A stretch of 64,000 bases of DNA from assembly GCF_001194135.2 (NCBI RefSeq), contig NC_068987.1:18182678-18246677 (forward strand). Direction: 5' to 3'. Positions 1 to 64,000 of the stretch are shown piece by piece. The notes beneath the pieces are model-generated. The model was not told where the DNA came from. It saw nothing but the letters and a program-made list of their open reading frames with translations, and did not search any database. How positions within the stretch are numbered: the first letter of the stretch is position 1; each line of letters starts with the position of its first letter. This stretch comes from Octopus bimaculoides (lineage: Eukaryota). A program made the position numbers and the translations under genes.

Positions 1-1503
1 GGAACGAAAACAATTGCAGCGTAGAAGGTATTTATAAGCCATTTAAAATAACACAAAAACCGTTAGATTCACTTCAACATTTAAATTTAATTTGTCAAAA
101 TATTTCCCATCACCGAGCAGCTCAGAGACCTTTAGTGGAATTAACTCGTTTAAAAGTAGCCAGATCTCCAATTTTAGGATCCTCCCACCACCAATCTTAG
201 AGGCCCTATGATGAAAAGATAAAGACAATTCCGATCGTGACATATTTTTTCTTTTTTTTTTTTGGAAAAATATTGTATTTCATTCAAAAACTATATTTCA
301 AAGAAAAATTATGACCACTTCAAACATCCAGGCTCCTTTGAGAGCTCACTTATTTAAAGAATATTTTTCATATTCTCTCAAATATCAAAAGAATTAATTT
401 TCATTCTTTAATTTTACTAAATTAGTACCAATTCTGCATCTAATGATACGTAAGAAGTAATGAAGGAGTTCTCTCCCCTAAACCGGTTCAGTAGTAATAA
501 TAGTTATCTCCCTTACATTTTTTTATTTCAAATTATCACCTCCCGTTCAAAACGATTAGTTTAATACATAGGAATACTATCTAGTTGCGCGTGTATAGGG
601 ATATGTACGTGTTTCTGTAATGTAATAAGATTAATCTCAATATATAATTAACAATTAATAATGGTTAAGTAGTTAAAAACATTGCTTTGCAGCCAAGTAG
701 TTTCTGAGTTCGATCCCACGCGTTATTCAGAAGGTGCAGAAACCAAGTCACGCCGCACGTGTGTGTGTGCGGCGTATGTAAACAAGTAAATAAACAAATG
801 AAAATTGTGTAAGAGAAACAGAAATTGTTCCGTATGTTGTCTCCCACCATTTCCGATGACACTGAGGAACTCTCCTGGCGAAAGCACGTCCTTAATATAA
901 CGAGGACCACGTCCCAACAACTAGCTTTTCTTTTCAGATGTTTCATTCTCACCCCCAGTAATTAGCGATAAAGCTCGGATGAAACCACCCACAATGGTAT
1001 ATTGATCTTACATCTGTGGTGGAACTGTCACACACACAGCCGTCTCTGACCACATCCAGAAAGAGTACCCAACTCATTTGTTTAGGCCACTGGCTTTTCT
1101 ACTCCACCAAGATGGCCAAGCACGTACGTACATACGTGCGTATGTATGTATGTACGTATGTATGTATGTATGCACGTATGTATATATGCATACGTACAAA
1201 CATTAATACCATCAAAGTCATTGATACAAAAGAGATATCATGGGCCACGGACACTGTTGGTTCTTCCAGACTCGACAAGTAATAAAGTCATTTTTTTCTT
1301 CTCTAATCATCATCCTCATCGTTTTAACATCTCCTTTTCCAAAGGATGGAATCTATTGAAGCAGATTTTCTACAGCTAGATGCTCTTCTTGTTGCCATCA
1401 TCTGGATAATACTTCCCTGTGGGCAGACATGTTTTCATGGAAGACTAAAACAGGACACTGTTGCATAACAATGATGTCAAGACAGAGACACCAACTCTGT
1501 CTC

Positions 1504-1541
<38 letters not shown>

Positions 1542-2269
1542 GCGACAGGCTTCTTTCAGTTTCTGTCTACGAAATCCCCTCACATGGATTTGGTTGGCCT
1601 GGGACTACAATAGAAGACACTTGCCCATGGTGCCACATCATGGGAGAAAAACCAGAACCCTGTGATTAGGGAGTGAGCAACTCAACCATGCGGCCATTCT
1701 TACACCTATTTCCTAAAATAAAAATAGAACTAGCTATACATATATTTCATGCTAAATGAAGACAAAAAAATAACAATAAAAAAAGTTAACATTATATAAA
1801 AATTTATTGTCTTGATTTTTGTTTTGTTTTTGATGTTATTTCGTCTTTTATTTTTTATTTTTTTGGTTTTAATATCAAGAGCAAAATTCTTTTAAATCTG
1901 AACAAATTTATACAGCAGTGAATGAAATGAAATAAAAATGGGTGGTAACAATTTTGTTTTTGTAATTATATCATGGGTAATGAGGGAGGGGGGTGTAACA
2001 CTGAAAACTTTATCTCCACATAGTATGTGTGAAATTGGCCAGCTGGAGCACTCATAACACTCTATCTCTCTTTCTCTCTCTATCTCACTTTCTCTCTTAT
2101 TGACACAGACTGTAGACAGATCATGAAGTGAAACAGCACCTTCGTTAGTGAACAAGATAAATTAAACCTGACTATTTACAACTTGTGTTTCTTTCATGGA
2201 GAAATAATAATTATAACAAGAGCACCCAGAGAGCCCAAACACCTAACGAATTAGCCAGAGATGATTTTT

Positions 2270-2572
2270 AAAATGAGACTATCTGAAATAAACTCAACTG
2301 CTTTCACAAACAAGAATATCAAAGATGAACCCAACCACTCTCAAAAATTAAATTTAAAAAAAACGGAAAAATAATCCAGAATCCTTTTCCAGTACCAGAT
2401 CGATCCCAAAATTTAATCAGTTCATACCAGTCACAGGGCCAAACATTGCTGAAAGTTTCATCCGAATCCATCCACTGGTTCTTGAGATATCTTGTCCACG
2501 GACAAACAAACAAGCAAAAACCTGACTGAAAATAATATCTCTGCCTTCGCTAAGGCAGAAGTAATAATAATG
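2270..2572. mobile_element. Candidate Helentron-associated (DINE/HINE-like) non-autonomous element end
   Basis: ACAAACAAACA tract followed by the subterminal hairpin TCTGCCTT-CGCT-AAGGCAGA (2540-2559) and TAATAA. Confidence 0.45.
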
Positions 2573-2897
2573 GTTTCAAATTTTGGCAGAAGGTCAGCTA
2601 GTTCAGGGAAGGGAGTTAGTCAATTACATCAACCCCAGTGTTTCACTTGCCAACCCTTTCTACTAAAGCACAAGGCCCGAAATTTTGGGGGAAGGGACTA
2701 GTTGATTACCTGAACCCAAAGTGTTTCACTGGTACTTAATTTATCAACCCCAAAAGGATGAAAGGCAAAGTCAACCTCAGCGGAATTTAATCTCAGAATG
2801 TAAAGAGGGAAGATATGCTGCTAACATTTTGTCCAGCATGCTAACAATTCTGCCAACTCACTGTCTTAATAATAACAATAATAACAATAATAATAAT

Positions 2898-3203
2898 AAA
2901 GTGTTAGAGCACCGGAGAGACAAACAAGAGTGCCTAATAATCGACGTAGCAGTGCCAGGAGATCAACATATCATCATGAAAGAAAGAGAAAAAGTTGATA
3001 AATATGGAGACTTGAGAATTGGGATTGCTAAGATGTGGCAGGTATGAGAGTCGAACATAAAGGTTATCCCTATTGTCATCGAAGCAATGGGTTCAATACT
3101 ACCCAATGTGAAAACCTTAGAGACACCCTACAATCTAGATGTATTGCAAAAGTCGGCATTAATTGGAACTGCACGCATACAGCGTAAAGTACTGTCTGTC
3201 TGA
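2898..3203 (+). mobile_element. 5'-truncated non-LTR retrotransposon fragment, restriction-like endonuclease C-terminus (R4/Dong-like)
   Basis: Translates to KQECLIIDVAVPGDQHIIMKEREKVDKYGDLRIGIAKMWQV*ESNIKVIPIVIEAMG...LQKSALIGTARIQRKVLSV*, with one internal stop; preceded by (AAT)n. Confidence 0.8.
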
Positions 3204-3900
3204 GGTCCATGTTGTGACTTGACAAACAGTACAAACCTCCGGGTGTGTGTGCATGTATAAGGGAAGTATGTGAATATTTGTATGTGTGAACTAGCGTTCT
3301 TTCAGTAACAAACGACGATTGATGTCACATCTCAAAAGACAACCACTAGATAACCTTGACAAGTGTATTAATTTGATTTACCATCCATATTTATATATAG
3401 AATACTGTCATTTTTTATGGCATGGGGCCAGCTAGTAATAATAATAATAATCCTTTCTACTATAGGCACAAGGCCTGAAATTTGGGGGAGGGAAACTAGT
3501 CGATTACATCGACCCCAGTGCTCAACTGGTACTTATTTCATCGACCCCAAAAGGATGAAAGGCAAAATCAACCTCAGAAGAATTTGATCTCAGAACGAAA
3601 AAACAGACCAAACGCCGCTAAGCATTTTACCCAGCATGCTAACGATTCTGCTAACGATTCCTTAGTAATAATAATGATAATAACAATGGCTTTAAATTCT
3701 GGCACAAAGCCAGCAATTTCAAGTGAGGGGTTAAGTCAATTTGGTCAACCTCGGTGCTCAGCTGCTATTTATTTTATCAACTTGGAAAGGATGAAAGGAA
3801 AAATTGACCTTGGCAGAATTTGAACTCAGAACGTAAAGACAGACGAAATGCCACTAAGCACTTTGTCCAGCATGCTAGAAATCCTACCAGCTTGCTACCT

Positions 3901-3932
<32 letters not shown>

Positions 3933-4394
3933 ATAGTAATGGTGGTAGTAGTAGTAGTAAATACAAATTTCTAAATTTGCCACAAAGGAACAGATGTTTT
4001 GAGGGAAGGGTTACAGTTGATTATGTCGGCCAACCTAGCCTTGGGAAGCACTTTCTTGATTGACCTCTTGAAAGTGTTAAAGCAAAGTCGACATCGGTAG
4101 AATCTGAACCCAGCTTGTAAAGCAATGCAAAACAAATACACTACCAATCATTTCATTCGACACACAACTTACATCACCAATCCACCACATTCAATGATAA
4201 TTAATTAATAATACTAATGTGTTTGATTAAGTAACAATACGAATGCTTTCTCACATTGACACAAGGATACGTGTTTCAGAGGAGATAGGTGAAGGGTGAA
4301 TTATAGGTGACTTAAGTGCTCAACCTAAAAGGGTTGCTGTAAGACAAGACAGAAAAAAGGTGACCTTCACCCAAGGTAGGTTTTGAATTCAGTG

Positions 4395-4400
4395 TTTATT
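4395..4400 (-). terminator. Candidate TAF2 polyadenylation signal AATAAA
   Basis: First AATAAA on the minus strand ~65 nt after the stop codon; hexamer is common in AT-rich DNA. Confidence 0.3.
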
Positions 4401-4464
4401 AGAATCTGTTCCTTGTCTGGGGATAAAGTTAGTTTCAGGTTCAGTTTTGGTAAAAAGCTTGTTC

Positions 4465-4742
4465 TCAGATCACTTGGAACTCTGGAGAGCTTGCGGGCTG
4501 TGTTCCAGGTGAGTTGCTGCCAGGGGAATTATAATGTGACCTGTCGGATCGGTCTTTGTCGCGAGAAGAGAAAGAGTCGGATCTTTCTGGGCGGCTGTCT
4601 TTGTGCCTGTGTTTGTGCTTGTGCTTGTTTTTCTTCTTCTTCTTTTTGGTCTTGTGTAATTTACCGGAACTTTCCTCACTGGAGCCAAGCCTTGAGAAGT
4701 CCAGAGACGACTGAGACATCAACTTCAACCCACCGAATGATG
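4465..4742 (-). CDS. TAF2: TAF2 terminal exon, 5' part lost in gap 4743-5026 (...[12 protein letters not shown]...[19 protein letters not shown]...SPEFQVI*)
   Basis: Frame open from the gap edge to TGA at 4465-4467; Lys/His tract typical of the metazoan TAF2 C-terminus. Confidence 0.9.
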
Positions 4743-5432
4743 NNNNNNNNNNNNNNNNNNNNNNNNNNNNNNNNNNNNNNNNNNNNNNNNNNNNNNNNNN
4801 NNNNNNNNNNNNNNNNNNNNNNNNNNNNNNNNNNNNNNNNNNNNNNNNNNNNNNNNNNNNNNNNNNNNNNNNNNNNNNNNNNNNNNNNNNNNNNNNNNNN
4901 NNNNNNNNNNNNNNNNNNNNNNNNNNNNNNNNNNNNNNNNNNNNNNNNNNNNNNNNNNNNNNNNNNNNNNNNNNNNNNNNNNNNNNNNNNNNNNNNNNNN
5001 NNNNNNNNNNNNNNNNNNNNNNNNNNGGATGGCTACACTAGGCTCCAATCTAATTTGGCAGAGTTTCTACAGCTGGATGCCCTTCCTAACGCCAACCACT
5101 CAGAGAGTGTAGTGGGTGCTTTTACGTGTCACACACACACACACACATATATATACACACACACACACATATATATACACACACACACATATATATACAC
5201 ACACACACTCTGTCCAGACAGAGTCAAGACTATTGAAAAGGTTGCAAGACGCAACGAAAATTTTAGGAAAATAAAAATAATAAGTGGAAATTTTACCGGT
5301 GAGTGTTTTAAATTTTAAGGCACAATAAGAAAATGACTCTCCCCAGACACAACAGTATATATATATAACTATATATATAACTATGAATTAATAAATAATC
5401 ATGTATATAAATAGAGTGAGAGAGAGAGAGAG

Positions 5433-5469
<37 letters not shown>

Positions 5470-8400
5470 CTCATGTGTACTCTTCTCTTGACATCACATT
5501 ATGAATGTACATGATCATCATCATCATCATACAAATGTTTTTTTCATTTCCAGTCATATATGAAAAACACACCTGGCCATAGGGAAATATCACCTGAAGG
5601 TTGTCAACAGGATGGGGTATCCAACCAAAGAAATTCTGCAACAACAAAATTCCACCTGACCCATGCAAGCATGGAAAAGTGGACACTATATGCCGCTGCT
5701 GCTGGACAGGGGGGGGCAGGTGGGAGTGGAGGTGCAATCCCATGGTGATTGATGACCGAAAGGAGTCTTTACCTTTTATACTTTGTCATAAAAACGATCT
5801 TACCTGGAAGTGTATGGGTTGATGATGAGGGAGAGCTAGAATCTTCACTGAGGTTGCTGGGGATGTCAGCGTATGAGAGGGGCAGCTCTAAACTAGAACG
5901 CTCCAGAGGCATTGAGGACATCTGTGGACGAGGGGCAATGAAATCTTCTTCTTCTTCTAGTTTCTTTTGCTGAATAAAATGGAATGTGTAGAATTCATTA
6001 ATTCTTTGTTATCCATGGGAGACACAGATACACTGACTGACAGACAGACACACACACACATACACACAAGCACACACACATATGCACAGACACGCATGCA
6101 CATGTGCAAACATACACAGACACACACATGCAGAGACATACAGACACATGTACATACATGCATGCATATGCACACAAACACACACACACACAGACATGTA
6201 TACACACACACACAGAGAGAGAAATGTATACACACACACACACACACAGACATGTATACACACACACACATCAGACATGTATACACACACACACACACAC
6301 ACATGCAATATGTACAAGAACTTACCTTAATCTTCAATTTGAACTTGGAGTCATCCGTCTGCATATGATCAGGCAGCAGGGGGTCGAGTAACGGTCCATA
6401 ACCGAACTTGGGATCCAGACACAGACTCGATTCTTCTTTCCTTTTAATACCCCGAGCCTGTTCCATTGCTCCAGGCTGAACGGGGGACTGAAGCGGCGGG
6501 GCAACAACGCCAGATTTTGAAGGGGTTCCCAGAGTTGTTGATGCAGCGGATGTGCTGCCAGCGTTGGCAGCAGCAGCAGCGGCTGCTTCAGCTGCTGCAG
6601 CGGCAACCGCAGCGGAGACCGCTGCAGCTGCTGCTGCTGCAACAGATGTCGTTGTCAGAGGTGCTTTAGTTTCGAACGTGTCTTTCTTCTCCTCTCCGAT
6701 GACAACTCCTGTCATTGGGGTTGTTGTTGTTGTTGGTATTGCAGTAGTTATTGGTGCTGGTGCTGGTGTTGGTGCTAGTGTTGGTGTAGGTGTCGGTGGT
6801 GTTGGTGGTGGCAGTGGTAGTGGAGTCGGAGGTGGTAGTGTCTGCACTGGTAATATTTCTGCTTCTGTCTTTATTACAACCGGTTCAAGGAGTTCCTTTT
6901 TCTAAAAAGAAATAAAGTGTAATTATCAATATCAGTTTCAAATTTTAACACCAGGCCAATAATTTTGGGAGAGGGAGTAAGTTGATTACATTGACCTCAG
7001 TATCCAAGTGGTACATATTGCACCGACCCCAAAAACGATGAAAGGCAAAATCAATCTCAACAGAATTTGAACTACATCAACCTCAGTGTATATCTGGTAC
7101 TTATTCCAACAAGAAGATCACAGCAACTGAAACACTGGCAGGTGGCTTTACATGGGGAAATAGCTTGATTAAGCTATACACAAAAATAACCAGAGACAAA
7201 ACTGTAATAATGTATTATTTATTTTGCTTCATTCGGTTACACATTGTGAGGACAAATACTATCAGCTGTCTCAAGTCCCAGCCCTGTCTCCCGCCTAACC
7301 AGAAGCCCTCTCTTCTGCAGACCTGCTCACCAGCTAGCCTGCAGTGAAATTCCAGCCAATAGTTTCAGGTTTCCGCTTATAGCTCTCTTAAGTTCCTGTC
7401 TACAGTTCATCTGTTATTAGTCCTAGGGCAGTGCTCTACAGGGACAACTATAATTCATTGCCAAGGATCAAGGCAGAAAGATCTCTTGATGTTCTCAGAA
7501 CATAAAAAGGGACGAAATGCCAGTAAGTTGGTACAAGGTTAGCAATTTCATGGGTGGGGGTAAGTCAATTACATCAATCCCAGTGTTCAATTGGTGCTTA
7601 TTTTATTGACCCCCCCTCCCTTCAAAAAAAGGGTGAAAGGCAAAGCTGACCTCAGTGGAATTTGAACTCAGAACATAAAGAGAGATGAAATATCGCTAAG
7701 CATTTTGCCTAGCCTGACAGGCTAGCAATTCTGCCAGCTTACCACCTTAGGGTAATTATTAATATTGATTTCAAATTTTGGCACAAGGCCAGCAATTTCA
7801 GAGAAGGAGGTATGATGATTACACCAACCCCTGTGTTCAACTGGTACTTATTTTATCAAACCCGAAAGGATGAAAGGCATGCCCTAAAGCAATAATTAAT
7901 ATTAATTAACGATTGATGGATGGAGTAAATATATGTTCTATTCACTTTCGCACTTGATGACCTAATGGATGATCATTTTTCAGAAACCATCATCAACATC
8001 ATCATTATCAGCATCATCAGCAGCATCATTTTAACATCACATGATGTCTAGGCAAGGGCATGCCCAAACACACACACATCAGTTTTTGTCTATCAAATCC
8101 ACTCACAGGGCTTTGGTAGGCTACATTGGGCTAGTGGTATGTGGCACTTGCCCAAGGGGCCACACATCATCAGCCCATTCTGTAAATTGACCAACAATCT
8201 GATGAAAGCATCCTAAAATAACCATACCAAAGTTACACAATATTACATAACATAACATAATCACAGGCGTGACTGTGTGGCTACAGTCTAATGACTGAAA
8301 CAAGTAAACGATAAAAAAGAACAACAATGACTATCATAAATAAAAAAAAAAAAGCTGAGAAAAAAAAAACACTGCAAAAGAAGAACTGCAAAGAGCAAAG

Positions 8401-11400
8401 ATTAACAGACTTCAAAGTAGACGATATTCTATCAATAACTCATGAGAGGGACAAAGACATATAAACAGTGTTCCACTTACAATCGGATTGAGTTCCATGT
8501 TTGGCTGAGACATGTCAAAGCCTGTTGAAGGAGATTGCGGAATGGATGGTTTCACATCATCAGTAGTTGGTGGGCCTTGAAGAGGTGGGTGTACTACCGT
8601 TACAGGTGGTAGAGCAGTAACACTAGTATCTGTGGTGGTAGTTGTGGTGGTGGTGGTGGTGGTGGCGGCGGTGATGGCGGTGGTGGTGGTGGTGGTGGTG
8701 GTGGTGATGGTTGTGGTGGCTATGGTATTAGCTGTTCCTGCACTAAGAACTGGCGGAGGGGCGCTGGGTCCCAGGGATGATGGTAATGACATTGGCAGCA
8801 ACGATGATGAAGATAACAATGATACTGGTAGGGGTGCTGCTGCCACAGCCGCTACTGCTGCTGCTGCTGTTGGTGGTGGTGGTGGTGGTGGTGCTGCTGC
8901 TGTTGGTGGTTGTTGCGGGACTGGTGCCTCTATGCCAGGCAGTACAGGTTTCTTATCTTTGCTCTAAGAAAGAAATTAAAAAATAGAAAAGAACAGAAAA
9001 AGCAAAAAAAAACAAAAACAGAATAAGTAAATAAATAAATAGTTCTTTGTAAGTGTGGCACAAGGCCAGAAACTTAGAGGAGAGGAGGTCTGCTGATTAC
9101 ACTGACCCCAGTATCTGACCGGTGGTTTATTTTACTGACCCCGAAAGGATGAAAGGCAAAGTCGACCTTTGTAAAATTTGAACTCAGAACATAAGGAGCC
9201 AGAAGCAACACTTCTAAGTATTTTGTCTGACATGCTAACAATGGTAAATAAATAATTAATAAATGGTAAATAAATAATTAATGAGTGGTAAATAAATAAA
9301 GTTAATCTCTTAAGTGGCCAGGTGTTTGCAACTGAGGATGAGCAAACTAGCTCAAAACTGAGTCAGTCTCACGATTCCATCATCTACTGGAGGGCAGAAG
9401 GGGTTCACTCCCCTGCTTGCAATATATACAGGTGCAGGCTGCACCTATAACCAGCTGACAGAAGATCTGCCTGGGGTTAAAACAGTAGACACATTGAGCA
9501 GCTATATCAGCCATTATAATAGCTGTAGTGATTTAATTTTACTTGTTAGTATAGTTACTACACTAATCTCTTATTAAGATTTTACAACTTGTTGCAAATA
9601 AATAAATAAATGTTAAATAAATAATTAATAAATGTTAAATAAATAATTAATAACTGTTAAATAAATAATTAATAAATGTTAAATATATTCTGAAATATTT
9701 CTACTTGCTATTTTCTAAACCCAACACCCACCCACACAATTGTTATTTACTCCTGTATTCCATTCTTAACTATCAATACCTTTAGTCACAGAATAATAGA
9801 CATTCATGTGTGAAAGCAGGTGGCTCAGTGGTCTCAGTGTTGGGCTCACAATCATAAGGTCATGGGTTCAATTCCTAGATCAGGTATGTGTCTGTGTGTG
9901 TGCATTTATGCTTATACACACACATATGTATGCCTGTCTGTATGCATCTATGTATTGCAGAGACACAGATTTATACTTACCTCAGGGGTGGGCAATTTAG
10001 CAGGGCGAGCGCGACCGTAGAGACAGTAATAGAGATCAGCGATACCGCATCGGAGACGACTGTCATGTGGAGTGCCAGTCCTGTAGAGAATTTGGTAAAA
10101 ACACAAGCAGTCATTCAAAAGTAACAAAGAGGATTTCATTGATCAAATTGTGAAAATGACAATATCATAAACAAAGGTGAATTACCTTCTAAAGTTTACT
10201 AATTCTTCTTTAACCCTTTGACTGTCCTGTGTATTACATGTGACGCCAATGCCCTTGGACTGGCTCTTGTGCGGGTGGCACATAAAATACACCATTTTGA
10301 GCGTGGCCGTTGCCAGTACCGCCTGACTGGCCTTCGTGCGGGTGACATGTAAAAGCACCCACTACGCTCTCTGAGTGGTTGGCGTTAGGAAGGGCATCCA
10401 GCTGTAGAAACTCTGCCAAATCAGATTGGAGCCTGGTGTTGCCATCCGGTTTCACCAGTCCTCAGTCAAATCGTCCAACCCATGCTAGCATGGAAAGCGG
10501 ACGTTAAACAATGATGATGATGATGATGACACAGGACATATTTCTCTGGGGCCCATGAATAATATATGATACACATTCCCAATTTTTTTTAACCACCAAA
10601 GTAACTTGAGACTTATGAAAGGGAAGCTGTATAATTACTCAGAACGTATCAAAAAAAGGCTAACTAAGAGTTGGTAAAACCAGTATGGACGTTTTGGGCA
10701 AACTCATGAAAATTCTTTGGACAGGCCAAGGGTTAAACACAAGGTTATAATCTGCTTAACCCTTTAGCATTTAAACTGCCATATCTGGCCAAAACATTCT
10801 GCCTGTTTTATGTTGAAACGGGCCAGATCTGGCTTCTCACACCAACCCTACAATGTCATTCTAAAAAGTAACAGTTACCTTATCAAGCACCAGCTTAATA
10901 CAGAACATGTTAGCTATTTCACTCTTTTACTTGTTTCTATCATTGGACTGCGACCATGCTGGAACACTCTTGTAAGTTTAGTCTGGTGGTTTACAATCAT
11001 GTTTTGCCTATGGACCCCTATGATTTCTATTATACTCTACTGGTTCCCCACCAAAGCCATTTAATGTCTTTTAAAAATTCCCATTATATTTATATAATTA
11101 AATACTATTAGGAATTATATTAAAAAAATTGTTAAAACATTTTGTGTATTGTAGAAGTATAACCAATTTATTGCAGATAAATTTCAAGAACAAAATGTTA
11201 TGTGGCCCCCACCCACCAAGGAGCATATGGACCCTGGTTGAAAACCATGGACTTAGTGAGGCAAATCAACACCAGTTTTTATTCTTTTTAAGTGTGGTGC
11301 TTATTACTATCAGTCTTTTTTATTGAAAGGTTAAGTTACAGGGACATAAACAAACCAGCATCGGCTGACAAGGGCTGGTGGGTGAAAGGAATACACACAC

Positions 11401-12773
11401 ACACACACACATATGATAAGCTTCTATGCGGTTTCCATCTATCAAATTCACTCACAAGGCATTGGTCAGCTGAGGGCAACAGCAGAGGACACTTGCCCAA
11501 AGTTCCATGAAATAAACTGGCACTCCATTGGTTAAGACAACAAGGGTTCCAGTTGATCCAATCAACAGAACAGCCTGCTTGTGAAATAAACATGCAGATA
11601 CACTAACCCCTAACATAGTTCTCAGGGAGATTTAGCTTGACACAGAATGCAACAAAGCTGGTCAAGTGAAATATAGGTACAACTCATTCTTGCCAGTTGA
11701 GTGCACTGGAGCAACGTGAAATAAAGTGTCTTGCTCAAGGACACAATGTGCTACCAGGAATCAAATGCATTACCTTACAATTGTGAGTTGAACACACCAA
11801 CCAGTAAGCCACATGCTTTCACTGCATGAAATAGGATTGAACCTGAAACCACTTAGTTGAGAAACAAACTTCTTAAACATACACTCATGCCAAGTTAGTT
11901 ATTTTGACAATGACAATTCATCATCATCATCATCATCGTTTAACATCCACTTTCCATCCTAGCATGGGTTGGACGATTTGACTGAGGACTGGTGAACCAG
12001 ATGGCTACACCAGGCTCCAATCTGATTTGACAGAGTTTCTACAGCTGGATGCCCTTCCTAACGCCAACCACTCCGAGAGTGTAGTGGGTGCTTTTACGTG
12101 CCACCAGCACAAAGGCCAGTCAGGCGTACTGGCAACGGCCACGCTCAAAATGGTGTATTTTACGTGTCACCTGCACAGGAGCCAGTCCAGCGGCACTGGC
12201 AACAATCTCACTCGAATGTCTTTACACGTGCCACCGGTACAAGTGCCAGGAAGGCAACGCTGGGTACAGGTGCCATCACGATTTTGCTTTCGCTTGCCCC
12301 AACAGGTCTTCACAAGCCAAGTTTCGTGTCCAATGAAGGAGACGACGTTAGAAAGTAGAATTTAAAATAGAAAGTTTTAAAAAATTATTAATATCTTACG
12401 TCATCAGTTTCCATAAACTATCTACGAGTTCTTCCGTATTCAATGGACTTGAGTCTCCTTTAAGAAATGGTGGCTTTTTAACAAGCATTTCCATTATTTT
12501 GTGCCTGCAATAAAAACAGTAAAATGTATCTGAGTCAATGATAAGAGTTTCTTCATGATTGCTCAACCAGACAGAAATAGCAGGCACATCACCCCAGCAA
12601 ATCATATAAAAGGAAGGACACAGTGGAAAATTTTCCCCACAATTGTTGATATATGTGTGAGTATATATATATATATATATATACACACATAGGGAGAATT
12701 CACAAAGAAACAAAAGACGAAGACAGGTGGTGTAGAAAACAAACAAATGACAGACATGTCACCTTCCACAGCT

Positions 12774-12817
<44 letters not shown>

Positions 12818-15800
12818 GGGCTTCTTTCAGTTTCCACTAACCAAATCTACTCATGAGGTTTTAGTCAGTCCAAAACTATAAAAGACACCCTTCCAAAGTG
12901 TCATACAGTGGGATTGAACCTGAAATTGCATAGTTGGGAAATGAATTTTTTTAACCACACCACTGCACTGGCACCTATCTTACCATCTTGGTTATGTAAA
13001 GGGCACATTAGATAATGAAGTCCTGCTTACATATCCCTAAAAGACAGCATGGTCAAACCTGGAGTACCTCTAATCATAGATCTGTTAAATCAAGGCTAAC
13101 CTACATCTTAACAACAACCAATGAAGGTCAGAAATATTCAAGTAAATTTAAATAAATTTAAAATATGAATACAGATCTTTACCTGACATATATATCAGGA
13201 TCAGTTTGCATTAAGTTGATCAACCAGTTTAGTTTATCAGCATTGACATCAGCTGCAACAGAAGAAATATTGATAGTTTCTTTAAAATTTCAAACATTTA
13301 AAAAATTCTAAAATATCAACTTCATCCTCATCATCATTCAGTCTTTTAAATCCAGGTTTTGTCCCCATTAACAGGGGTGGCCAGATCTACCTCAATGCCA
13401 TAGAAACCGAGGTAGGCAGGTGCAGCCCACCCCAACCTTTGGGCTGGCTGGCTGGTGCCCATTCTCCTTTGCTATCATGAGGCTTTTTTGGAGATGTTTT
13501 TTCTATGGGGAGCATGCCCTTACTTACTCCCAACCTCAGTTTTTAGACATGAGTGATCCTGAGACGAAGGCTTCTATCATGATTTTTAAGAAATGTCGTG
13601 GAAAACTAGCTCAGGAAGGCAGGAACGCTACTCCCTGAGACCCCTTTTAGAGACCCCTACCTAATGATTTAACATTTGTAAAAAATATACTACTAAAAGC
13701 TTAATTATTCTTATTAGAACAAAACTACAAAATTTAAAGGAAGGTAAAATTTTATGATGTATATTTTAATTTATTCTTTCATATTTTTTCTCAGCAGCAT
13801 AAAAATGAAACAAGCTCAATCGGAAACTGAAACAGATCAAACACTTCATTAGTTATGAAGCTGCTACCTCTTGTTCTAACTAATGTGGTAACTATTCAAA
13901 ATTCACACACACACACACACACACACATATCGTATCGTCGTTTAACGTCCGCTTTCCATGCTAGCATGGGTTGGACGATTTGACTGAGGACTGGTGAACC
14001 AGGAGGCGACACCAGGCTCCAATCTGATTTGGCAGAGTTTCTACAGCTGGATGCCCTTCCTAACGCCAACCACTCCGAGAGTGTAGTGGGTATATGTACA
14101 ATGGGCTTCTTTCAGTTTCCATCAACCAAATCCACTCTTCCTCACTCTTAGATGAAGGGCAAGGACTAAAAACATTACACTTTTCACTCCTTTTGACAAG
14201 TGAACTTACCAAATTCATCTAGAATAAAAGAATGAAAAATCCAATATGATACTCACCACTAATATAGTCGACCAAAGCTTCAAAAGCTGCCAGTCGTGTG
14301 TCTCTGTAAATGCCATATTTTGAATAACTCTCAAATATCTGTGGATCACTGGGGAGGTGACCGTTTTTTTGCAACACACGAATTGCACGAATACAGCTGC
14401 GACACAAAACAAGATGAGGAAAATATCAAAACCAGATGCATGACATCAATAAAATTGCTACCATAGTAACTAAGATTACTATTATGTAGAATGTTTCCTT
14501 ACCTAACACTAACATGGAAATAAAAAGAGGAAAGTGTGAAGGGAGACATCAAAGGAGGAAAACAAGGAGGAAGAGTGAGGTTGAGAGAAAAACAAAAAAA
14601 CATTATGAGGGGAAGATGAAGAGGAGGAGAAGGAGAAGGTGAAGAAGAGGAGAAGATGAAGAGGAGGAGAAGGAGAAGGTGAAGAAGAGAGGAGAAGATG
14701 AAGAAGAGGAGAAGATGAAAAGGAGAGGAGAAGATGAAGAAGAGGAGAAGATGAAGAAGAGGAGAAGGAGAAGAAATCTGAGGGTTAAGATAAGATAGGA
14801 AATAAGTAAGTTTGTTTAACGAATAGCTGACCTGACTGCAACTGTGTGTCGATAACAAGGCAGCAGTTTTTCAAGATTCATGTAACGTGTGATTTCTTCA
14901 AGTATTAGCTTTATGTCAGCTGACAGACTGTCTAGAGTAATTCCAGTGCTGGGGAAGAAGCATCAAGACAAAACAAATAAGAAAATTCAGTTTAGTTAAT
15001 TGCTTAGAAAATTAATCAATGAAATTAAATCACATGTTTGGAAATCAAATTCAAAATGAAAATCACAACTCTTTGATCACAAGACAGACTCTCCCACTCT
15101 CATCATCATCATTGTTTAGCGTCCGCTTCTCCATGCTAGCATGGGTTGGACGATTTGACTGAGGAATGGTGAACCAGATGGCTACACCAGGCTCCAATCT
15201 GATCTGGTAGAGTTTCTACAGCTGGATGCCCTTCCTAACGCCAACCACTCCGAGAGTGTAGTGGGTGTTTTTACGTGCCACCAGCACGAAGGCCGGTCAG
15301 GCAGTACTGGCAACAGCCACGCTCAAAATGGTGTATTTAACGTGCCACCTGCACAGGAGCCAGTCCAGCGGCACTGGCAATGATCTCGCTCGAATGACTC
15401 TTCACGTGCCAGGAACGCGAAGCTGCGGCACAAGTGCCAGGAAGGTGACGCTGGTAACGATCACACTCAAACGGTGGCGCCATCACGATTTCGCTTTCGC
15501 TTGCGCCAACAGGTCTTCGCAAGCAGAGTTTAGTGTCCAATGGAGGAGATGTTGACATGGGGGCCAGTCGTCGAATTTAGTTCGATTTCGATTTCAATTA
15601 CACTTGCTTCAACAGGTCTTCACAAGCGGAGTTTAGTGTCCAATGGAGGAAAGGTACGCATATATGTATATATGTATGTGTGTGTGTGTGTATACACACA
15701 TGCACAAATATATATACATCTGTACAATCACGGTGGCGATTTTCTACAGCAGGATATTTGGGTTGGTTATGGCCAGTTTAAATGCTAAAGGATTAAGTGG

Positions 15801-16986
15801 CTATTATAAGATGAGTGAAGGTTATCCTTACATATCAGCAAAGTAATGGGGAAACAAACAGATAGACACATGTACTATAGCAGTAGGGGCTAGGGCACAA
15901 GGACTTACTTGAGAAGACTGACAGCAGCAACAGCTGGTGTTACAGTAGCAGCAAGTGCATCAATTAACGCAGCACGGTAGTAGTTGTCAGAATACTGCAG
16001 ATATGAAACATATATAGTTTTTAGATAGTTGCAGCTCACAGGATTTACAAAATACAGAAAAACATAAGATATTTAAGAATGACAACAAACACTCTTACAA
16101 GCATGTTTACATCAGTCACCAGTTGTACAAGCAATTATACAGCAACCAACATCATCATACTCTTTTACTTGTTTCAGTCATTTGACTGTGGCCATGCTGG
16201 AGCACCGCCTTTAGCCGAGCAAATCGACCCCAGGACTTATTCTTTGTAAGCCTAGTACTTATTCTATCGGTCTCTTTTGCCGAACCGCTAAGTTACGGGG
16301 ACGTAAACACACCAGCATCGGTTGTCAAGCGATGTTGGGGAGGGACAAACACAGTCACACAAACATATACACACACACATACATACATATATATATAAAA
16401 ATTTAAGGAATGGAGTAAACGCACGTTATTACTGCATACTTTATTCCGACATATGTTTCGAAGAATTACAATTTATGCGATCCATNNNNNNNNNNNNNNN
16501 NNNNNNNNNNNNNNNNNNNNNNNNNNNNNNNNNNNNNNNNNNNNNNNNNNNNNNNNNNNNNNNNNNNNNNNNNNNNNNNNNNNNNNNNNNNNNNNNNNNN
16601 NNNNNNNNNNNNNNNNNNNNNNNNNNNNNNNNNNNNNNNNNNNNNNNNNNNNNNNNNNNNNNNNNNNNNNNNNNNNNNNNNNNNNNNNNNNNNNNNNNNN
16701 NNNNNNNNNNNNNNNNNNNNNNNNNNNNNNNNNNNNNNNNNNNNNNNNNNNNNNNNNNNNNNNNNNNNNNNNNNNNNNNNNNNNNNNNNNNNNNNNNNNN
16801 NNNNNNNNNNNNNNNNNNNNNNTAAATTTTTATATATACTCAAATACCCAAAATATCAAGGAGTTTCTGCCTCACTAACAGGAATTACACCAGTTATTTT
16901 GTGATCTTTGCTACCTTGGTTTCTATTAACCCATTTATTCTATCCGAATTATTATTTATTAGGATAAAATAAATACATATAATTAA

Positions 16987-17025
<39 letters not shown>

Positions 17026-20000
17026 GATACAAAAAATGCATGAAAAATACAATCACAAACCAATCACTAATAACATTTTTTTTTGCTTTCTTCTGTATAT
17101 TTTCAGTTGACTCAGAAGTAATATTTACTTATTCAAGCAATCAACTTACTTTGTTTTTAGAATTATCGTTATATTTGAAGAGGTCAAGAAGAAATTTCAG
17201 TACATCATTGGGGCAAATATTGTGAATGTTACGTAAGCGAGCCATTGCACAGGGAATCGTCTGTAATGAAATTAAAAGCAGAAGCATTCATAAAGGTAAT
17301 TTGGTAAATGCAGAACACTTCTCAATAACAAAAACAAAAGGTTTTTTTGAATTTTGAAGAATGGTCTAAATTTGTTTTTAACCACTTACTGCAGTACCCC
17401 ACAGTCCAATGACTGAAACAAGGAAAGAAAATAGACAAGTAAAGGAATAATTTGAAACAAGTAATGATTTCTATGAGCCAATAAAGGGACCATTATGTGA
17501 TCACTGAATTGGCTAGAAATAGCAGCAAAAATCTATTGGGTATGAGCTGTGTCTTAGGAAAATAAAACATATTGGATAATGTTATCTTAGGTACACAAAG
17601 CCAAGCAAAAAAAAAGATGAATAAAAACCTAGATGATAGTCAAGGCTGTATCATCTCTGATTCTTTGATCTACTTGGCTGGGATCGGCCTCAGGGGCTCA
17701 ACAATAACAACAACAACAATTCAAGGAAAAATACAAACTCTTTCTTACTTTGAGTAAAAAATATTGCTGAAAATTAGAGAAGTTGTTCTGTCGAATGATC
17801 ATTGGACACGAATAGGACCCAAACATCTTTCTGAAGATTGTCATCATGGCTGGAGGTCCGGCCCAGCTTGACACCATGGCATTAGCAACCTACAAATAAA
17901 CATTGATTTCTCACATTGACAGAATAAATAGGAAAAGTGAGATCATGCATGATTCATGCCTGTCTTTGTCAAAGTAACTCGAGGGAACTAGCTACAACAT
18001 AGAGCAATGAATTTTTTTTTCTGACATCCTCTTTCATTTCCCTAATGATTAGTCTAATATAAGTGATGTTATGCAATCAATTTGTCACCCAACAAGCCAA
18101 GTTGTTGTTTCATTTTGGTCAATCAAGTACTTATCAACTTTGGTAAAATACAAGACTTCATCCACATAGGTAAGACTACAAACAACAAGCACCAGAACTG
18201 AATGCCTTATAAGTTGTTAATGTTTTCAAAATACAAGACTAAGAATACTTAAGTAAGACTGCAAATAATAAGTGTAGAAAATGGTGCCTTTCAAGATGCA
18301 AATGTCTCCAAAATACAAAATCTGGGCAAATCTGCAATCAATATATACTGGAACTCGGTGCCTTTTAAGATGTTAATGTCTTGAATAAAAAAAATTTAAA
18401 AAAACAACAACAGCAGCTACTGTCGTAGCTGCCACCACCATCATCATCATCACCATTTAGCATCTGCTTTCCATGCTGGCATGGGTTAAACAGTTCGACT
18501 GAAACTGGTAAGCTGCACCAGGTTCCAATCTGATTTGGCATGCTTTCTGTAAGTGAATGCCTTTCCTAATGCCAACCACTCCAAAAGTGTAATGGGTGTT
18601 TTTTTTAGCACAGGTGCTAGTTATGGGACACTAGTATCGGCTACGACTACAATTTCACTGGGCTTGACAAGTCTTCTCAAAGGTCTCGGTCACTTATTAC
18701 CTCTGTGAGGCCCAACATTCAAAGAGTGCTTTATATGTACCATCATCACAGGTGCCTAAGAATATTTAGGCACCAGAAAACTGAAAGTAAATACTGATTT
18801 TTAATCCATATTCCTCTGGGAAAGACACCACACAATTACGAGTAACTTTATGGGGTCCCTAAAAAAATTTTGCTTTAGATGTAAATATTGGTGTGTATTG
18901 CAAGCAACAGCTAGATTGCTTTCCCTAACATTTTACACAGGTCAACCTACACTTTAACTTGTGAAAATCAAAATAGGAATTTTGGAAGATATTTATATAA
19001 AACTAGTTTTTAAACTCAGAATGACAATAGGGATCCACCAGAATAAAATAGTTATCAAAGGAGTCCATAGAAAAAAAATGCTTGAGAACCCCTGCTATAA
19101 ACCTTCTTCTTGCTTATTTCCAAATATTCATTCATGTCTATTTAAGGAAATATTAGCTATAGTGATTAATATAATAAAAGTCATTCACTTACTTTGGCAA
19201 GGCAGAAGCATGCTTCCATTCTAACCTTACAAAAACACTGTTCATTCTCAAGGGTATCAGTTAAAGCCATCCGGGTTGCAGGTGTTGAGTAGGCAACTAG
19301 AGCAGCGATAGCCTTGAAAGAGATGGAAAACAGTAGCAGCATTAAAATCATCATCATTTAGCATCCATTGTCTATGCTGGCATTGGTTGGACGGTTTGAC
19401 CAGGGCTGGTAAGCTGAGGGGCTGCACCAGACTCCAGTCTGATTTGGCATGGTTTTCTACGGCTGGATGCTCTTCCTAACGCCAACCACTCCAAGAGTGT
19501 AATAGGTGCTTTTATGTGTCACCAGCACAGGTGCCAGTTGCGCGACACCAGTATCTGCCACAATTACCATTTCACATGGCTCAATGAGTCTCCCTTCTCA
19601 AGCACAGCATAATGTCAAAGGTCTCATTACCTCCATGAGGCCCAGTGCTTGAAAGGTGCTTTTTACGTGCCACTGGCACGATATTCACTTGCAAACACAC
19701 ACATATATTATTTAACACCCGTCTTCTATGCTGGCATAGGTTGGACAGTTTAACAGGATCTGACAAATCAGAAGACTGCATTATGTTCCAATGGTTTCTA
19801 TGGCTGGGTGCCTTTCCTAACAACAACCATTTTACAGTGTGTACTAGGGTCCAACTTACAATGATAAGGGCCCAATATGGCTCCCTATAACTTAATGAGA
19901 ATAAAATAGAGAGTGGGTAATGATTCTAGACAGGAGGATGAGAAATGGTAAAAAAAGAGTCAGGCGGGGGGAACAGGGGAGGGGGAGAGAGGGGTTAGTG

Positions 20001-20786
20001 ATATGGGTTATTGACAAAAAGGGAGGGACACAATGAAAAGGTGATAGGGAGGGATGTATAAGGATGGCGGGGAGGGGGCTGATCTAGTCCTATCCAACCT
20101 TGTAAGGGGTGAGTATGCGAGGGATAAGGAAAAAGGAAGGGAGTAATATGACTCAGGTGGAAAGGAATCCTAATGGAGTCATTGAAGGAAAGAGATATGG
20201 ATTGGGGTCATGGGTGTGGGTAAGAGGAGGAAAAATGTGTAAGGGTACTGAGAGGGCAGAGAAGCTTTGGTGGAGAGGGCAGTGAGAGAAAAGGGGGTAG
20301 GTGATGAAGGGCAACAAAGAGATGCCAGAGTATACCATAGAACAGTGCTTCTCAAACTATCTGATGTTGCATACCAGCAGTTTTCATTTTCCAATGTGCA
20401 AGGGACCGGTAATATTTCTAATCATCATCATCCTCATCATCGTTTAACGTCCGCTTTCCATGCTAGCATGGGTTGGACTTAATAATATTCTTAATAATAT
20501 TAATTTATACCGGAAACAATATATATAATGAATATAATAAAAGTTGACAATTTTTTTAATCTTATATATATTCTGTAAACAAATAATACAATATTACATC
20601 AGCATTTTATAAGCATTTTACAATGTTGCTTTCTTTTCTGGAAACTCACTGCGTACCGGCGGCTGATGGCTTGCAGACCACCATTTTGAGTAGCACTGCC
20701 ATAAAGNNNNNNNNNNNNNNNNNNNNNNNNNNNNNNNNNNNNNNNNNNNGCATAATGTGTATGCCACAAAAGCATATATAAAATAT

Positions 20787-20819
<33 letters not shown>

Positions 20820-23800
20820 GTTTAACGTCCGCCTTCCATGCTAGCATGGGTTGGACGATTTGACTGAGGACTGGTGAAACCGGATGGCAACACCAGGCTC
20901 CAATCTAATTTGGCAGTTTCTACAGCTGGATGCCCTTCCTAACGCCAACCACTCAGAGAGTGTAGTGGGTGCTTTTACGTGTCACCCATATGAACTTTAG
21001 ATTAGTTAAAATATGTTTGTGACAAATTCACTGCAGTTACCATGCAGAGAAAATTCTCTCTTATGAGAGAGGTGTAAAAACATTATATCTACCCAGTGCT
21101 TCCCCTTACAAGATTCCCAGATGCACCATTCTGATTCTTCAGCTACCCTGACACACACCTGTCTTGCAATGCAAGACTTGAAAAGTTAAATGGCTAGAAC
21201 AAGTCTTCTACAATAGTTTATTTCTTTTTACTTTTCTGAATTTATTTTATCGGAAACTCCTTTAGCAGGAGAAGTTAGGGAAGAAAAGACAAAAAAAGGA
21301 AACCCAATGCTGAACTTACTTCACACTGTGCAACTACATCACGTTCATATTTCAGCTGATATTGCCACATGTAGTCAGGCTGTTCCCAAGCAACTTGTCT
21401 TAGCAGCGTCATGTCGGGGTCCACACGTAACCACAAAACAGGAGAATCAGCACTAAAAAGCAATTAAAAACATAAAAAGAAAAATATTATATACATACAC
21501 ATAAAGCAACAAGATATCTATAGTATAGAAAAAATGTAAGAATTTAAAGAATATAAGAATTAACCCTTTTGTCGTCATTTTTCTATTTAAGTACACTGAA
21601 TTTGTTTCAATTAATTTTGAAAATAATGAGGAATTTAGTAAAATAACTTTGACATTGTTAGGCTAGTGTTTGGAACATAAACATGAAAAATTTTGAGAAG
21701 GTTCTAAATTAGATTACTTTAACCTTTTTGCAGGCATATTTCTCCATATTTCTCATTGTCTTTGTTTCAATTAATTTTGAAAATAATGAAGAACTTAGTA
21801 AAATAATTTTGACATTATTAATCTGATGTTTCTTTTGGAACATAAAGTAACATGAAATTTTGTTAAGGTTTAAATTTAGATCACTATAAAACAGAAAGTT
21901 TCTATCATAGAACAAAGTGTATTCTCAGACAGGTTGGGTATCAAAAACAGGTTAAGAATTGGTTAAGAATCTAAAAGAACAATTCTAATTCTTTGATATA
22001 TTTATAGAATAAACACAAGCATATAATATTCTTACTCCATAGCACTGAGATCCATGTCTACTTCTTCTCCTGTCATCAACGGAATCTTCTTCTTTTTGTT
22101 TCTGGAAAACAACAAACAAAAATAAATGAGTGGGAAAAACAAATTAGATATTTTTCAAACTTCCTCAACTTCTGTCAACATCATTATGGAATGTATGCAA
22201 TGTAGAGAAAAATAGATTTCAATGAATATGCCAGAGTACTAGCATATATTAAGTAGTAAATCTCTTGAGAATATTCTCTCAGTTTTATTAGAAATTAATT
22301 TATCATATTTGATGGTTTATAAGGCATGATTCTTTTTTGACAAAAATGTCCCAGAAAATTTGCCTGTGACTTATAAACTCACGGTTAGGCTTAAGGTTAC
22401 TAGCAAATGGTGGTTCAAGACAGGGCCTGCTAAAATGAAGGAGACATTTTCTAATCTTATATACCTTGTAAGCTATCAAATGCAGTAGTCTTAAGCAAAG
22501 GAAAAAGACAACTGCACCATAAAATAGCTTCAACTGGGATATGTCCTTTAAGTTATCCAACCTGCTAGAAGGAGCAGCTATGCCTCATTCAAATTACACT
22601 ACTATCTTACATAGAAAAACAAAATTTTAAAAAGGCCACATTCAGTGATGTAGTCCAAGAAATACAATGTCTGAACTAGAAATAGGATGGAATAACTGAA
22701 GAAACAGGCACAGATCAAGGAATGGGAGAGAAAAGAAAAAGAACAACAATAACCAATAACTGATTGCAAGATGTTTTCCAGAGAATAACAAAGTCTTCAG
22801 TCAACTCACCGCCGGCTTTTGGAATGGCAGGTAATCTCAAATTTAGTTTTGTTTTCCTCAATTTTGAAATTGTGACTGAAAGAGCCGTCTAGTTCTTGAA
22901 TAATCACAGTGAGAGGACCCTGAAATGAAATGGGGAATAAGAAATGAGACAAGCGATGTTAATAGGTTAATTAGTTGGAAAGGAATAATGTAGAATAACA
23001 CAGGAATTAATAAGCGAAAAGAAATGAAAATAAAAATGTCATGACAATAAAGGCGCCCTTTCCTGCTGTCCAAGGTCACAGATCAACCTACATCATAGCA
23101 AGAAACTCAAAAGAGGACAGCAATGGCAAACTCCCTCATTCACCAAAAAGCCAATCGCATAAGAATGGCCACTGAAAAGGTGATAACACTGGCAGTGCCC
23201 CAGCAAGGCCACAGCCTTTTGGCTGAAATGCATAAAAGAATAAATATATATTCTATACATATATATTTTTTTTATACATACATATACATATTCTATACAT
23301 ACATACATATATATATCTAGTTTATACAAATCGCAGCATGTGTGTGAATAATGACTAAAGCATACATTTCCACAATTCTCAACCAATTTTCACCAAACTT
23401 TACACACACATTACTTATGTCCCGAGGATGGCCATGCACTATAACATTTTGTACAGAGCTCCTGCATAAATGGACATAGTTTTTAGTATGTAGGGTCTTC
23501 CATACTTCTTAAATCTTTTTCTAAAAGTGAAAGGATTTTTATCTATTTATTTCGACTGTCCACCTGCAACGTTTATTAAATTGACTAGGAACACTGTACG
23601 TGATGAATATCCAATACCAAACAATCTTAATCTCCATACTTTAACTGCATTAAACTTTGGCAATCTTACCTTTACCTATTCTGAGTTACTTGAAAGGTGA
23701 TGTTCCCTTCCTTCTCTTCTATTTATTGTTGCCTTTGTTTACCTACCATTGCATTTTTTCACTTAAAGGATGCTTATTTACCCATCCATTATGATATTTC

Positions 23801-26135
23801 AAACTGTTGTCCATTGTTTCAAATACATTTTAACATTATCATTCAAGCCTTTTTTAATCGCATATGATTCGTCCCAAAGATAAGAGTTTTGGGCAGAGTC
23901 ATGATGTAAGCACGTGCTAAAACCCCTCATAACATCTTTTATTTTTATGAATTTATACAAATTTTTTTCGATTCTGTCTTCTGCATCATGGAATTTGACA
24001 CGATTATGCAACAAAAAATTTGTAAAACTACTATATTTTGAAGTCGTTATCTGTAATCTACTCCCAAAACACTTCAGTAGCTCTACTTTGCATCACTCGC
24101 AAACTTATATGTTCTATGATCATTAAAATACAATGACATCCACAATAACCACCCTTCAATTTGATTTTCCGTTCCTAGGTTAATCGGGAACAAAGATTGC
24201 CGTGCTACTCATAAACCTTCTCGGTAGTTCAATTATTTGGGGGAAAAAATACCACCAAAGCAACTTAAACCATCTAAAGGATGAGTGCATTTGCTAGTAT
24301 ATCATATACCCAGATGTTAAATGATGATGATCGCTAACCACTACACACATTTTTTTTTTCTCCTTGTTTCTTCCTGTGGAAGAGCGTAAGCTTGAAACGT
24401 TAAAGACTTTTACAATTCCCGAGTGTTATACTAATACATCTGTTTGTTTTCTACACCACCTGTCTTTGTCTTTTGTTTTTTTGTGAATTCTTCCTATATA
24501 TATATATATATATATGCTAGCATGGAAGGCGGATGTTAAACAATGATGATATACATCCCAACAACCAAAGAGAAGCATATATTATATAATATACATTTAT
24601 ATATGTCTGTCTGTGTCTGTATGTGCGTCTGTGTAAGCTACTGCATCAAACTGGGGTTCAACAACAATAACAACAGTGAATAGTAGTTATGTGACATCAT
24701 AATAACTTACCACATATTTCAAGGATCCTTTAGCTGTATAATCTTGTTTGATTTCAAGCTCAACTACATTCCTTTTGCGGTTGAACACAAAATTCCCCAT
24801 GAAGCGTGCACAGCCACTCTGACATCTGACGACGAATTAAGGACCACTGGATGTAACACTATACAGTACTACAGAATATATCAGCAAACAACTACTTCAA
24901 CACTATATAATTTATAGATATAAAAGTTTTGTCTTTATATATAGTATCCCTGTGAATAAAGAAAAAGAGATCAGCAGGAAGAATTTTATCAACCAGAGTA
25001 CCCTCTTTAACTATCTACAGAAATCCTGCTGATAAACCTACTATTTGCTGGGTAGTAGACTTGTAACCAGTAATTGAGCATCTTCATATTGATGGGTGCA
25101 AAGGGTCTTGGTTCCCAAGGTGGCTGTTCAGGCCAAGAGTAATATAGAAGAGCTGAGGACATTTATCACAGGGGAGAGTTAATGGGGGACAAGGAAGTGC
25201 GAGTTACTCTTTNNNNNNNNNNNNNNNNNNNNNNNNNNNNNNNNNNNNNNNNNNNNNNNNNNNNNNNNNNNNNNNNNNNNNNNNNNNNNNNNNNNNNNNN
25301 NNNNNNNNNNNNNNNNNNNNNNNNNNNNNNNNNNNNNNNNNNNNNNNNNNNNNNNNNNNNNNNNNNNNNNNNNNNNNNNNNNNNNNNNNNGATTCCCAGA
25401 CTGGGCGTTGTGAGTGTTTATTGAGCGAAAACACCTAAAGCTCCACGAGGCTCCGACAGGGGATGGTAGCGAACCCTGCTGTACTCTTTCACCACAACTT
25501 TCCCTCACTCTTACTTCCTGTTTCTGTTGTGCCTGTAATTCAAAGGGTCAGCCTTGTCACACTGTGTCACACTGAATATCCCTGAGAACTACGTTAAGGG
25601 TACACGTGTCTGTGGAGTGCTCAGCCACTTGCACATTAATTTCACGAGCAGGCTGTTCCATTGATCGGATCAACTAGAACCCTCGACGCCGTAAGCGACG
25701 GAGTGCCAACAACATTTTCCATCAAATCAATTCTCTCAACAATGACATGCTGCCACTTTGGGTGGCCCTTGGCAATTGTCTCCTAGATATTTGAGTTACT
25801 GGAGCAGTGGAGGAGAGTGGCCTTGAGCTGGTCACAGAAACTGAATTTGAGGGCTTTGTGTGGTCTGGTGCCTGAGGCTAACTCCATGAAAAGGAGTTGG
25901 CAGGGGAGGCACATCTGAAGCATACAAATGAAGTGTCCCAACCAGCAGGCGCAATGTCATGCCACAGTGGCTTTAATGCTGGACAATCCCACTACTATTA
26001 ATAACAAAGCAAATAAATAGAATAGATTGGATAATGAAAATGATAAATATGAAGAAATGATAAATAAATTGGATGATGGTTGACTTGCAGAGTGAAGACA
26101 TTCCTGACAGCTAGTTCAAGTGTGCCAATCAAGAT

Positions 26136-26169
<34 letters not shown>

Positions 26170-29100
26170 GCAAATAAAAGGGTAAAGGATTATTAATTTA
26201 TTAATAAATTAATAATTAATAATTTTTACCAAGTACTTCGGTATGTAAAAACCATTATCGGTAAAGAACTTATTAAAAAGTTCTTTTAAATTTATAAACA
26301 TAATTAAGGGATCNNNNNNNNNNNNNNNNNNNNNNNNNNNNNNNNNNNNNNNNNNNNNNNNNNNNNNNNNNNNNNNNNNNNNNNNNNNNNNNNNNNNNNN
26401 NNNNNNNNNNNNNNNNNNNNNNNNNNNNNNNNNNNNNNNNNNNNNNNNNNNNNNNNNNNNNNNNNNNNNNNNNNNNNNNNNNNNNNNNNNNNNNNNNNNN
26501 NNNNNNNNNNNNNNNNNNNNNNNNNNNNNNNNNNNNNNNNNNNNNNNNNNNNNNNNNNNNNNNNNNNNNNNNNNNNNNNNNNNNNNNNNNNNNNNNNNNN
26601 NNNNNNNNNNNNNNNNNNNNNNNNNNNNNNNNNNNNNNNNNNNNNNNNNNNNNNNNNNNNNNNNNNNNNNNNNNNNNNNNNNNNNNNNNNNNNNNNNNNN
26701 NNNNNNNNNNNNNNNNNNNNNNNNNNNNNNNNNNNNNNNNNNNNNNNNNNNNNNNNNNNNNNNNNNNNNNNNNNNNNNNNNNNNNNNNNNNNNNNNNNNN
26801 NNNNNNNNNNNNNNNNNNNNNNNNNNNNNNNNNNNNNNNNNNNNNNNNNNNNNNNNNNNNNNNNNNNNNNNNNNNNNNNNNNNNNNNNNNNNNNNNNNNN
26901 NNNNNNNNNNNNNNNNNNNNNNNNNNNNNNNNNNNNNNNNNNNNNNNNNNNNNNNNNNNNNNNNNNNNNNNNNNNNNNNNNNNNNNNNNNNNNNNNNNNN
27001 NNNNNNNNNNNNNNNNNNNNNNNNNNNNNNNNNNNNNNNNNNTTTTCGGAAAACTCTCCAGTGATCGTTGGGTTGTCACTCAAATCCACGATGCGCACTC
27101 TCAAGTGATCGTTGGACTGTCACTCAAATCCACAACACTAACTCTCAAGTGATCGTTGGGTTACCATTCAAATCCATGACACTCACCCTCTTGAGTATCG
27201 GCTAATATTTATGCCATGTTCAGTACTCAAATCCGACAATATTGAATTGTTGTGAACTCTTGTAGTTAGAATGAAAGATTAGTTAGTGTAAATGTTAAGT
27301 CGTAATTCTCTACGACAAAATGACTTTATTTCTAACTGTTCTATAAATGCCAAAATGTACATAATAAACTAATGTAGAAATTTAATTCTTTTTACTTCAC
27401 GTCATTTCAACTTCTTGAATTTGTTTCTGTATATTTATGAAACTGTAATTTTTTATGTGTAACGGTCAAAAGAATACAAATCTGTCTTCAACATACATGT
27501 ACGTATTGAACACACATTCAGCATCTTATGGAAGATGGACATTAAAGGGTGATGATGATGATGATGGTGGTGGTGGTGATGGTAACAGAACTCTGTGCTA
27601 ATGCAAAAATTTTCATGAATGCAATGCTTCTGTAATGCAGGTGATGCGATGCCTGATATTGAAAGTTTAATGAAATTTGTCTTGTAACTTACAGAATTTG
27701 TAGATAATAGTACATTACACCAGGTATTTGATCCATATTTCTGTTGAGATGCCGTAAATGCAAGAGCAAGTAATTTGTTAAAAACCTGCAAAAGAAATTT
27801 TTAAAAAAGAGAAAAAGTAAATTAATTAATCAAAGAAAGAAAACAAAATTGAATATTTTTTTTTAACCCCTTTCCAAATCAAACCTGCCAAGACTGTCAT
27901 TGGTTTTATGATACAAATTTCATGTTAATTAATGTTTCAAACATCAGACTCATAATTGCTTCAAATTTTGGCACAAGGCCAGCAATTTTAGAAGAGTGTA
28001 AGTCAATTATATTGACCCCAGTACTTGACTGGTACTCTAGTTTACTGATCACAAAAGGATGAAAGGCAACAATGACCTTGGTGGGATTTGAGCTCCAAGT
28101 GCCAGAAGAAATGTTGCTAAGCATTTTGTCAAATATACTATTAGTTCTGCCAGTTAACAGCCTTTATCAGCTTAATAATGAAAACTGAAGGTAACAACTC
28201 TGTACAAGAACCAGCATCATGGGTAGAGATATGAGATGTAAACAGATCAATGCAGGGAGAAAAAATGTCCATGTGCTGGCTGTAAAATGGTTACCATTCA
28301 TAGCAGATTTTTTTGGCATTTTGATCTGGAGTAAGGGGTTGTACCAAGGATTCTATAGGCCTTCCAAAACTGGTGAGATCCAAACTGTTTATGTACCTCA
28401 TCAATAGATGCAGGAAAAATATGGAAAAAAAGGGAATTCCAGAGAGTTAACAGTTTGTCAGAACAAATGTGGTCACTGTTATAGTAGAAATAAAGTTCTC
28501 TTTGGTAAAGAATTTCAATTCTCATTTATTGTAAACAGGAGTGCTCGACTCGTGAGAATTATCTTCTCCAACATAGGCTCAGGTGTGGCTGCATTGTTAA
28601 GAAGTTTGCTCCCCAACCACATGGTTTTGAGTTCAATCCCACACTACAACACTTCGGACAAGTGCCTGCTACTATAGACCCAAGCCAATGAAAGTCTTAT
28701 GAGAGGAGACAATAACACACACACACACACATGTATATATAGTGTCAGTGTTACTTAAAAAGCACCCATGCCGGTGCTGCATAAATGCACCCACGCTAGT
28801 GGCACATAAAAAGCACCCAGCACACTCTGTTAATTGGTTGGCATTGGGAAAGGCGTCCAGCCATAGAAACCAAGCCTCAACAGACAGCTGGAGTCTGGAC
28901 AGCTCTCTACTAAGCCAGCTCCATGTCAAACCATCNNNNNNNNNNNNNNNNNNNNNNNNNNNNNNNNNNNNNNNNNNNNNNNNNNNNNNNNNNNNNNNNN
29001 NNNNNNNNNNNNNNNNNNNNNNNNNNNNNNNNNNNNNNNNNNNNNNNNNNNNNNNNNNNNNNNNNNNNNNNNNNNNNNNNNNNNNNNNNNNNNNNNNNNN

Positions 29101-30072
29101 NNNNNNNNNNNNNNNNNNNNNNNNNNNNNNNNNNNNNNNNNNNNNNNNNNNNNAAAAAGCATTATCTGAACATAATCGATGCCTGGGCTTATGCATTAGT
29201 TTGAAAATAAAAAATACAAACAAAAAAAAATCAAACAATAAAGCAAAAGAAAAAAAAAACAAGAAAAAATGCATAAATAAAAAGATAACAAAATAATGGT
29301 ATTTCTTTACCTGAAGCAATAATTCATAGCCAATTCTAATTTCCAAGATTCTAATCACTAAATGAGCTTTTTTAAAGAATATATCTGCATATTTAGGGGA
29401 TATAAGGTGAGGATTTTTCACTGAAAAATGTAATGAACTTGGTTCTTTTAAAGCAGAAGGATCTAAAACAATGGCACAATTCTTCTCATAGTCCGCAACT
29501 TCTTTCATTTCCTACAATAATAATTAAGAAAGTAAGGAATCAACAAGGGGAAAATATGAAAATAAACACATTTATATTCTGATATATAACAATACTTTTA
29601 ATCAAATGATGTATATTCCTTTACCTGTTTCAGTCATTTGACTGTGGCCACACTGGAGCACCACTTTACAAGGTTCTTTTTTTTTAGAATCAAAGAAATC
29701 AATCCCAACACTTACTCTTTGTAAGCCTAGTATGTACTCTGTCGGTCACTTTTGCTGAAACACTAAGTTGCAAGGACGTAAACTTACCAACATCGGACAA
29801 ACACAGACACAAAGACACACATAAATACATACACACACACACACACACATATATATTATACAACGGGCTTCTTTTCAGTTTCCATCTACCAAATCTATTC
29901 ACAAGGATTTGGTTGGCCCAAGGCTATAGTAGAAGACACTTGCCCAAGCTGCCATGCAGTGGGACTGAATCCGGGACCATGTGATTGGGAAGCGAGTTTC
30001 TTACCACACAGCCATGCCTGTGCTTATTCCCACAGCCATGCCTGCACCTATCCACACAGCCACGCCTGCACC

Positions 30073-30104
<32 letters not shown>

Positions 30105-33100
30105 GGAAAATGAAAAATAATAATAAGGCAGAATGCTAAGCTGGAAGCATATTTTAATAAAGATTTCTAACTGGCTTTCATTGCATAGCAAATTTTCAAG
30201 AAGAGGGAGAATGAAAATGTTTTTTACAAAGAAGTACAAAATGAAGAAAATAATGTATAAAAAAAAATAAATATACCAATACATTATATTGTCTTTGAGC
30301 TTTTAAAGTTCAATGGTAATTCATGTAGATAATGGTTGGAAAGATAAGGATGCATGACAGTTGTGTTAGGTTTAAAAAAAGAGAAAAGGGGTTAAAAGTT
30401 TGTGTTAAGTTTATGCCTGTTCCTAGNNNNNNNNNNNNNNNNNNNNNNNNNNNNNNNNNNNNNNNNNNNNNNNNNNNNNNNNNNNNNNNNNNNNNNNNNN
30501 NNNNNNNNNNNNNNNNNNNNNNNNNNNNNNNNNNNNNNNNNNNNNNNNNNNNNNNNNNNNNNNNNNNNNNNNNNNNNNNNNNNNNNNNNNNNNNNNNNNN
30601 NNNNNNNNNNNNNNNNNNNNNNNNNNNNNNNNNNNNNNNNNNNNNNNNNNNNNNNNNNNNNNNNNNNNNNNNNNNNNNNNNNNNNNNNNNNNNNNNNNNN
30701 NNNNNNNNNNNNNNNNNNNNNNNNNNNNNNNNNNNNNNNNNNNNNNNNNNNNNNNNNNNNNNNNNNNNNNNNNNNNNNNNNNNNNNNNNNNNNNNNNNNN
30801 NNNNNNNNNNNNNNNNNNNNNNNNNNNNNNNNNNNNNNNNNNNNNNNNNNNNNNNNNNNNNNNNNNNNNNNNNNNNNNNNNNNNNNNNNNNNNNNNNNNN
30901 NNNNNNNNNTTTATCTGTCTCTTTTGCCGAACTGCTAGGTTACGGGGACGTAAACACACCACCATCGATGTTGGGGGGGGACAAACAGACATACAAACAT
31001 ATTCACACACATGCATATATATGATGGGCTTCTTTCAGTTTCTGTCTTACAAATCCACTCACAAGGCTTTGGTCGGCCCGAGGCTATAGTAGAAGACACT
31101 TGCCCAAGGTGCCACGCAGTGGGAATGAACCCAGAACCATGTGGTTGGTAAGCAAGCTACTTACCACACAGCCACTCCTGCGCCTATATATATATATTTT
31201 TTTTTTAAGAGTAAAGCAGTTAAGAATAACTCTTTTGTTACCCTATTTCTATTAAAATATACTGCTGAGAGGCAAGAGTATGATAGAGGGGTAGGAAGAG
31301 GCGTCTTGCTGTAGAGGAAAATATGTGACTTCCTCAGCTGGAAGAAGAGAAATGTTGGGAAAGCGATGTCAGGACAAACCCTCAAGGTACAAGAGGGAGA
31401 ATGCAAGTGAAAAAGGGACAGAGGAACAAGTGAGTGGGGATTGGGGCAGAGGATCAGGTAAGTACACAAGAGTGTAATATGAGCAGATGTGGTTGTGTTG
31501 ATAAGTTGTTTGGTATGCTCTACTTCTTTCTTTCTTTCTTTGTTATGTTCTTATGGATGAGATAAATTTTTACAAATTTGGACTCAGGCATTTTTGCTTT
31601 CAAAGCAACCAAGCAAATGATTTTACACCTGAATGCTTTCATCCCTTTCAAACAATTAATTGCTCAACTATAAAACATAACCATACAATTTGTTGTCAAC
31701 CACGTAAGCTGTTTTAATGCCTCGACCCAGAGTAAAACTAAACAGAGGAAAAATAACTAGAGTACTGTATTTGACGGGCTGTACAGTTCACAGTGAAAAC
31801 ACATGGCTCAGGAGTTAGCACGTCAGACTCACAATCAAGAGGCAGTAAGTTCAATTCCTGGACCAGGCTGTATGTTGTATTCTTGAGCAAGATACTTTAT
31901 TTTATGTTGCTCCAGTTCACTCAGCTGTAGAAATGCCAAGCTGTATCAGCCCTTGTTTTTCCCTCAGATAACATCGGTGGCATGGAGAGGAGAGCTGGTA
32001 TGCATGAGTGACTGCTGGTCTTCCATAAACAACCTTGTTCAGACTTGTGCCTCAGAGGGGAACTTTCTAGGTACAAACCCATGGTCATTCATGTGTGAAG
32101 GTGGTCTTTATGTTTTACCCTTTACAGTTCATCATCATTCATCATTTAACGTCCGCTTTCCATGCTAGCATGGGTTGGACGATTTGAATGGGGACTGGTG
32201 AACCAGATGGCTACAACCAGACTCCAATCTGATCTGGCAGAGTTTCTACAGCTGGATGCCCTTCCTAACGCCAACCACTCCAAGAGTGTAGCGGGTGCTT
32301 TTTATGTACCACCGGCACAAGGGCATAAACTTATAAGGCACACCTCAATTTTGGCAGGCCCATTCTCAAACCACCACTTGCCAATAACCTAAACCCAAAA
32401 CCCTTTGTCACCTAAAAACATATACAGTTCACCCAACAGGTTACCATATTGAGGTTTTTCTTTTTTTTTTTTTTTTTTTTTTTTTTTGTAATTTGCTTAC
32501 CTTTGAGATAAAATAGCGATATTCATTGTTTCCAAAAGATCTTTTAACAAACAGTCCAGTTAGATAACCTGCTATGCCTTTGGTGAGCCAAGCATCAGTC
32601 CTGCCAATTAAAAAAAAGAAAAGACCATTTAACGACGCAACTGTCATCATCATTGTTTTAATGTCCACTTTCCCATGCTAGCATGGGTTGGACAGAGTTT
32701 GAGAAAGATTTTCTACAACCAAGATACCTTTCTTGCTGTTAACCCTTACTTGTTTTCAAGCAAAGTAATATCACCAAATGACTACACATATTTTCACAGA
32801 ATACTAGAAATCAATGACACATCATCATCATCATTTACAACAAATGTGTGATGTCAATGAATGTCACTGATTTCCAGTATTCTGCAAAAAACATGCATTC
32901 CACTACAGCAAGACACCTGTTTCTACCTCTCTGTCACACTCTAACCTTTCATCATCTGACACAAGATCACCTCTTCCAATGCTCCCTCTCGTCTCAAAGA
33001 TTCTTCGTCTTGCAAGTTGATTGGTAGCCCTGCCAGTGCTGGTGCCACGTGAAAAGCATCCCATCTACACTGTAAAGTGACTGGCATTTGGAAGGGCATC

Positions 33101-34163
33101 CAGATGTAAAAAAACCATGCCAAAACTGACCTCGCATTTGCTGGTGCAACATAAAAAGCACAGTCCACTCTGTAGTGTGGTTAGTGTTAGGAAGGGCATC
33201 CATGCCAAAACAGACACAGAAGTCTGGTGCAGTCCTCTGCCTGGCCAGCTCCTGTAAAACTGTCCAACCCATGCCAGCTTGGAAGGTGGACGTTAAATGA
33301 TGATGATGATAATGATGATATATATGATGGGCTTCTTTCAGTTTCCATCTCACAAATTCACTCAAGGTTTTGTTGGACCAACACTATAGTAGAAGACAAC
33401 TTTCCCAAGGTGCCACTCAGTAGAACCAGACTATGTGATTGGAAAATAAATTCCTCAACCACACAGCCACACTTGCACCCATTATTCATATTTTGTTATT
33501 TATTTTCTAAATGGTTTTACATGTCAGCAGATGATTCTGCAATATGATTATACCAAATGAACAGCTTTTTCTACAAGGAAAATGGGGGAAAGTTTTGGGG
33601 GCTTTTTTTTTTTCCAGAGGGAGAGAAGTACCTGTGATCATTCTACAGAGTTTCCAAGTCTGGTAGAAAATAGGAAAGCTCTTAATATCATCATACCAAA
33701 GACCCAGTCCAAATACTCACAACAGAGAGAACTCCATTAAAAGCACAGAAGCCTGGATGGGGCTGATAAACCAGGTAACAATTAGAATAGATATGTAAAG
33801 GCAAGTATCTTGTTTAAGGGACACAGTTCAATAGCTTCTATTAACCCATTACCTAACAGTGATCTCATACGAGATCACTTAAAAATTACAAATTTCGTAA
33901 TTATCTGTCAATATTTACACATATCTAACCTTTTTGCTATATCTACTAGGTATATTTCTCTGATATTCAAATGAGGTTTGTTAATTTTTCACCCAATATC
34001 TCACTTATTTCTATTTAAAATGTTATTTTGAAATGTTATTTTGATCATTCCAGTGTGTTTCTAAGGCTGTTTTATGCTAGAAATCAAAGTTTCATAAAAA
34101 ATTCCAGTTAATAGAATTATGGGAGGTAATGGGTTAAGAATGCATGTGTGTGTATGTGCATAA

Positions 34164-34203
<40 letters not shown>

Positions 34204-35046
34204 ATAAAAAAAGAGGAAAAGATAAATCATTTGTCTCAAATTTTGCCAGAGGACTGGCAGTTTTGAGGGAGGGGATAAGTTGATTACATCAACTCTAGTG
34301 GTCTACTGATATTTATTTTACCAACCTCAAAAGAATGAAAAGCAAAGTTGACCTCAGTGGAATTTGAACCCAGAGCGTAAAGACAGACAAAATTAGACTA
34401 AGCATCTTGCCATGCAAAGATTGTGCAGCTCACCGCCTTAAGAGAAAGGGATTAATTATGAAAACAACTAAAATATGCAGGTTATTTCAAAACATAAAAA
34501 AATAAATAAAAAAACACAAACGGTAGTGGGGAAGAAATTCAATGTAAAGGCAGAAGCACAGAACCAGCAGAAACGGGAATAAAAATTCCTACTTACCATG
34601 ATTGCATAGTTATGAAGTTACCGAAGAACTGTTGTGCCACAGCAAATGCCATGAGGTGACGAGATATCAGAGTTTGGTCAATGACACGAGAGGAATGGAG
34701 AAGTGATGTACTGAAAACAGATGAGGATTCCATAATCATTGTCATGCACTCAGAAATGCAAAATGTGGATTGTCGGAAAGAAAAATACATACAAAAAAAA
34801 ATAATAAAAACACAAACAAAAAGACCAGTTTCCACTCTCAAACAGGATTCTTCACTCACGTCTGTAATGTCGCTATTTTGAAAAAGTCTGTTGTGTTAGG
34901 TGCAGGTGTGGCTGTGTGGTCAGCAGCTTGCTTCCCAACCTCATGGTTCCAGGTTCAGTCCTACCGCATGGTACCTTGGACAAATGTCTTCTACTATAGC
35001 CCTAGGCCAACAAAGCCTTGTGAGAGGATTTAGTAACCAGAAACTC

Positions 35047-35088
<42 letters not shown>

Positions 35089-36022
35089 TGTCTTTGCGTT
35101 GGTTCCCTACAAACACTAACAATCAGTGTTGGTTTGCTAACGTCCTTGCAACTAAGCAGATCGGCAAATGAAACCGATAGAATAAGTACGAAGCTTAAAA
35201 TGAATAAATGGATAAATCCTGGGGTCGATTCGTTTCACTAAAACCATTCAAAGCAATGCTACAGCATGACCAGTTATGATTGAAAGAAATAACAAGCAAA
35301 AGATAAAAGACAAACTGATTTTCATGGAGTTATCTCCCTTGCTTCCTGCTGATTTTTTNNNNNNNNNNTTTGCGTTGGTTCCCTACAAACACTAACAATC
35401 AGTGTTGGTTTGCTAACGTCCTTGCAACTAAGCAGATCGGCAAATGAAACCGATAGAATAAGTACGAAGCTTAAAATGAATAAATGGATAAATCCTGGGG
35501 TCGATTCGTTTCACTAAAACCATTCAAAGCAATGCTACAGCATGACCAGTTATGATTGAAAGAAATAACAAGCAAAAGATAAAAGACAAACTGATTTTCA
35601 TGGAGTTATCTCCCTTGCTTCCTGCTGATTTTTTTTTTTTTTTAAATTCACAGAGAACTTTTGTCTATACACACATACACATAATAGCAAAAATGGGCTG
35701 AGGTTCACCACAGCTGTTTCAGACGCGTTTTTTGATTGATGAACAAATCAATTACATCGTGAAAAGACAATAAGAATATTGATCTGTTCATGTACATGAA
35801 AAGTAAATCCTTATATTCACACGCTGATATATGACTTATGTTGGACCCCTTATTCACATAATCACCAAACTTGGAGCTTAACTGTGGTCTACAATAGCAC
35901 TTACTCAGCATTACCTGAAACCTCTGGGTCTAATTGACACCACTATCGCTCATAACCTATATATATATATATATATATATNNNNNNNNNNNNNNNNNNNN
36001 NNNNNNNNNNNNNNNNNNNNNN

Positions 36023-36062
<40 letters not shown>

Positions 36063-38654
36063 GTGCATGAGTGTACATCAGTTGGCTAATGATGATGATG
36101 ATGGAATGATGATGGTCATGTGTGGAACACCTTTGACGGTAAGTCTTTGATTTAATCAAGTCTGACACGGTGCTAAACAATAGCACCTGCAACAACAACA
36201 ACAACGACAACTTACCTAAATATTGTCATGGTGGCATAAGGACAGCATTCCATAAAAGATTCATCCACAAAGACTTGTTTGTAGCATGAATATGGGAATC
36301 TACTAGACATCAATTCTTCAAAAAATTCAAAAGCCTGTGAAGAAAATAAATGGTCTATAATCAGGTTTGTAATTATGACCCACCCTAACTTACCCACCTG
36401 CCTGTTCTGATTTTCTGTAACTATTCTCTCTTCTACTTATCTTATAAATCATCGCTGCCTTTTTTCTCTCAACATCTTTGCAGTTACTCCCTCCCTTTCT
36501 TATATAAAGCAGGATGGCCATGTATCACTTCTACAGCAAGACACCTATTTCAGTTGTCTTATATTTTAGCCTCTCAACATTTAGCTTAAAGCTATCTCCC
36601 TGTATACTATGCTCCCACTCAATTAAGTGGGGTATCTTTTAGCTAGCAATTCGCTAGTGCCAGTGTCATGAGAAATAAGTACACCCGTCACCTCTCTGTG
36701 AAGTGGTTGGTGCTAGGAAGGGTATCCATCCACAGAAGCCATGCCCAAGTAGAGAGTGAAGCACTAGGCTAACAAAGAATAAGTCCTGGGGTCGATTTGT
36801 TCGACTGAAGGCAGTCCTCCAGCATGGTCGCAGTCAAATGACTGAAACAAGTAAAAGAGAACAGGAAGTTTGCATCATAGACCCAAAGGTAGTCCCAGAC
36901 AGGTTGATGCCAAAAGGGTAAAAGGATAATAAAAAAAAGGATTTTAAGAAAATTAAGAAGAATTATTTAATCAACTTACTTCGTGAATAAAGGCTGTTGT
37001 GTTCTTCATAATGGTACGTAAATGTGGAAGACAAAAGTGGGTAACTTCATGCATATTGGGATCAACTAGAATTTCAAAAGGTCTGAAATAAGAGAAATTA
37101 TTTGGGGGGGTCTTTAAAAAAATTATCAACAACATTAAAATGAAAGAAATTATGAAAAGGACAACTTAGAAAATTTTTCACAGTAAAGTTTCCATCTTGA
37201 AATAGTTAACTCTTCAGTCATTTGACTGCGGCCATGCTAGAGCACCGCCTTTTAGTTGAGCAAATCAACCCCAGGACTTATTCTCTGGAAGCCTAGTACT
37301 TATTCTATCGGTCTCTTTTGCCAAACCGCTAAGTTACGGGGGACGTAAACACACCACCATCGGTTGTCAAGCAATGTTGGTGGGGGACAAACACCGACAC
37401 ACAAACACATACACATACATACATACTAAGGTACTTGAATTGGTTAACAAATTACAAAATCTCACCACTAACATGGTAGTCTTTCAAAGAGTGAGACGCC
37501 AGCAGGTAAACCTGTGATGTGTACATGCCATAACCTTCAACAGTTGCTTGGACATTAGTGACAGTCTTACTTTTTTCCATTTCCCATGGACCATCAAGCA
37601 ATGAGAGATTTCCACCCATCATAGTTACAAGACCTATGATGAGTCTATTCCCAGGCCAGGCCCGTAGTACTCAACCAAATCTTGACCAGACATTGATGAA
37701 GTGGCCAGCATTTATTTCACAAGAAGTGTACCTCTTCCAGCTGAATAATTGAGTAAAAGACTCAAGAATAGGGTAGGAATGCTTAAAGGTTTACAAATGA
37801 AATAAACAAGATAGAGATGCCAAGAATCATGCAGTTAAATGTTGAAATCTCACCAGTAGATAACACAGAAAATAAAAAAGAAAAGCATCTAACCACTTAC
37901 CCTATGGCCAGGGCTATATTTGGGGCAGAGGTAGGTGTTGACAAGAAATAATGAAAAGTTTTGTTCTTGCGATCACTTGTAGCCACAATTTCTATTAAGT
38001 CTCCGCAAGACACGGCAGTTAGAAGGCGATCAACAGTGAATTCCAGTTTCCAAGTGCATGGTTCACTATAGCTATCAATGCAGGGGAACCACAATCTAAA
38101 AAAAAGAAAATGGCAGACGACATTAAAATATTAGCAGGTTGTCAAGGGACACAAAAACAATTTCTAAAATTGGAATTAAACTAAGGGTATATATAATTAT
38201 AGGTGTGGGAATGGCTGTGTGGTTAAAAAACTTGCTTCTCAAACACATGGTTTCAGGTTCAATTATGCTGTGTAGAACCTTCGGCAAAACACACCAATAT
38301 CCTAGACTGGATCCTAAAAAAGGTCATGCATGTAATCACACACTAACACAATCCAAACACTGACCCACAAACGTCCTGACACTTCTCTCTCTCTCTCTGT
38401 TTTTCTACGACTACTATAATGACCACAATCCCTCAAAGGCAGTTGGTCTTGTGCTATCTCTACTCAGGTATTCCCAACTCACTCATCTCTCTATTCACTA
38501 CTATTTTTAACATGTTAAAAGACCATATATAGACATTCCTCATTACTTTGTTAAGTGTAGACATAGAATAAATGTAACCTATATCTCTGCAAGACATAGG
38601 TCACATCTTTTACCAATGAATGTTTCCCCCCTTTACATTTTAAATTTTTTGCTA

Positions 38655-38685
<31 letters not shown>

Positions 38686-41600
38686 ATATATATATATATA
38701 TATACGCACATACATATATATCATCATCACCATCACCATCATTTAGCGTCTGATTTCCGTGCTGGCATGGGTTAGACGGTTTGACTGAAACTAGTAAGTT
38801 GAAGAGTTGCACCAGGTTCCATTCTGATTTGACATGGTTTGTACAGCTGGATGCCCTTCCTAATGCCAACCACCCCAAGAGTGTAGTGGGTGCCAGTTAC
38901 GTGACACTGGCATCAGCCACAACTACAACTTCGCTTGGCTTGACATGTCTTCTCAAGCATGGCATAACACCAAAGATATGCATATCACCAAAGGTCTTGG
39001 CCACTTGTAGGTCATGAGAAGCATGATGCAAATGTGTTGTTTGATTTTTTGTCTTCATTTCAGTTTTCTACATAATATATTATTAAATCAATTAGACTTT
39101 TTCCAAAACACACAAGAATACAACAAAATAGGTACTACCACCCATGATGCCAAATATAGACTTAAATTGGTACCATCATCAACAAGCACTAATGCTAACA
39201 AGATGTTTACTATTGCATACACAGAACACACACAAAAGAAAGACAGAGAAATTAAATTCACCTTGAAGAATTCTCAGTACCATATGTAAACATGTGAGCT
39301 GCTTTTTCACCCAAATTTCCTTCCATATCTGGAACCACAAAATGGATACCAGCATCTGGTTTTTCTATGGAAAATTCTATACAAATTCGAATAGGTTTCA
39401 GCTCTGAAAAAAGAATAAAGCAAAACAATCACAAATATAGAAACTAGAACGTTAGTTATCATATGACAGGTAACTTTAGAAGTATACTTTTGGTTGGCAT
39501 TAGGAAGAGCATCCAGCTGTAAAAACCAATCTAAAATCAGATGAGCCTGGTACAGCTTTCCGGCTTGCCAGTTCCAGTCAAACTGTCTAACCCATGGCAG
39601 CATGGAAAATGGACACTAAATGAAATAATGAAGAAAGTGAGAGATAAATAAATGAAAGGAGTTTTGCCTACAAAATTTTTCTCACAAAGTTTTTGCCAAT
39701 CCAAAGCTATGGTATAAATAAAAAAAAAATATTGCTCAAGGGGTCACAGTGGGATTGAACCTGAAATCATGTAGTCATGAACCCATGAAACAAACTTCAT
39801 AATCTCACAATCATTCCTGTTACCATGTCTGTTGTCTTAAGATTTAAGTCAATCAAGGTGATGATGATGATGTGGTATGGTGATAGCATAGTAGAAGTGG
39901 AAACAAAAACAAAGTGACTGAAACTTTGTTACACTCTCATTACTAACCTTGGACTAAATTCAGAGCTTCTGGTGGCAACTTGATAAGTACTTCACCATTT
40001 CCTGTGTCTGGGTCAATGGAATTCATCACAGACAAATGGTATCGTTGGAAAAATTCCAAATTTCTTCTGAAACAGAGCAGATATTTTTTTACAATAATAT
40101 TTACAATATTTAAAATTTACAATAACATCATAAAATATTTAATTCATAATTAATTCAGATTTAATTCATTGTCCATTCTGCTGGGTGGTTGGTGGTTGGT
40201 GTTAGGAGGGGTACCCAGCCATGAAAATCATGCCAAAACAGACACAGAAGTCTGGTGCAAGTCTTCTACCTGGCCAGCTGCTGTCAAACCATCCAACTCA
40301 TGCCAGCATGGAAGGCAGACTTTAAACAATGACGATGATGATGACTGATGATTTATCAAAGACAACCTTCAAGCAGCATTGCAACACAAGTGTTAGACTG
40401 ACAACCATTAGGAAAGAGGAGAGTTGGATGACTTAGGAAGGCCTGGGAAGCATGTGTGGAGGATGAGGCAGAAGCAATCAGTCTCTCTTGATCTGACATC
40501 AAGGAGTAAGTCCAAGATCATGTCCACTGGCAAGAAGAAGTGGTGGTGGCCCTATGCTCCTTACAGAGTAATGTGGACTAACTTAACTTAAAGTTAACTC
40601 ATAAGTCATGAATATAAACACAAAAATGAAGCTACTTGGAAAAACCGTAGTTGTGTTTCTATAAAGTAGTTGGTGTCAGANNNNNNNNNNNNNNNNNNNN
40701 NNNNNNNNNNNNNNNNNNNNNNNNNNNNNNNNNNNNNNNNNNNNNNNNNNTGCCAGAAGAAATGTTTAGCAGTATTTCGTCTGCCGCTACGTTCTAAGTT
40801 CAAATTCCACCGAGGTTGACTTTGCCTTTCATCCTTTCGGGGTCGTTTAAATAAGTACCAGTTACGCACTGAGGTCGATATAATCGACTTAATCCCTTTG
40901 TCTGTCTCCTGTGTGTGTAGCCCCTTGTCGCCAGTAAAGAAATAAGAAGTGGTGGTGGCCCTATGCTCCTTACAGAGTAATGTGGACTAACTTAACTTAA
41001 AGTTAACTCATAAGTCATGAATATAAACACAAAAATGAAGCTACTTGGAAAAACCGTAGTTGTGTTTCTATAAAGTAGTTGGTGTCAGAAAGGGCATGTC
41101 AGCTGTAGAAATCATGCTAAAGCAGAAATAGGGCTTGATGCAATGCTCTAGCTCATTAGATCCAGTAAAACTGGACAACCCATGAAAGATGGACATCAAA
41201 TGATGATGATGATGATTATGATAATAGTTGATAGCTTTTGTTAGCCAGGTGACCTAATCAACAGTGGAAGAGTGTTTTAAAGGCATCGTAGCCAGAATTA
41301 GAAAAGGATGGAAAAAGTTCAGAGACCTGTTACTACTTCAGCTGACAACAATGCAATTTTCTTTCCAAGTGAAAAGTAGATTGTATGACGCTTGTGCACT
41401 AACTGTAATGCTGCATGATAGTGAGATGTGGACAGTGTATGCAAAGGATGTGCAATGACTGGAGATAAATGAAGCAAGCATGCTCCACTGCTCATGTAAT
41501 GCTAGCGAGCATTACTAACAAAGCACAGATGAGCTGAGAAAAAAACCTGTCAGCTCACTGCCTTTAATGATAATAAAATAGCTTCTAATCTTGGCACAAG

Positions 41601-44600
41601 ACCATCAATTGTAAGGAGAAGGAGAAGGCGTTAGTTGATATTGCCAACCACAGTATTTGACTGGCTCTTTATTTTATAAACCCTGGATAAATGAAAGGCA
41701 AAGATGACCGTGGCAGAATTTGAACTCAGAACACAGAGTCAGAATAGATAATACCATAATGCATATTTTTTGATGCTCTGACAAATTCTGTCTTTCAAGA
41801 TAATAAAATAAAGTTTAGAAATAATACATTTCTAAATCTCTCAGAGAGATTTATGCAGTAGTGATACGATGAAGTAGTTATATGCTCTCAACTTAATGTG
41901 ACAGTCCCCTGAAGAGAATAATACTACTGTTGGTTAGACCTAGGAAGCTGCACCGCTTCCTGTTGGCCATGACACATTTCNNNNNNNNNNNNNNNNNNNN
42001 NNNNNNNNNNNNNNNNNNNNNNNNNNNNNNNNNNNNNNNNNNNNNNNNNNNNNNNNNNNNNNNNNNNNNNNNNNNNNNNNNNNNNNNNNNNNNNNNNNNN
42101 NNNNNNNNNNNNNNNNNNNNNNNNNNNNNNNNNNNNNNNNNNNNNNNNNNNNNNNNNNNNNNNNNNNNNNNNNNNNNNNNNNNNNNNNNNNNNNNNNNNN
42201 NNNNNNNNNNNNNNNNNNNNNNNNNNNNNNNNNNNNNNNNNNNNNNNNNNNNNNNNNNNNNNNNNNNNNNNNNNNNNNNNNNNNNNNNNAGGTATGAAAT
42301 GCAGAGCTAACCTAAGCAGGATTTGTACTCAGAATGTAAAGATGTAGAAAAAATATTGATTTCAAATTTTGGCACAAGGCTAGCAATTTCAGGGGAGGGG
42401 TTAGGTTGATTACATCGAGCCCAGTGCTCAACTGGTACTTACTTTGTTGACCCTGGCGAAAGGATGAAAGGCAAAGTCAACCTCAGCAGAATTTGAACTC
42501 AGAATGTAAAGACGGACTAAATGCCACTAAACATTTTGCCTGGCGTGCTAACGATTCTGCCAGCTCGCCACCCACATAGAATCAATATTGCGAGACATTT
42601 TTCCCAATACTCTAACAAGTTCTGCCAAGTTGCTGCTTTTGAAGAGAATAAAACAATGAAACAACAAATCAATTTTAACCAAAATAAAAATTTGTCTGGA
42701 AAAGTGAGTGTTAAAACAATGATGATGAAGATGATGATAATGACTTACTGTTTGATGTCACCTTGACATATCTCCAATGTTGGGTCATTATAAAAGAATG
42801 TAGCATCCCACTGCTCATCAATGCAGATACGATAGATTTCTGTGTAATGTTAAAGAAGATAAACAGTTGTTTTATTAAATTTCAGACCTTGTGTTTAAAA
42901 GAATGTGCTAAGAAGTATGTATGATTCATTGGAGAAAAGACAAGTTGTCTGCCAATTGATAACAAGCATGGTTGTGTACAAAGCAGACTTCTTAACCACA
43001 AAGTTTTGGGTTCGGTCCCATTACACAGCATGTTGGATAACCATTTTCTTACCATAGCCTCCGGTTGACCAAAGCCTTGTGAATGGAATTCAATAAATGG
43101 GAAGTTGTACAGAAGCCAGCTTGTCAAATATTCATTTGTTTAACACCTATTTTCCCATGTTAGTAAGGGTTGGATTGTATGTTGGTTCAGGTTCAGTCCC
43201 GCTGCAGGGCACCTTGGGCAAGTACCTTCAACTATGGCCCAAGGTTGTCCAAAACCTTGTGAATGGATCTGGTAAACAGAAACTGAAAGAAGCCTGTTGT
43301 ATATGAGCGTGTGTGTGTGTGTGTGTGTGAGAGTGCTTGTGTCTTTGTTTTGACATCACATGATAGCTGTGAATGAGCCTCACAATCATAGATACAGATA
43401 ACAGCATAGAAGTGATGTTATCTGTTTCAAACCTTCAGTAGAAAACATGTCTGGCCTCGGGGAAATATTACCTTGCTTGGACACAAATGAGGGTTGGTGA
43501 AAGGAACAGCGTCTGGCCACAGAAACCATGAAACCTCATGGTTGGGAAGCAAACTTCTTAACCACACAGTCACACTTGTATCAATCATCATCATCGTTTA
43601 ACGTCCGCTTTCCATGCTAGCATGGGTTGGACGATTTGACTGAGGACTGGTGAAACCGGATGGCAACACCAGGCTCCAATCTAATTTAGCAGAGTTTCTA
43701 CAGCTGGATGCCCTTCCTAACGCCAATATATGTATATATTTATATAAATTCATGGGACTGCATGTCATCACAGGTACATTTGTTTTGGGGTACAATCAAA
43801 TTCTGCCTAAGCAGTCGTGTTTGTTTCCACACATGATGTCATCAATGTATATATGTTTATAATACTGATATCCATATTGAATATATAGTGATATGACTGA
43901 AATATTCAATTACTACCAGTGGATGTATATCTGTGTAAATTTACAAATTTTAAACCCAGAGTAAGGTTTAGTAAATAAGAAACATGCTGTTATTTGGACC
44001 TGTTGTTTTGGAGTGAAAGAATAATGTAATTTATCTGTGAATGTACACAACACAGGCTCAGGAACTCCCTAAAATTTTGTGGGGGTAATGAAAATGCTTC
44101 GAACCTCCTCCTGAAAAACTGAGTATGCACACACTAAGCAAACTTTGTTCCTGCACTTATGGTACACAGTATATGTTCAGGGGAAAAAATTAGTAAGAAA
44201 AGAGAGGATGAGTGTCACAAATGTTGTCATGGCTGTTTGAGCTTATTGTTTAAAGGATACTACTCTGTGAACTGTTGAGTTTAACACAATAGAGATCAGG
44301 CTTCAGGGGATGGAGGGTCAGTTCAACATAACCCTGAAAAGAAAAGGAAAAAAAAAACGTTTAAAAAGGTTGTATTGTAAGTTTACAACAGAATGAAAGG
44401 ATATGAAAATAACATGACATGATGTAGTTTAACTATAGTTGTAAGATAGGGTTCAATAGATAAGATAATGAGCTAGTGGTTAAATAAGATGTGAGGTCAT
44501 ATACCCTGAAGGCTCTGGTAATAGTGGTATTTTAACCTTATTCTCCAGATTAGAATCTGTATAAAAATGCTTTGATTTATGTAAGATATGGGTAATGAAT

Positions 44601-47600
44601 GTGAAGAAGCAGAGAAGGCAGGAGAGCAAGATGCCAGCAGATAAAAGCTTTCTCTAAGCTGCATTAGTTTTTAGAGCCAATCTGCTGCCCTTAACTTTTT
44701 AGCCTTCAGACTATTCTGTCAAATGTAATGCTTATTTAGTTATAATGTTTTGGATTTATCATGGATTATCTTGTAGCTTCAATATTTTGAATCATGTGAC
44801 TGTTTGCTTTTAGAATGACGTTGTAGGATAGGTGTGAAAGGCCAGATCTGGTTGGTTTGAACTTAAAAGAGGTAGAACATCTGGGACAGACATGACCGGT
44901 TTAACACCAAAGGGTTAAGCTAGCCATACCTGGTCAAAATATTCTACCTGTTTTACAGTCAAACTGGCCATGTCAAACTTCTCATACCTTCTCTACAATG
45001 TCATTCTAAAAATAAACAATCACATCATCAAAATCTCGAAGCTACAAGATAATGCACGATAAATCAGAAATGATGTAAATAAATAAATAAGCATTACATT
45101 TGACAAGTAATTTGAATGACAAAGGATTGAATAAATAATTGCTTCTGAATTAAACAGCAATTTTGAGGGGAGGGAATTTAGTCAATATTGTTAACCAAGT
45201 ACTTAAATGGTACTTTATTTTAGCAAACCCCAAAAGGATGAAAGGCAAAGTTGATCTTCATGGGATTTGAACTTAAAACATAAAGTGTCTGGTAAAATAA
45301 CGCAAGGCATTTTGTTTGATGCTCTACCGATTCTGCTAATCCACTGTCTTTAAACAAATAATTAAAATAAAAATGAAAAAACAAGGGAAAACTTACAATG
45401 AGAGATTGAGTTTCAAAGTTAATCGCTGTGATGCATAAGGTTTGGTGAGCTGTAGAAGAAATAAATAAATAAATAAAAATTGAAATGGATTGTTCCAGAC
45501 ATAGCTAAACATTGAATTAACATACAATTTCAAAGACATTGTGAAGCCTGAATCATCAACATCATCATTGATTTACAGTGGAAGTGAAGAACCTGTAGCC
45601 TTCTGAAAGAAATACGATGTTGAAAGAAAAATCAATATATTGGAATAAAATTTTATGGATTCAATCTTATGTAAAGCCTTTTTTTTTAAAAAAAAAACTA
45701 ATTGTGAATTTTAGAAACATCTATTAAATATTTCTTATCTACATTTGGAATTACTTTTTTTAAAACAATTACAATTGTGTTTGACCCTTAAGTGACAGGA
45801 AAAGGTTGCAAAGCGGGCAAAAAAAAAATATATCTTTTCTCCTTAAAAGTAATTTTTATACTTATTTTCACCTTAAATAAGTACAAAAACTAAGAAAATG
45901 ATGCTTTAACTGTCTTAGATTATAAAACTAAAGACAAAAGGGCAATAAAATCATTTGAGATTCCTGCAATGTTGTTGTCGAAAGAATGTACAAATGGAGA
46001 AAAACTAAAGCTAGTTGAAGCATCATTCCGGGTTCAGTCCCACTGCGTGGCACCTTGGGCAAGTGTCTTCTATTATAGCCTTGGGCCGACCAAAGCCTTG
46101 TGAGTGGATTTGGTAAACGGAAACTGAAAGAAGCCCGTCATATATATGTATATATATATATATACATATATATGTGTGTGTGTGTGTGTGTGTGTCTGTG
46201 TTTGTCCCCCCAACATGGCTTGACAACCGATGCTGGTGTGTTTATGTCCCCGTAACTTAGCGGTTAGGCAAAAGATCCCGATAGAATAAGTAGTAGGCTT
46301 ACAAAGAATAAGTCCTGGGGTCGATTTGCTCGACTAAAAGGCGGTGCTCTAGCATGGCCACAGTCAAATGACTGAAACAAGTAAAAGAGTAAAGAGTAAC
46401 TTCCAGAGGTAAGAAAGGCAAAATCGACCTCACTGGGATTCGAACTCGGAACTTTACAGAGAGTAACTTGGTCTACCGATTCTACCACCCACTAATACAA
46501 AACAGTAAGAAAGATCAACATGATTTGCACATGAGTGGCCGCTCCATCAATGACATGAATAACATTAATTAGTTATTGATTAATAATTCAAACACATAGC
46601 AGCTTGAGTTTATGGATAATGAAAGAGTATACAACAGAGCATATCTGTCTCTTAAGTAGTGCAGTGGAAGTTTATTAGCCGGCGCTGTGCTGTATAATCA
46701 AATTACACGACAAATGTAAACAAGAATAATGTCGTCAAAGTTTGGATTCTTTCAACTAAGACACCAACTATCGTGTCAGTATTGCCGGTGTTATTCTGAA
46801 AGGATTGATTACCTCAATATCAGATATTACTGATAAATCACAAGAGATGAAAAATACCCCCTGCCCAAACAGATTAGGTTGATGAACTATGAAAGGCACA
46901 CACGGAAACAGCTGTTTCCGTTTAAAGTTTATCTTTAGAGTGATAGATTATCGGCATTCTTTCGTTTTAACCTGCAGTGTCTATATAATTTCAAGTTATA
47001 TATTTAAATTTCCCTCTATCAACTTACGCATAACTACACAAGTGTGCCCCTCAACTTAGACCGTGTTTGTTAAATTGTTTATCATTTACTGTAACTTCAA
47101 ACCTCGTCTCGTGATGCAAGTTTAATGTCAAATAGTAAACAAGATGATTGCAAATGTGATTTATAGTCATTGATACAGACTCATGATAAAGTGTATGATT
47201 TGACTAGAAGGAAAGCAGCAAAACAGTTAAGATTCAAAACTGAGAATACACATCAAGGGGAAAACAAAAACACTGCAGAAAGCACTCTAGTTGAATCTTA
47301 GGCATATTGATAAAATGCTTTAACTATAGATGTATATAGTCGTTTGTTCATCTTGTACTTTGTTTATGCTTTTGCTTTTATGTGTATTTAATCTAATAAT
47401 TACAAATATCCAGTTTGGGTTATCATACTGGAAATTTTTGATCAGGTAACCCTTACATCGAACAACATTTGAGGTTTTTAATCACAATGCTTAATTATAA
47501 CATAAAACATACTGAAAATGATACTCGATAAAATGCAAGCATGGCTTGTTACGTCAATCAATTTACAAACATAAACTAAACATCATGTTTATTTAAGATG

Positions 47601-47749
47601 TATGTATTATCCGCGTATGTCTCTAGATTTAGTTTCATCATTACATTTTATACAACAGTGCTTGCTACTGATATATCTAGTTGAATATACATACATAGTT
47701 TAAATTGCCGTTGTGGCTCGCTCTTGGATTCTTTCTTCGATTTCTGCAT
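4465..47749 (-). CDS. TAF2: Transcription initiation factor TFIID subunit 2, whole spliced gene (30 visible coding exons plus one missing in a gap)
   Basis: Spliced translation gives recognisable TAF2 blocks in order: [160 protein letters not shown] and a [16 protein letters not shown] tail. All visible introns are GT-AG and phases are consistent except across the gap-containing intron. Confidence 0.97.
5804..5969 (-). CDS. TAF2: TAF2 exon 30 ([55 protein letters not shown])
   Basis: Acceptor TTTTATTCAG, donor G|GTAAGA; 166 nt. Confidence 0.75.
6020..6310. repeat. (CA)n-derived minisatellite filling TAF2 intron 29
   Basis: Recurring CACACACAGACATGTATA units; source of many H/T/C/V pseudo-ORFs. 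Confidence 0.9.
6326..6901 (-). CDS. TAF2: TAF2 exon 29, Pro/Thr/Ala low-complexity ([13 protein letters not shown]...[10 protein letters not shown])
   Basis: Acceptor TTTCTTTTTAG, donor GTAAGT; 576 nt open, phase 0-0; overlaps ORF 5957-6847. Confidence 0.85.
8481..8963 (-). CDS. TAF2: TAF2 exon 28, Pro/Ala/Thr low-complexity ([10 protein letters not shown]...[11 protein letters not shown])
   Basis: Acceptor TTTCTTTCTTAG, donor GTAAGT; 483 nt open, phase 0-0, in frame with exon 27. Confidence 0.85.
9981..10080 (-). CDS. TAF2: TAF2 exon 27 ([33 protein letters not shown])
   Basis: Acceptor TTCTCTACAG, donor GTAAGT; 100 nt. Confidence 0.96.
10210..10736. mobile_element. piggyBac-like MITE carrying a nested SINE-B
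   Basis: TTAACCCTTTGACTGTCC ... GGACAGGCCAAGGGTTAA (16/18 inverted match); SINE-B at ~10243-10530 inside. Confidence 0.7.
12400..12504 (-). CDS. TAF2: TAF2 exon 26 ([34 protein letters not shown])
   Basis: Acceptor TTATTGCAG, donor GTAAGA; 105 nt. Confidence 0.95.
13183..13252 (-). CDS. TAF2: TAF2 exon 25 ([22 protein letters not shown])
   Basis: Acceptor TTCTGTTGCAG, donor GTAAAG; 70 nt. Confidence 0.92.
14257..14396 (-). CDS. TAF2: TAF2 exon 24 ([46 protein letters not shown])
   Basis: Acceptor TGTGTCGCAG, donor GTGAGT; 140 nt. Confidence 0.96.
14600..14778. repeat. GAA/GAG purine-rich tandem repeat in TAF2 intron 23
   Basis: Recurring GAAGATGAAGAGGAGGAGAAGGAGAAGGT units. Confidence 0.85.
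14832..14948 (-). CDS. TAF2: TAF2 exon 23 ([38 protein letters not shown])
   Basis: Acceptor CTTCTTCCCCAG, donor GTCAGC; 117 nt. Confidence 0.95.
15100..15650 (-). mobile_element. SINE family B, long copy (GGTTGGCGTTAGGAAGGGCATCCAGC core, (GAT)n tail)
   Basis: About 17 recognisable copies: ~5027-5130, 10243-10530(+), 11918-12350, 13930-14091, 18435-18760, 19348-19670, 20788-20986, 28750-28935(+), 32125-32325, 33015-33315(+), 38718-39020, 39490-39625(+), 40190-40345(+), 43585-43726, 53965-54128(+), 58741-59380. Source of the recurrent [11 protein letters not shown] pseudo-ORFs. Confidence 0.85.
15909..15994 (-). CDS. TAF2: TAF2 exon 22 ([28 protein letters not shown])
   Basis: Acceptor ATCTGCAG, donor GTAAGT; 86 nt. 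Confidence 0.95.
17150..17260 (-). CDS. TAF2: TAF2 exon 21 ([37 protein letters not shown])
   Basis: Acceptor TTCATTACAG, donor GTAAGT; 111 nt. Confidence 0.96.
17749..17889 (-). CDS. TAF2: TAF2 exon 20 ([47 protein letters not shown])
   Basis: Acceptor TTATTTGTAG, donor GTAAGA; 141 nt. Confidence 0.96.
18845..19095. mobile_element. hAT/Charlie-like MITE fragment
   Basis: Ends TTGAGAACCCCTG. Similar CAGTGNTTCTCAA-type termini at ~11150-11255, 20343-20410, 53113-53250 and 53888-53945. Confidence 0.45.
19193..19312 (-). CDS. TAF2: TAF2 exon 19 ([40 protein letters not shown])
   Basis: Acceptor CTTTCAAG, donor GTAAGT; 120 nt. Confidence 0.95.
21320..21452 (-). CDS. TAF2: TAF2 exon 18 ([44 protein letters not shown])
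   Basis: Acceptor CTTTTTAG, donor GTAAGT; 133 nt. Confidence 0.96.
21560..21950. mobile_element. Two tandem diverged partial copies of another TTAA/CCC MITE
   Basis: TTAACCCTTTTG at ~21561 and TTAACCTTTTTG at ~21719, followed by the shared block TTTGTTTCAATTAATTTTGAAAATAATGA; ends GGTATCAAAAACAGGTTAA. Confidence 0.55.
22036..22101 (-). CDS. TAF2: TAF2 exon 17 ([21 protein letters not shown])
   Basis: Acceptor TTTTCCAG, donor GTAAGA; 66 nt. Confidence 0.96.
22810..22919 (-). CDS. TAF2: TAF2 exon 16 ([36 protein letters not shown])
   Basis: Acceptor TTTCATTTCAG, donor GTGAGT; 110 nt. Confidence 0.96.
23316..24297 (+). mobile_element. Candidate non-autonomous Helitron-like element
   Basis: A|TC start after (TA)n, CCAATTTTCACCAAACTT motif near the 5' end, CTAG|T end; only a weak 4-bp subterminal stem; single copy in the window. 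Confidence 0.4.
24711..24825 (-). CDS. TAF2: TAF2 exon 15 ([38 protein letters not shown])
   Basis: Acceptor TCCTTAATTCGTCGTCAG, donor GTAAGT; 115 nt. Confidence 0.94.
24836..24843 (-). promoter_or_regulatory. U12-type branch site TCCTTAAT (TAF2 intron 14)
   Basis: TCCTTAAY 11-12 nt upstream of the exon 15 AG, no polypyrimidine tract; the matching donor is not visible. Confidence 0.7.
25716..25989 (-). mobile_element. Degenerate RTE/BovB-like LINE 3' ORF fragment
   Basis: [58 protein letters not shown] resembles the RTE motif LRWxGHVxRMxxxRLPKQLLYGELxxGxRxxGxPKKRYKDQLK. Confidence 0.65.
26314..27042. other. Assembly gap, most likely location of missing TAF2 exon 14 (alternative: gap 25213-25390)
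   Basis: Exon 13 ends in phase 0 and exon 15 starts in phase 2. The conserved peptide between them (human FLKSISNVSGKDIQPLIKQW) was not found in the visible sequence 24826-27692. Confidence 0.6.
27060..27191. repeat. 44-bp tandem repeat, 3 copies, abutting a gap
   Basis: Units start at 27060, 27104 and 27148 (AGTGATCGTTGG...TCAAATCCA...ACTCTCA). Confidence 0.85.
27693..27785 (-). CDS. TAF2: TAF2 exon 13 ([31 protein letters not shown])
   Basis: Acceptor TTTTGCAG, donor GTAAGT; 93 nt. Confidence 0.94.
29311..29511 (-). CDS. TAF2: TAF2 exon 12 ([10 protein letters not shown]...LHFSVKNPH...[20 protein letters not shown])
   Basis: Acceptor TTATTGTAG, donor GTAAAG; 201 nt. Confidence 0.95.
31797..32110 (+). 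mobile_element. SINE family E (tRNA-like head, GAGCAAGAYAC...TTGCTCCAGT block)
   Basis: Second diverged copy at ~60285-60680; the central block is shared with the copies at 11680-11770 and 57115-57170. Confidence 0.6.
32501..32600 (-). CDS. TAF2: TAF2 exon 11 ([33 protein letters not shown])
   Basis: Acceptor TTAATTGGCAG, donor GTAAGC; 100 nt. Confidence 0.95.
33841..34137. mobile_element. piggyBac-like MITE (TTAA TSD, CCCATTACCT TIR)
   Basis: Perfect terminal inverted repeat TTAACCCATTACCT ... AGGTAATGGGTTAA. Confidence 0.8.
34597..34710 (-). CDS. TAF2: TAF2 exon 10 ([37 protein letters not shown])
   Basis: Acceptor GTTTTCAG, donor GTAAGT; 114 nt. Confidence 0.96.
36216..36334 (-). CDS. 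TAF2: TAF2 exon 9 ([39 protein letters not shown])
   Basis: Acceptor TCACAG, donor GTAAGT; 119 nt. Confidence 0.96.
36980..37082 (-). CDS. TAF2: TAF2 exon 8 ([34 protein letters not shown])
   Basis: Acceptor TATTTCAG, donor GTAAGT; 103 nt. Confidence 0.96.
37901..38095 (-). CDS. TAF2: TAF2 exon 7 ([21 protein letters not shown]...PNIALAI)
   Basis: Matches ORF 37897-38094; acceptor TTTTTAG, donor GTAAGT; 195 nt. Confidence 0.96.
39262..39403 (-). CDS. TAF2: TAF2 exon 6 ([46 protein letters not shown])
   Basis: Acceptor TTTTTTCAG, donor GTGAAT; 142 nt. Confidence 0.94.
39948..40066 (-). CDS. TAF2: TAF2 exon 5 ([39 protein letters not shown])
   Basis: Acceptor TGTTTCAG, donor GTTAGT; 119 nt. 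Confidence 0.94.
41230..41530 (+). mobile_element. Degenerate RTE-clade LINE fragment (C-terminal to RT)
   Basis: DSFC*PGD...[14 protein letters not shown]...VKSRLYDAC...MLHDSEMW...LEINEASML resembles the RTE consensus FCYLGD...ARVRxAWKKFRELL...LYGSETW...LERNEASML. Confidence 0.75.
42355..42569 (-). mobile_element. SINE family C (tail type 1), full-length copy
   Basis: Head GGCGAGCTGGCAGAATCGTTAG and B box GAGTTCAAATTC; body TTGCCTTTCATCCTTTCG...AAGTACCAG. Other copies at ~2578-2865, 3460-3660, 3690-3895, 6950-7080, 7525-7880, 9058-9240, 27955-28130, 34235-34430, 41580-41800, 45155-45350, 52700-52915(+), 53290-53440(+). Confidence 0.85.
42749..42839 (-). CDS. TAF2: TAF2 exon 4 ([29 protein letters not shown])
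   Basis: Acceptor TTCTTTAACATTACACAG, donor GTAAGT; 91 nt. Confidence 0.94.
42849..42857 (-). promoter_or_regulatory. U12-type branch site TTCTTTAAC (TAF2 intron 3)
   Basis: One mismatch to TTCCTTAAC, branch A about 10-11 nt upstream of the AG, no polypyrimidine tract. Confidence 0.85.
44251..44260 (-). promoter_or_regulatory. U12-type 5' splice site GTATCCTTTA (TAF2 intron 3)
   Basis: Exact match to the RTATCCTTT minor-intron donor at an exon boundary required by the reading frame. Confidence 0.92.
44261..44333 (-). CDS. TAF2: TAF2 exon 3 ([24 protein letters not shown])
   Basis: Acceptor TTTTCAG; donor A|GTATCCTTT (U12 type); 73 nt. Confidence 0.93.
45397..45449 (-). CDS. TAF2: TAF2 exon 2 ([17 protein letters not shown])
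   Basis: Acceptor TTCTTCTACAG, donor GTAAGT; 53 nt, phase 1 to 0. Confidence 0.92.
47695..47749 (-). CDS. TAF2: TAF2 exon 1 ([18 protein letters not shown] +1 nt)
   Basis: ATG in TTTTACCATG context; donor T|GTATGT; aligns to the RPYKL/RPFKL N-terminal motif. Confidence 0.85.
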
Positions 47750-48730
47750 GGTAAAAACCTAAATACCCGCCGGTATGGAAGTGAAATAGTTATACATATA
47801 GGATGATAATGGTAAATAATAACTCCAGATAGCTGTGGCACATGTGAATAACAAACAACCGCTCAAGACAAAAAAAAAAGTGTCGGTCGTTAATTGGCAT
47901 AGCCTTAGTTTCGTAAAAGCTACGTTTCACACATACACACACACACGCACACATACATACATACACGTGTATGTACAGCTTAATCTACCGTTTAATTCAG
48001 TTTTGGTGTTTTCACTTTTATTTTCTACTACATATTAGATGAAAAAAATATTTAAAAGGAAATTTATCGAAAGAATGCCGTATTTTTAATTTCAGAGAAA
48101 ATATATATCGCAAAAATGTAAAACTTCATTAATTCTTCTTAAAATTGTGTCTTTTTATAAGGAGTAAATAGAATTTATTAAAATAACCATTTCAAATAAA
48201 CAAATGTCATGAAATGAAAATGGTTTTAATTCGTTTAATTTAAATCATTTTGAAATCAAATTTGTTCTGTTGCTTTAAAAATAATTCCACGTACAGCAAA
48301 ATATCCAGTGCTTGGAAAAACTTTCAGCAACAGATAAACACACGCACATGTAACAATTAACATAATACATATACATATACACAACTTTTAAAACTCTGCT
48401 GCTTGTGGTTTCCTTTGTCATTCAAATAATTATTAATTTAAACGTTTTATAAAATTTAAATATGCATATATATTTTTTTTTAAGCTGATTAAAATTATAA
48501 AATGTGTAAGGCGAATATTTTGTAACTAGCTTTGCTAAGTGTACATTGCGATTTCGACGTTGACAGCTCAGCAAATGTAGCAGTGAGTGTGGCAGGCGGC
48601 TTCGCGATTTCCTTGCTGTTTAAATGTCTGTTTTTGCTGTTTTATTTAGTTTATGCCACTGCTTAGGAAAGCTGTTTTAGTTTGTAACCTTTTATTCTAG
48701 CTGTGATTAAGTTTAAATTCACCTGCCACA
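47750..48730. promoter_or_regulatory. Probable bidirectional promoter and 5' UTR region between TAF2 and ArfGAP1
   Basis: Divergent start codons 981 bp apart; no SINE copies; local CpG-containing patches at 47760-47900 and 48540-48620. TSSs cannot be seen from sequence. Confidence 0.6.
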
Positions 48731-48790
48731 ATGGCTAGTCCGCGAACCAGAAGAGTCTTGAAAGATCTCCGTATAAAGGATGGAAATACT
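48731..48790 (+). CDS. ARFGAP1: ADP-ribosylation factor GTPase-activating protein 1, coding exon 1 (MASPRTRRVLKDLRIKDGNT)
   Basis: MASPRTRRVL is the characteristic ArfGAP1 N-terminus; donor GTAAGA, phase 0. Too short for the ORF track. Confidence 0.93.
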
Positions 48791-49901
48791 GTAAGATGTT
48801 TTAAAATATTTCATCATTGTTTTTAAATCGTTTTGTTATATATTTTCAACTGTAGATTTCTTCTTGTTTGATGTGAAACAAATAAATTCTATTTGTTACT
48901 CTGATTTTTTTTTTTCTTTTCGCTATCCTAGTTCTGAAATGATTAACACTTTTTAACAAATTACATGTAAAGATCGTAGGCGTGCAGATAGAAGAAAGAA
49001 AGAAATTAAAGATCCCGTGGTTATAGACCTACAAGATGTGTCTGAACTCCCCCGAAGCTACATTTACTTACAATCAAAGCAACAGATTTCTAATCTAAAC
49101 CACATGAACCTATTATTTTCCCCTCTTTTTCTGAATTTCATTTTTTACTACTTAAACACACCACCCACATAATCCGGCCATTCATTGATAGTTAATGGGT
49201 TAAACAAAGCTTTTTTTTTTTTTTCTATTCAGTATTGTTCTCGCTATATTATCGTTTTGAGGTTAATTATAATTAATTTAATCCTTTAAATATGCTACTG
49301 TGATCCATCTATATCTGTATTTCCTTGTGAACATTGTATCAATGTCTCCCATACAGTCAATTTGTTCTGTTGTCTCCTGTAGGTAGGTAGGGTGTGTGAC
49401 GGTGGGGAAAGCACTCGCCTGTTAACAAAATCGAAAGCAACACAAACTTACCTTTCAGTTGCACCAGATGTTAGGACACGTTTCTATCTATCTTAGCAAA
49501 CTATGTTTATTTACCTATTATTCCAAATTAAATCGAACAATCTCTAACATCTGGAAGGGTTTTATTTTGTCTTATATTAATATTCTTCAAAAAATTAAAC
49601 TGAAGCTATTAAGTCTGTTTGCCTCTATTCTTCATATAACTAACTGTAGGTGATCTTGAAATATGTTAACTCGGCAATTTCGACAATTTATTCTCTTAGA
49701 AAATGTTATTTGTCAGAATTTTTCTAAGATATTCATCTGTTCTATGGATATTCTCTCCTTCCTTCCCACACCTTTCTTGTCATCGAAAAGACAGATTGCC
49801 AAACACGACCACTTCCTCTGTAGTGATTGACACGTGAAAGGAATCCGTCATATATCACACTGGTTTAGAGTCTTTCTAATTTGGTTAATCAAATAATTAC
49901 C

Positions 49902-49946
<45 letters not shown>

Positions 49947-50486
49947 TATATATACATATATATTTACACACATTTAAATGTGTGTATCATTTCAACTTAT
50001 TTGGTTTTACATTGGTATTCGGCGATTGAAGAAAATTTTTCGAGTTTTCTTGGATATTTTTGTTTAAACTGATTATTTGGATAAATATATTGTACTAGTT
50101 TCTGCATTATTTATTTGTTTATTTTATAAATTAATCTACACGATCATACCTCTGAAAATTTATGTAACTAGTGTATTATTGAGCTAGGGGAGTTTCCAGC
50201 TACCCGTTGTAGATTTGCTTAAAAAAAGAAAATCAATATTATAATGATTTTGATTTCCTATAGTTTATAGTGAGTAGATACACGCGGGCGGTGGCACTCG
50301 CTCGCAGACATACAGATATAGATATGTGTGTGAGGAGAGAGAGAAATCCACGTATGTCTGATGTATTTCATTCAACACAATCCAAAGGCTGTCGGGAAAT
50401 GACGCCTTAAAGAATTAGCTTGTTTTTCCGTAGTGTCAACCTTGAAAGACAAAACACCCACACACACCTAGATATAATACGAGTGT

Positions 50487-50522
<36 letters not shown>

Positions 50523-51551
50523 CTCACGTTGTTAATTTGTACGCTAAACTGTTTCTTGAATCTTAAATTCAGGAATTACGTTAGCAGATTTCTTCGTTGA
50601 CATTTCGCAACAAGTTGTCTTGTCATATGGATCGGAATGAGCCAGATTAATTGGTTGATCCTACATACCTGGACATTCTGTTTCAGATTAAAAAGATAAA
50701 AGGTACATTCAGTGTGTGTGTGTGTGTGTCGATTGACAACCTCGGTTGTCAGATGGAGAGATCTGGATGTTTTCGCTCTCTGACGAGAAATAGCATGCGA
50801 CCTTGTGTCCTGTGTGTGTGTAATTTATTTTGGTCGAGTCAATCTCTTGTTACTCTGGATGTCGCCCGTGTGTGTACAGGATCCGCAGACAAGTTGTGTC
50901 TTAGCTTGTCTGAAGATGCTGACCAAATACAATACATATTTTATTTCTACCATGATATTGAGTACTGACCCCCACCACAGTCAACATACACACAATCAAT
51001 ATATACATAGTTGTTTTCTTTTGTCATTTGTTCACCCCTTGATCTCATTGATCGTCGTACACTTCGCTTTGTTGTACTAATTTTTCACGTATGTTTTTGA
51101 ATATTAGAAATTAAAAATCTGCCGGATTTTCTTTTTTAAAAACCAAAAACCGAATCTATTGTCTTATATTATTTGTTTTGTGACAATATGGCTTTTATAT
51201 GAAATTTTCAAATAGTATTAAGACTTTGTATGTTGAGATCCCAAAAACTTTGTTCTGTGCCCGTTCACTGAATGGTAATTAGTGCTGAAGAAGCAAGAAT
51301 ACAGTAGTACTATCAATATTGTCGCGGTATTTAAACGCAAATTTAAACCATATTGTTCCAATCTATCTTCAAAATTTAGTTTTTCTTAGCATATATTTCA
51401 GTGTAGTTCATTACTTTTTCTGAATTAAAATTTTCTTCGTTATTTTTCCTTCATATTCTAAAAACTTTATTTAATTTTTTTTTTTTTTAAATATCTAGGC
51501 GTATTATGTAATTAATAAGCTCGGAACACAGTAACAAAAATCAGGGCTTGA

Positions 51552-51602
51552 CTCTCTCTCTCTCTCTTTGTCTTTCTTTCTCTCTCTCTCTATCTATCTA
51601 TC

Positions 51603-51693
<91 letters not shown>
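51552..51693. repeat. Compound microsatellite (CT)n(CTAT)n(AT)n(AG)n(G)n
   Basis: Read directly from the sequence. Confidence 0.9.
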
Positions 51694-52937
51694 TTAAAAA
51701 GTCACAGGAGTTTTGTCCTAAGTGGGTTTTGTCTGGATCCCATAAATTAATTGTGGCTTTTTTTCCGGTCACCATATATATAGAGAGAGAGACAGACAGA
51801 CATCTAGACACGTTCAGGATGTTTCATATTGATGGGATACATTTTGTAATTTACAAACTCAACGGGTAACTTGCCCATCTTTAAATGTGCTTGTTCCAGT
51901 CCTAGCTATTTTCCTATCAAAATATATCCTCTCATTATGAGACACCCTCTGTGTGTGTGTGTGTTGAATGTACATGGTCTGAAATTCCACCGAACAAAGG
52001 GTCCACACATTTTTTTTGTTTTTTTGTTTTTCTTACTCTTTCATTCAAGCAAACTATCCCCTCGACTACATCATCTTCAGTGTCCTTCCTTGAAAAAGAA
52101 TCGGTAGCATAGGGTAGTTTGTGGTTGGCTCTCGCTAACCGGTCGTGTAACAACTTAGAGGTTCCTTGTCTTGTGTAATCTATGTGTTGATTCCAAGCTC
52201 TGTCGACGAGTCAGCCAACCATATTTGCTCACCTCTCCAAAAGGCCGGTTCTGGTATTATATAATTTTTTTAAACTACAGTTGTTGGCTCTTATCCTCTC
52301 TCAGCTTTTAATTAGTGCTATATTTGAATTTTCATAACATAACTATGTTCTACCCTACGATTTTTTTTTTAGCTTCCTTTTTCCTTTTCTTTTCTCCCGA
52401 CTCAACAAATGTCTTACATCTTGAGACTAAAATTCCCTCATTGTCGTGGATTCTGATTTTATCCAAAATCGAAAAGTTCTACGAAATATCCTGATTTGTT
52501 ATATATATATATATATATATATTTTTAGATTTGTCAACCTTTTTAAATGTCAGTTATTTTTAATCCTATCATAATTGTTTGTGCTTTTGTAAGTGTGTGT
52601 TTATTTTTTTCTAAGGCATTTCTTCCAGCCAGCATGGATATGGACTTTATGTCTCCAACACATTATTATTACATTGTTGAAGCGGCAAGCTCAACAAAAT
52701 GCTTGGCGGCACTTCTTCTAACTTTACATTCTGAGTTCAAATGCTAGTGGCATTTCATGTCCTCACCTTCTGAAATCAAATTCCGCCAGGTTTGACTTTG
52801 CCTTTCATCCTTTTGGGGGTCAATAAAATAAGTACCAGTCTAGCACTGGGGATCAATGTAATCAATTATCCCCCTCCCAGAAACTGCTGGCCTTGTGCCA
52901 AAATTTGAAATCAATACTATAATAATATTATACAATA

Positions 52938-53097
52938 CTAGGATCTTTTTGGTTTGAAAGAACTTATTAAGAACTAATTTTTGTTAAGAAGGCTAAGAGA
53001 AAAAGATGTTTTATATGACACATTCTACCAGTATCCCAAGTTTGAAAGTGTTTCGTTAAGAAAACAAGTGTTGCTCGTCAAACCAAAAAGATCCCAA
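52938..53097. mobile_element. 160-bp MITE with ~20-bp TIR and TA TSD (Tc1/mariner-like)
   Basis: TA-CTAGGATCTTTTTGGTTTGA ... TCAAACCAAAAAGATCCCAA-TA. Confidence 0.7.
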
Positions 53098-54296
53098 TAC
53101 TATACTAACCCATAAGTTCTCAAAGTGGGCGCTACCGCCCCCTAGTGGGCATTGAGACTGTCTAGGTAGGCGCTGGTGCCTAAGGGGGTGGAGCAGTTGA
53201 GAAAAAGATGGCAGTGGATTGGGGGACGCTATGACTTTATTAATATTATTATAGTATTGTATAATATACTAGCGTTGTGGGTAAGGTGGCAAAATGATTA
53301 GTGGCATTTCATGTCTTTACATTCTGAGTTCAAATTCTACCTGGGTTGATTTTGCCTTTCATCCTTTCAGGGTTGATAAAATAAGTACCAGTTAATCGAC
53401 TTTCTCCTCTCCCCTGAACTTTGTGCCAAAATTTGAAACCAGTATTAGTGTTGTTGTTGTTGTTGTTGTTAAGTCTCATGTCAGCCCCAAATCAAAGACC
53501 ATGTTGTCTTTAAGATTAATTTCCTGGAAGCTGAGTAAGATTGGCAAGCATGGCCAGGTTGAATGGGTTTGCGCTGAATCTGCCCCTGCAAGCCTCTGAT
53601 ATTGAATGAAATAGGGGATTTGTGAGAGGTTCCCTGTTTAGTCCATATTAGCAATTCTCCTTTTGGGGCATATCTTACATTTTTACTCTTAACCCCCATG
53701 CTATAACATTCCCCCAGCTCTCCTTTTATGTAATTTTGTTCAATAATCAAAGACATTGCAGTCATCACCTTCTTATCTTTTTGTACATCCTTGGCTACAT
53801 TGTCCGAAGTGTCCTTTATTTAAAATGGTAGTGAGTGCTTTGGAGAAAATTTGGCTGCTATTTCTAATAGATCAAGCGACCAGCTCTAGCAATGGTTCTC
53901 AACCAGGGTCTACATGACCATGAGGAATCCATAGAAGATTTTGTTAGAATTTATGTGTCAGTGACACATAAAAGGTACCCATACCTGTGACATGTAAAAG
54001 GCACCCAGTACACTCTGTAAAGTGGTTGGTTGTAGGAAGGGTATCCAGCCATAGAAATCAAACCAAAACAGACTGGAGCCTGGTGCAGCTCTCTGGCTTA
54101 CCATCTTCAATCAAGCCATCTAACCCATAGGTTCTCAGGGTCGATAAATGAAGTACCAGTTACGCACTAGAGTCAATGTAATCGACTTAATTCCTTTGTC
54201 TGTCCTTGTTTGTCCCTTCTATGTTTAGCCCCTTGTGGGCAATAAAGAAATAAGAAACTATGTGGAAACCTATTCTTTTTGTTTTAGTTGGAACAC

Positions 54297-54529
54297 TTAA
54301 CCCTCTAGCATTTAAACCAGCCATATCTGACCAGAATATTCTACCTATCTTATTATATTCAAACTGACCAAATCCGGCCCCTCACACCTACCCTACAATG
54401 TCATCCTAAAAATAAACAATGACATCATCAAAATCTCAATGCTACAAGATAATGCATGATTGATTCAAAACACTAATAATGAATTGATATGCATCACATT
54501 CAACAGTTATCTGAATGCTAAAGGGTTAA
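54297..54529 (+). mobile_element. piggyBac-like MITE family F, complete (TTAA TSD, CCCTYTAGCATT TIR)
   Basis: TTAA-CCCTCTAGCATT...AATGCTAAAGGG-TTAA. Other copies at ~10756-10910, 44691-44918(-), 44919-45130(+), 56342-56560. Confidence 0.8.
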
Positions 54530-54687
54530 TCTACTGTCCTGTTTAATACTGCCACCCAACAACTTGGGTCCTTTTAGTGACATTCATGCTAGGTCTCAGA
54601 TCTGAGAATTATATCCTGTTTTTCCCTTCAACCAGTTTCAGAAGCCTTGGAAAGGATGATGGGGCAAGTGCTCTTATCCTTTCCTCT

Positions 54688-55073
54688 TTGTTGTTGGCAC
54701 TCCGTCGCTTACGACGTCGAGGGTTCCAGTTGATCCTATCAACGGAACAGCCTGCTCGTGAAATTAACGTGCAAGTGGCTGAGCACTCCACAGACACGTG
54801 TACCCTTAACGTAGTTCTCGGGGCTATTCAGCATGACACAGTGTGACAAGGCAGACCCTTTGAATTACAGGCACAACAGAAACAGGAAGAAAGAGTGAGA
54901 GAAAGTTGTGGTGAAAGAGTACAGCAAGGTTCGCCACCATCCCCTGCAGGAGCCTCATGGAGCTTTAGGTGTTTTCCCTCAATAAACACTCACAACGCCC
55001 GGTCTGGGAATTGAAACCGCAATCTTATGACCGCGTGTCCGCTGCCCTAACCACTGGGCCATTGCGCCTCCAC
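54688..55073 (-). mobile_element. SINE family D, full-length with 13-bp TSD TATCCTTTCCTCT
   Basis: tRNA-like head GGAGGCGCAATGGCCCAGTGGTTAGGGCAGCGG, (CAA)n tail; TSD at 54675-54687 and 55074-55086. Related copies at 25391-25713(+), ~11530-11830(-), ~57052-57365(+). Confidence 0.88.
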
Positions 55074-55636
55074 TATCCTTTCCTCTAACTAACCAATAAA
55101 AATAAATAAATGAATGGATGAATAGATTAAATAAATAAACAAATTACTTAGTCATTACGGTTATTGTTTCTGACATTTTGACATTCAGCTACAAGCATAA
55201 TAGATAACTTCGTTTATCTTGAATCATTTACCTTTGTTTGTATTATTATTTATTAGTTTCTTTGCTTCCCCACCTCCACCCTCTTCATTTGTATTTCATA
55301 TCTATTGATAAATGTTACGTGAACCTTCATTTACATCTTTTTCTCTTTCTCTCTCTTGTTTGTTAAACGTCACCATTATAAATTTTAAGACAGGTCAAAG
55401 AACTTTTGTTTATTTTGCAATCTTATTTATGGACCCGTCATAGTACCATGTAGTTGCGATTTCATGCGAGATATATTTTCTGTGTGATTAAGCATTTTGC
55501 TTCCCAACCATGTAGTTTCAGGTTCAGTCCCGCTGTGTGGTGTCTTGGGCAAGTGTTTTCTATAGCTCTGGGCTCACAAAAGTTTTGTGATTGGATTTGG
55601 TAGAGAGAAATTGAAAGAAACTAGTTTTGCATGTGT

Positions 55637-55864
55637 TATTTCTTTACTACCCTCAAGGGGCTACACAAAGAGGGAACAAACAAGGACAGACAAACAGATT
55701 AAGTCAGTTATATCGACCCCAGTGCGTAACTGGTACTTATCTAATCGACCCCGAAAGGAAGAAAGGCAAAGTCGACCTCGGCGGAATTTGAACTCAGAAC
55801 GTATCGGCAGACGAAATACCGCTAAGCATTTCACCCGACGTGCTAACGTTTCTGTCAGCTCGCC
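55637..55864 (-). mobile_element. SINE family C (tail type 2), full-length with 8-bp TSD GCATGTGT
   Basis: TSD at 55629-55636 and 55865-55872. Same tail type (...AGCCCCTTG...AAAGAAATA) at 40751-40943(+) and 54135-54252(+). Confidence 0.85.
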
Positions 55865-56571
55865 GCATGTGTATGTGTGTGTATCATCTGTTTTTCATAC
55901 TGGCATAATGTATGTGTGTGTGTGTCAGGTGGACTAGTTTTTCCCATACATTTCTATACACAAGGTTTGCTAACCCCTTCATAATCTTCCTTTTCATCAT
56001 TAATAAAGTTGTTAGAATGTATATTAAGCCCTTTTATCTATCTACTTTGGCCTGTATTATGATAGGGCTTTTAGGGATAATTGTCCCTTACTGGTCCTTG
56101 AGCCAACCTGCAAAGTCAAAGAAGTTTAATACCTCTGATAGGTATTATCAGAACTCTGAAGAACAGAGATAAAGTGATGTTGTTACATTGGATGTAGATT
56201 TTACATTTGCCTTGGAAACTGAACTTATCAATCTCTACTATCCTTTATTGCTGGATTTCCTTAAATTCTGAATTATCTGAATCCTTTTGGTACCAACTCT
56301 GCTCGGGAGCACACATGATTCTATGATACATATTTCATGTTTTAACCCTTTAGCATTTAAAATGTCAATATCCATACCCCAAATTTTCTACCTGTTTTAT
56401 GTTCAAACGAGCCAGATCCAGCATCTCACACCTACCCTACAATGTCATTCTAAAAATATACAATCACATCATTGAAATCTCAAAGCTACAAGATAATGCA
56501 TGATAAATTCAAAACATTGTGAATAAATAAGCAATAAACTGGACTAAGTTTATCTAAATTAAAACATTCAT

Positions 56572-56992
56572 AGGCGCAGGAGTGGCTGTGTGATAAGTAG
56601 CTTGCTTACCAACCACATGGTTCCAGGTTCAGTCCCACTGCATGGAAACTTGGGCAAATGTCTTCTACTATAGCCTCGGGCCGACCAAAGCCTTGTGAGT
56701 GGATTTGGTAAACGGAAACTGAAAGAAGCCCGTCGTATATATGTATATATATATATATATATATATGTTTGTGTGTGTGTGTGTATATATTGTTTGTGTG
56801 TCTGTGTTTGTCCCTCCAACATCGCTTGACAACCGATGCTGGTTCCCATAAATTAGCGGTTCAGCAAAAGAGACCGATAGAATAAGTACTAGGCTTACAA
56901 AGAATAAGTCCTGGGGTCGATTTGCTCGATTAAAGGCGGTGCTCCAGCATTGCCACTGTCAAATGACTGAAACAAGTAAAAGAGTAAAGAGT
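56572..56992 (+). mobile_element. SINE family A, full-length copy (tRNA-like head, CORE-like block, internal (TA)n(TG)n, TAAAAGAG tail)
   Basis: A box TGGCTGTGTGA and B box GGTTCAGTCCC, then ACTTGGGCAAATGTCTT resembling the CORE-SINE block. Related copies at ~46026-46400(+), 59834-60210(-), 29615-30022(-), 30910-31187(-), 34897-35300(+), 60716-61043(+). Half copies at 1545-1700, 12815-12970, 16157-16400, 33325-33480, 37213-37425, 42960-43330, 55480-55630, 58190-58340, 62661-62960, 63935-64000. Confidence 0.85.
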
Positions 56993-57488
56993 ATTCATCA
57001 ATTTATTTTCAAATTAATTGAAACAAAGGTAGTGTATTTCAACAGTTTGAAGGTGCATGGTTAGGGTATTCGGTTCACAATCATAAGGTTGTGAGTTCAA
57101 TTCCCAGTGGCGCATTGTGTCCTTGAGCAAGACATTTTATTACATGTTGCTCCAGTCCACTCAGCTGGCAAAAATGAATAGTGCTTGTATTTCAAAGGGC
57201 CAGTCCTGTCACATTCTGTGTCACACTGAATCTACCTGGAAACTACGTTAAGGGTACATGTGTCTGTGGAGTGCTCAGCCACATGCACGTTAATTTCATG
57301 AGCAGGCTGTTCCATTGATTGAATCAACTGGTACCCTTGTATTAAAACTGACAGAGTGCCAGTTGATTTCACCAGTATTATAGTAACAAAAGAGTACATT
57401 ATTAATAACTTGAGATGAAAATAAGCTTCAAATAGGCATGACTTGCTATGTGTCATATCTTTCATATAAAACTGTTTTTCTTTTCCAG

Positions 57489-57598
57489 AACTGTTTTGAA
57501 TGTGGCACTCACAATCCCCAATGGGTGAGTGTATCCTATGGTATATGGATTTGTTTAGAATGTTCTGGAAAACACCGTGGTCTTGGAGTCCATCTTAG
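57489..57598 (+). CDS. ARFGAP1: ArfGAP1 coding exon 2 ([36 protein letters not shown]), C4 zinc finger
   Basis: Acceptor TTTTCCAG, donor GTAAGT; CxxC-x16-CxxC-x4-R ArfGAP motif; 110 nt. No later exon found in the window. Confidence 0.96.
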
Positions 57599-58948
57599 GT
57601 AAGTAATAGCAGGTCTCTTAATTTTTTGACGTCTACTCTTCCATGTTTGCATGGATTAAATGGAATTCATTGAGGAAGATAATCTACCATAGGTTGCTTT
57701 TCATGTCACCAGGCCTCACCTGTTTCCAAGCAAGGTAATATTCCCTCTTGTCCTTGAAAAACTTACAACCTGATGGCCAGACATGTTTTCAGGGAAGATG
57801 CTGCTTGAATTAAGGCACTGATGACAAGGAGACACAAAAACACTCACATACCATATTATATATATATATATATATACATGTACAACAGGATTCTTTCAGT
57901 TTCTACCTNNNNNNNNNNNNNNNNNNNNNNNNNNNNNNNNNNNNNNNNNNNNNNNNNNNNNNNNNNNNNNNNNNNNNNNNNNNNNNNNNNNNNNNNNNNN
58001 NNNNNNNNNNNNNNNNNNNNNNNNNNNNNNNNNNNNNNNNNNNNNATATATATATATATATATATAGTGAATAGGTAAAAGGATTCAATGTACATCCTAA
58101 CGACTTCGTTAACAATGACAAGAAGAAAGATTATGTATATGTATGTATGTATATGCACATATGTATATATATATATATATATACATGTACAACAGGATTC
58201 TTTCAGTTTCTACCTACCAAATTCACTCACAAGGTTTTGGTCAATTCGAGGTTATAGTAGAAAACACTTGCCCAAAGTGTCACAAAGTGGGACTAAACCC
58301 GGAACCATGTGGTTGGGAAGCAATCTTCTTACCACACAACCATTGATTTTAACATAAGCAAAAAGCAGCACATTTGTAAGAGAGGGTGGTACAGTAGCTT
58401 GTATCAAATTCCATATTTGAATTGTACTACTTTTATCATCCTCCTTGAGGAAGAAAGCTACAACTGACCTTGATGGAATTTGAAATCAGAACATAATGTA
58501 ATTGAATACCTCATGGCATTTTCTCTAGTGTTCTACCAATTCTGCCAAACTACCACCAGTATTCACATTTCCTGCTGACAACAATGTATTCCTCTCTTTG
58601 GCATACATCAGCCAGATGCCCTTATGGCTTTCTCTTCCTCTTTTACTCTTTGTTTCTTTCTTTCTCCTCTTTCACTTTCTTTTTCTTTCTTATCCTTCTT
58701 TCTCCTTCTTATTTCCTCTTCTTTACTTGAGAGTTCTTTCTCATCGTCATCATCATTTAATGTCTGCTTTTCATGCTAGCATGAGTTGGACAGTTTGACT
58801 AAGGACTAGCAAGTCAGTAGGCTGCACCAGGCTCCAATCTGATCTGGCAAGGTTTCTACAGCTGGATGCCCTTCCTAATACCAGCCTCTCTGAGAGTGTA
58901 GTGGGTGCCTTTTACATGCCACCGGCTTGGGAGCCACTCAGAGGGCAC

Positions 58949-59230
58949 TGGCATCAACCATGTTTGGATGGTGCCTTTTACATGCCACCAGCACGGGAGC
59001 CAGTCAAGGGTTACTGGCATCAACCATGTTTGGATGGTGCCTTTTACATGCCACCAGCACGGGNNNNNNNNNNGCACGGGAGCCAGTCAAGGGTTACTGG
59101 CATCAACCATGTTTGGATGGTGCCTTTTACATGCCACCAGCACGGGAGCCAGTCAAGGGTTACTGGCATCAACCATGTTTGGATGGTGCTTATTACGTGT
59201 CACCAGCACAGATGCCAGTCAGACAGCACT
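58949..59230. repeat. 66-bp minisatellite inside a SINE-B copy, about 4 units, interrupted by a 10-N gap
   Basis: Repeating GGCATCAACCATGTTTGGATGGTGCCTTTTACATGCCACCAGCACGGGAGCCAGTCAAGGGTTACT. Confidence 0.85.
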
Positions 59231-61332
59231 GGCCGCAACTATGATTTCAATTTCACTTGACTCAACAGGCCCTTCTCAAGCACATCATATCACCCGACGC
59301 TTTAAGGGTACTTTTGAATGGGCCGGTTATGCAACACTGGCATCAGCTTCAGCTGTGATCTCCAAACCATACCATTACATTGTAGTAACGCCTTGTCTCG
59401 TGCGCATGCGTAGTCATCAATATCCAAGTTTGGCGCCCTTATTCATTCTCTTTCTCGGTCGGCCGGCCATGAGCATGGACGGGTCAAGCTGTCTCTCCAA
59501 CAATCCAACTCTGGGGACAGCTCACATCAACATTCCAATGTCTCAGCAACCAGTTTAAGGCTGCCTATTTCACCCATAAATAAATATTGTTGTGTTGATA
59601 GTTCAGAGTCAGCGTTACGTTGTTTATTCAGAATTTAANNNNNNNNNNTGTGTTGATAGTTCAGAGTCAGCGTTACGTTGTTTATTCAGAATTTAATATA
59701 GGAAAGCGGGTGTACACCTAATGGTGTATAACCACTTTCCTATAACATAAACACTTGCCCAACAGCAACCCTTGTTATGTAATATAGATACATCAGCACA
59801 AGCATCTATAATTATAATATATATATATAAGTATATCTTTTACCTGTTTCAGTCATTAGACTGTGGCCATACTGGGGCACCACCTTGAATTTTTAGTCAA
59901 ATGAATCAACCCCAGTACTTATTTTTTAAGCCTAGTACTTATTGTAATAATCACTTTTGGTGATCCACTAAGTTATGAGGACATAAGCACACCAACCCCA
60001 GTTTTCACGTGGTGATGGGAGGACAAACACAGACACACATATAGATATATATGATGGGCTTCTTTTAGTTTCCACCTACTAAATCCACTCACAAGGCTTT
60101 GGCTGGCCCAAAGCTATTGTGGAAGATACTTGCCCAAGGTGTCACGCAGTGGGACTGAACCCAAAACCATGTGGTTGGGAACCAAGCTTCTTACCACACA
60201 GCCACTCCTGTTACACATATAAGTATATATATATATATATATATATAATACTTATGTTTTTAAGTGTGTGTGTGTGCGTGTATGTGAAGGCGCATGGCTC
60301 AGTGGTTAGAGTATCCCTCCTCTCTGTTAGGAAGCACAAGCACTTGCTCACACATGTACACAGCCTGCCAAATTCAATCACAAGGCTTCAGTCAGTCCAG
60401 GCTTACAATTGTGAGTTTGTGAGTTCAGTTCCCAAGCCAGGTTGTGTGTTATGTTCTTGAGCAAAGTGCTTTATTTCATGTTGCTCCATTTCCCTCAGCT
60501 GTGGAAAAGAGTCACGATATCACTGGTGCCAAGCATTGCCTTCCCATTGGACAACGCCGGTGGCATGAAGAGGGGAGATTGGTATTTATGGGCAACTGCT
60601 GGTCTTCCACAAACAACGTAGCTCGGACTTGTGCTTCATAAGGAAACTTTCTAAATGCAAACCCCTTTGTGACGAAAAGGGGCTTTTACCCTTTTGCGTG
60701 TGTGTGTGTGTGAGCGCACTTTGCAACCACATGGTTTCAGACTCATCTCACTGCACAACAACTTCAACAAGTGTCTTCTATTATAACCCTGGGCTGACCA
60801 ATACCTTGTGAGTGAATTTGGTTGAAGAAAACTGTAGGAGCCCATTTTGTGTGTGCGTGTGTGTAGCCCCCTACAACCACTTGACAATTGATGTTGCTTT
60901 GATTATGTCTTCATGACTTAGTGATTTAGCAAAAGAGACTGATAAAATAAGTAGCTGACTTTAAAAAAAATAAGTACTGGGGTTGATTTTTTTGACTAAA
61001 CCCTACAAAGCAATGCCCCAACTTGGCTGTTGTCCAATTACTGAAACATGTAAAAGATAAAAGATATGTACATAGACAGATAAAAGGTTGTGTGGCAGTG
61101 CTCTATCATTATTAAAATAATGAATATTTAATTTTATTATGCCATGCACTAGTGCAATTAATAGTTAATTACTCTGACTTTTTCATGATTAGCAATATCT
61201 GTCCTCGGGCAAATGAGGAATGAGGTCAGTCTTGTTTTTTTTTTTTTTTGTCCCAATAGCATTTATTAGCAGAGTGAATGAAATAGCTGTCACTAAGAAT
61301 TGAAACCATGACTGCTCATTTGCAAACTATAA

Positions 61333-61406
<74 letters not shown>

Positions 61407-61922
61407 TTGGGGATAGCTGTGTGATTAAGAAGTTGAGTTCAAAACCTTGTAGTTAGGGTTTCAGTCCTTTTATGTGGACGCTGTCAGCTGTTGTCCTCTT
61501 ATATTCATGAGTTGACCAGTACCTTCTGAGTGAAATTGCTAGACAGAAACTGAAGAAGCCTATCAAACACACACACACACACACATGTCTGTGTATGTGT
61601 GTCTGTTTGTGTGAGTGAGTTTGTATTTCCCTTCATTTTCATGTGTGTTTCATGACTAAACAAAATGGCCCATTCAAATGATGTGCTTTCTTTACAGTTT
61701 TCTATGTAGCCGTGTCCAGGTTGTTCATTCCTTGATAGACTGGGGAAATATTACCTTGCTTTGAAACATGCAAACAGGTCAGGGTTGACATCAGAAAGGG
61801 CAGCTGACAATGTAAAACTCAGTCACAATGTAGTTTATATTTGATTTATGCAAGCAAGAAAAGGTTGACATTAAAGCAATAAACAATGATTATATATGTG
61901 TGTGTATATATAGGTTTGTATC

Positions 61923-61955
<33 letters not shown>

Positions 61956-63309
61956 NNNNNNNNNNNNNNNNNNNNNNNNNNNNNNNNNNNNNNNNNNNNN
62001 NNNNNNNNNNNNNNNNNNNNNNNNNNNNNNNNNNNNNNNNNNNNNNNNNNNNNNNNNNNNNNNNNNNNNNNNNNNNNNNNNNNNNNNNNNNNNNNNNNNN
62101 NNNNNNNNNNNNNNNNNNNNNNNNNNNNNNNNNNNNNNNNNNNNNNNNNNNNNNNNNNNNNNNNNNNNNNNNNNNNNNNNNNNNNNNNNNNNNNNNNNNN
62201 NNNNNNNNNNNNNNNNNNNNNNNNNNNNNNNNNNNNNNNNNNNNNNNNNNNNNNNNNNNNNNNNNNNNNNNNNNNNNNNNNNNNNNNNNNNNNNNNNNNN
62301 NNNNNNNNNNNNNNNNNNNNNNNNNNNNNNNNNNNNNNNNNNNNNNNNNNNNNNNNNNNNNNNNNNNNNNNNNNNNNNNNNNNNNNNNNNNNNNNNNNNN
62401 NNNNNNNNNNNNNNNNNNNNNNNNNNNNNNNNNNNNNNNNNNNNNNNNNNNNNNNNNNNNNNNNNNNNNNNNNNNNNNNNNNNNNNNNNNNNNNNNNNNN
62501 NNNNNNNNNNNNNNNNNNNNNNNNNNNNNNNNNNNNNNNNNNNNNNNNNNNNNNNNNNNNNNNNNNNNNNNNNNNNNNNNNNNNNNNNNNNNNNNNNNNN
62601 NNNNNNNNNNNNNNNNNNNNNNNNNNNNNNNNNNNNNNNNNNNNNNNNNNNTATATATGTATAATATGTTTGTGTGTCTGTGTTTGTCCTCCCACCATCA
62701 CTTGACAACTGATGTTGGTGTGTTTACAGCTGTGTATTAACGGTTTGGTAAAAGAGACTGATAGAATAAGTACTAGGCTTACAATGAATAAGTCCTGGGG
62801 TTGATTTGTTTGACTAAAAAAAACCTTTAAGGTGGTGCTCCAGCATTGCCGCGGTCAAGTGCCTGAAACAAATAAAAAAAACTAAAAGAATATACAGTGG
62901 GATTGAACCCTCAAACCATGTGGTTGGGAAGCAAGCTTCTTACCACACAGCCATGCCTGTGTCATCTGTCTGCAGTTTTGCACTTTTCTAGCCGCCTCAG
63001 TTCTTTGCTTCCCTGTTGGTCTCCAACAAGACACAGTTGAGTAATTCTCGTTACGTAGAGAATTCAACCATTAAAAATAACAGTGCAGTGATGTGCCAGT
63101 CCATTTGGTTCGCTTCTGTGTAGACAAGATGTACATAATTTGTAAAATCAAAAGTAGCATAAATTACATTCTCCTTACAAACACCTGTCGTGATTTATCC
63201 TTTATTTCANNNNNNNNNNGTCGTGATTTATCCTTTATTTCAATACTTTGTGTGTGTGTGTGTGTGTGAGTTAGTGTCTGCATGTGCATTTATATGTACA
63301 CATCCTGAC

Positions 63310-63340
<31 letters not shown>

Positions 63341-64000
63341 AACACACATACATATATACATACATACATATCTGTGCATTTGAATATGAATGTATGTGAG
63401 ACTATTCATCCATTCACTTTGTGTTCATTTTCCCTTAATGTGCATGTGTGTAGTGTGTGTGTGTAATGAGTGAGTGTGTACATATGTGATTGTGTGTGTG
63501 TGTGTATATGTATATATATGTAATCAATTTAGCAGCAAGCTTAAAAACACAAGTTGGTTTCTTGTATACAAAGACCATAGCAACAAAGCATTGAGGTGTG
63601 TGTGTTTATAACCTATACCAGTGATTTTTATCAATGGAGATGACTACATCAATCAATAAGAGGTGTGTTTCTATTCTGAATGTGAAAAAGTAAGCCATAA
63701 TGAGTTGTCCACTTGTAAAATAGTAGTGGCTTAGCTTTTATTAACTGACCAATCCTTGAATGTACTGGTTGGATCAAGTCTTATAATAGCTCATCTCTTG
63801 TAAATGATTGTATCACTGAAAGCTCATATTAATTCTAGCTTCTCTATGCAGATGATGGTTTTTTAATAGAAATAAAATGTGCAACAAATAAACCTGCACA
63901 ACGTAGAGTGAATGAATGAGTTAATTCAATATGGGCTTGGACATGGCTGTGCGGTTAAGAAGCTTGATTTTCAATCATGGGATCTTGGGTTCGGTCCCAC

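Follow-up and report, generated by a model that had tools for sequence, protein, structure and literature searches.

One of the closest described counterparts of the intron analyzed here is intron 12 of mouse Taf2, a U12 intron that is retained upon SMN depletion (PMC4601534). In vertebrates this minor intron lies after the residues "…QWV", at approximately residue 523 and in phase 2. Minor introns as a class are biased against phase 0, include members with non-canonical termini, and are reported to be relatively numerous in molluscs and in Limulus (PMC10639083). A work on "minor-like" introns, whose branch site is slightly sub-consensus, links strong recruitment of U12 to a CC within the branch site and takes the absence of G at donor position -1 and acceptor position +1 as the mark of true minor-spliceosome dependence, such a G allowing rescue by the major spliceosome (Olthof et al. 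2024, PMC11347168). Intron 3 of the TAF2 gene in the 64-kb stretch of DNA that we analyzed (the window) is in the same gene and of the same class as mouse intron 12 but at another position and in another phase (1 rather than 2), as it falls at KQC^R/K-IYR and not after ...QWV. This intron is very probably a GT-AG U12-type intron, orthologous to metazoan U12 introns at the same codon.

TAF2 (TFIID subunit 2) occupies the minus strand of the window, with a coding region at 4465..47749 (ATG at 47749, stop near 4465) that has at least 28 coding exons, with at least 27 exons mapped from approximately 47.7 kb to 4.5 kb, the open reading frame of the last exon terminating in ...SSPEFQVI and the stop codon. 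The exons were mapped with tblastn, first using a human TAF2 sequence as the probe and later using database orthologues, and our conclusions are based on the database proteins and loci fetched afterwards. Exon 1, which was read directly and contains the ATG, spans 47749-47695 (55 nt, minus strand) and exon 2 spans 45449-45397 (53 nt, minus strand); both lie upstream of exon 3, and the number "intron 3" is therefore correct. Exon 3 (44261..44333, minus strand, 73 nt) ends one base into a Lys codon that is completed by exon 4 (42749..42839, minus strand, 91 nt). By direct reading of the window, the intron between them runs from 44260 to 42840 on the minus strand, is 1,421 nt long and has GT-AG termini, beginning GTATCCTTTA at 44260 and ending ...ATCTTCTTTAACATTACACAG at 42840. 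It is in phase 1 at approximately residue 71 of the protein, interrupting the sequence "…KLNSSQS^KIYRI…". The coordinates, length and intron number given in a preliminary description of this DNA thus hold. Intron 3 also holds one interspersed-repeat copy, at 43255-43287.

The 5' end of intron 3 consists of the U12-type 5' splice site GTATCCTTT (44252..44260, minus strand), which agrees with the consensus [AG]TATCCTTT at nine of nine positions, and its 3' end is preceded by the U12-type branch-point sequence TTCTTTAAC (42849..42857, minus strand), which agrees with TTCCTTRAC at eight of nine. The one departure in the branch site is a C-to-T substitution that leaves a single C, and a similar variant is found in Limulus and a scorpion. 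Nine nucleotides, ATTACACAG, separate the motif from the end of the intron, such that its 3'-most A is 10 nt from that end; the presumed branch adenosine, at 42850 or 42851, is 10-11 nt from the 3' splice site (AG at 42840..42841, minus strand). There is no pyrimidine tract between the branch motif and the AG, where only ATTACAC intervenes between AAC and AG, and the pyrimidine-rich stretch immediately upstream is the branch motif itself. With a slash marking the splice site, the exon context reads agta/GT... and ...AG/aaat, with A at donor position -1 and A, not G, as the first base of the next exon. An exact U11-type donor, a near-consensus branch site approximately 10 nt from the AG and the lack of a polypyrimidine tract had each been noted in the preliminary description, and each is borne out.

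Taken alone, the 9-mer GTATCCTTT is not significant, as it is found once in the 64 kb against an expectation of 0.62, and we therefore base the argument upon the fact that it lies at an exon boundary and is paired with a branch site, and upon conservation. A donor with nine of nine matches occurs at one of the 7,158 GT sites of the window, and a branch motif with at least eight of nine matches to TTCCTTRAC and a branch A 8-15 nt upstream occurs at 11 of the 6,994 AG sites. The joint chance of both signals is ~2e-7 per intron, or ~6e-6 over 26 introns of the gene. Among the 24 TAF2 introns that could be resolved, intron 3 alone carries U12 signals; the remainder have GTAAGT/GTGAGT-type donors followed by pyrimidine tracts and match the U12 donor at six of nine positions at most. 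For U12-versus-U2 scoring, which the preliminary description had proposed to do with intronIC, we built a small classifier of similar design; its U12 matrices were derived from the orthologous introns of other species only and its U2 matrix from the other 23 introns of the window, scored leave-one-out. The donor of intron 3 scored +15.6 bits in favor of U12 over U2, with every other donor at -3.8 to -16, and its branch-site score of 7.8 bits, with 9 nt from motif to 3' end, was the highest in the gene.

Besides this donor, RTATCCTT occurs twice in the window, in neither case as a splice site. U11 snRNP-binding splicing enhancers are pairs of close, conserved U12 5' splice site motifs with an effect on a 3' splice site upstream of them, as in SNRNP48 and RNPC3. 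The sequence ATATCCTTT in intron 2 (44404-44396) was rejected as such an enhancer, or as a decoy, because of its distance of 144 nt and because Limulus, tick, sponge and Bugula do not conserve it. Similarly, GTATCCTT at 4270-4263 on the minus strand was considered as a third minor donor; it sits ~195 nt beyond the stop codon, in the 3'UTR, and was therefore taken as a chance occurrence.

Comparison with TAF2 loci taken from public assemblies, in each of which we read the homologous codon, revealed a U12-type intron at the identical codon and in the identical phase (phase 1 in every case) in five other lineages, namely a sponge, a bryozoan and three chelicerates. In Limulus polyphemus (L002 6125-8725) the intron is AT-AC and 2,601 nt long, reading agtgtc/ATATCCTTTTTT...TTTCTTAACTTTAGTGTAC/gtattt, with the donor ATATCCTTTT. 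The same donor, ATATCCTTTT, begins the 180-nt AT-AC intron of the bryozoan Bugula neritina (L003 3829-4008; ATATCCTTTTTA...ATCCTTGACCAAGTTGTTTCAC), and a 630-nt AT-AC intron with the donor ATATCCTTCG is present in the tick Rhipicephalus microplus (L011 9411-10040; ATATCCTTCGCT...GACCTTAACTGCGACGCAC). The intron of the sponge Ephydatia muelleri (L006 3244-3834; GTATCCTTCTCA...TACCTTAACTTGACATCAG) is GT-AG and 591 nt long, with the donor GTATCCTTCT, and that of the scorpion Centruroides sculpturatus (L010 17043-20684; GTATCCTTACAA...TTTCTTAACATTTATTAT) is GT-AT and 3,642 nt long, with the donor GTATCCTTAC; of the six splits compatible with the scorpion protein, GT-AT alone gives a U12 donor. The Limulus, tick, Bugula and scorpion introns share codon, phase, the TATCCTT donor motif and a branch site 10-14 nt from the 3' end with intron 3 of the window but differ from it in their termini, and their lengths range from 180 to 3,642 nt. 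Across all of the orthologues the termini vary (GT-AG, AT-AC, GT-AT), and the TATCCTT motif and the branch-site distance are constant. Switching of the terminal dinucleotides with a fixed donor and a fixed branch distance is characteristic of U12 introns.

Other loci lack the intron. At the KQC^RIYR codon the exon is continuous, with no intron, in the carp Labeo rohita (L001), in a mammal-type genomic contig encoding GFVELTIFPTVANLNRIKLNSKQCRIYRVRINDLEAAFIYNDPTLEVCHSESKQ (L009 1135-1296), and in the dragonfly Ladona fulva (L007 5364-5528). The preliminary description had asked whether vertebrates have an intron at this position, and in the carp and the mammal-type contig it is absent. The locus of the closest database protein (L004, P0028) is an intron-poor copy with two introns only and is thus uninformative for the position of intron 3. 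As sponge, bryozoan and chelicerates possess the intron and the carp and mammal-type loci are without it, intron 3 is an ancestral minor intron that goes back at least to the common ancestor of metazoans, and not a lineage-specific gain. Of the two origins that had been put forward for it, the retention of an ancestral intron stands and a lineage-specific intron does not, given the sponge, bryozoan and chelicerate orthologues. In vertebrates and the dragonfly the intron was deleted precisely and not converted into a U2-type intron.

Each sequence-level feature of U12 introns that we tested (donor, branch site, lack of a polypyrimidine tract, lack of G at -1 and +1, and U12-type orthologues) is present at intron 3. 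The classification as U12-type made in the preliminary description is accordingly supported by the donor, the branch site, the classifier and the orthologues in five lineages. With canonical GT-AG U12 introns, intron 3 shares the perfectly matching GTATCCTTT donor, a branch site of the TCCTTAAC type at 10 nt, the lack of a pyrimidine tract, a non-zero phase, and deep conservation with switching of subtype, and it departs from them by the one C-to-T change in TTCTTTAAC. The alternative that survives best is that intron 3, with its junction unchanged, is a "minor-like" or hybrid intron open to removal by the major spliceosome. GTATCC would then be a weak donor for U1 and TTTAAC a yUnAy branch site for U2, and the TTTATCTTCTTT run upstream would act as the pyrimidine tract. 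The slightly sub-consensus branch site is indeed a feature of "minor-like" introns, TTCTTTAAC having a single C where CC is the criterion (PMC11347168), and the pyrimidine content at -25..-4 is 0.68. However, the donor that matches the U12 consensus at all nine positions is a very poor U2 donor, with T at +4, C at +5 and +6, and TA, not AG, at exon positions -2 and -1. Moreover, both donor position -1 and acceptor position +1 lack the G that is said to permit rescue by the major spliceosome; the 10-nt distance from branch site to AG is typical of U12 introns; and the AT-AC orthologues of Limulus, Bugula and tick cannot be ordinary U2 introns. Unlike "minor-like" introns, intron 3 thus combines a perfect donor, no G at -1 or +1 and a short distance from branch site to 3' splice site, and in these respects it matches the "responsive" true minor introns (PMC11347168). 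We therefore consider a hybrid intron quite unlikely.

As a U12-type intron, intron 3 would be removed by the minor spliceosome in this species. The U11/U12 di-snRNP would recognize the donor GTATCCTTT (through U11, with U6atac later) cooperatively with the branch site TTCTTTAAC, and GUAAGGAA of the U12 snRNA would pair with TTCTTTAAC, the single C-to-T change preserving a G-U wobble. The 3' splice site would then be picked by its distance of 10-11 nt from the branch adenosine and not by a pyrimidine tract. An Rfam scan of the window gave 0 hits, with no minor snRNA gene among its contents, and the organism is presumed to have a minor spliceosome on the strength of the literature for its presumed phylum. 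Splicing of intron 3 may be slow or rate-limiting, a property claimed for the class generally.

Evidence for the junction itself comes from a closely related species with ~80% nucleotide identity. Its full-length TAF2 mRNA, contained in an RNA-derived contig of 4,998 nt (L008; Logan SRR23936168), maps exon by exon onto TAF2 of the window. When exons 1-4 of the window are spliced (55+53+73+91 = 272 nt), they align with this mRNA without gaps at 74% identity and with three of three junctions in register. This match supports a 73-nt exon 3 and hence the GTATCC donor, through the transcript of a related species. At the protein level, the junction ...KLNSSQS^K-IYR aligns ungapped with ...KLN[SC]KQC-R-IYRV... 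of all orthologues.

These alignments bear on a second alternative, in which splicing uses the U2-like donor CAGA/GTAGTA, in frame at 44263 (44258..44263, minus strand), or some other cryptic site, and GTATCCTTT is intronic by coincidence. The GTAGTA site lies only 3 nt upstream of the GTATCCTTT donor and preserves the frame, and the expectation of 0.62 matches to the 9-mer per window allows for such a coincidence. Its use, however, would remove a residue that is found in every orthologue, lowering the alignment score to 70 from the 80 obtained with the GTATCCTTT donor, and would yield an exon 3 of 70 nt against 73 nt in the mRNA of the relative. In addition, a branch site at the U12 distance would be left unexplained, and the U12 donor is conserved at this exact codon in five other phyla or classes. 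We rejected this candidate donor and regard a cryptic donor as very improbable. Least probable of all is that the gene model is wrong and that a pseudogene or misassembly contains no functional intron, since although 16 runs of N interrupt the draft assembly in the window, none of the 16 lies within or beside intron 3 and all of the mapped exons are open and conserved.

In addition to U12-type intron 3, we examined the position of the vertebrate minor intron. In carp it is located in L001 at 24697-27725, reading ...PLIKQWV(gt)/GTATCCTTCAAATG with the donor GTATCCTTC, and it is also present in Limulus (L002 23283) and in tick (L011 21935), both of which therefore have both TAF2 minor introns. 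In Bugula and Saccoglossus the exon is continuous at the QWV site and the vertebrate-position intron is absent. In the window, a U12-like acceptor at the vertebrate position (24826..24844, minus strand; GTCCTTAAT-TCGTCGTCAG) precedes the exon that starts at 24825, (V)CQSGCARF.... The acceptor reads GGTCCTTAATTCGTCGTCAG/a, with a U12-like branch site at 10 nt from its AG; it lacks a pyrimidine tract and is homologous to that of the carp, Limulus and tick U12 intron; its branch-site score of 7.3 bits is the second-highest in the gene. Upstream, the exon ending ...NVLLSTNS (27693..27785, minus strand) is followed by a U2-type donor, GTAAGT, at 27692. The 62-nt exon FLK...QWV, which is present in the mRNA of the relative (nt 1567-1628), is absent from the window, and a search for this exon and a U12 donor from 27692 to 24826 returned only motifs with one mismatch that lacked coding context. 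The 62-nt exon and the donor of this second candidate intron most likely fall within one of two assembly gaps, 26314..27042 or 25213-25390, and we predict that the hidden exon ends ...CAATGGGT and is followed by the donor GTATCCTT.

TAF2 probably had two ancestral minor introns, both of which this animal would have retained. The gene provides a clean example of differential retention, as vertebrates keep the QWV intron only and lack the equivalent of intron 3, Bugula keeps the equivalent of intron 3 only, and Limulus and tick keep both. In this animal, the mRNA for this TFIID subunit would accordingly depend on the minor spliceosome, probably for the removal of two introns. The dependence of TAF2 on the minor spliceosome, which the preliminary description had put forward for this animal, is nonetheless not special to it, the U12 intron 12 of mouse Taf2 having already been reported and its equivalents being present in carp, Limulus and tick. 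That one TFIID gene has two differentially retained minor introns, and three terminal subtypes at one position, is textbook-style and unsurprising, and intron 3 is a standard U12-type intron, well supported and ordinary for its known class, that leaves general knowledge of minor introns unchanged. Our literature search found no paper on this particular TAF2 intron, and genome-wide catalogues (intronIC/IAOD, MIDB and the pan-eukaryotic survey, PMC10639083) probably contain large numbers of such introns already, with this one among them wherever TAF2 is annotated.

The first intron of TAF2 may also have unusual ends. Intron 1 of TAF2 in human and Drosophila is a U2-type AT-AC intron (AT-AC II), and in carp and scorpion it reads ATAAGT...AC. 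In the window, intron 1 is compatible both with AT-AC termini (KL-A-HQ) and with GT-AG termini shifted by 2 nt (KL-S-HQ); the mRNA of the relative encodes S at this junction, favoring GT-AG. A more far-reaching reading, which we think unlikely, is that TAF2 of the metazoan ancestor had two minor introns (KQC^RIYR and QWV^) along with a non-canonical AT-AC intron 1, and that the N-terminal minor intron was kept from sponges to molluscs and chelicerates, in three subtypes, because the slow pace of minor splicing controls the output of this TFIID subunit, with vertebrates keeping the same control through the other intron.

Finally, a U12-like branch site, AACCTTGAC, is found upstream of exon 4 in Saccoglossus, where exon 3 lies within a 19-kb N gap. 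The TAF2 gene models of Saccoglossus and tick start wrongly at exactly the position of intron 3, and recognition of this intron would thus repair TAF2 annotations.

Intron 1 of the octopus TAF2 gene (window 47696-45450, minus strand) can be read in two ways that differ by a shift of 2 nt: as a GT-AG intron (aaactat/GTATGT...CTACAG/ct), which yields KLSHQ, or as an AT-AC intron (aaact/ATGTAT...TTCTAC/ag), which yields KLAHQ. A U2-type AT-AC intron has been reported at this site in the TAF2 genes of human, where it is also intron 1, and Drosophila. The corresponding site reads ATAAGT...polyY...AC in carp (Labeo rohita) and in the scorpion Centruroides sculpturatus, and ATAAGT...AA in Limulus, going by the annotated protein. 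The TAF2 mRNA contig of a relative (L008) encodes S at the intron 1 junction, a residue that favours GT-AG in the octopus lineage and suggests that an AT-AC intron became GT-AG through a 2-nt slide. We note that this contig contains two overlapping ORFs, of 119 and 1,282 amino acids, split by a frameshift at positions 415-470 (the region matching exon 5 of the window) that reflects either a mistake in the assembly or a genuine variant.

In the scorpion, the orthologue of intron 3, the U12-type intron of octopus TAF2, lies at positions 17043-20684 of the TAF2 locus (L010). It has a perfect U12 donor, and its branch site is 9 nt away from the junction; its termini appear to be non-canonical GT-AT. 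The public gene models of Saccoglossus (L005, P0099) and the tick Rhipicephalus (L011, P0078) carry spurious start residues directly before ...RIYR/RVYR, and both break exactly at the U12 intron position, an annotation failure typical of minor introns. For the tick gene, the actual exons 2 and 3 lie some 0.6-1 kb upstream of where the annotation places the start. Part of the length of octopus intron 3 is transposon-derived, as the intron holds a copy of an interspersed repeat (TTCAGTTTCYGTTTACCARATCCAYTCACAAGG...) at 43255-43287 on the minus strand, adjoining a (CA)n run. This repeat is present in at least five copies in the window, with others at 46096-46128 and 56691-56723 (minus strand) and at 29874-29906 and 31034-31066 (plus strand).

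We identified a second candidate minor intron in TAF2, positioned where vertebrates have their known TAF2 U12 intron. The acceptor of this candidate (24826-24844, minus strand; GTCCTTAAT-TCGTCGTCAG) has a U12-type appearance. The 62-nt FLK...QWV exon upstream of this acceptor is missing from the window together with its donor, both presumably concealed by an assembly gap; gaps lie nearby at 25213-25390 and 26314-27042, and the window is a gapped draft overall (16 N runs, 3,566 N in total). Both minor introns are absent from the TAF2 copy of the closest protein relative (67% identity; L004 5001-9630, ENA contig ctg201847_2x_l). That copy has two introns only, over about 4.6 kb, and may represent either a relative with few introns or a retrocopy that is partly processed.

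U12 donor-like motifs also occur away from splice sites. Intron 2 contains an exact U12 donor motif of the AT type, ATATCCTTT (44396-44404, minus strand), which precedes exon 3 by 63 nt and the real intron 3 donor by 144 nt. Because intron 2 of Limulus, tick, sponge and Bugula does not conserve the motif, its occurrence is probably due to chance. The 3'UTR holds a GTATCCTT motif at 4263-4270 (minus strand), some 195 nt beyond the TAF2 stop codon, that coincides with no exon boundary. At the other end of the gene, the AT skew switches sign at around 48 kb of the window, just upstream of the TAF2 start, a change that would fit a neighbouring, divergently transcribed plus-strand gene.
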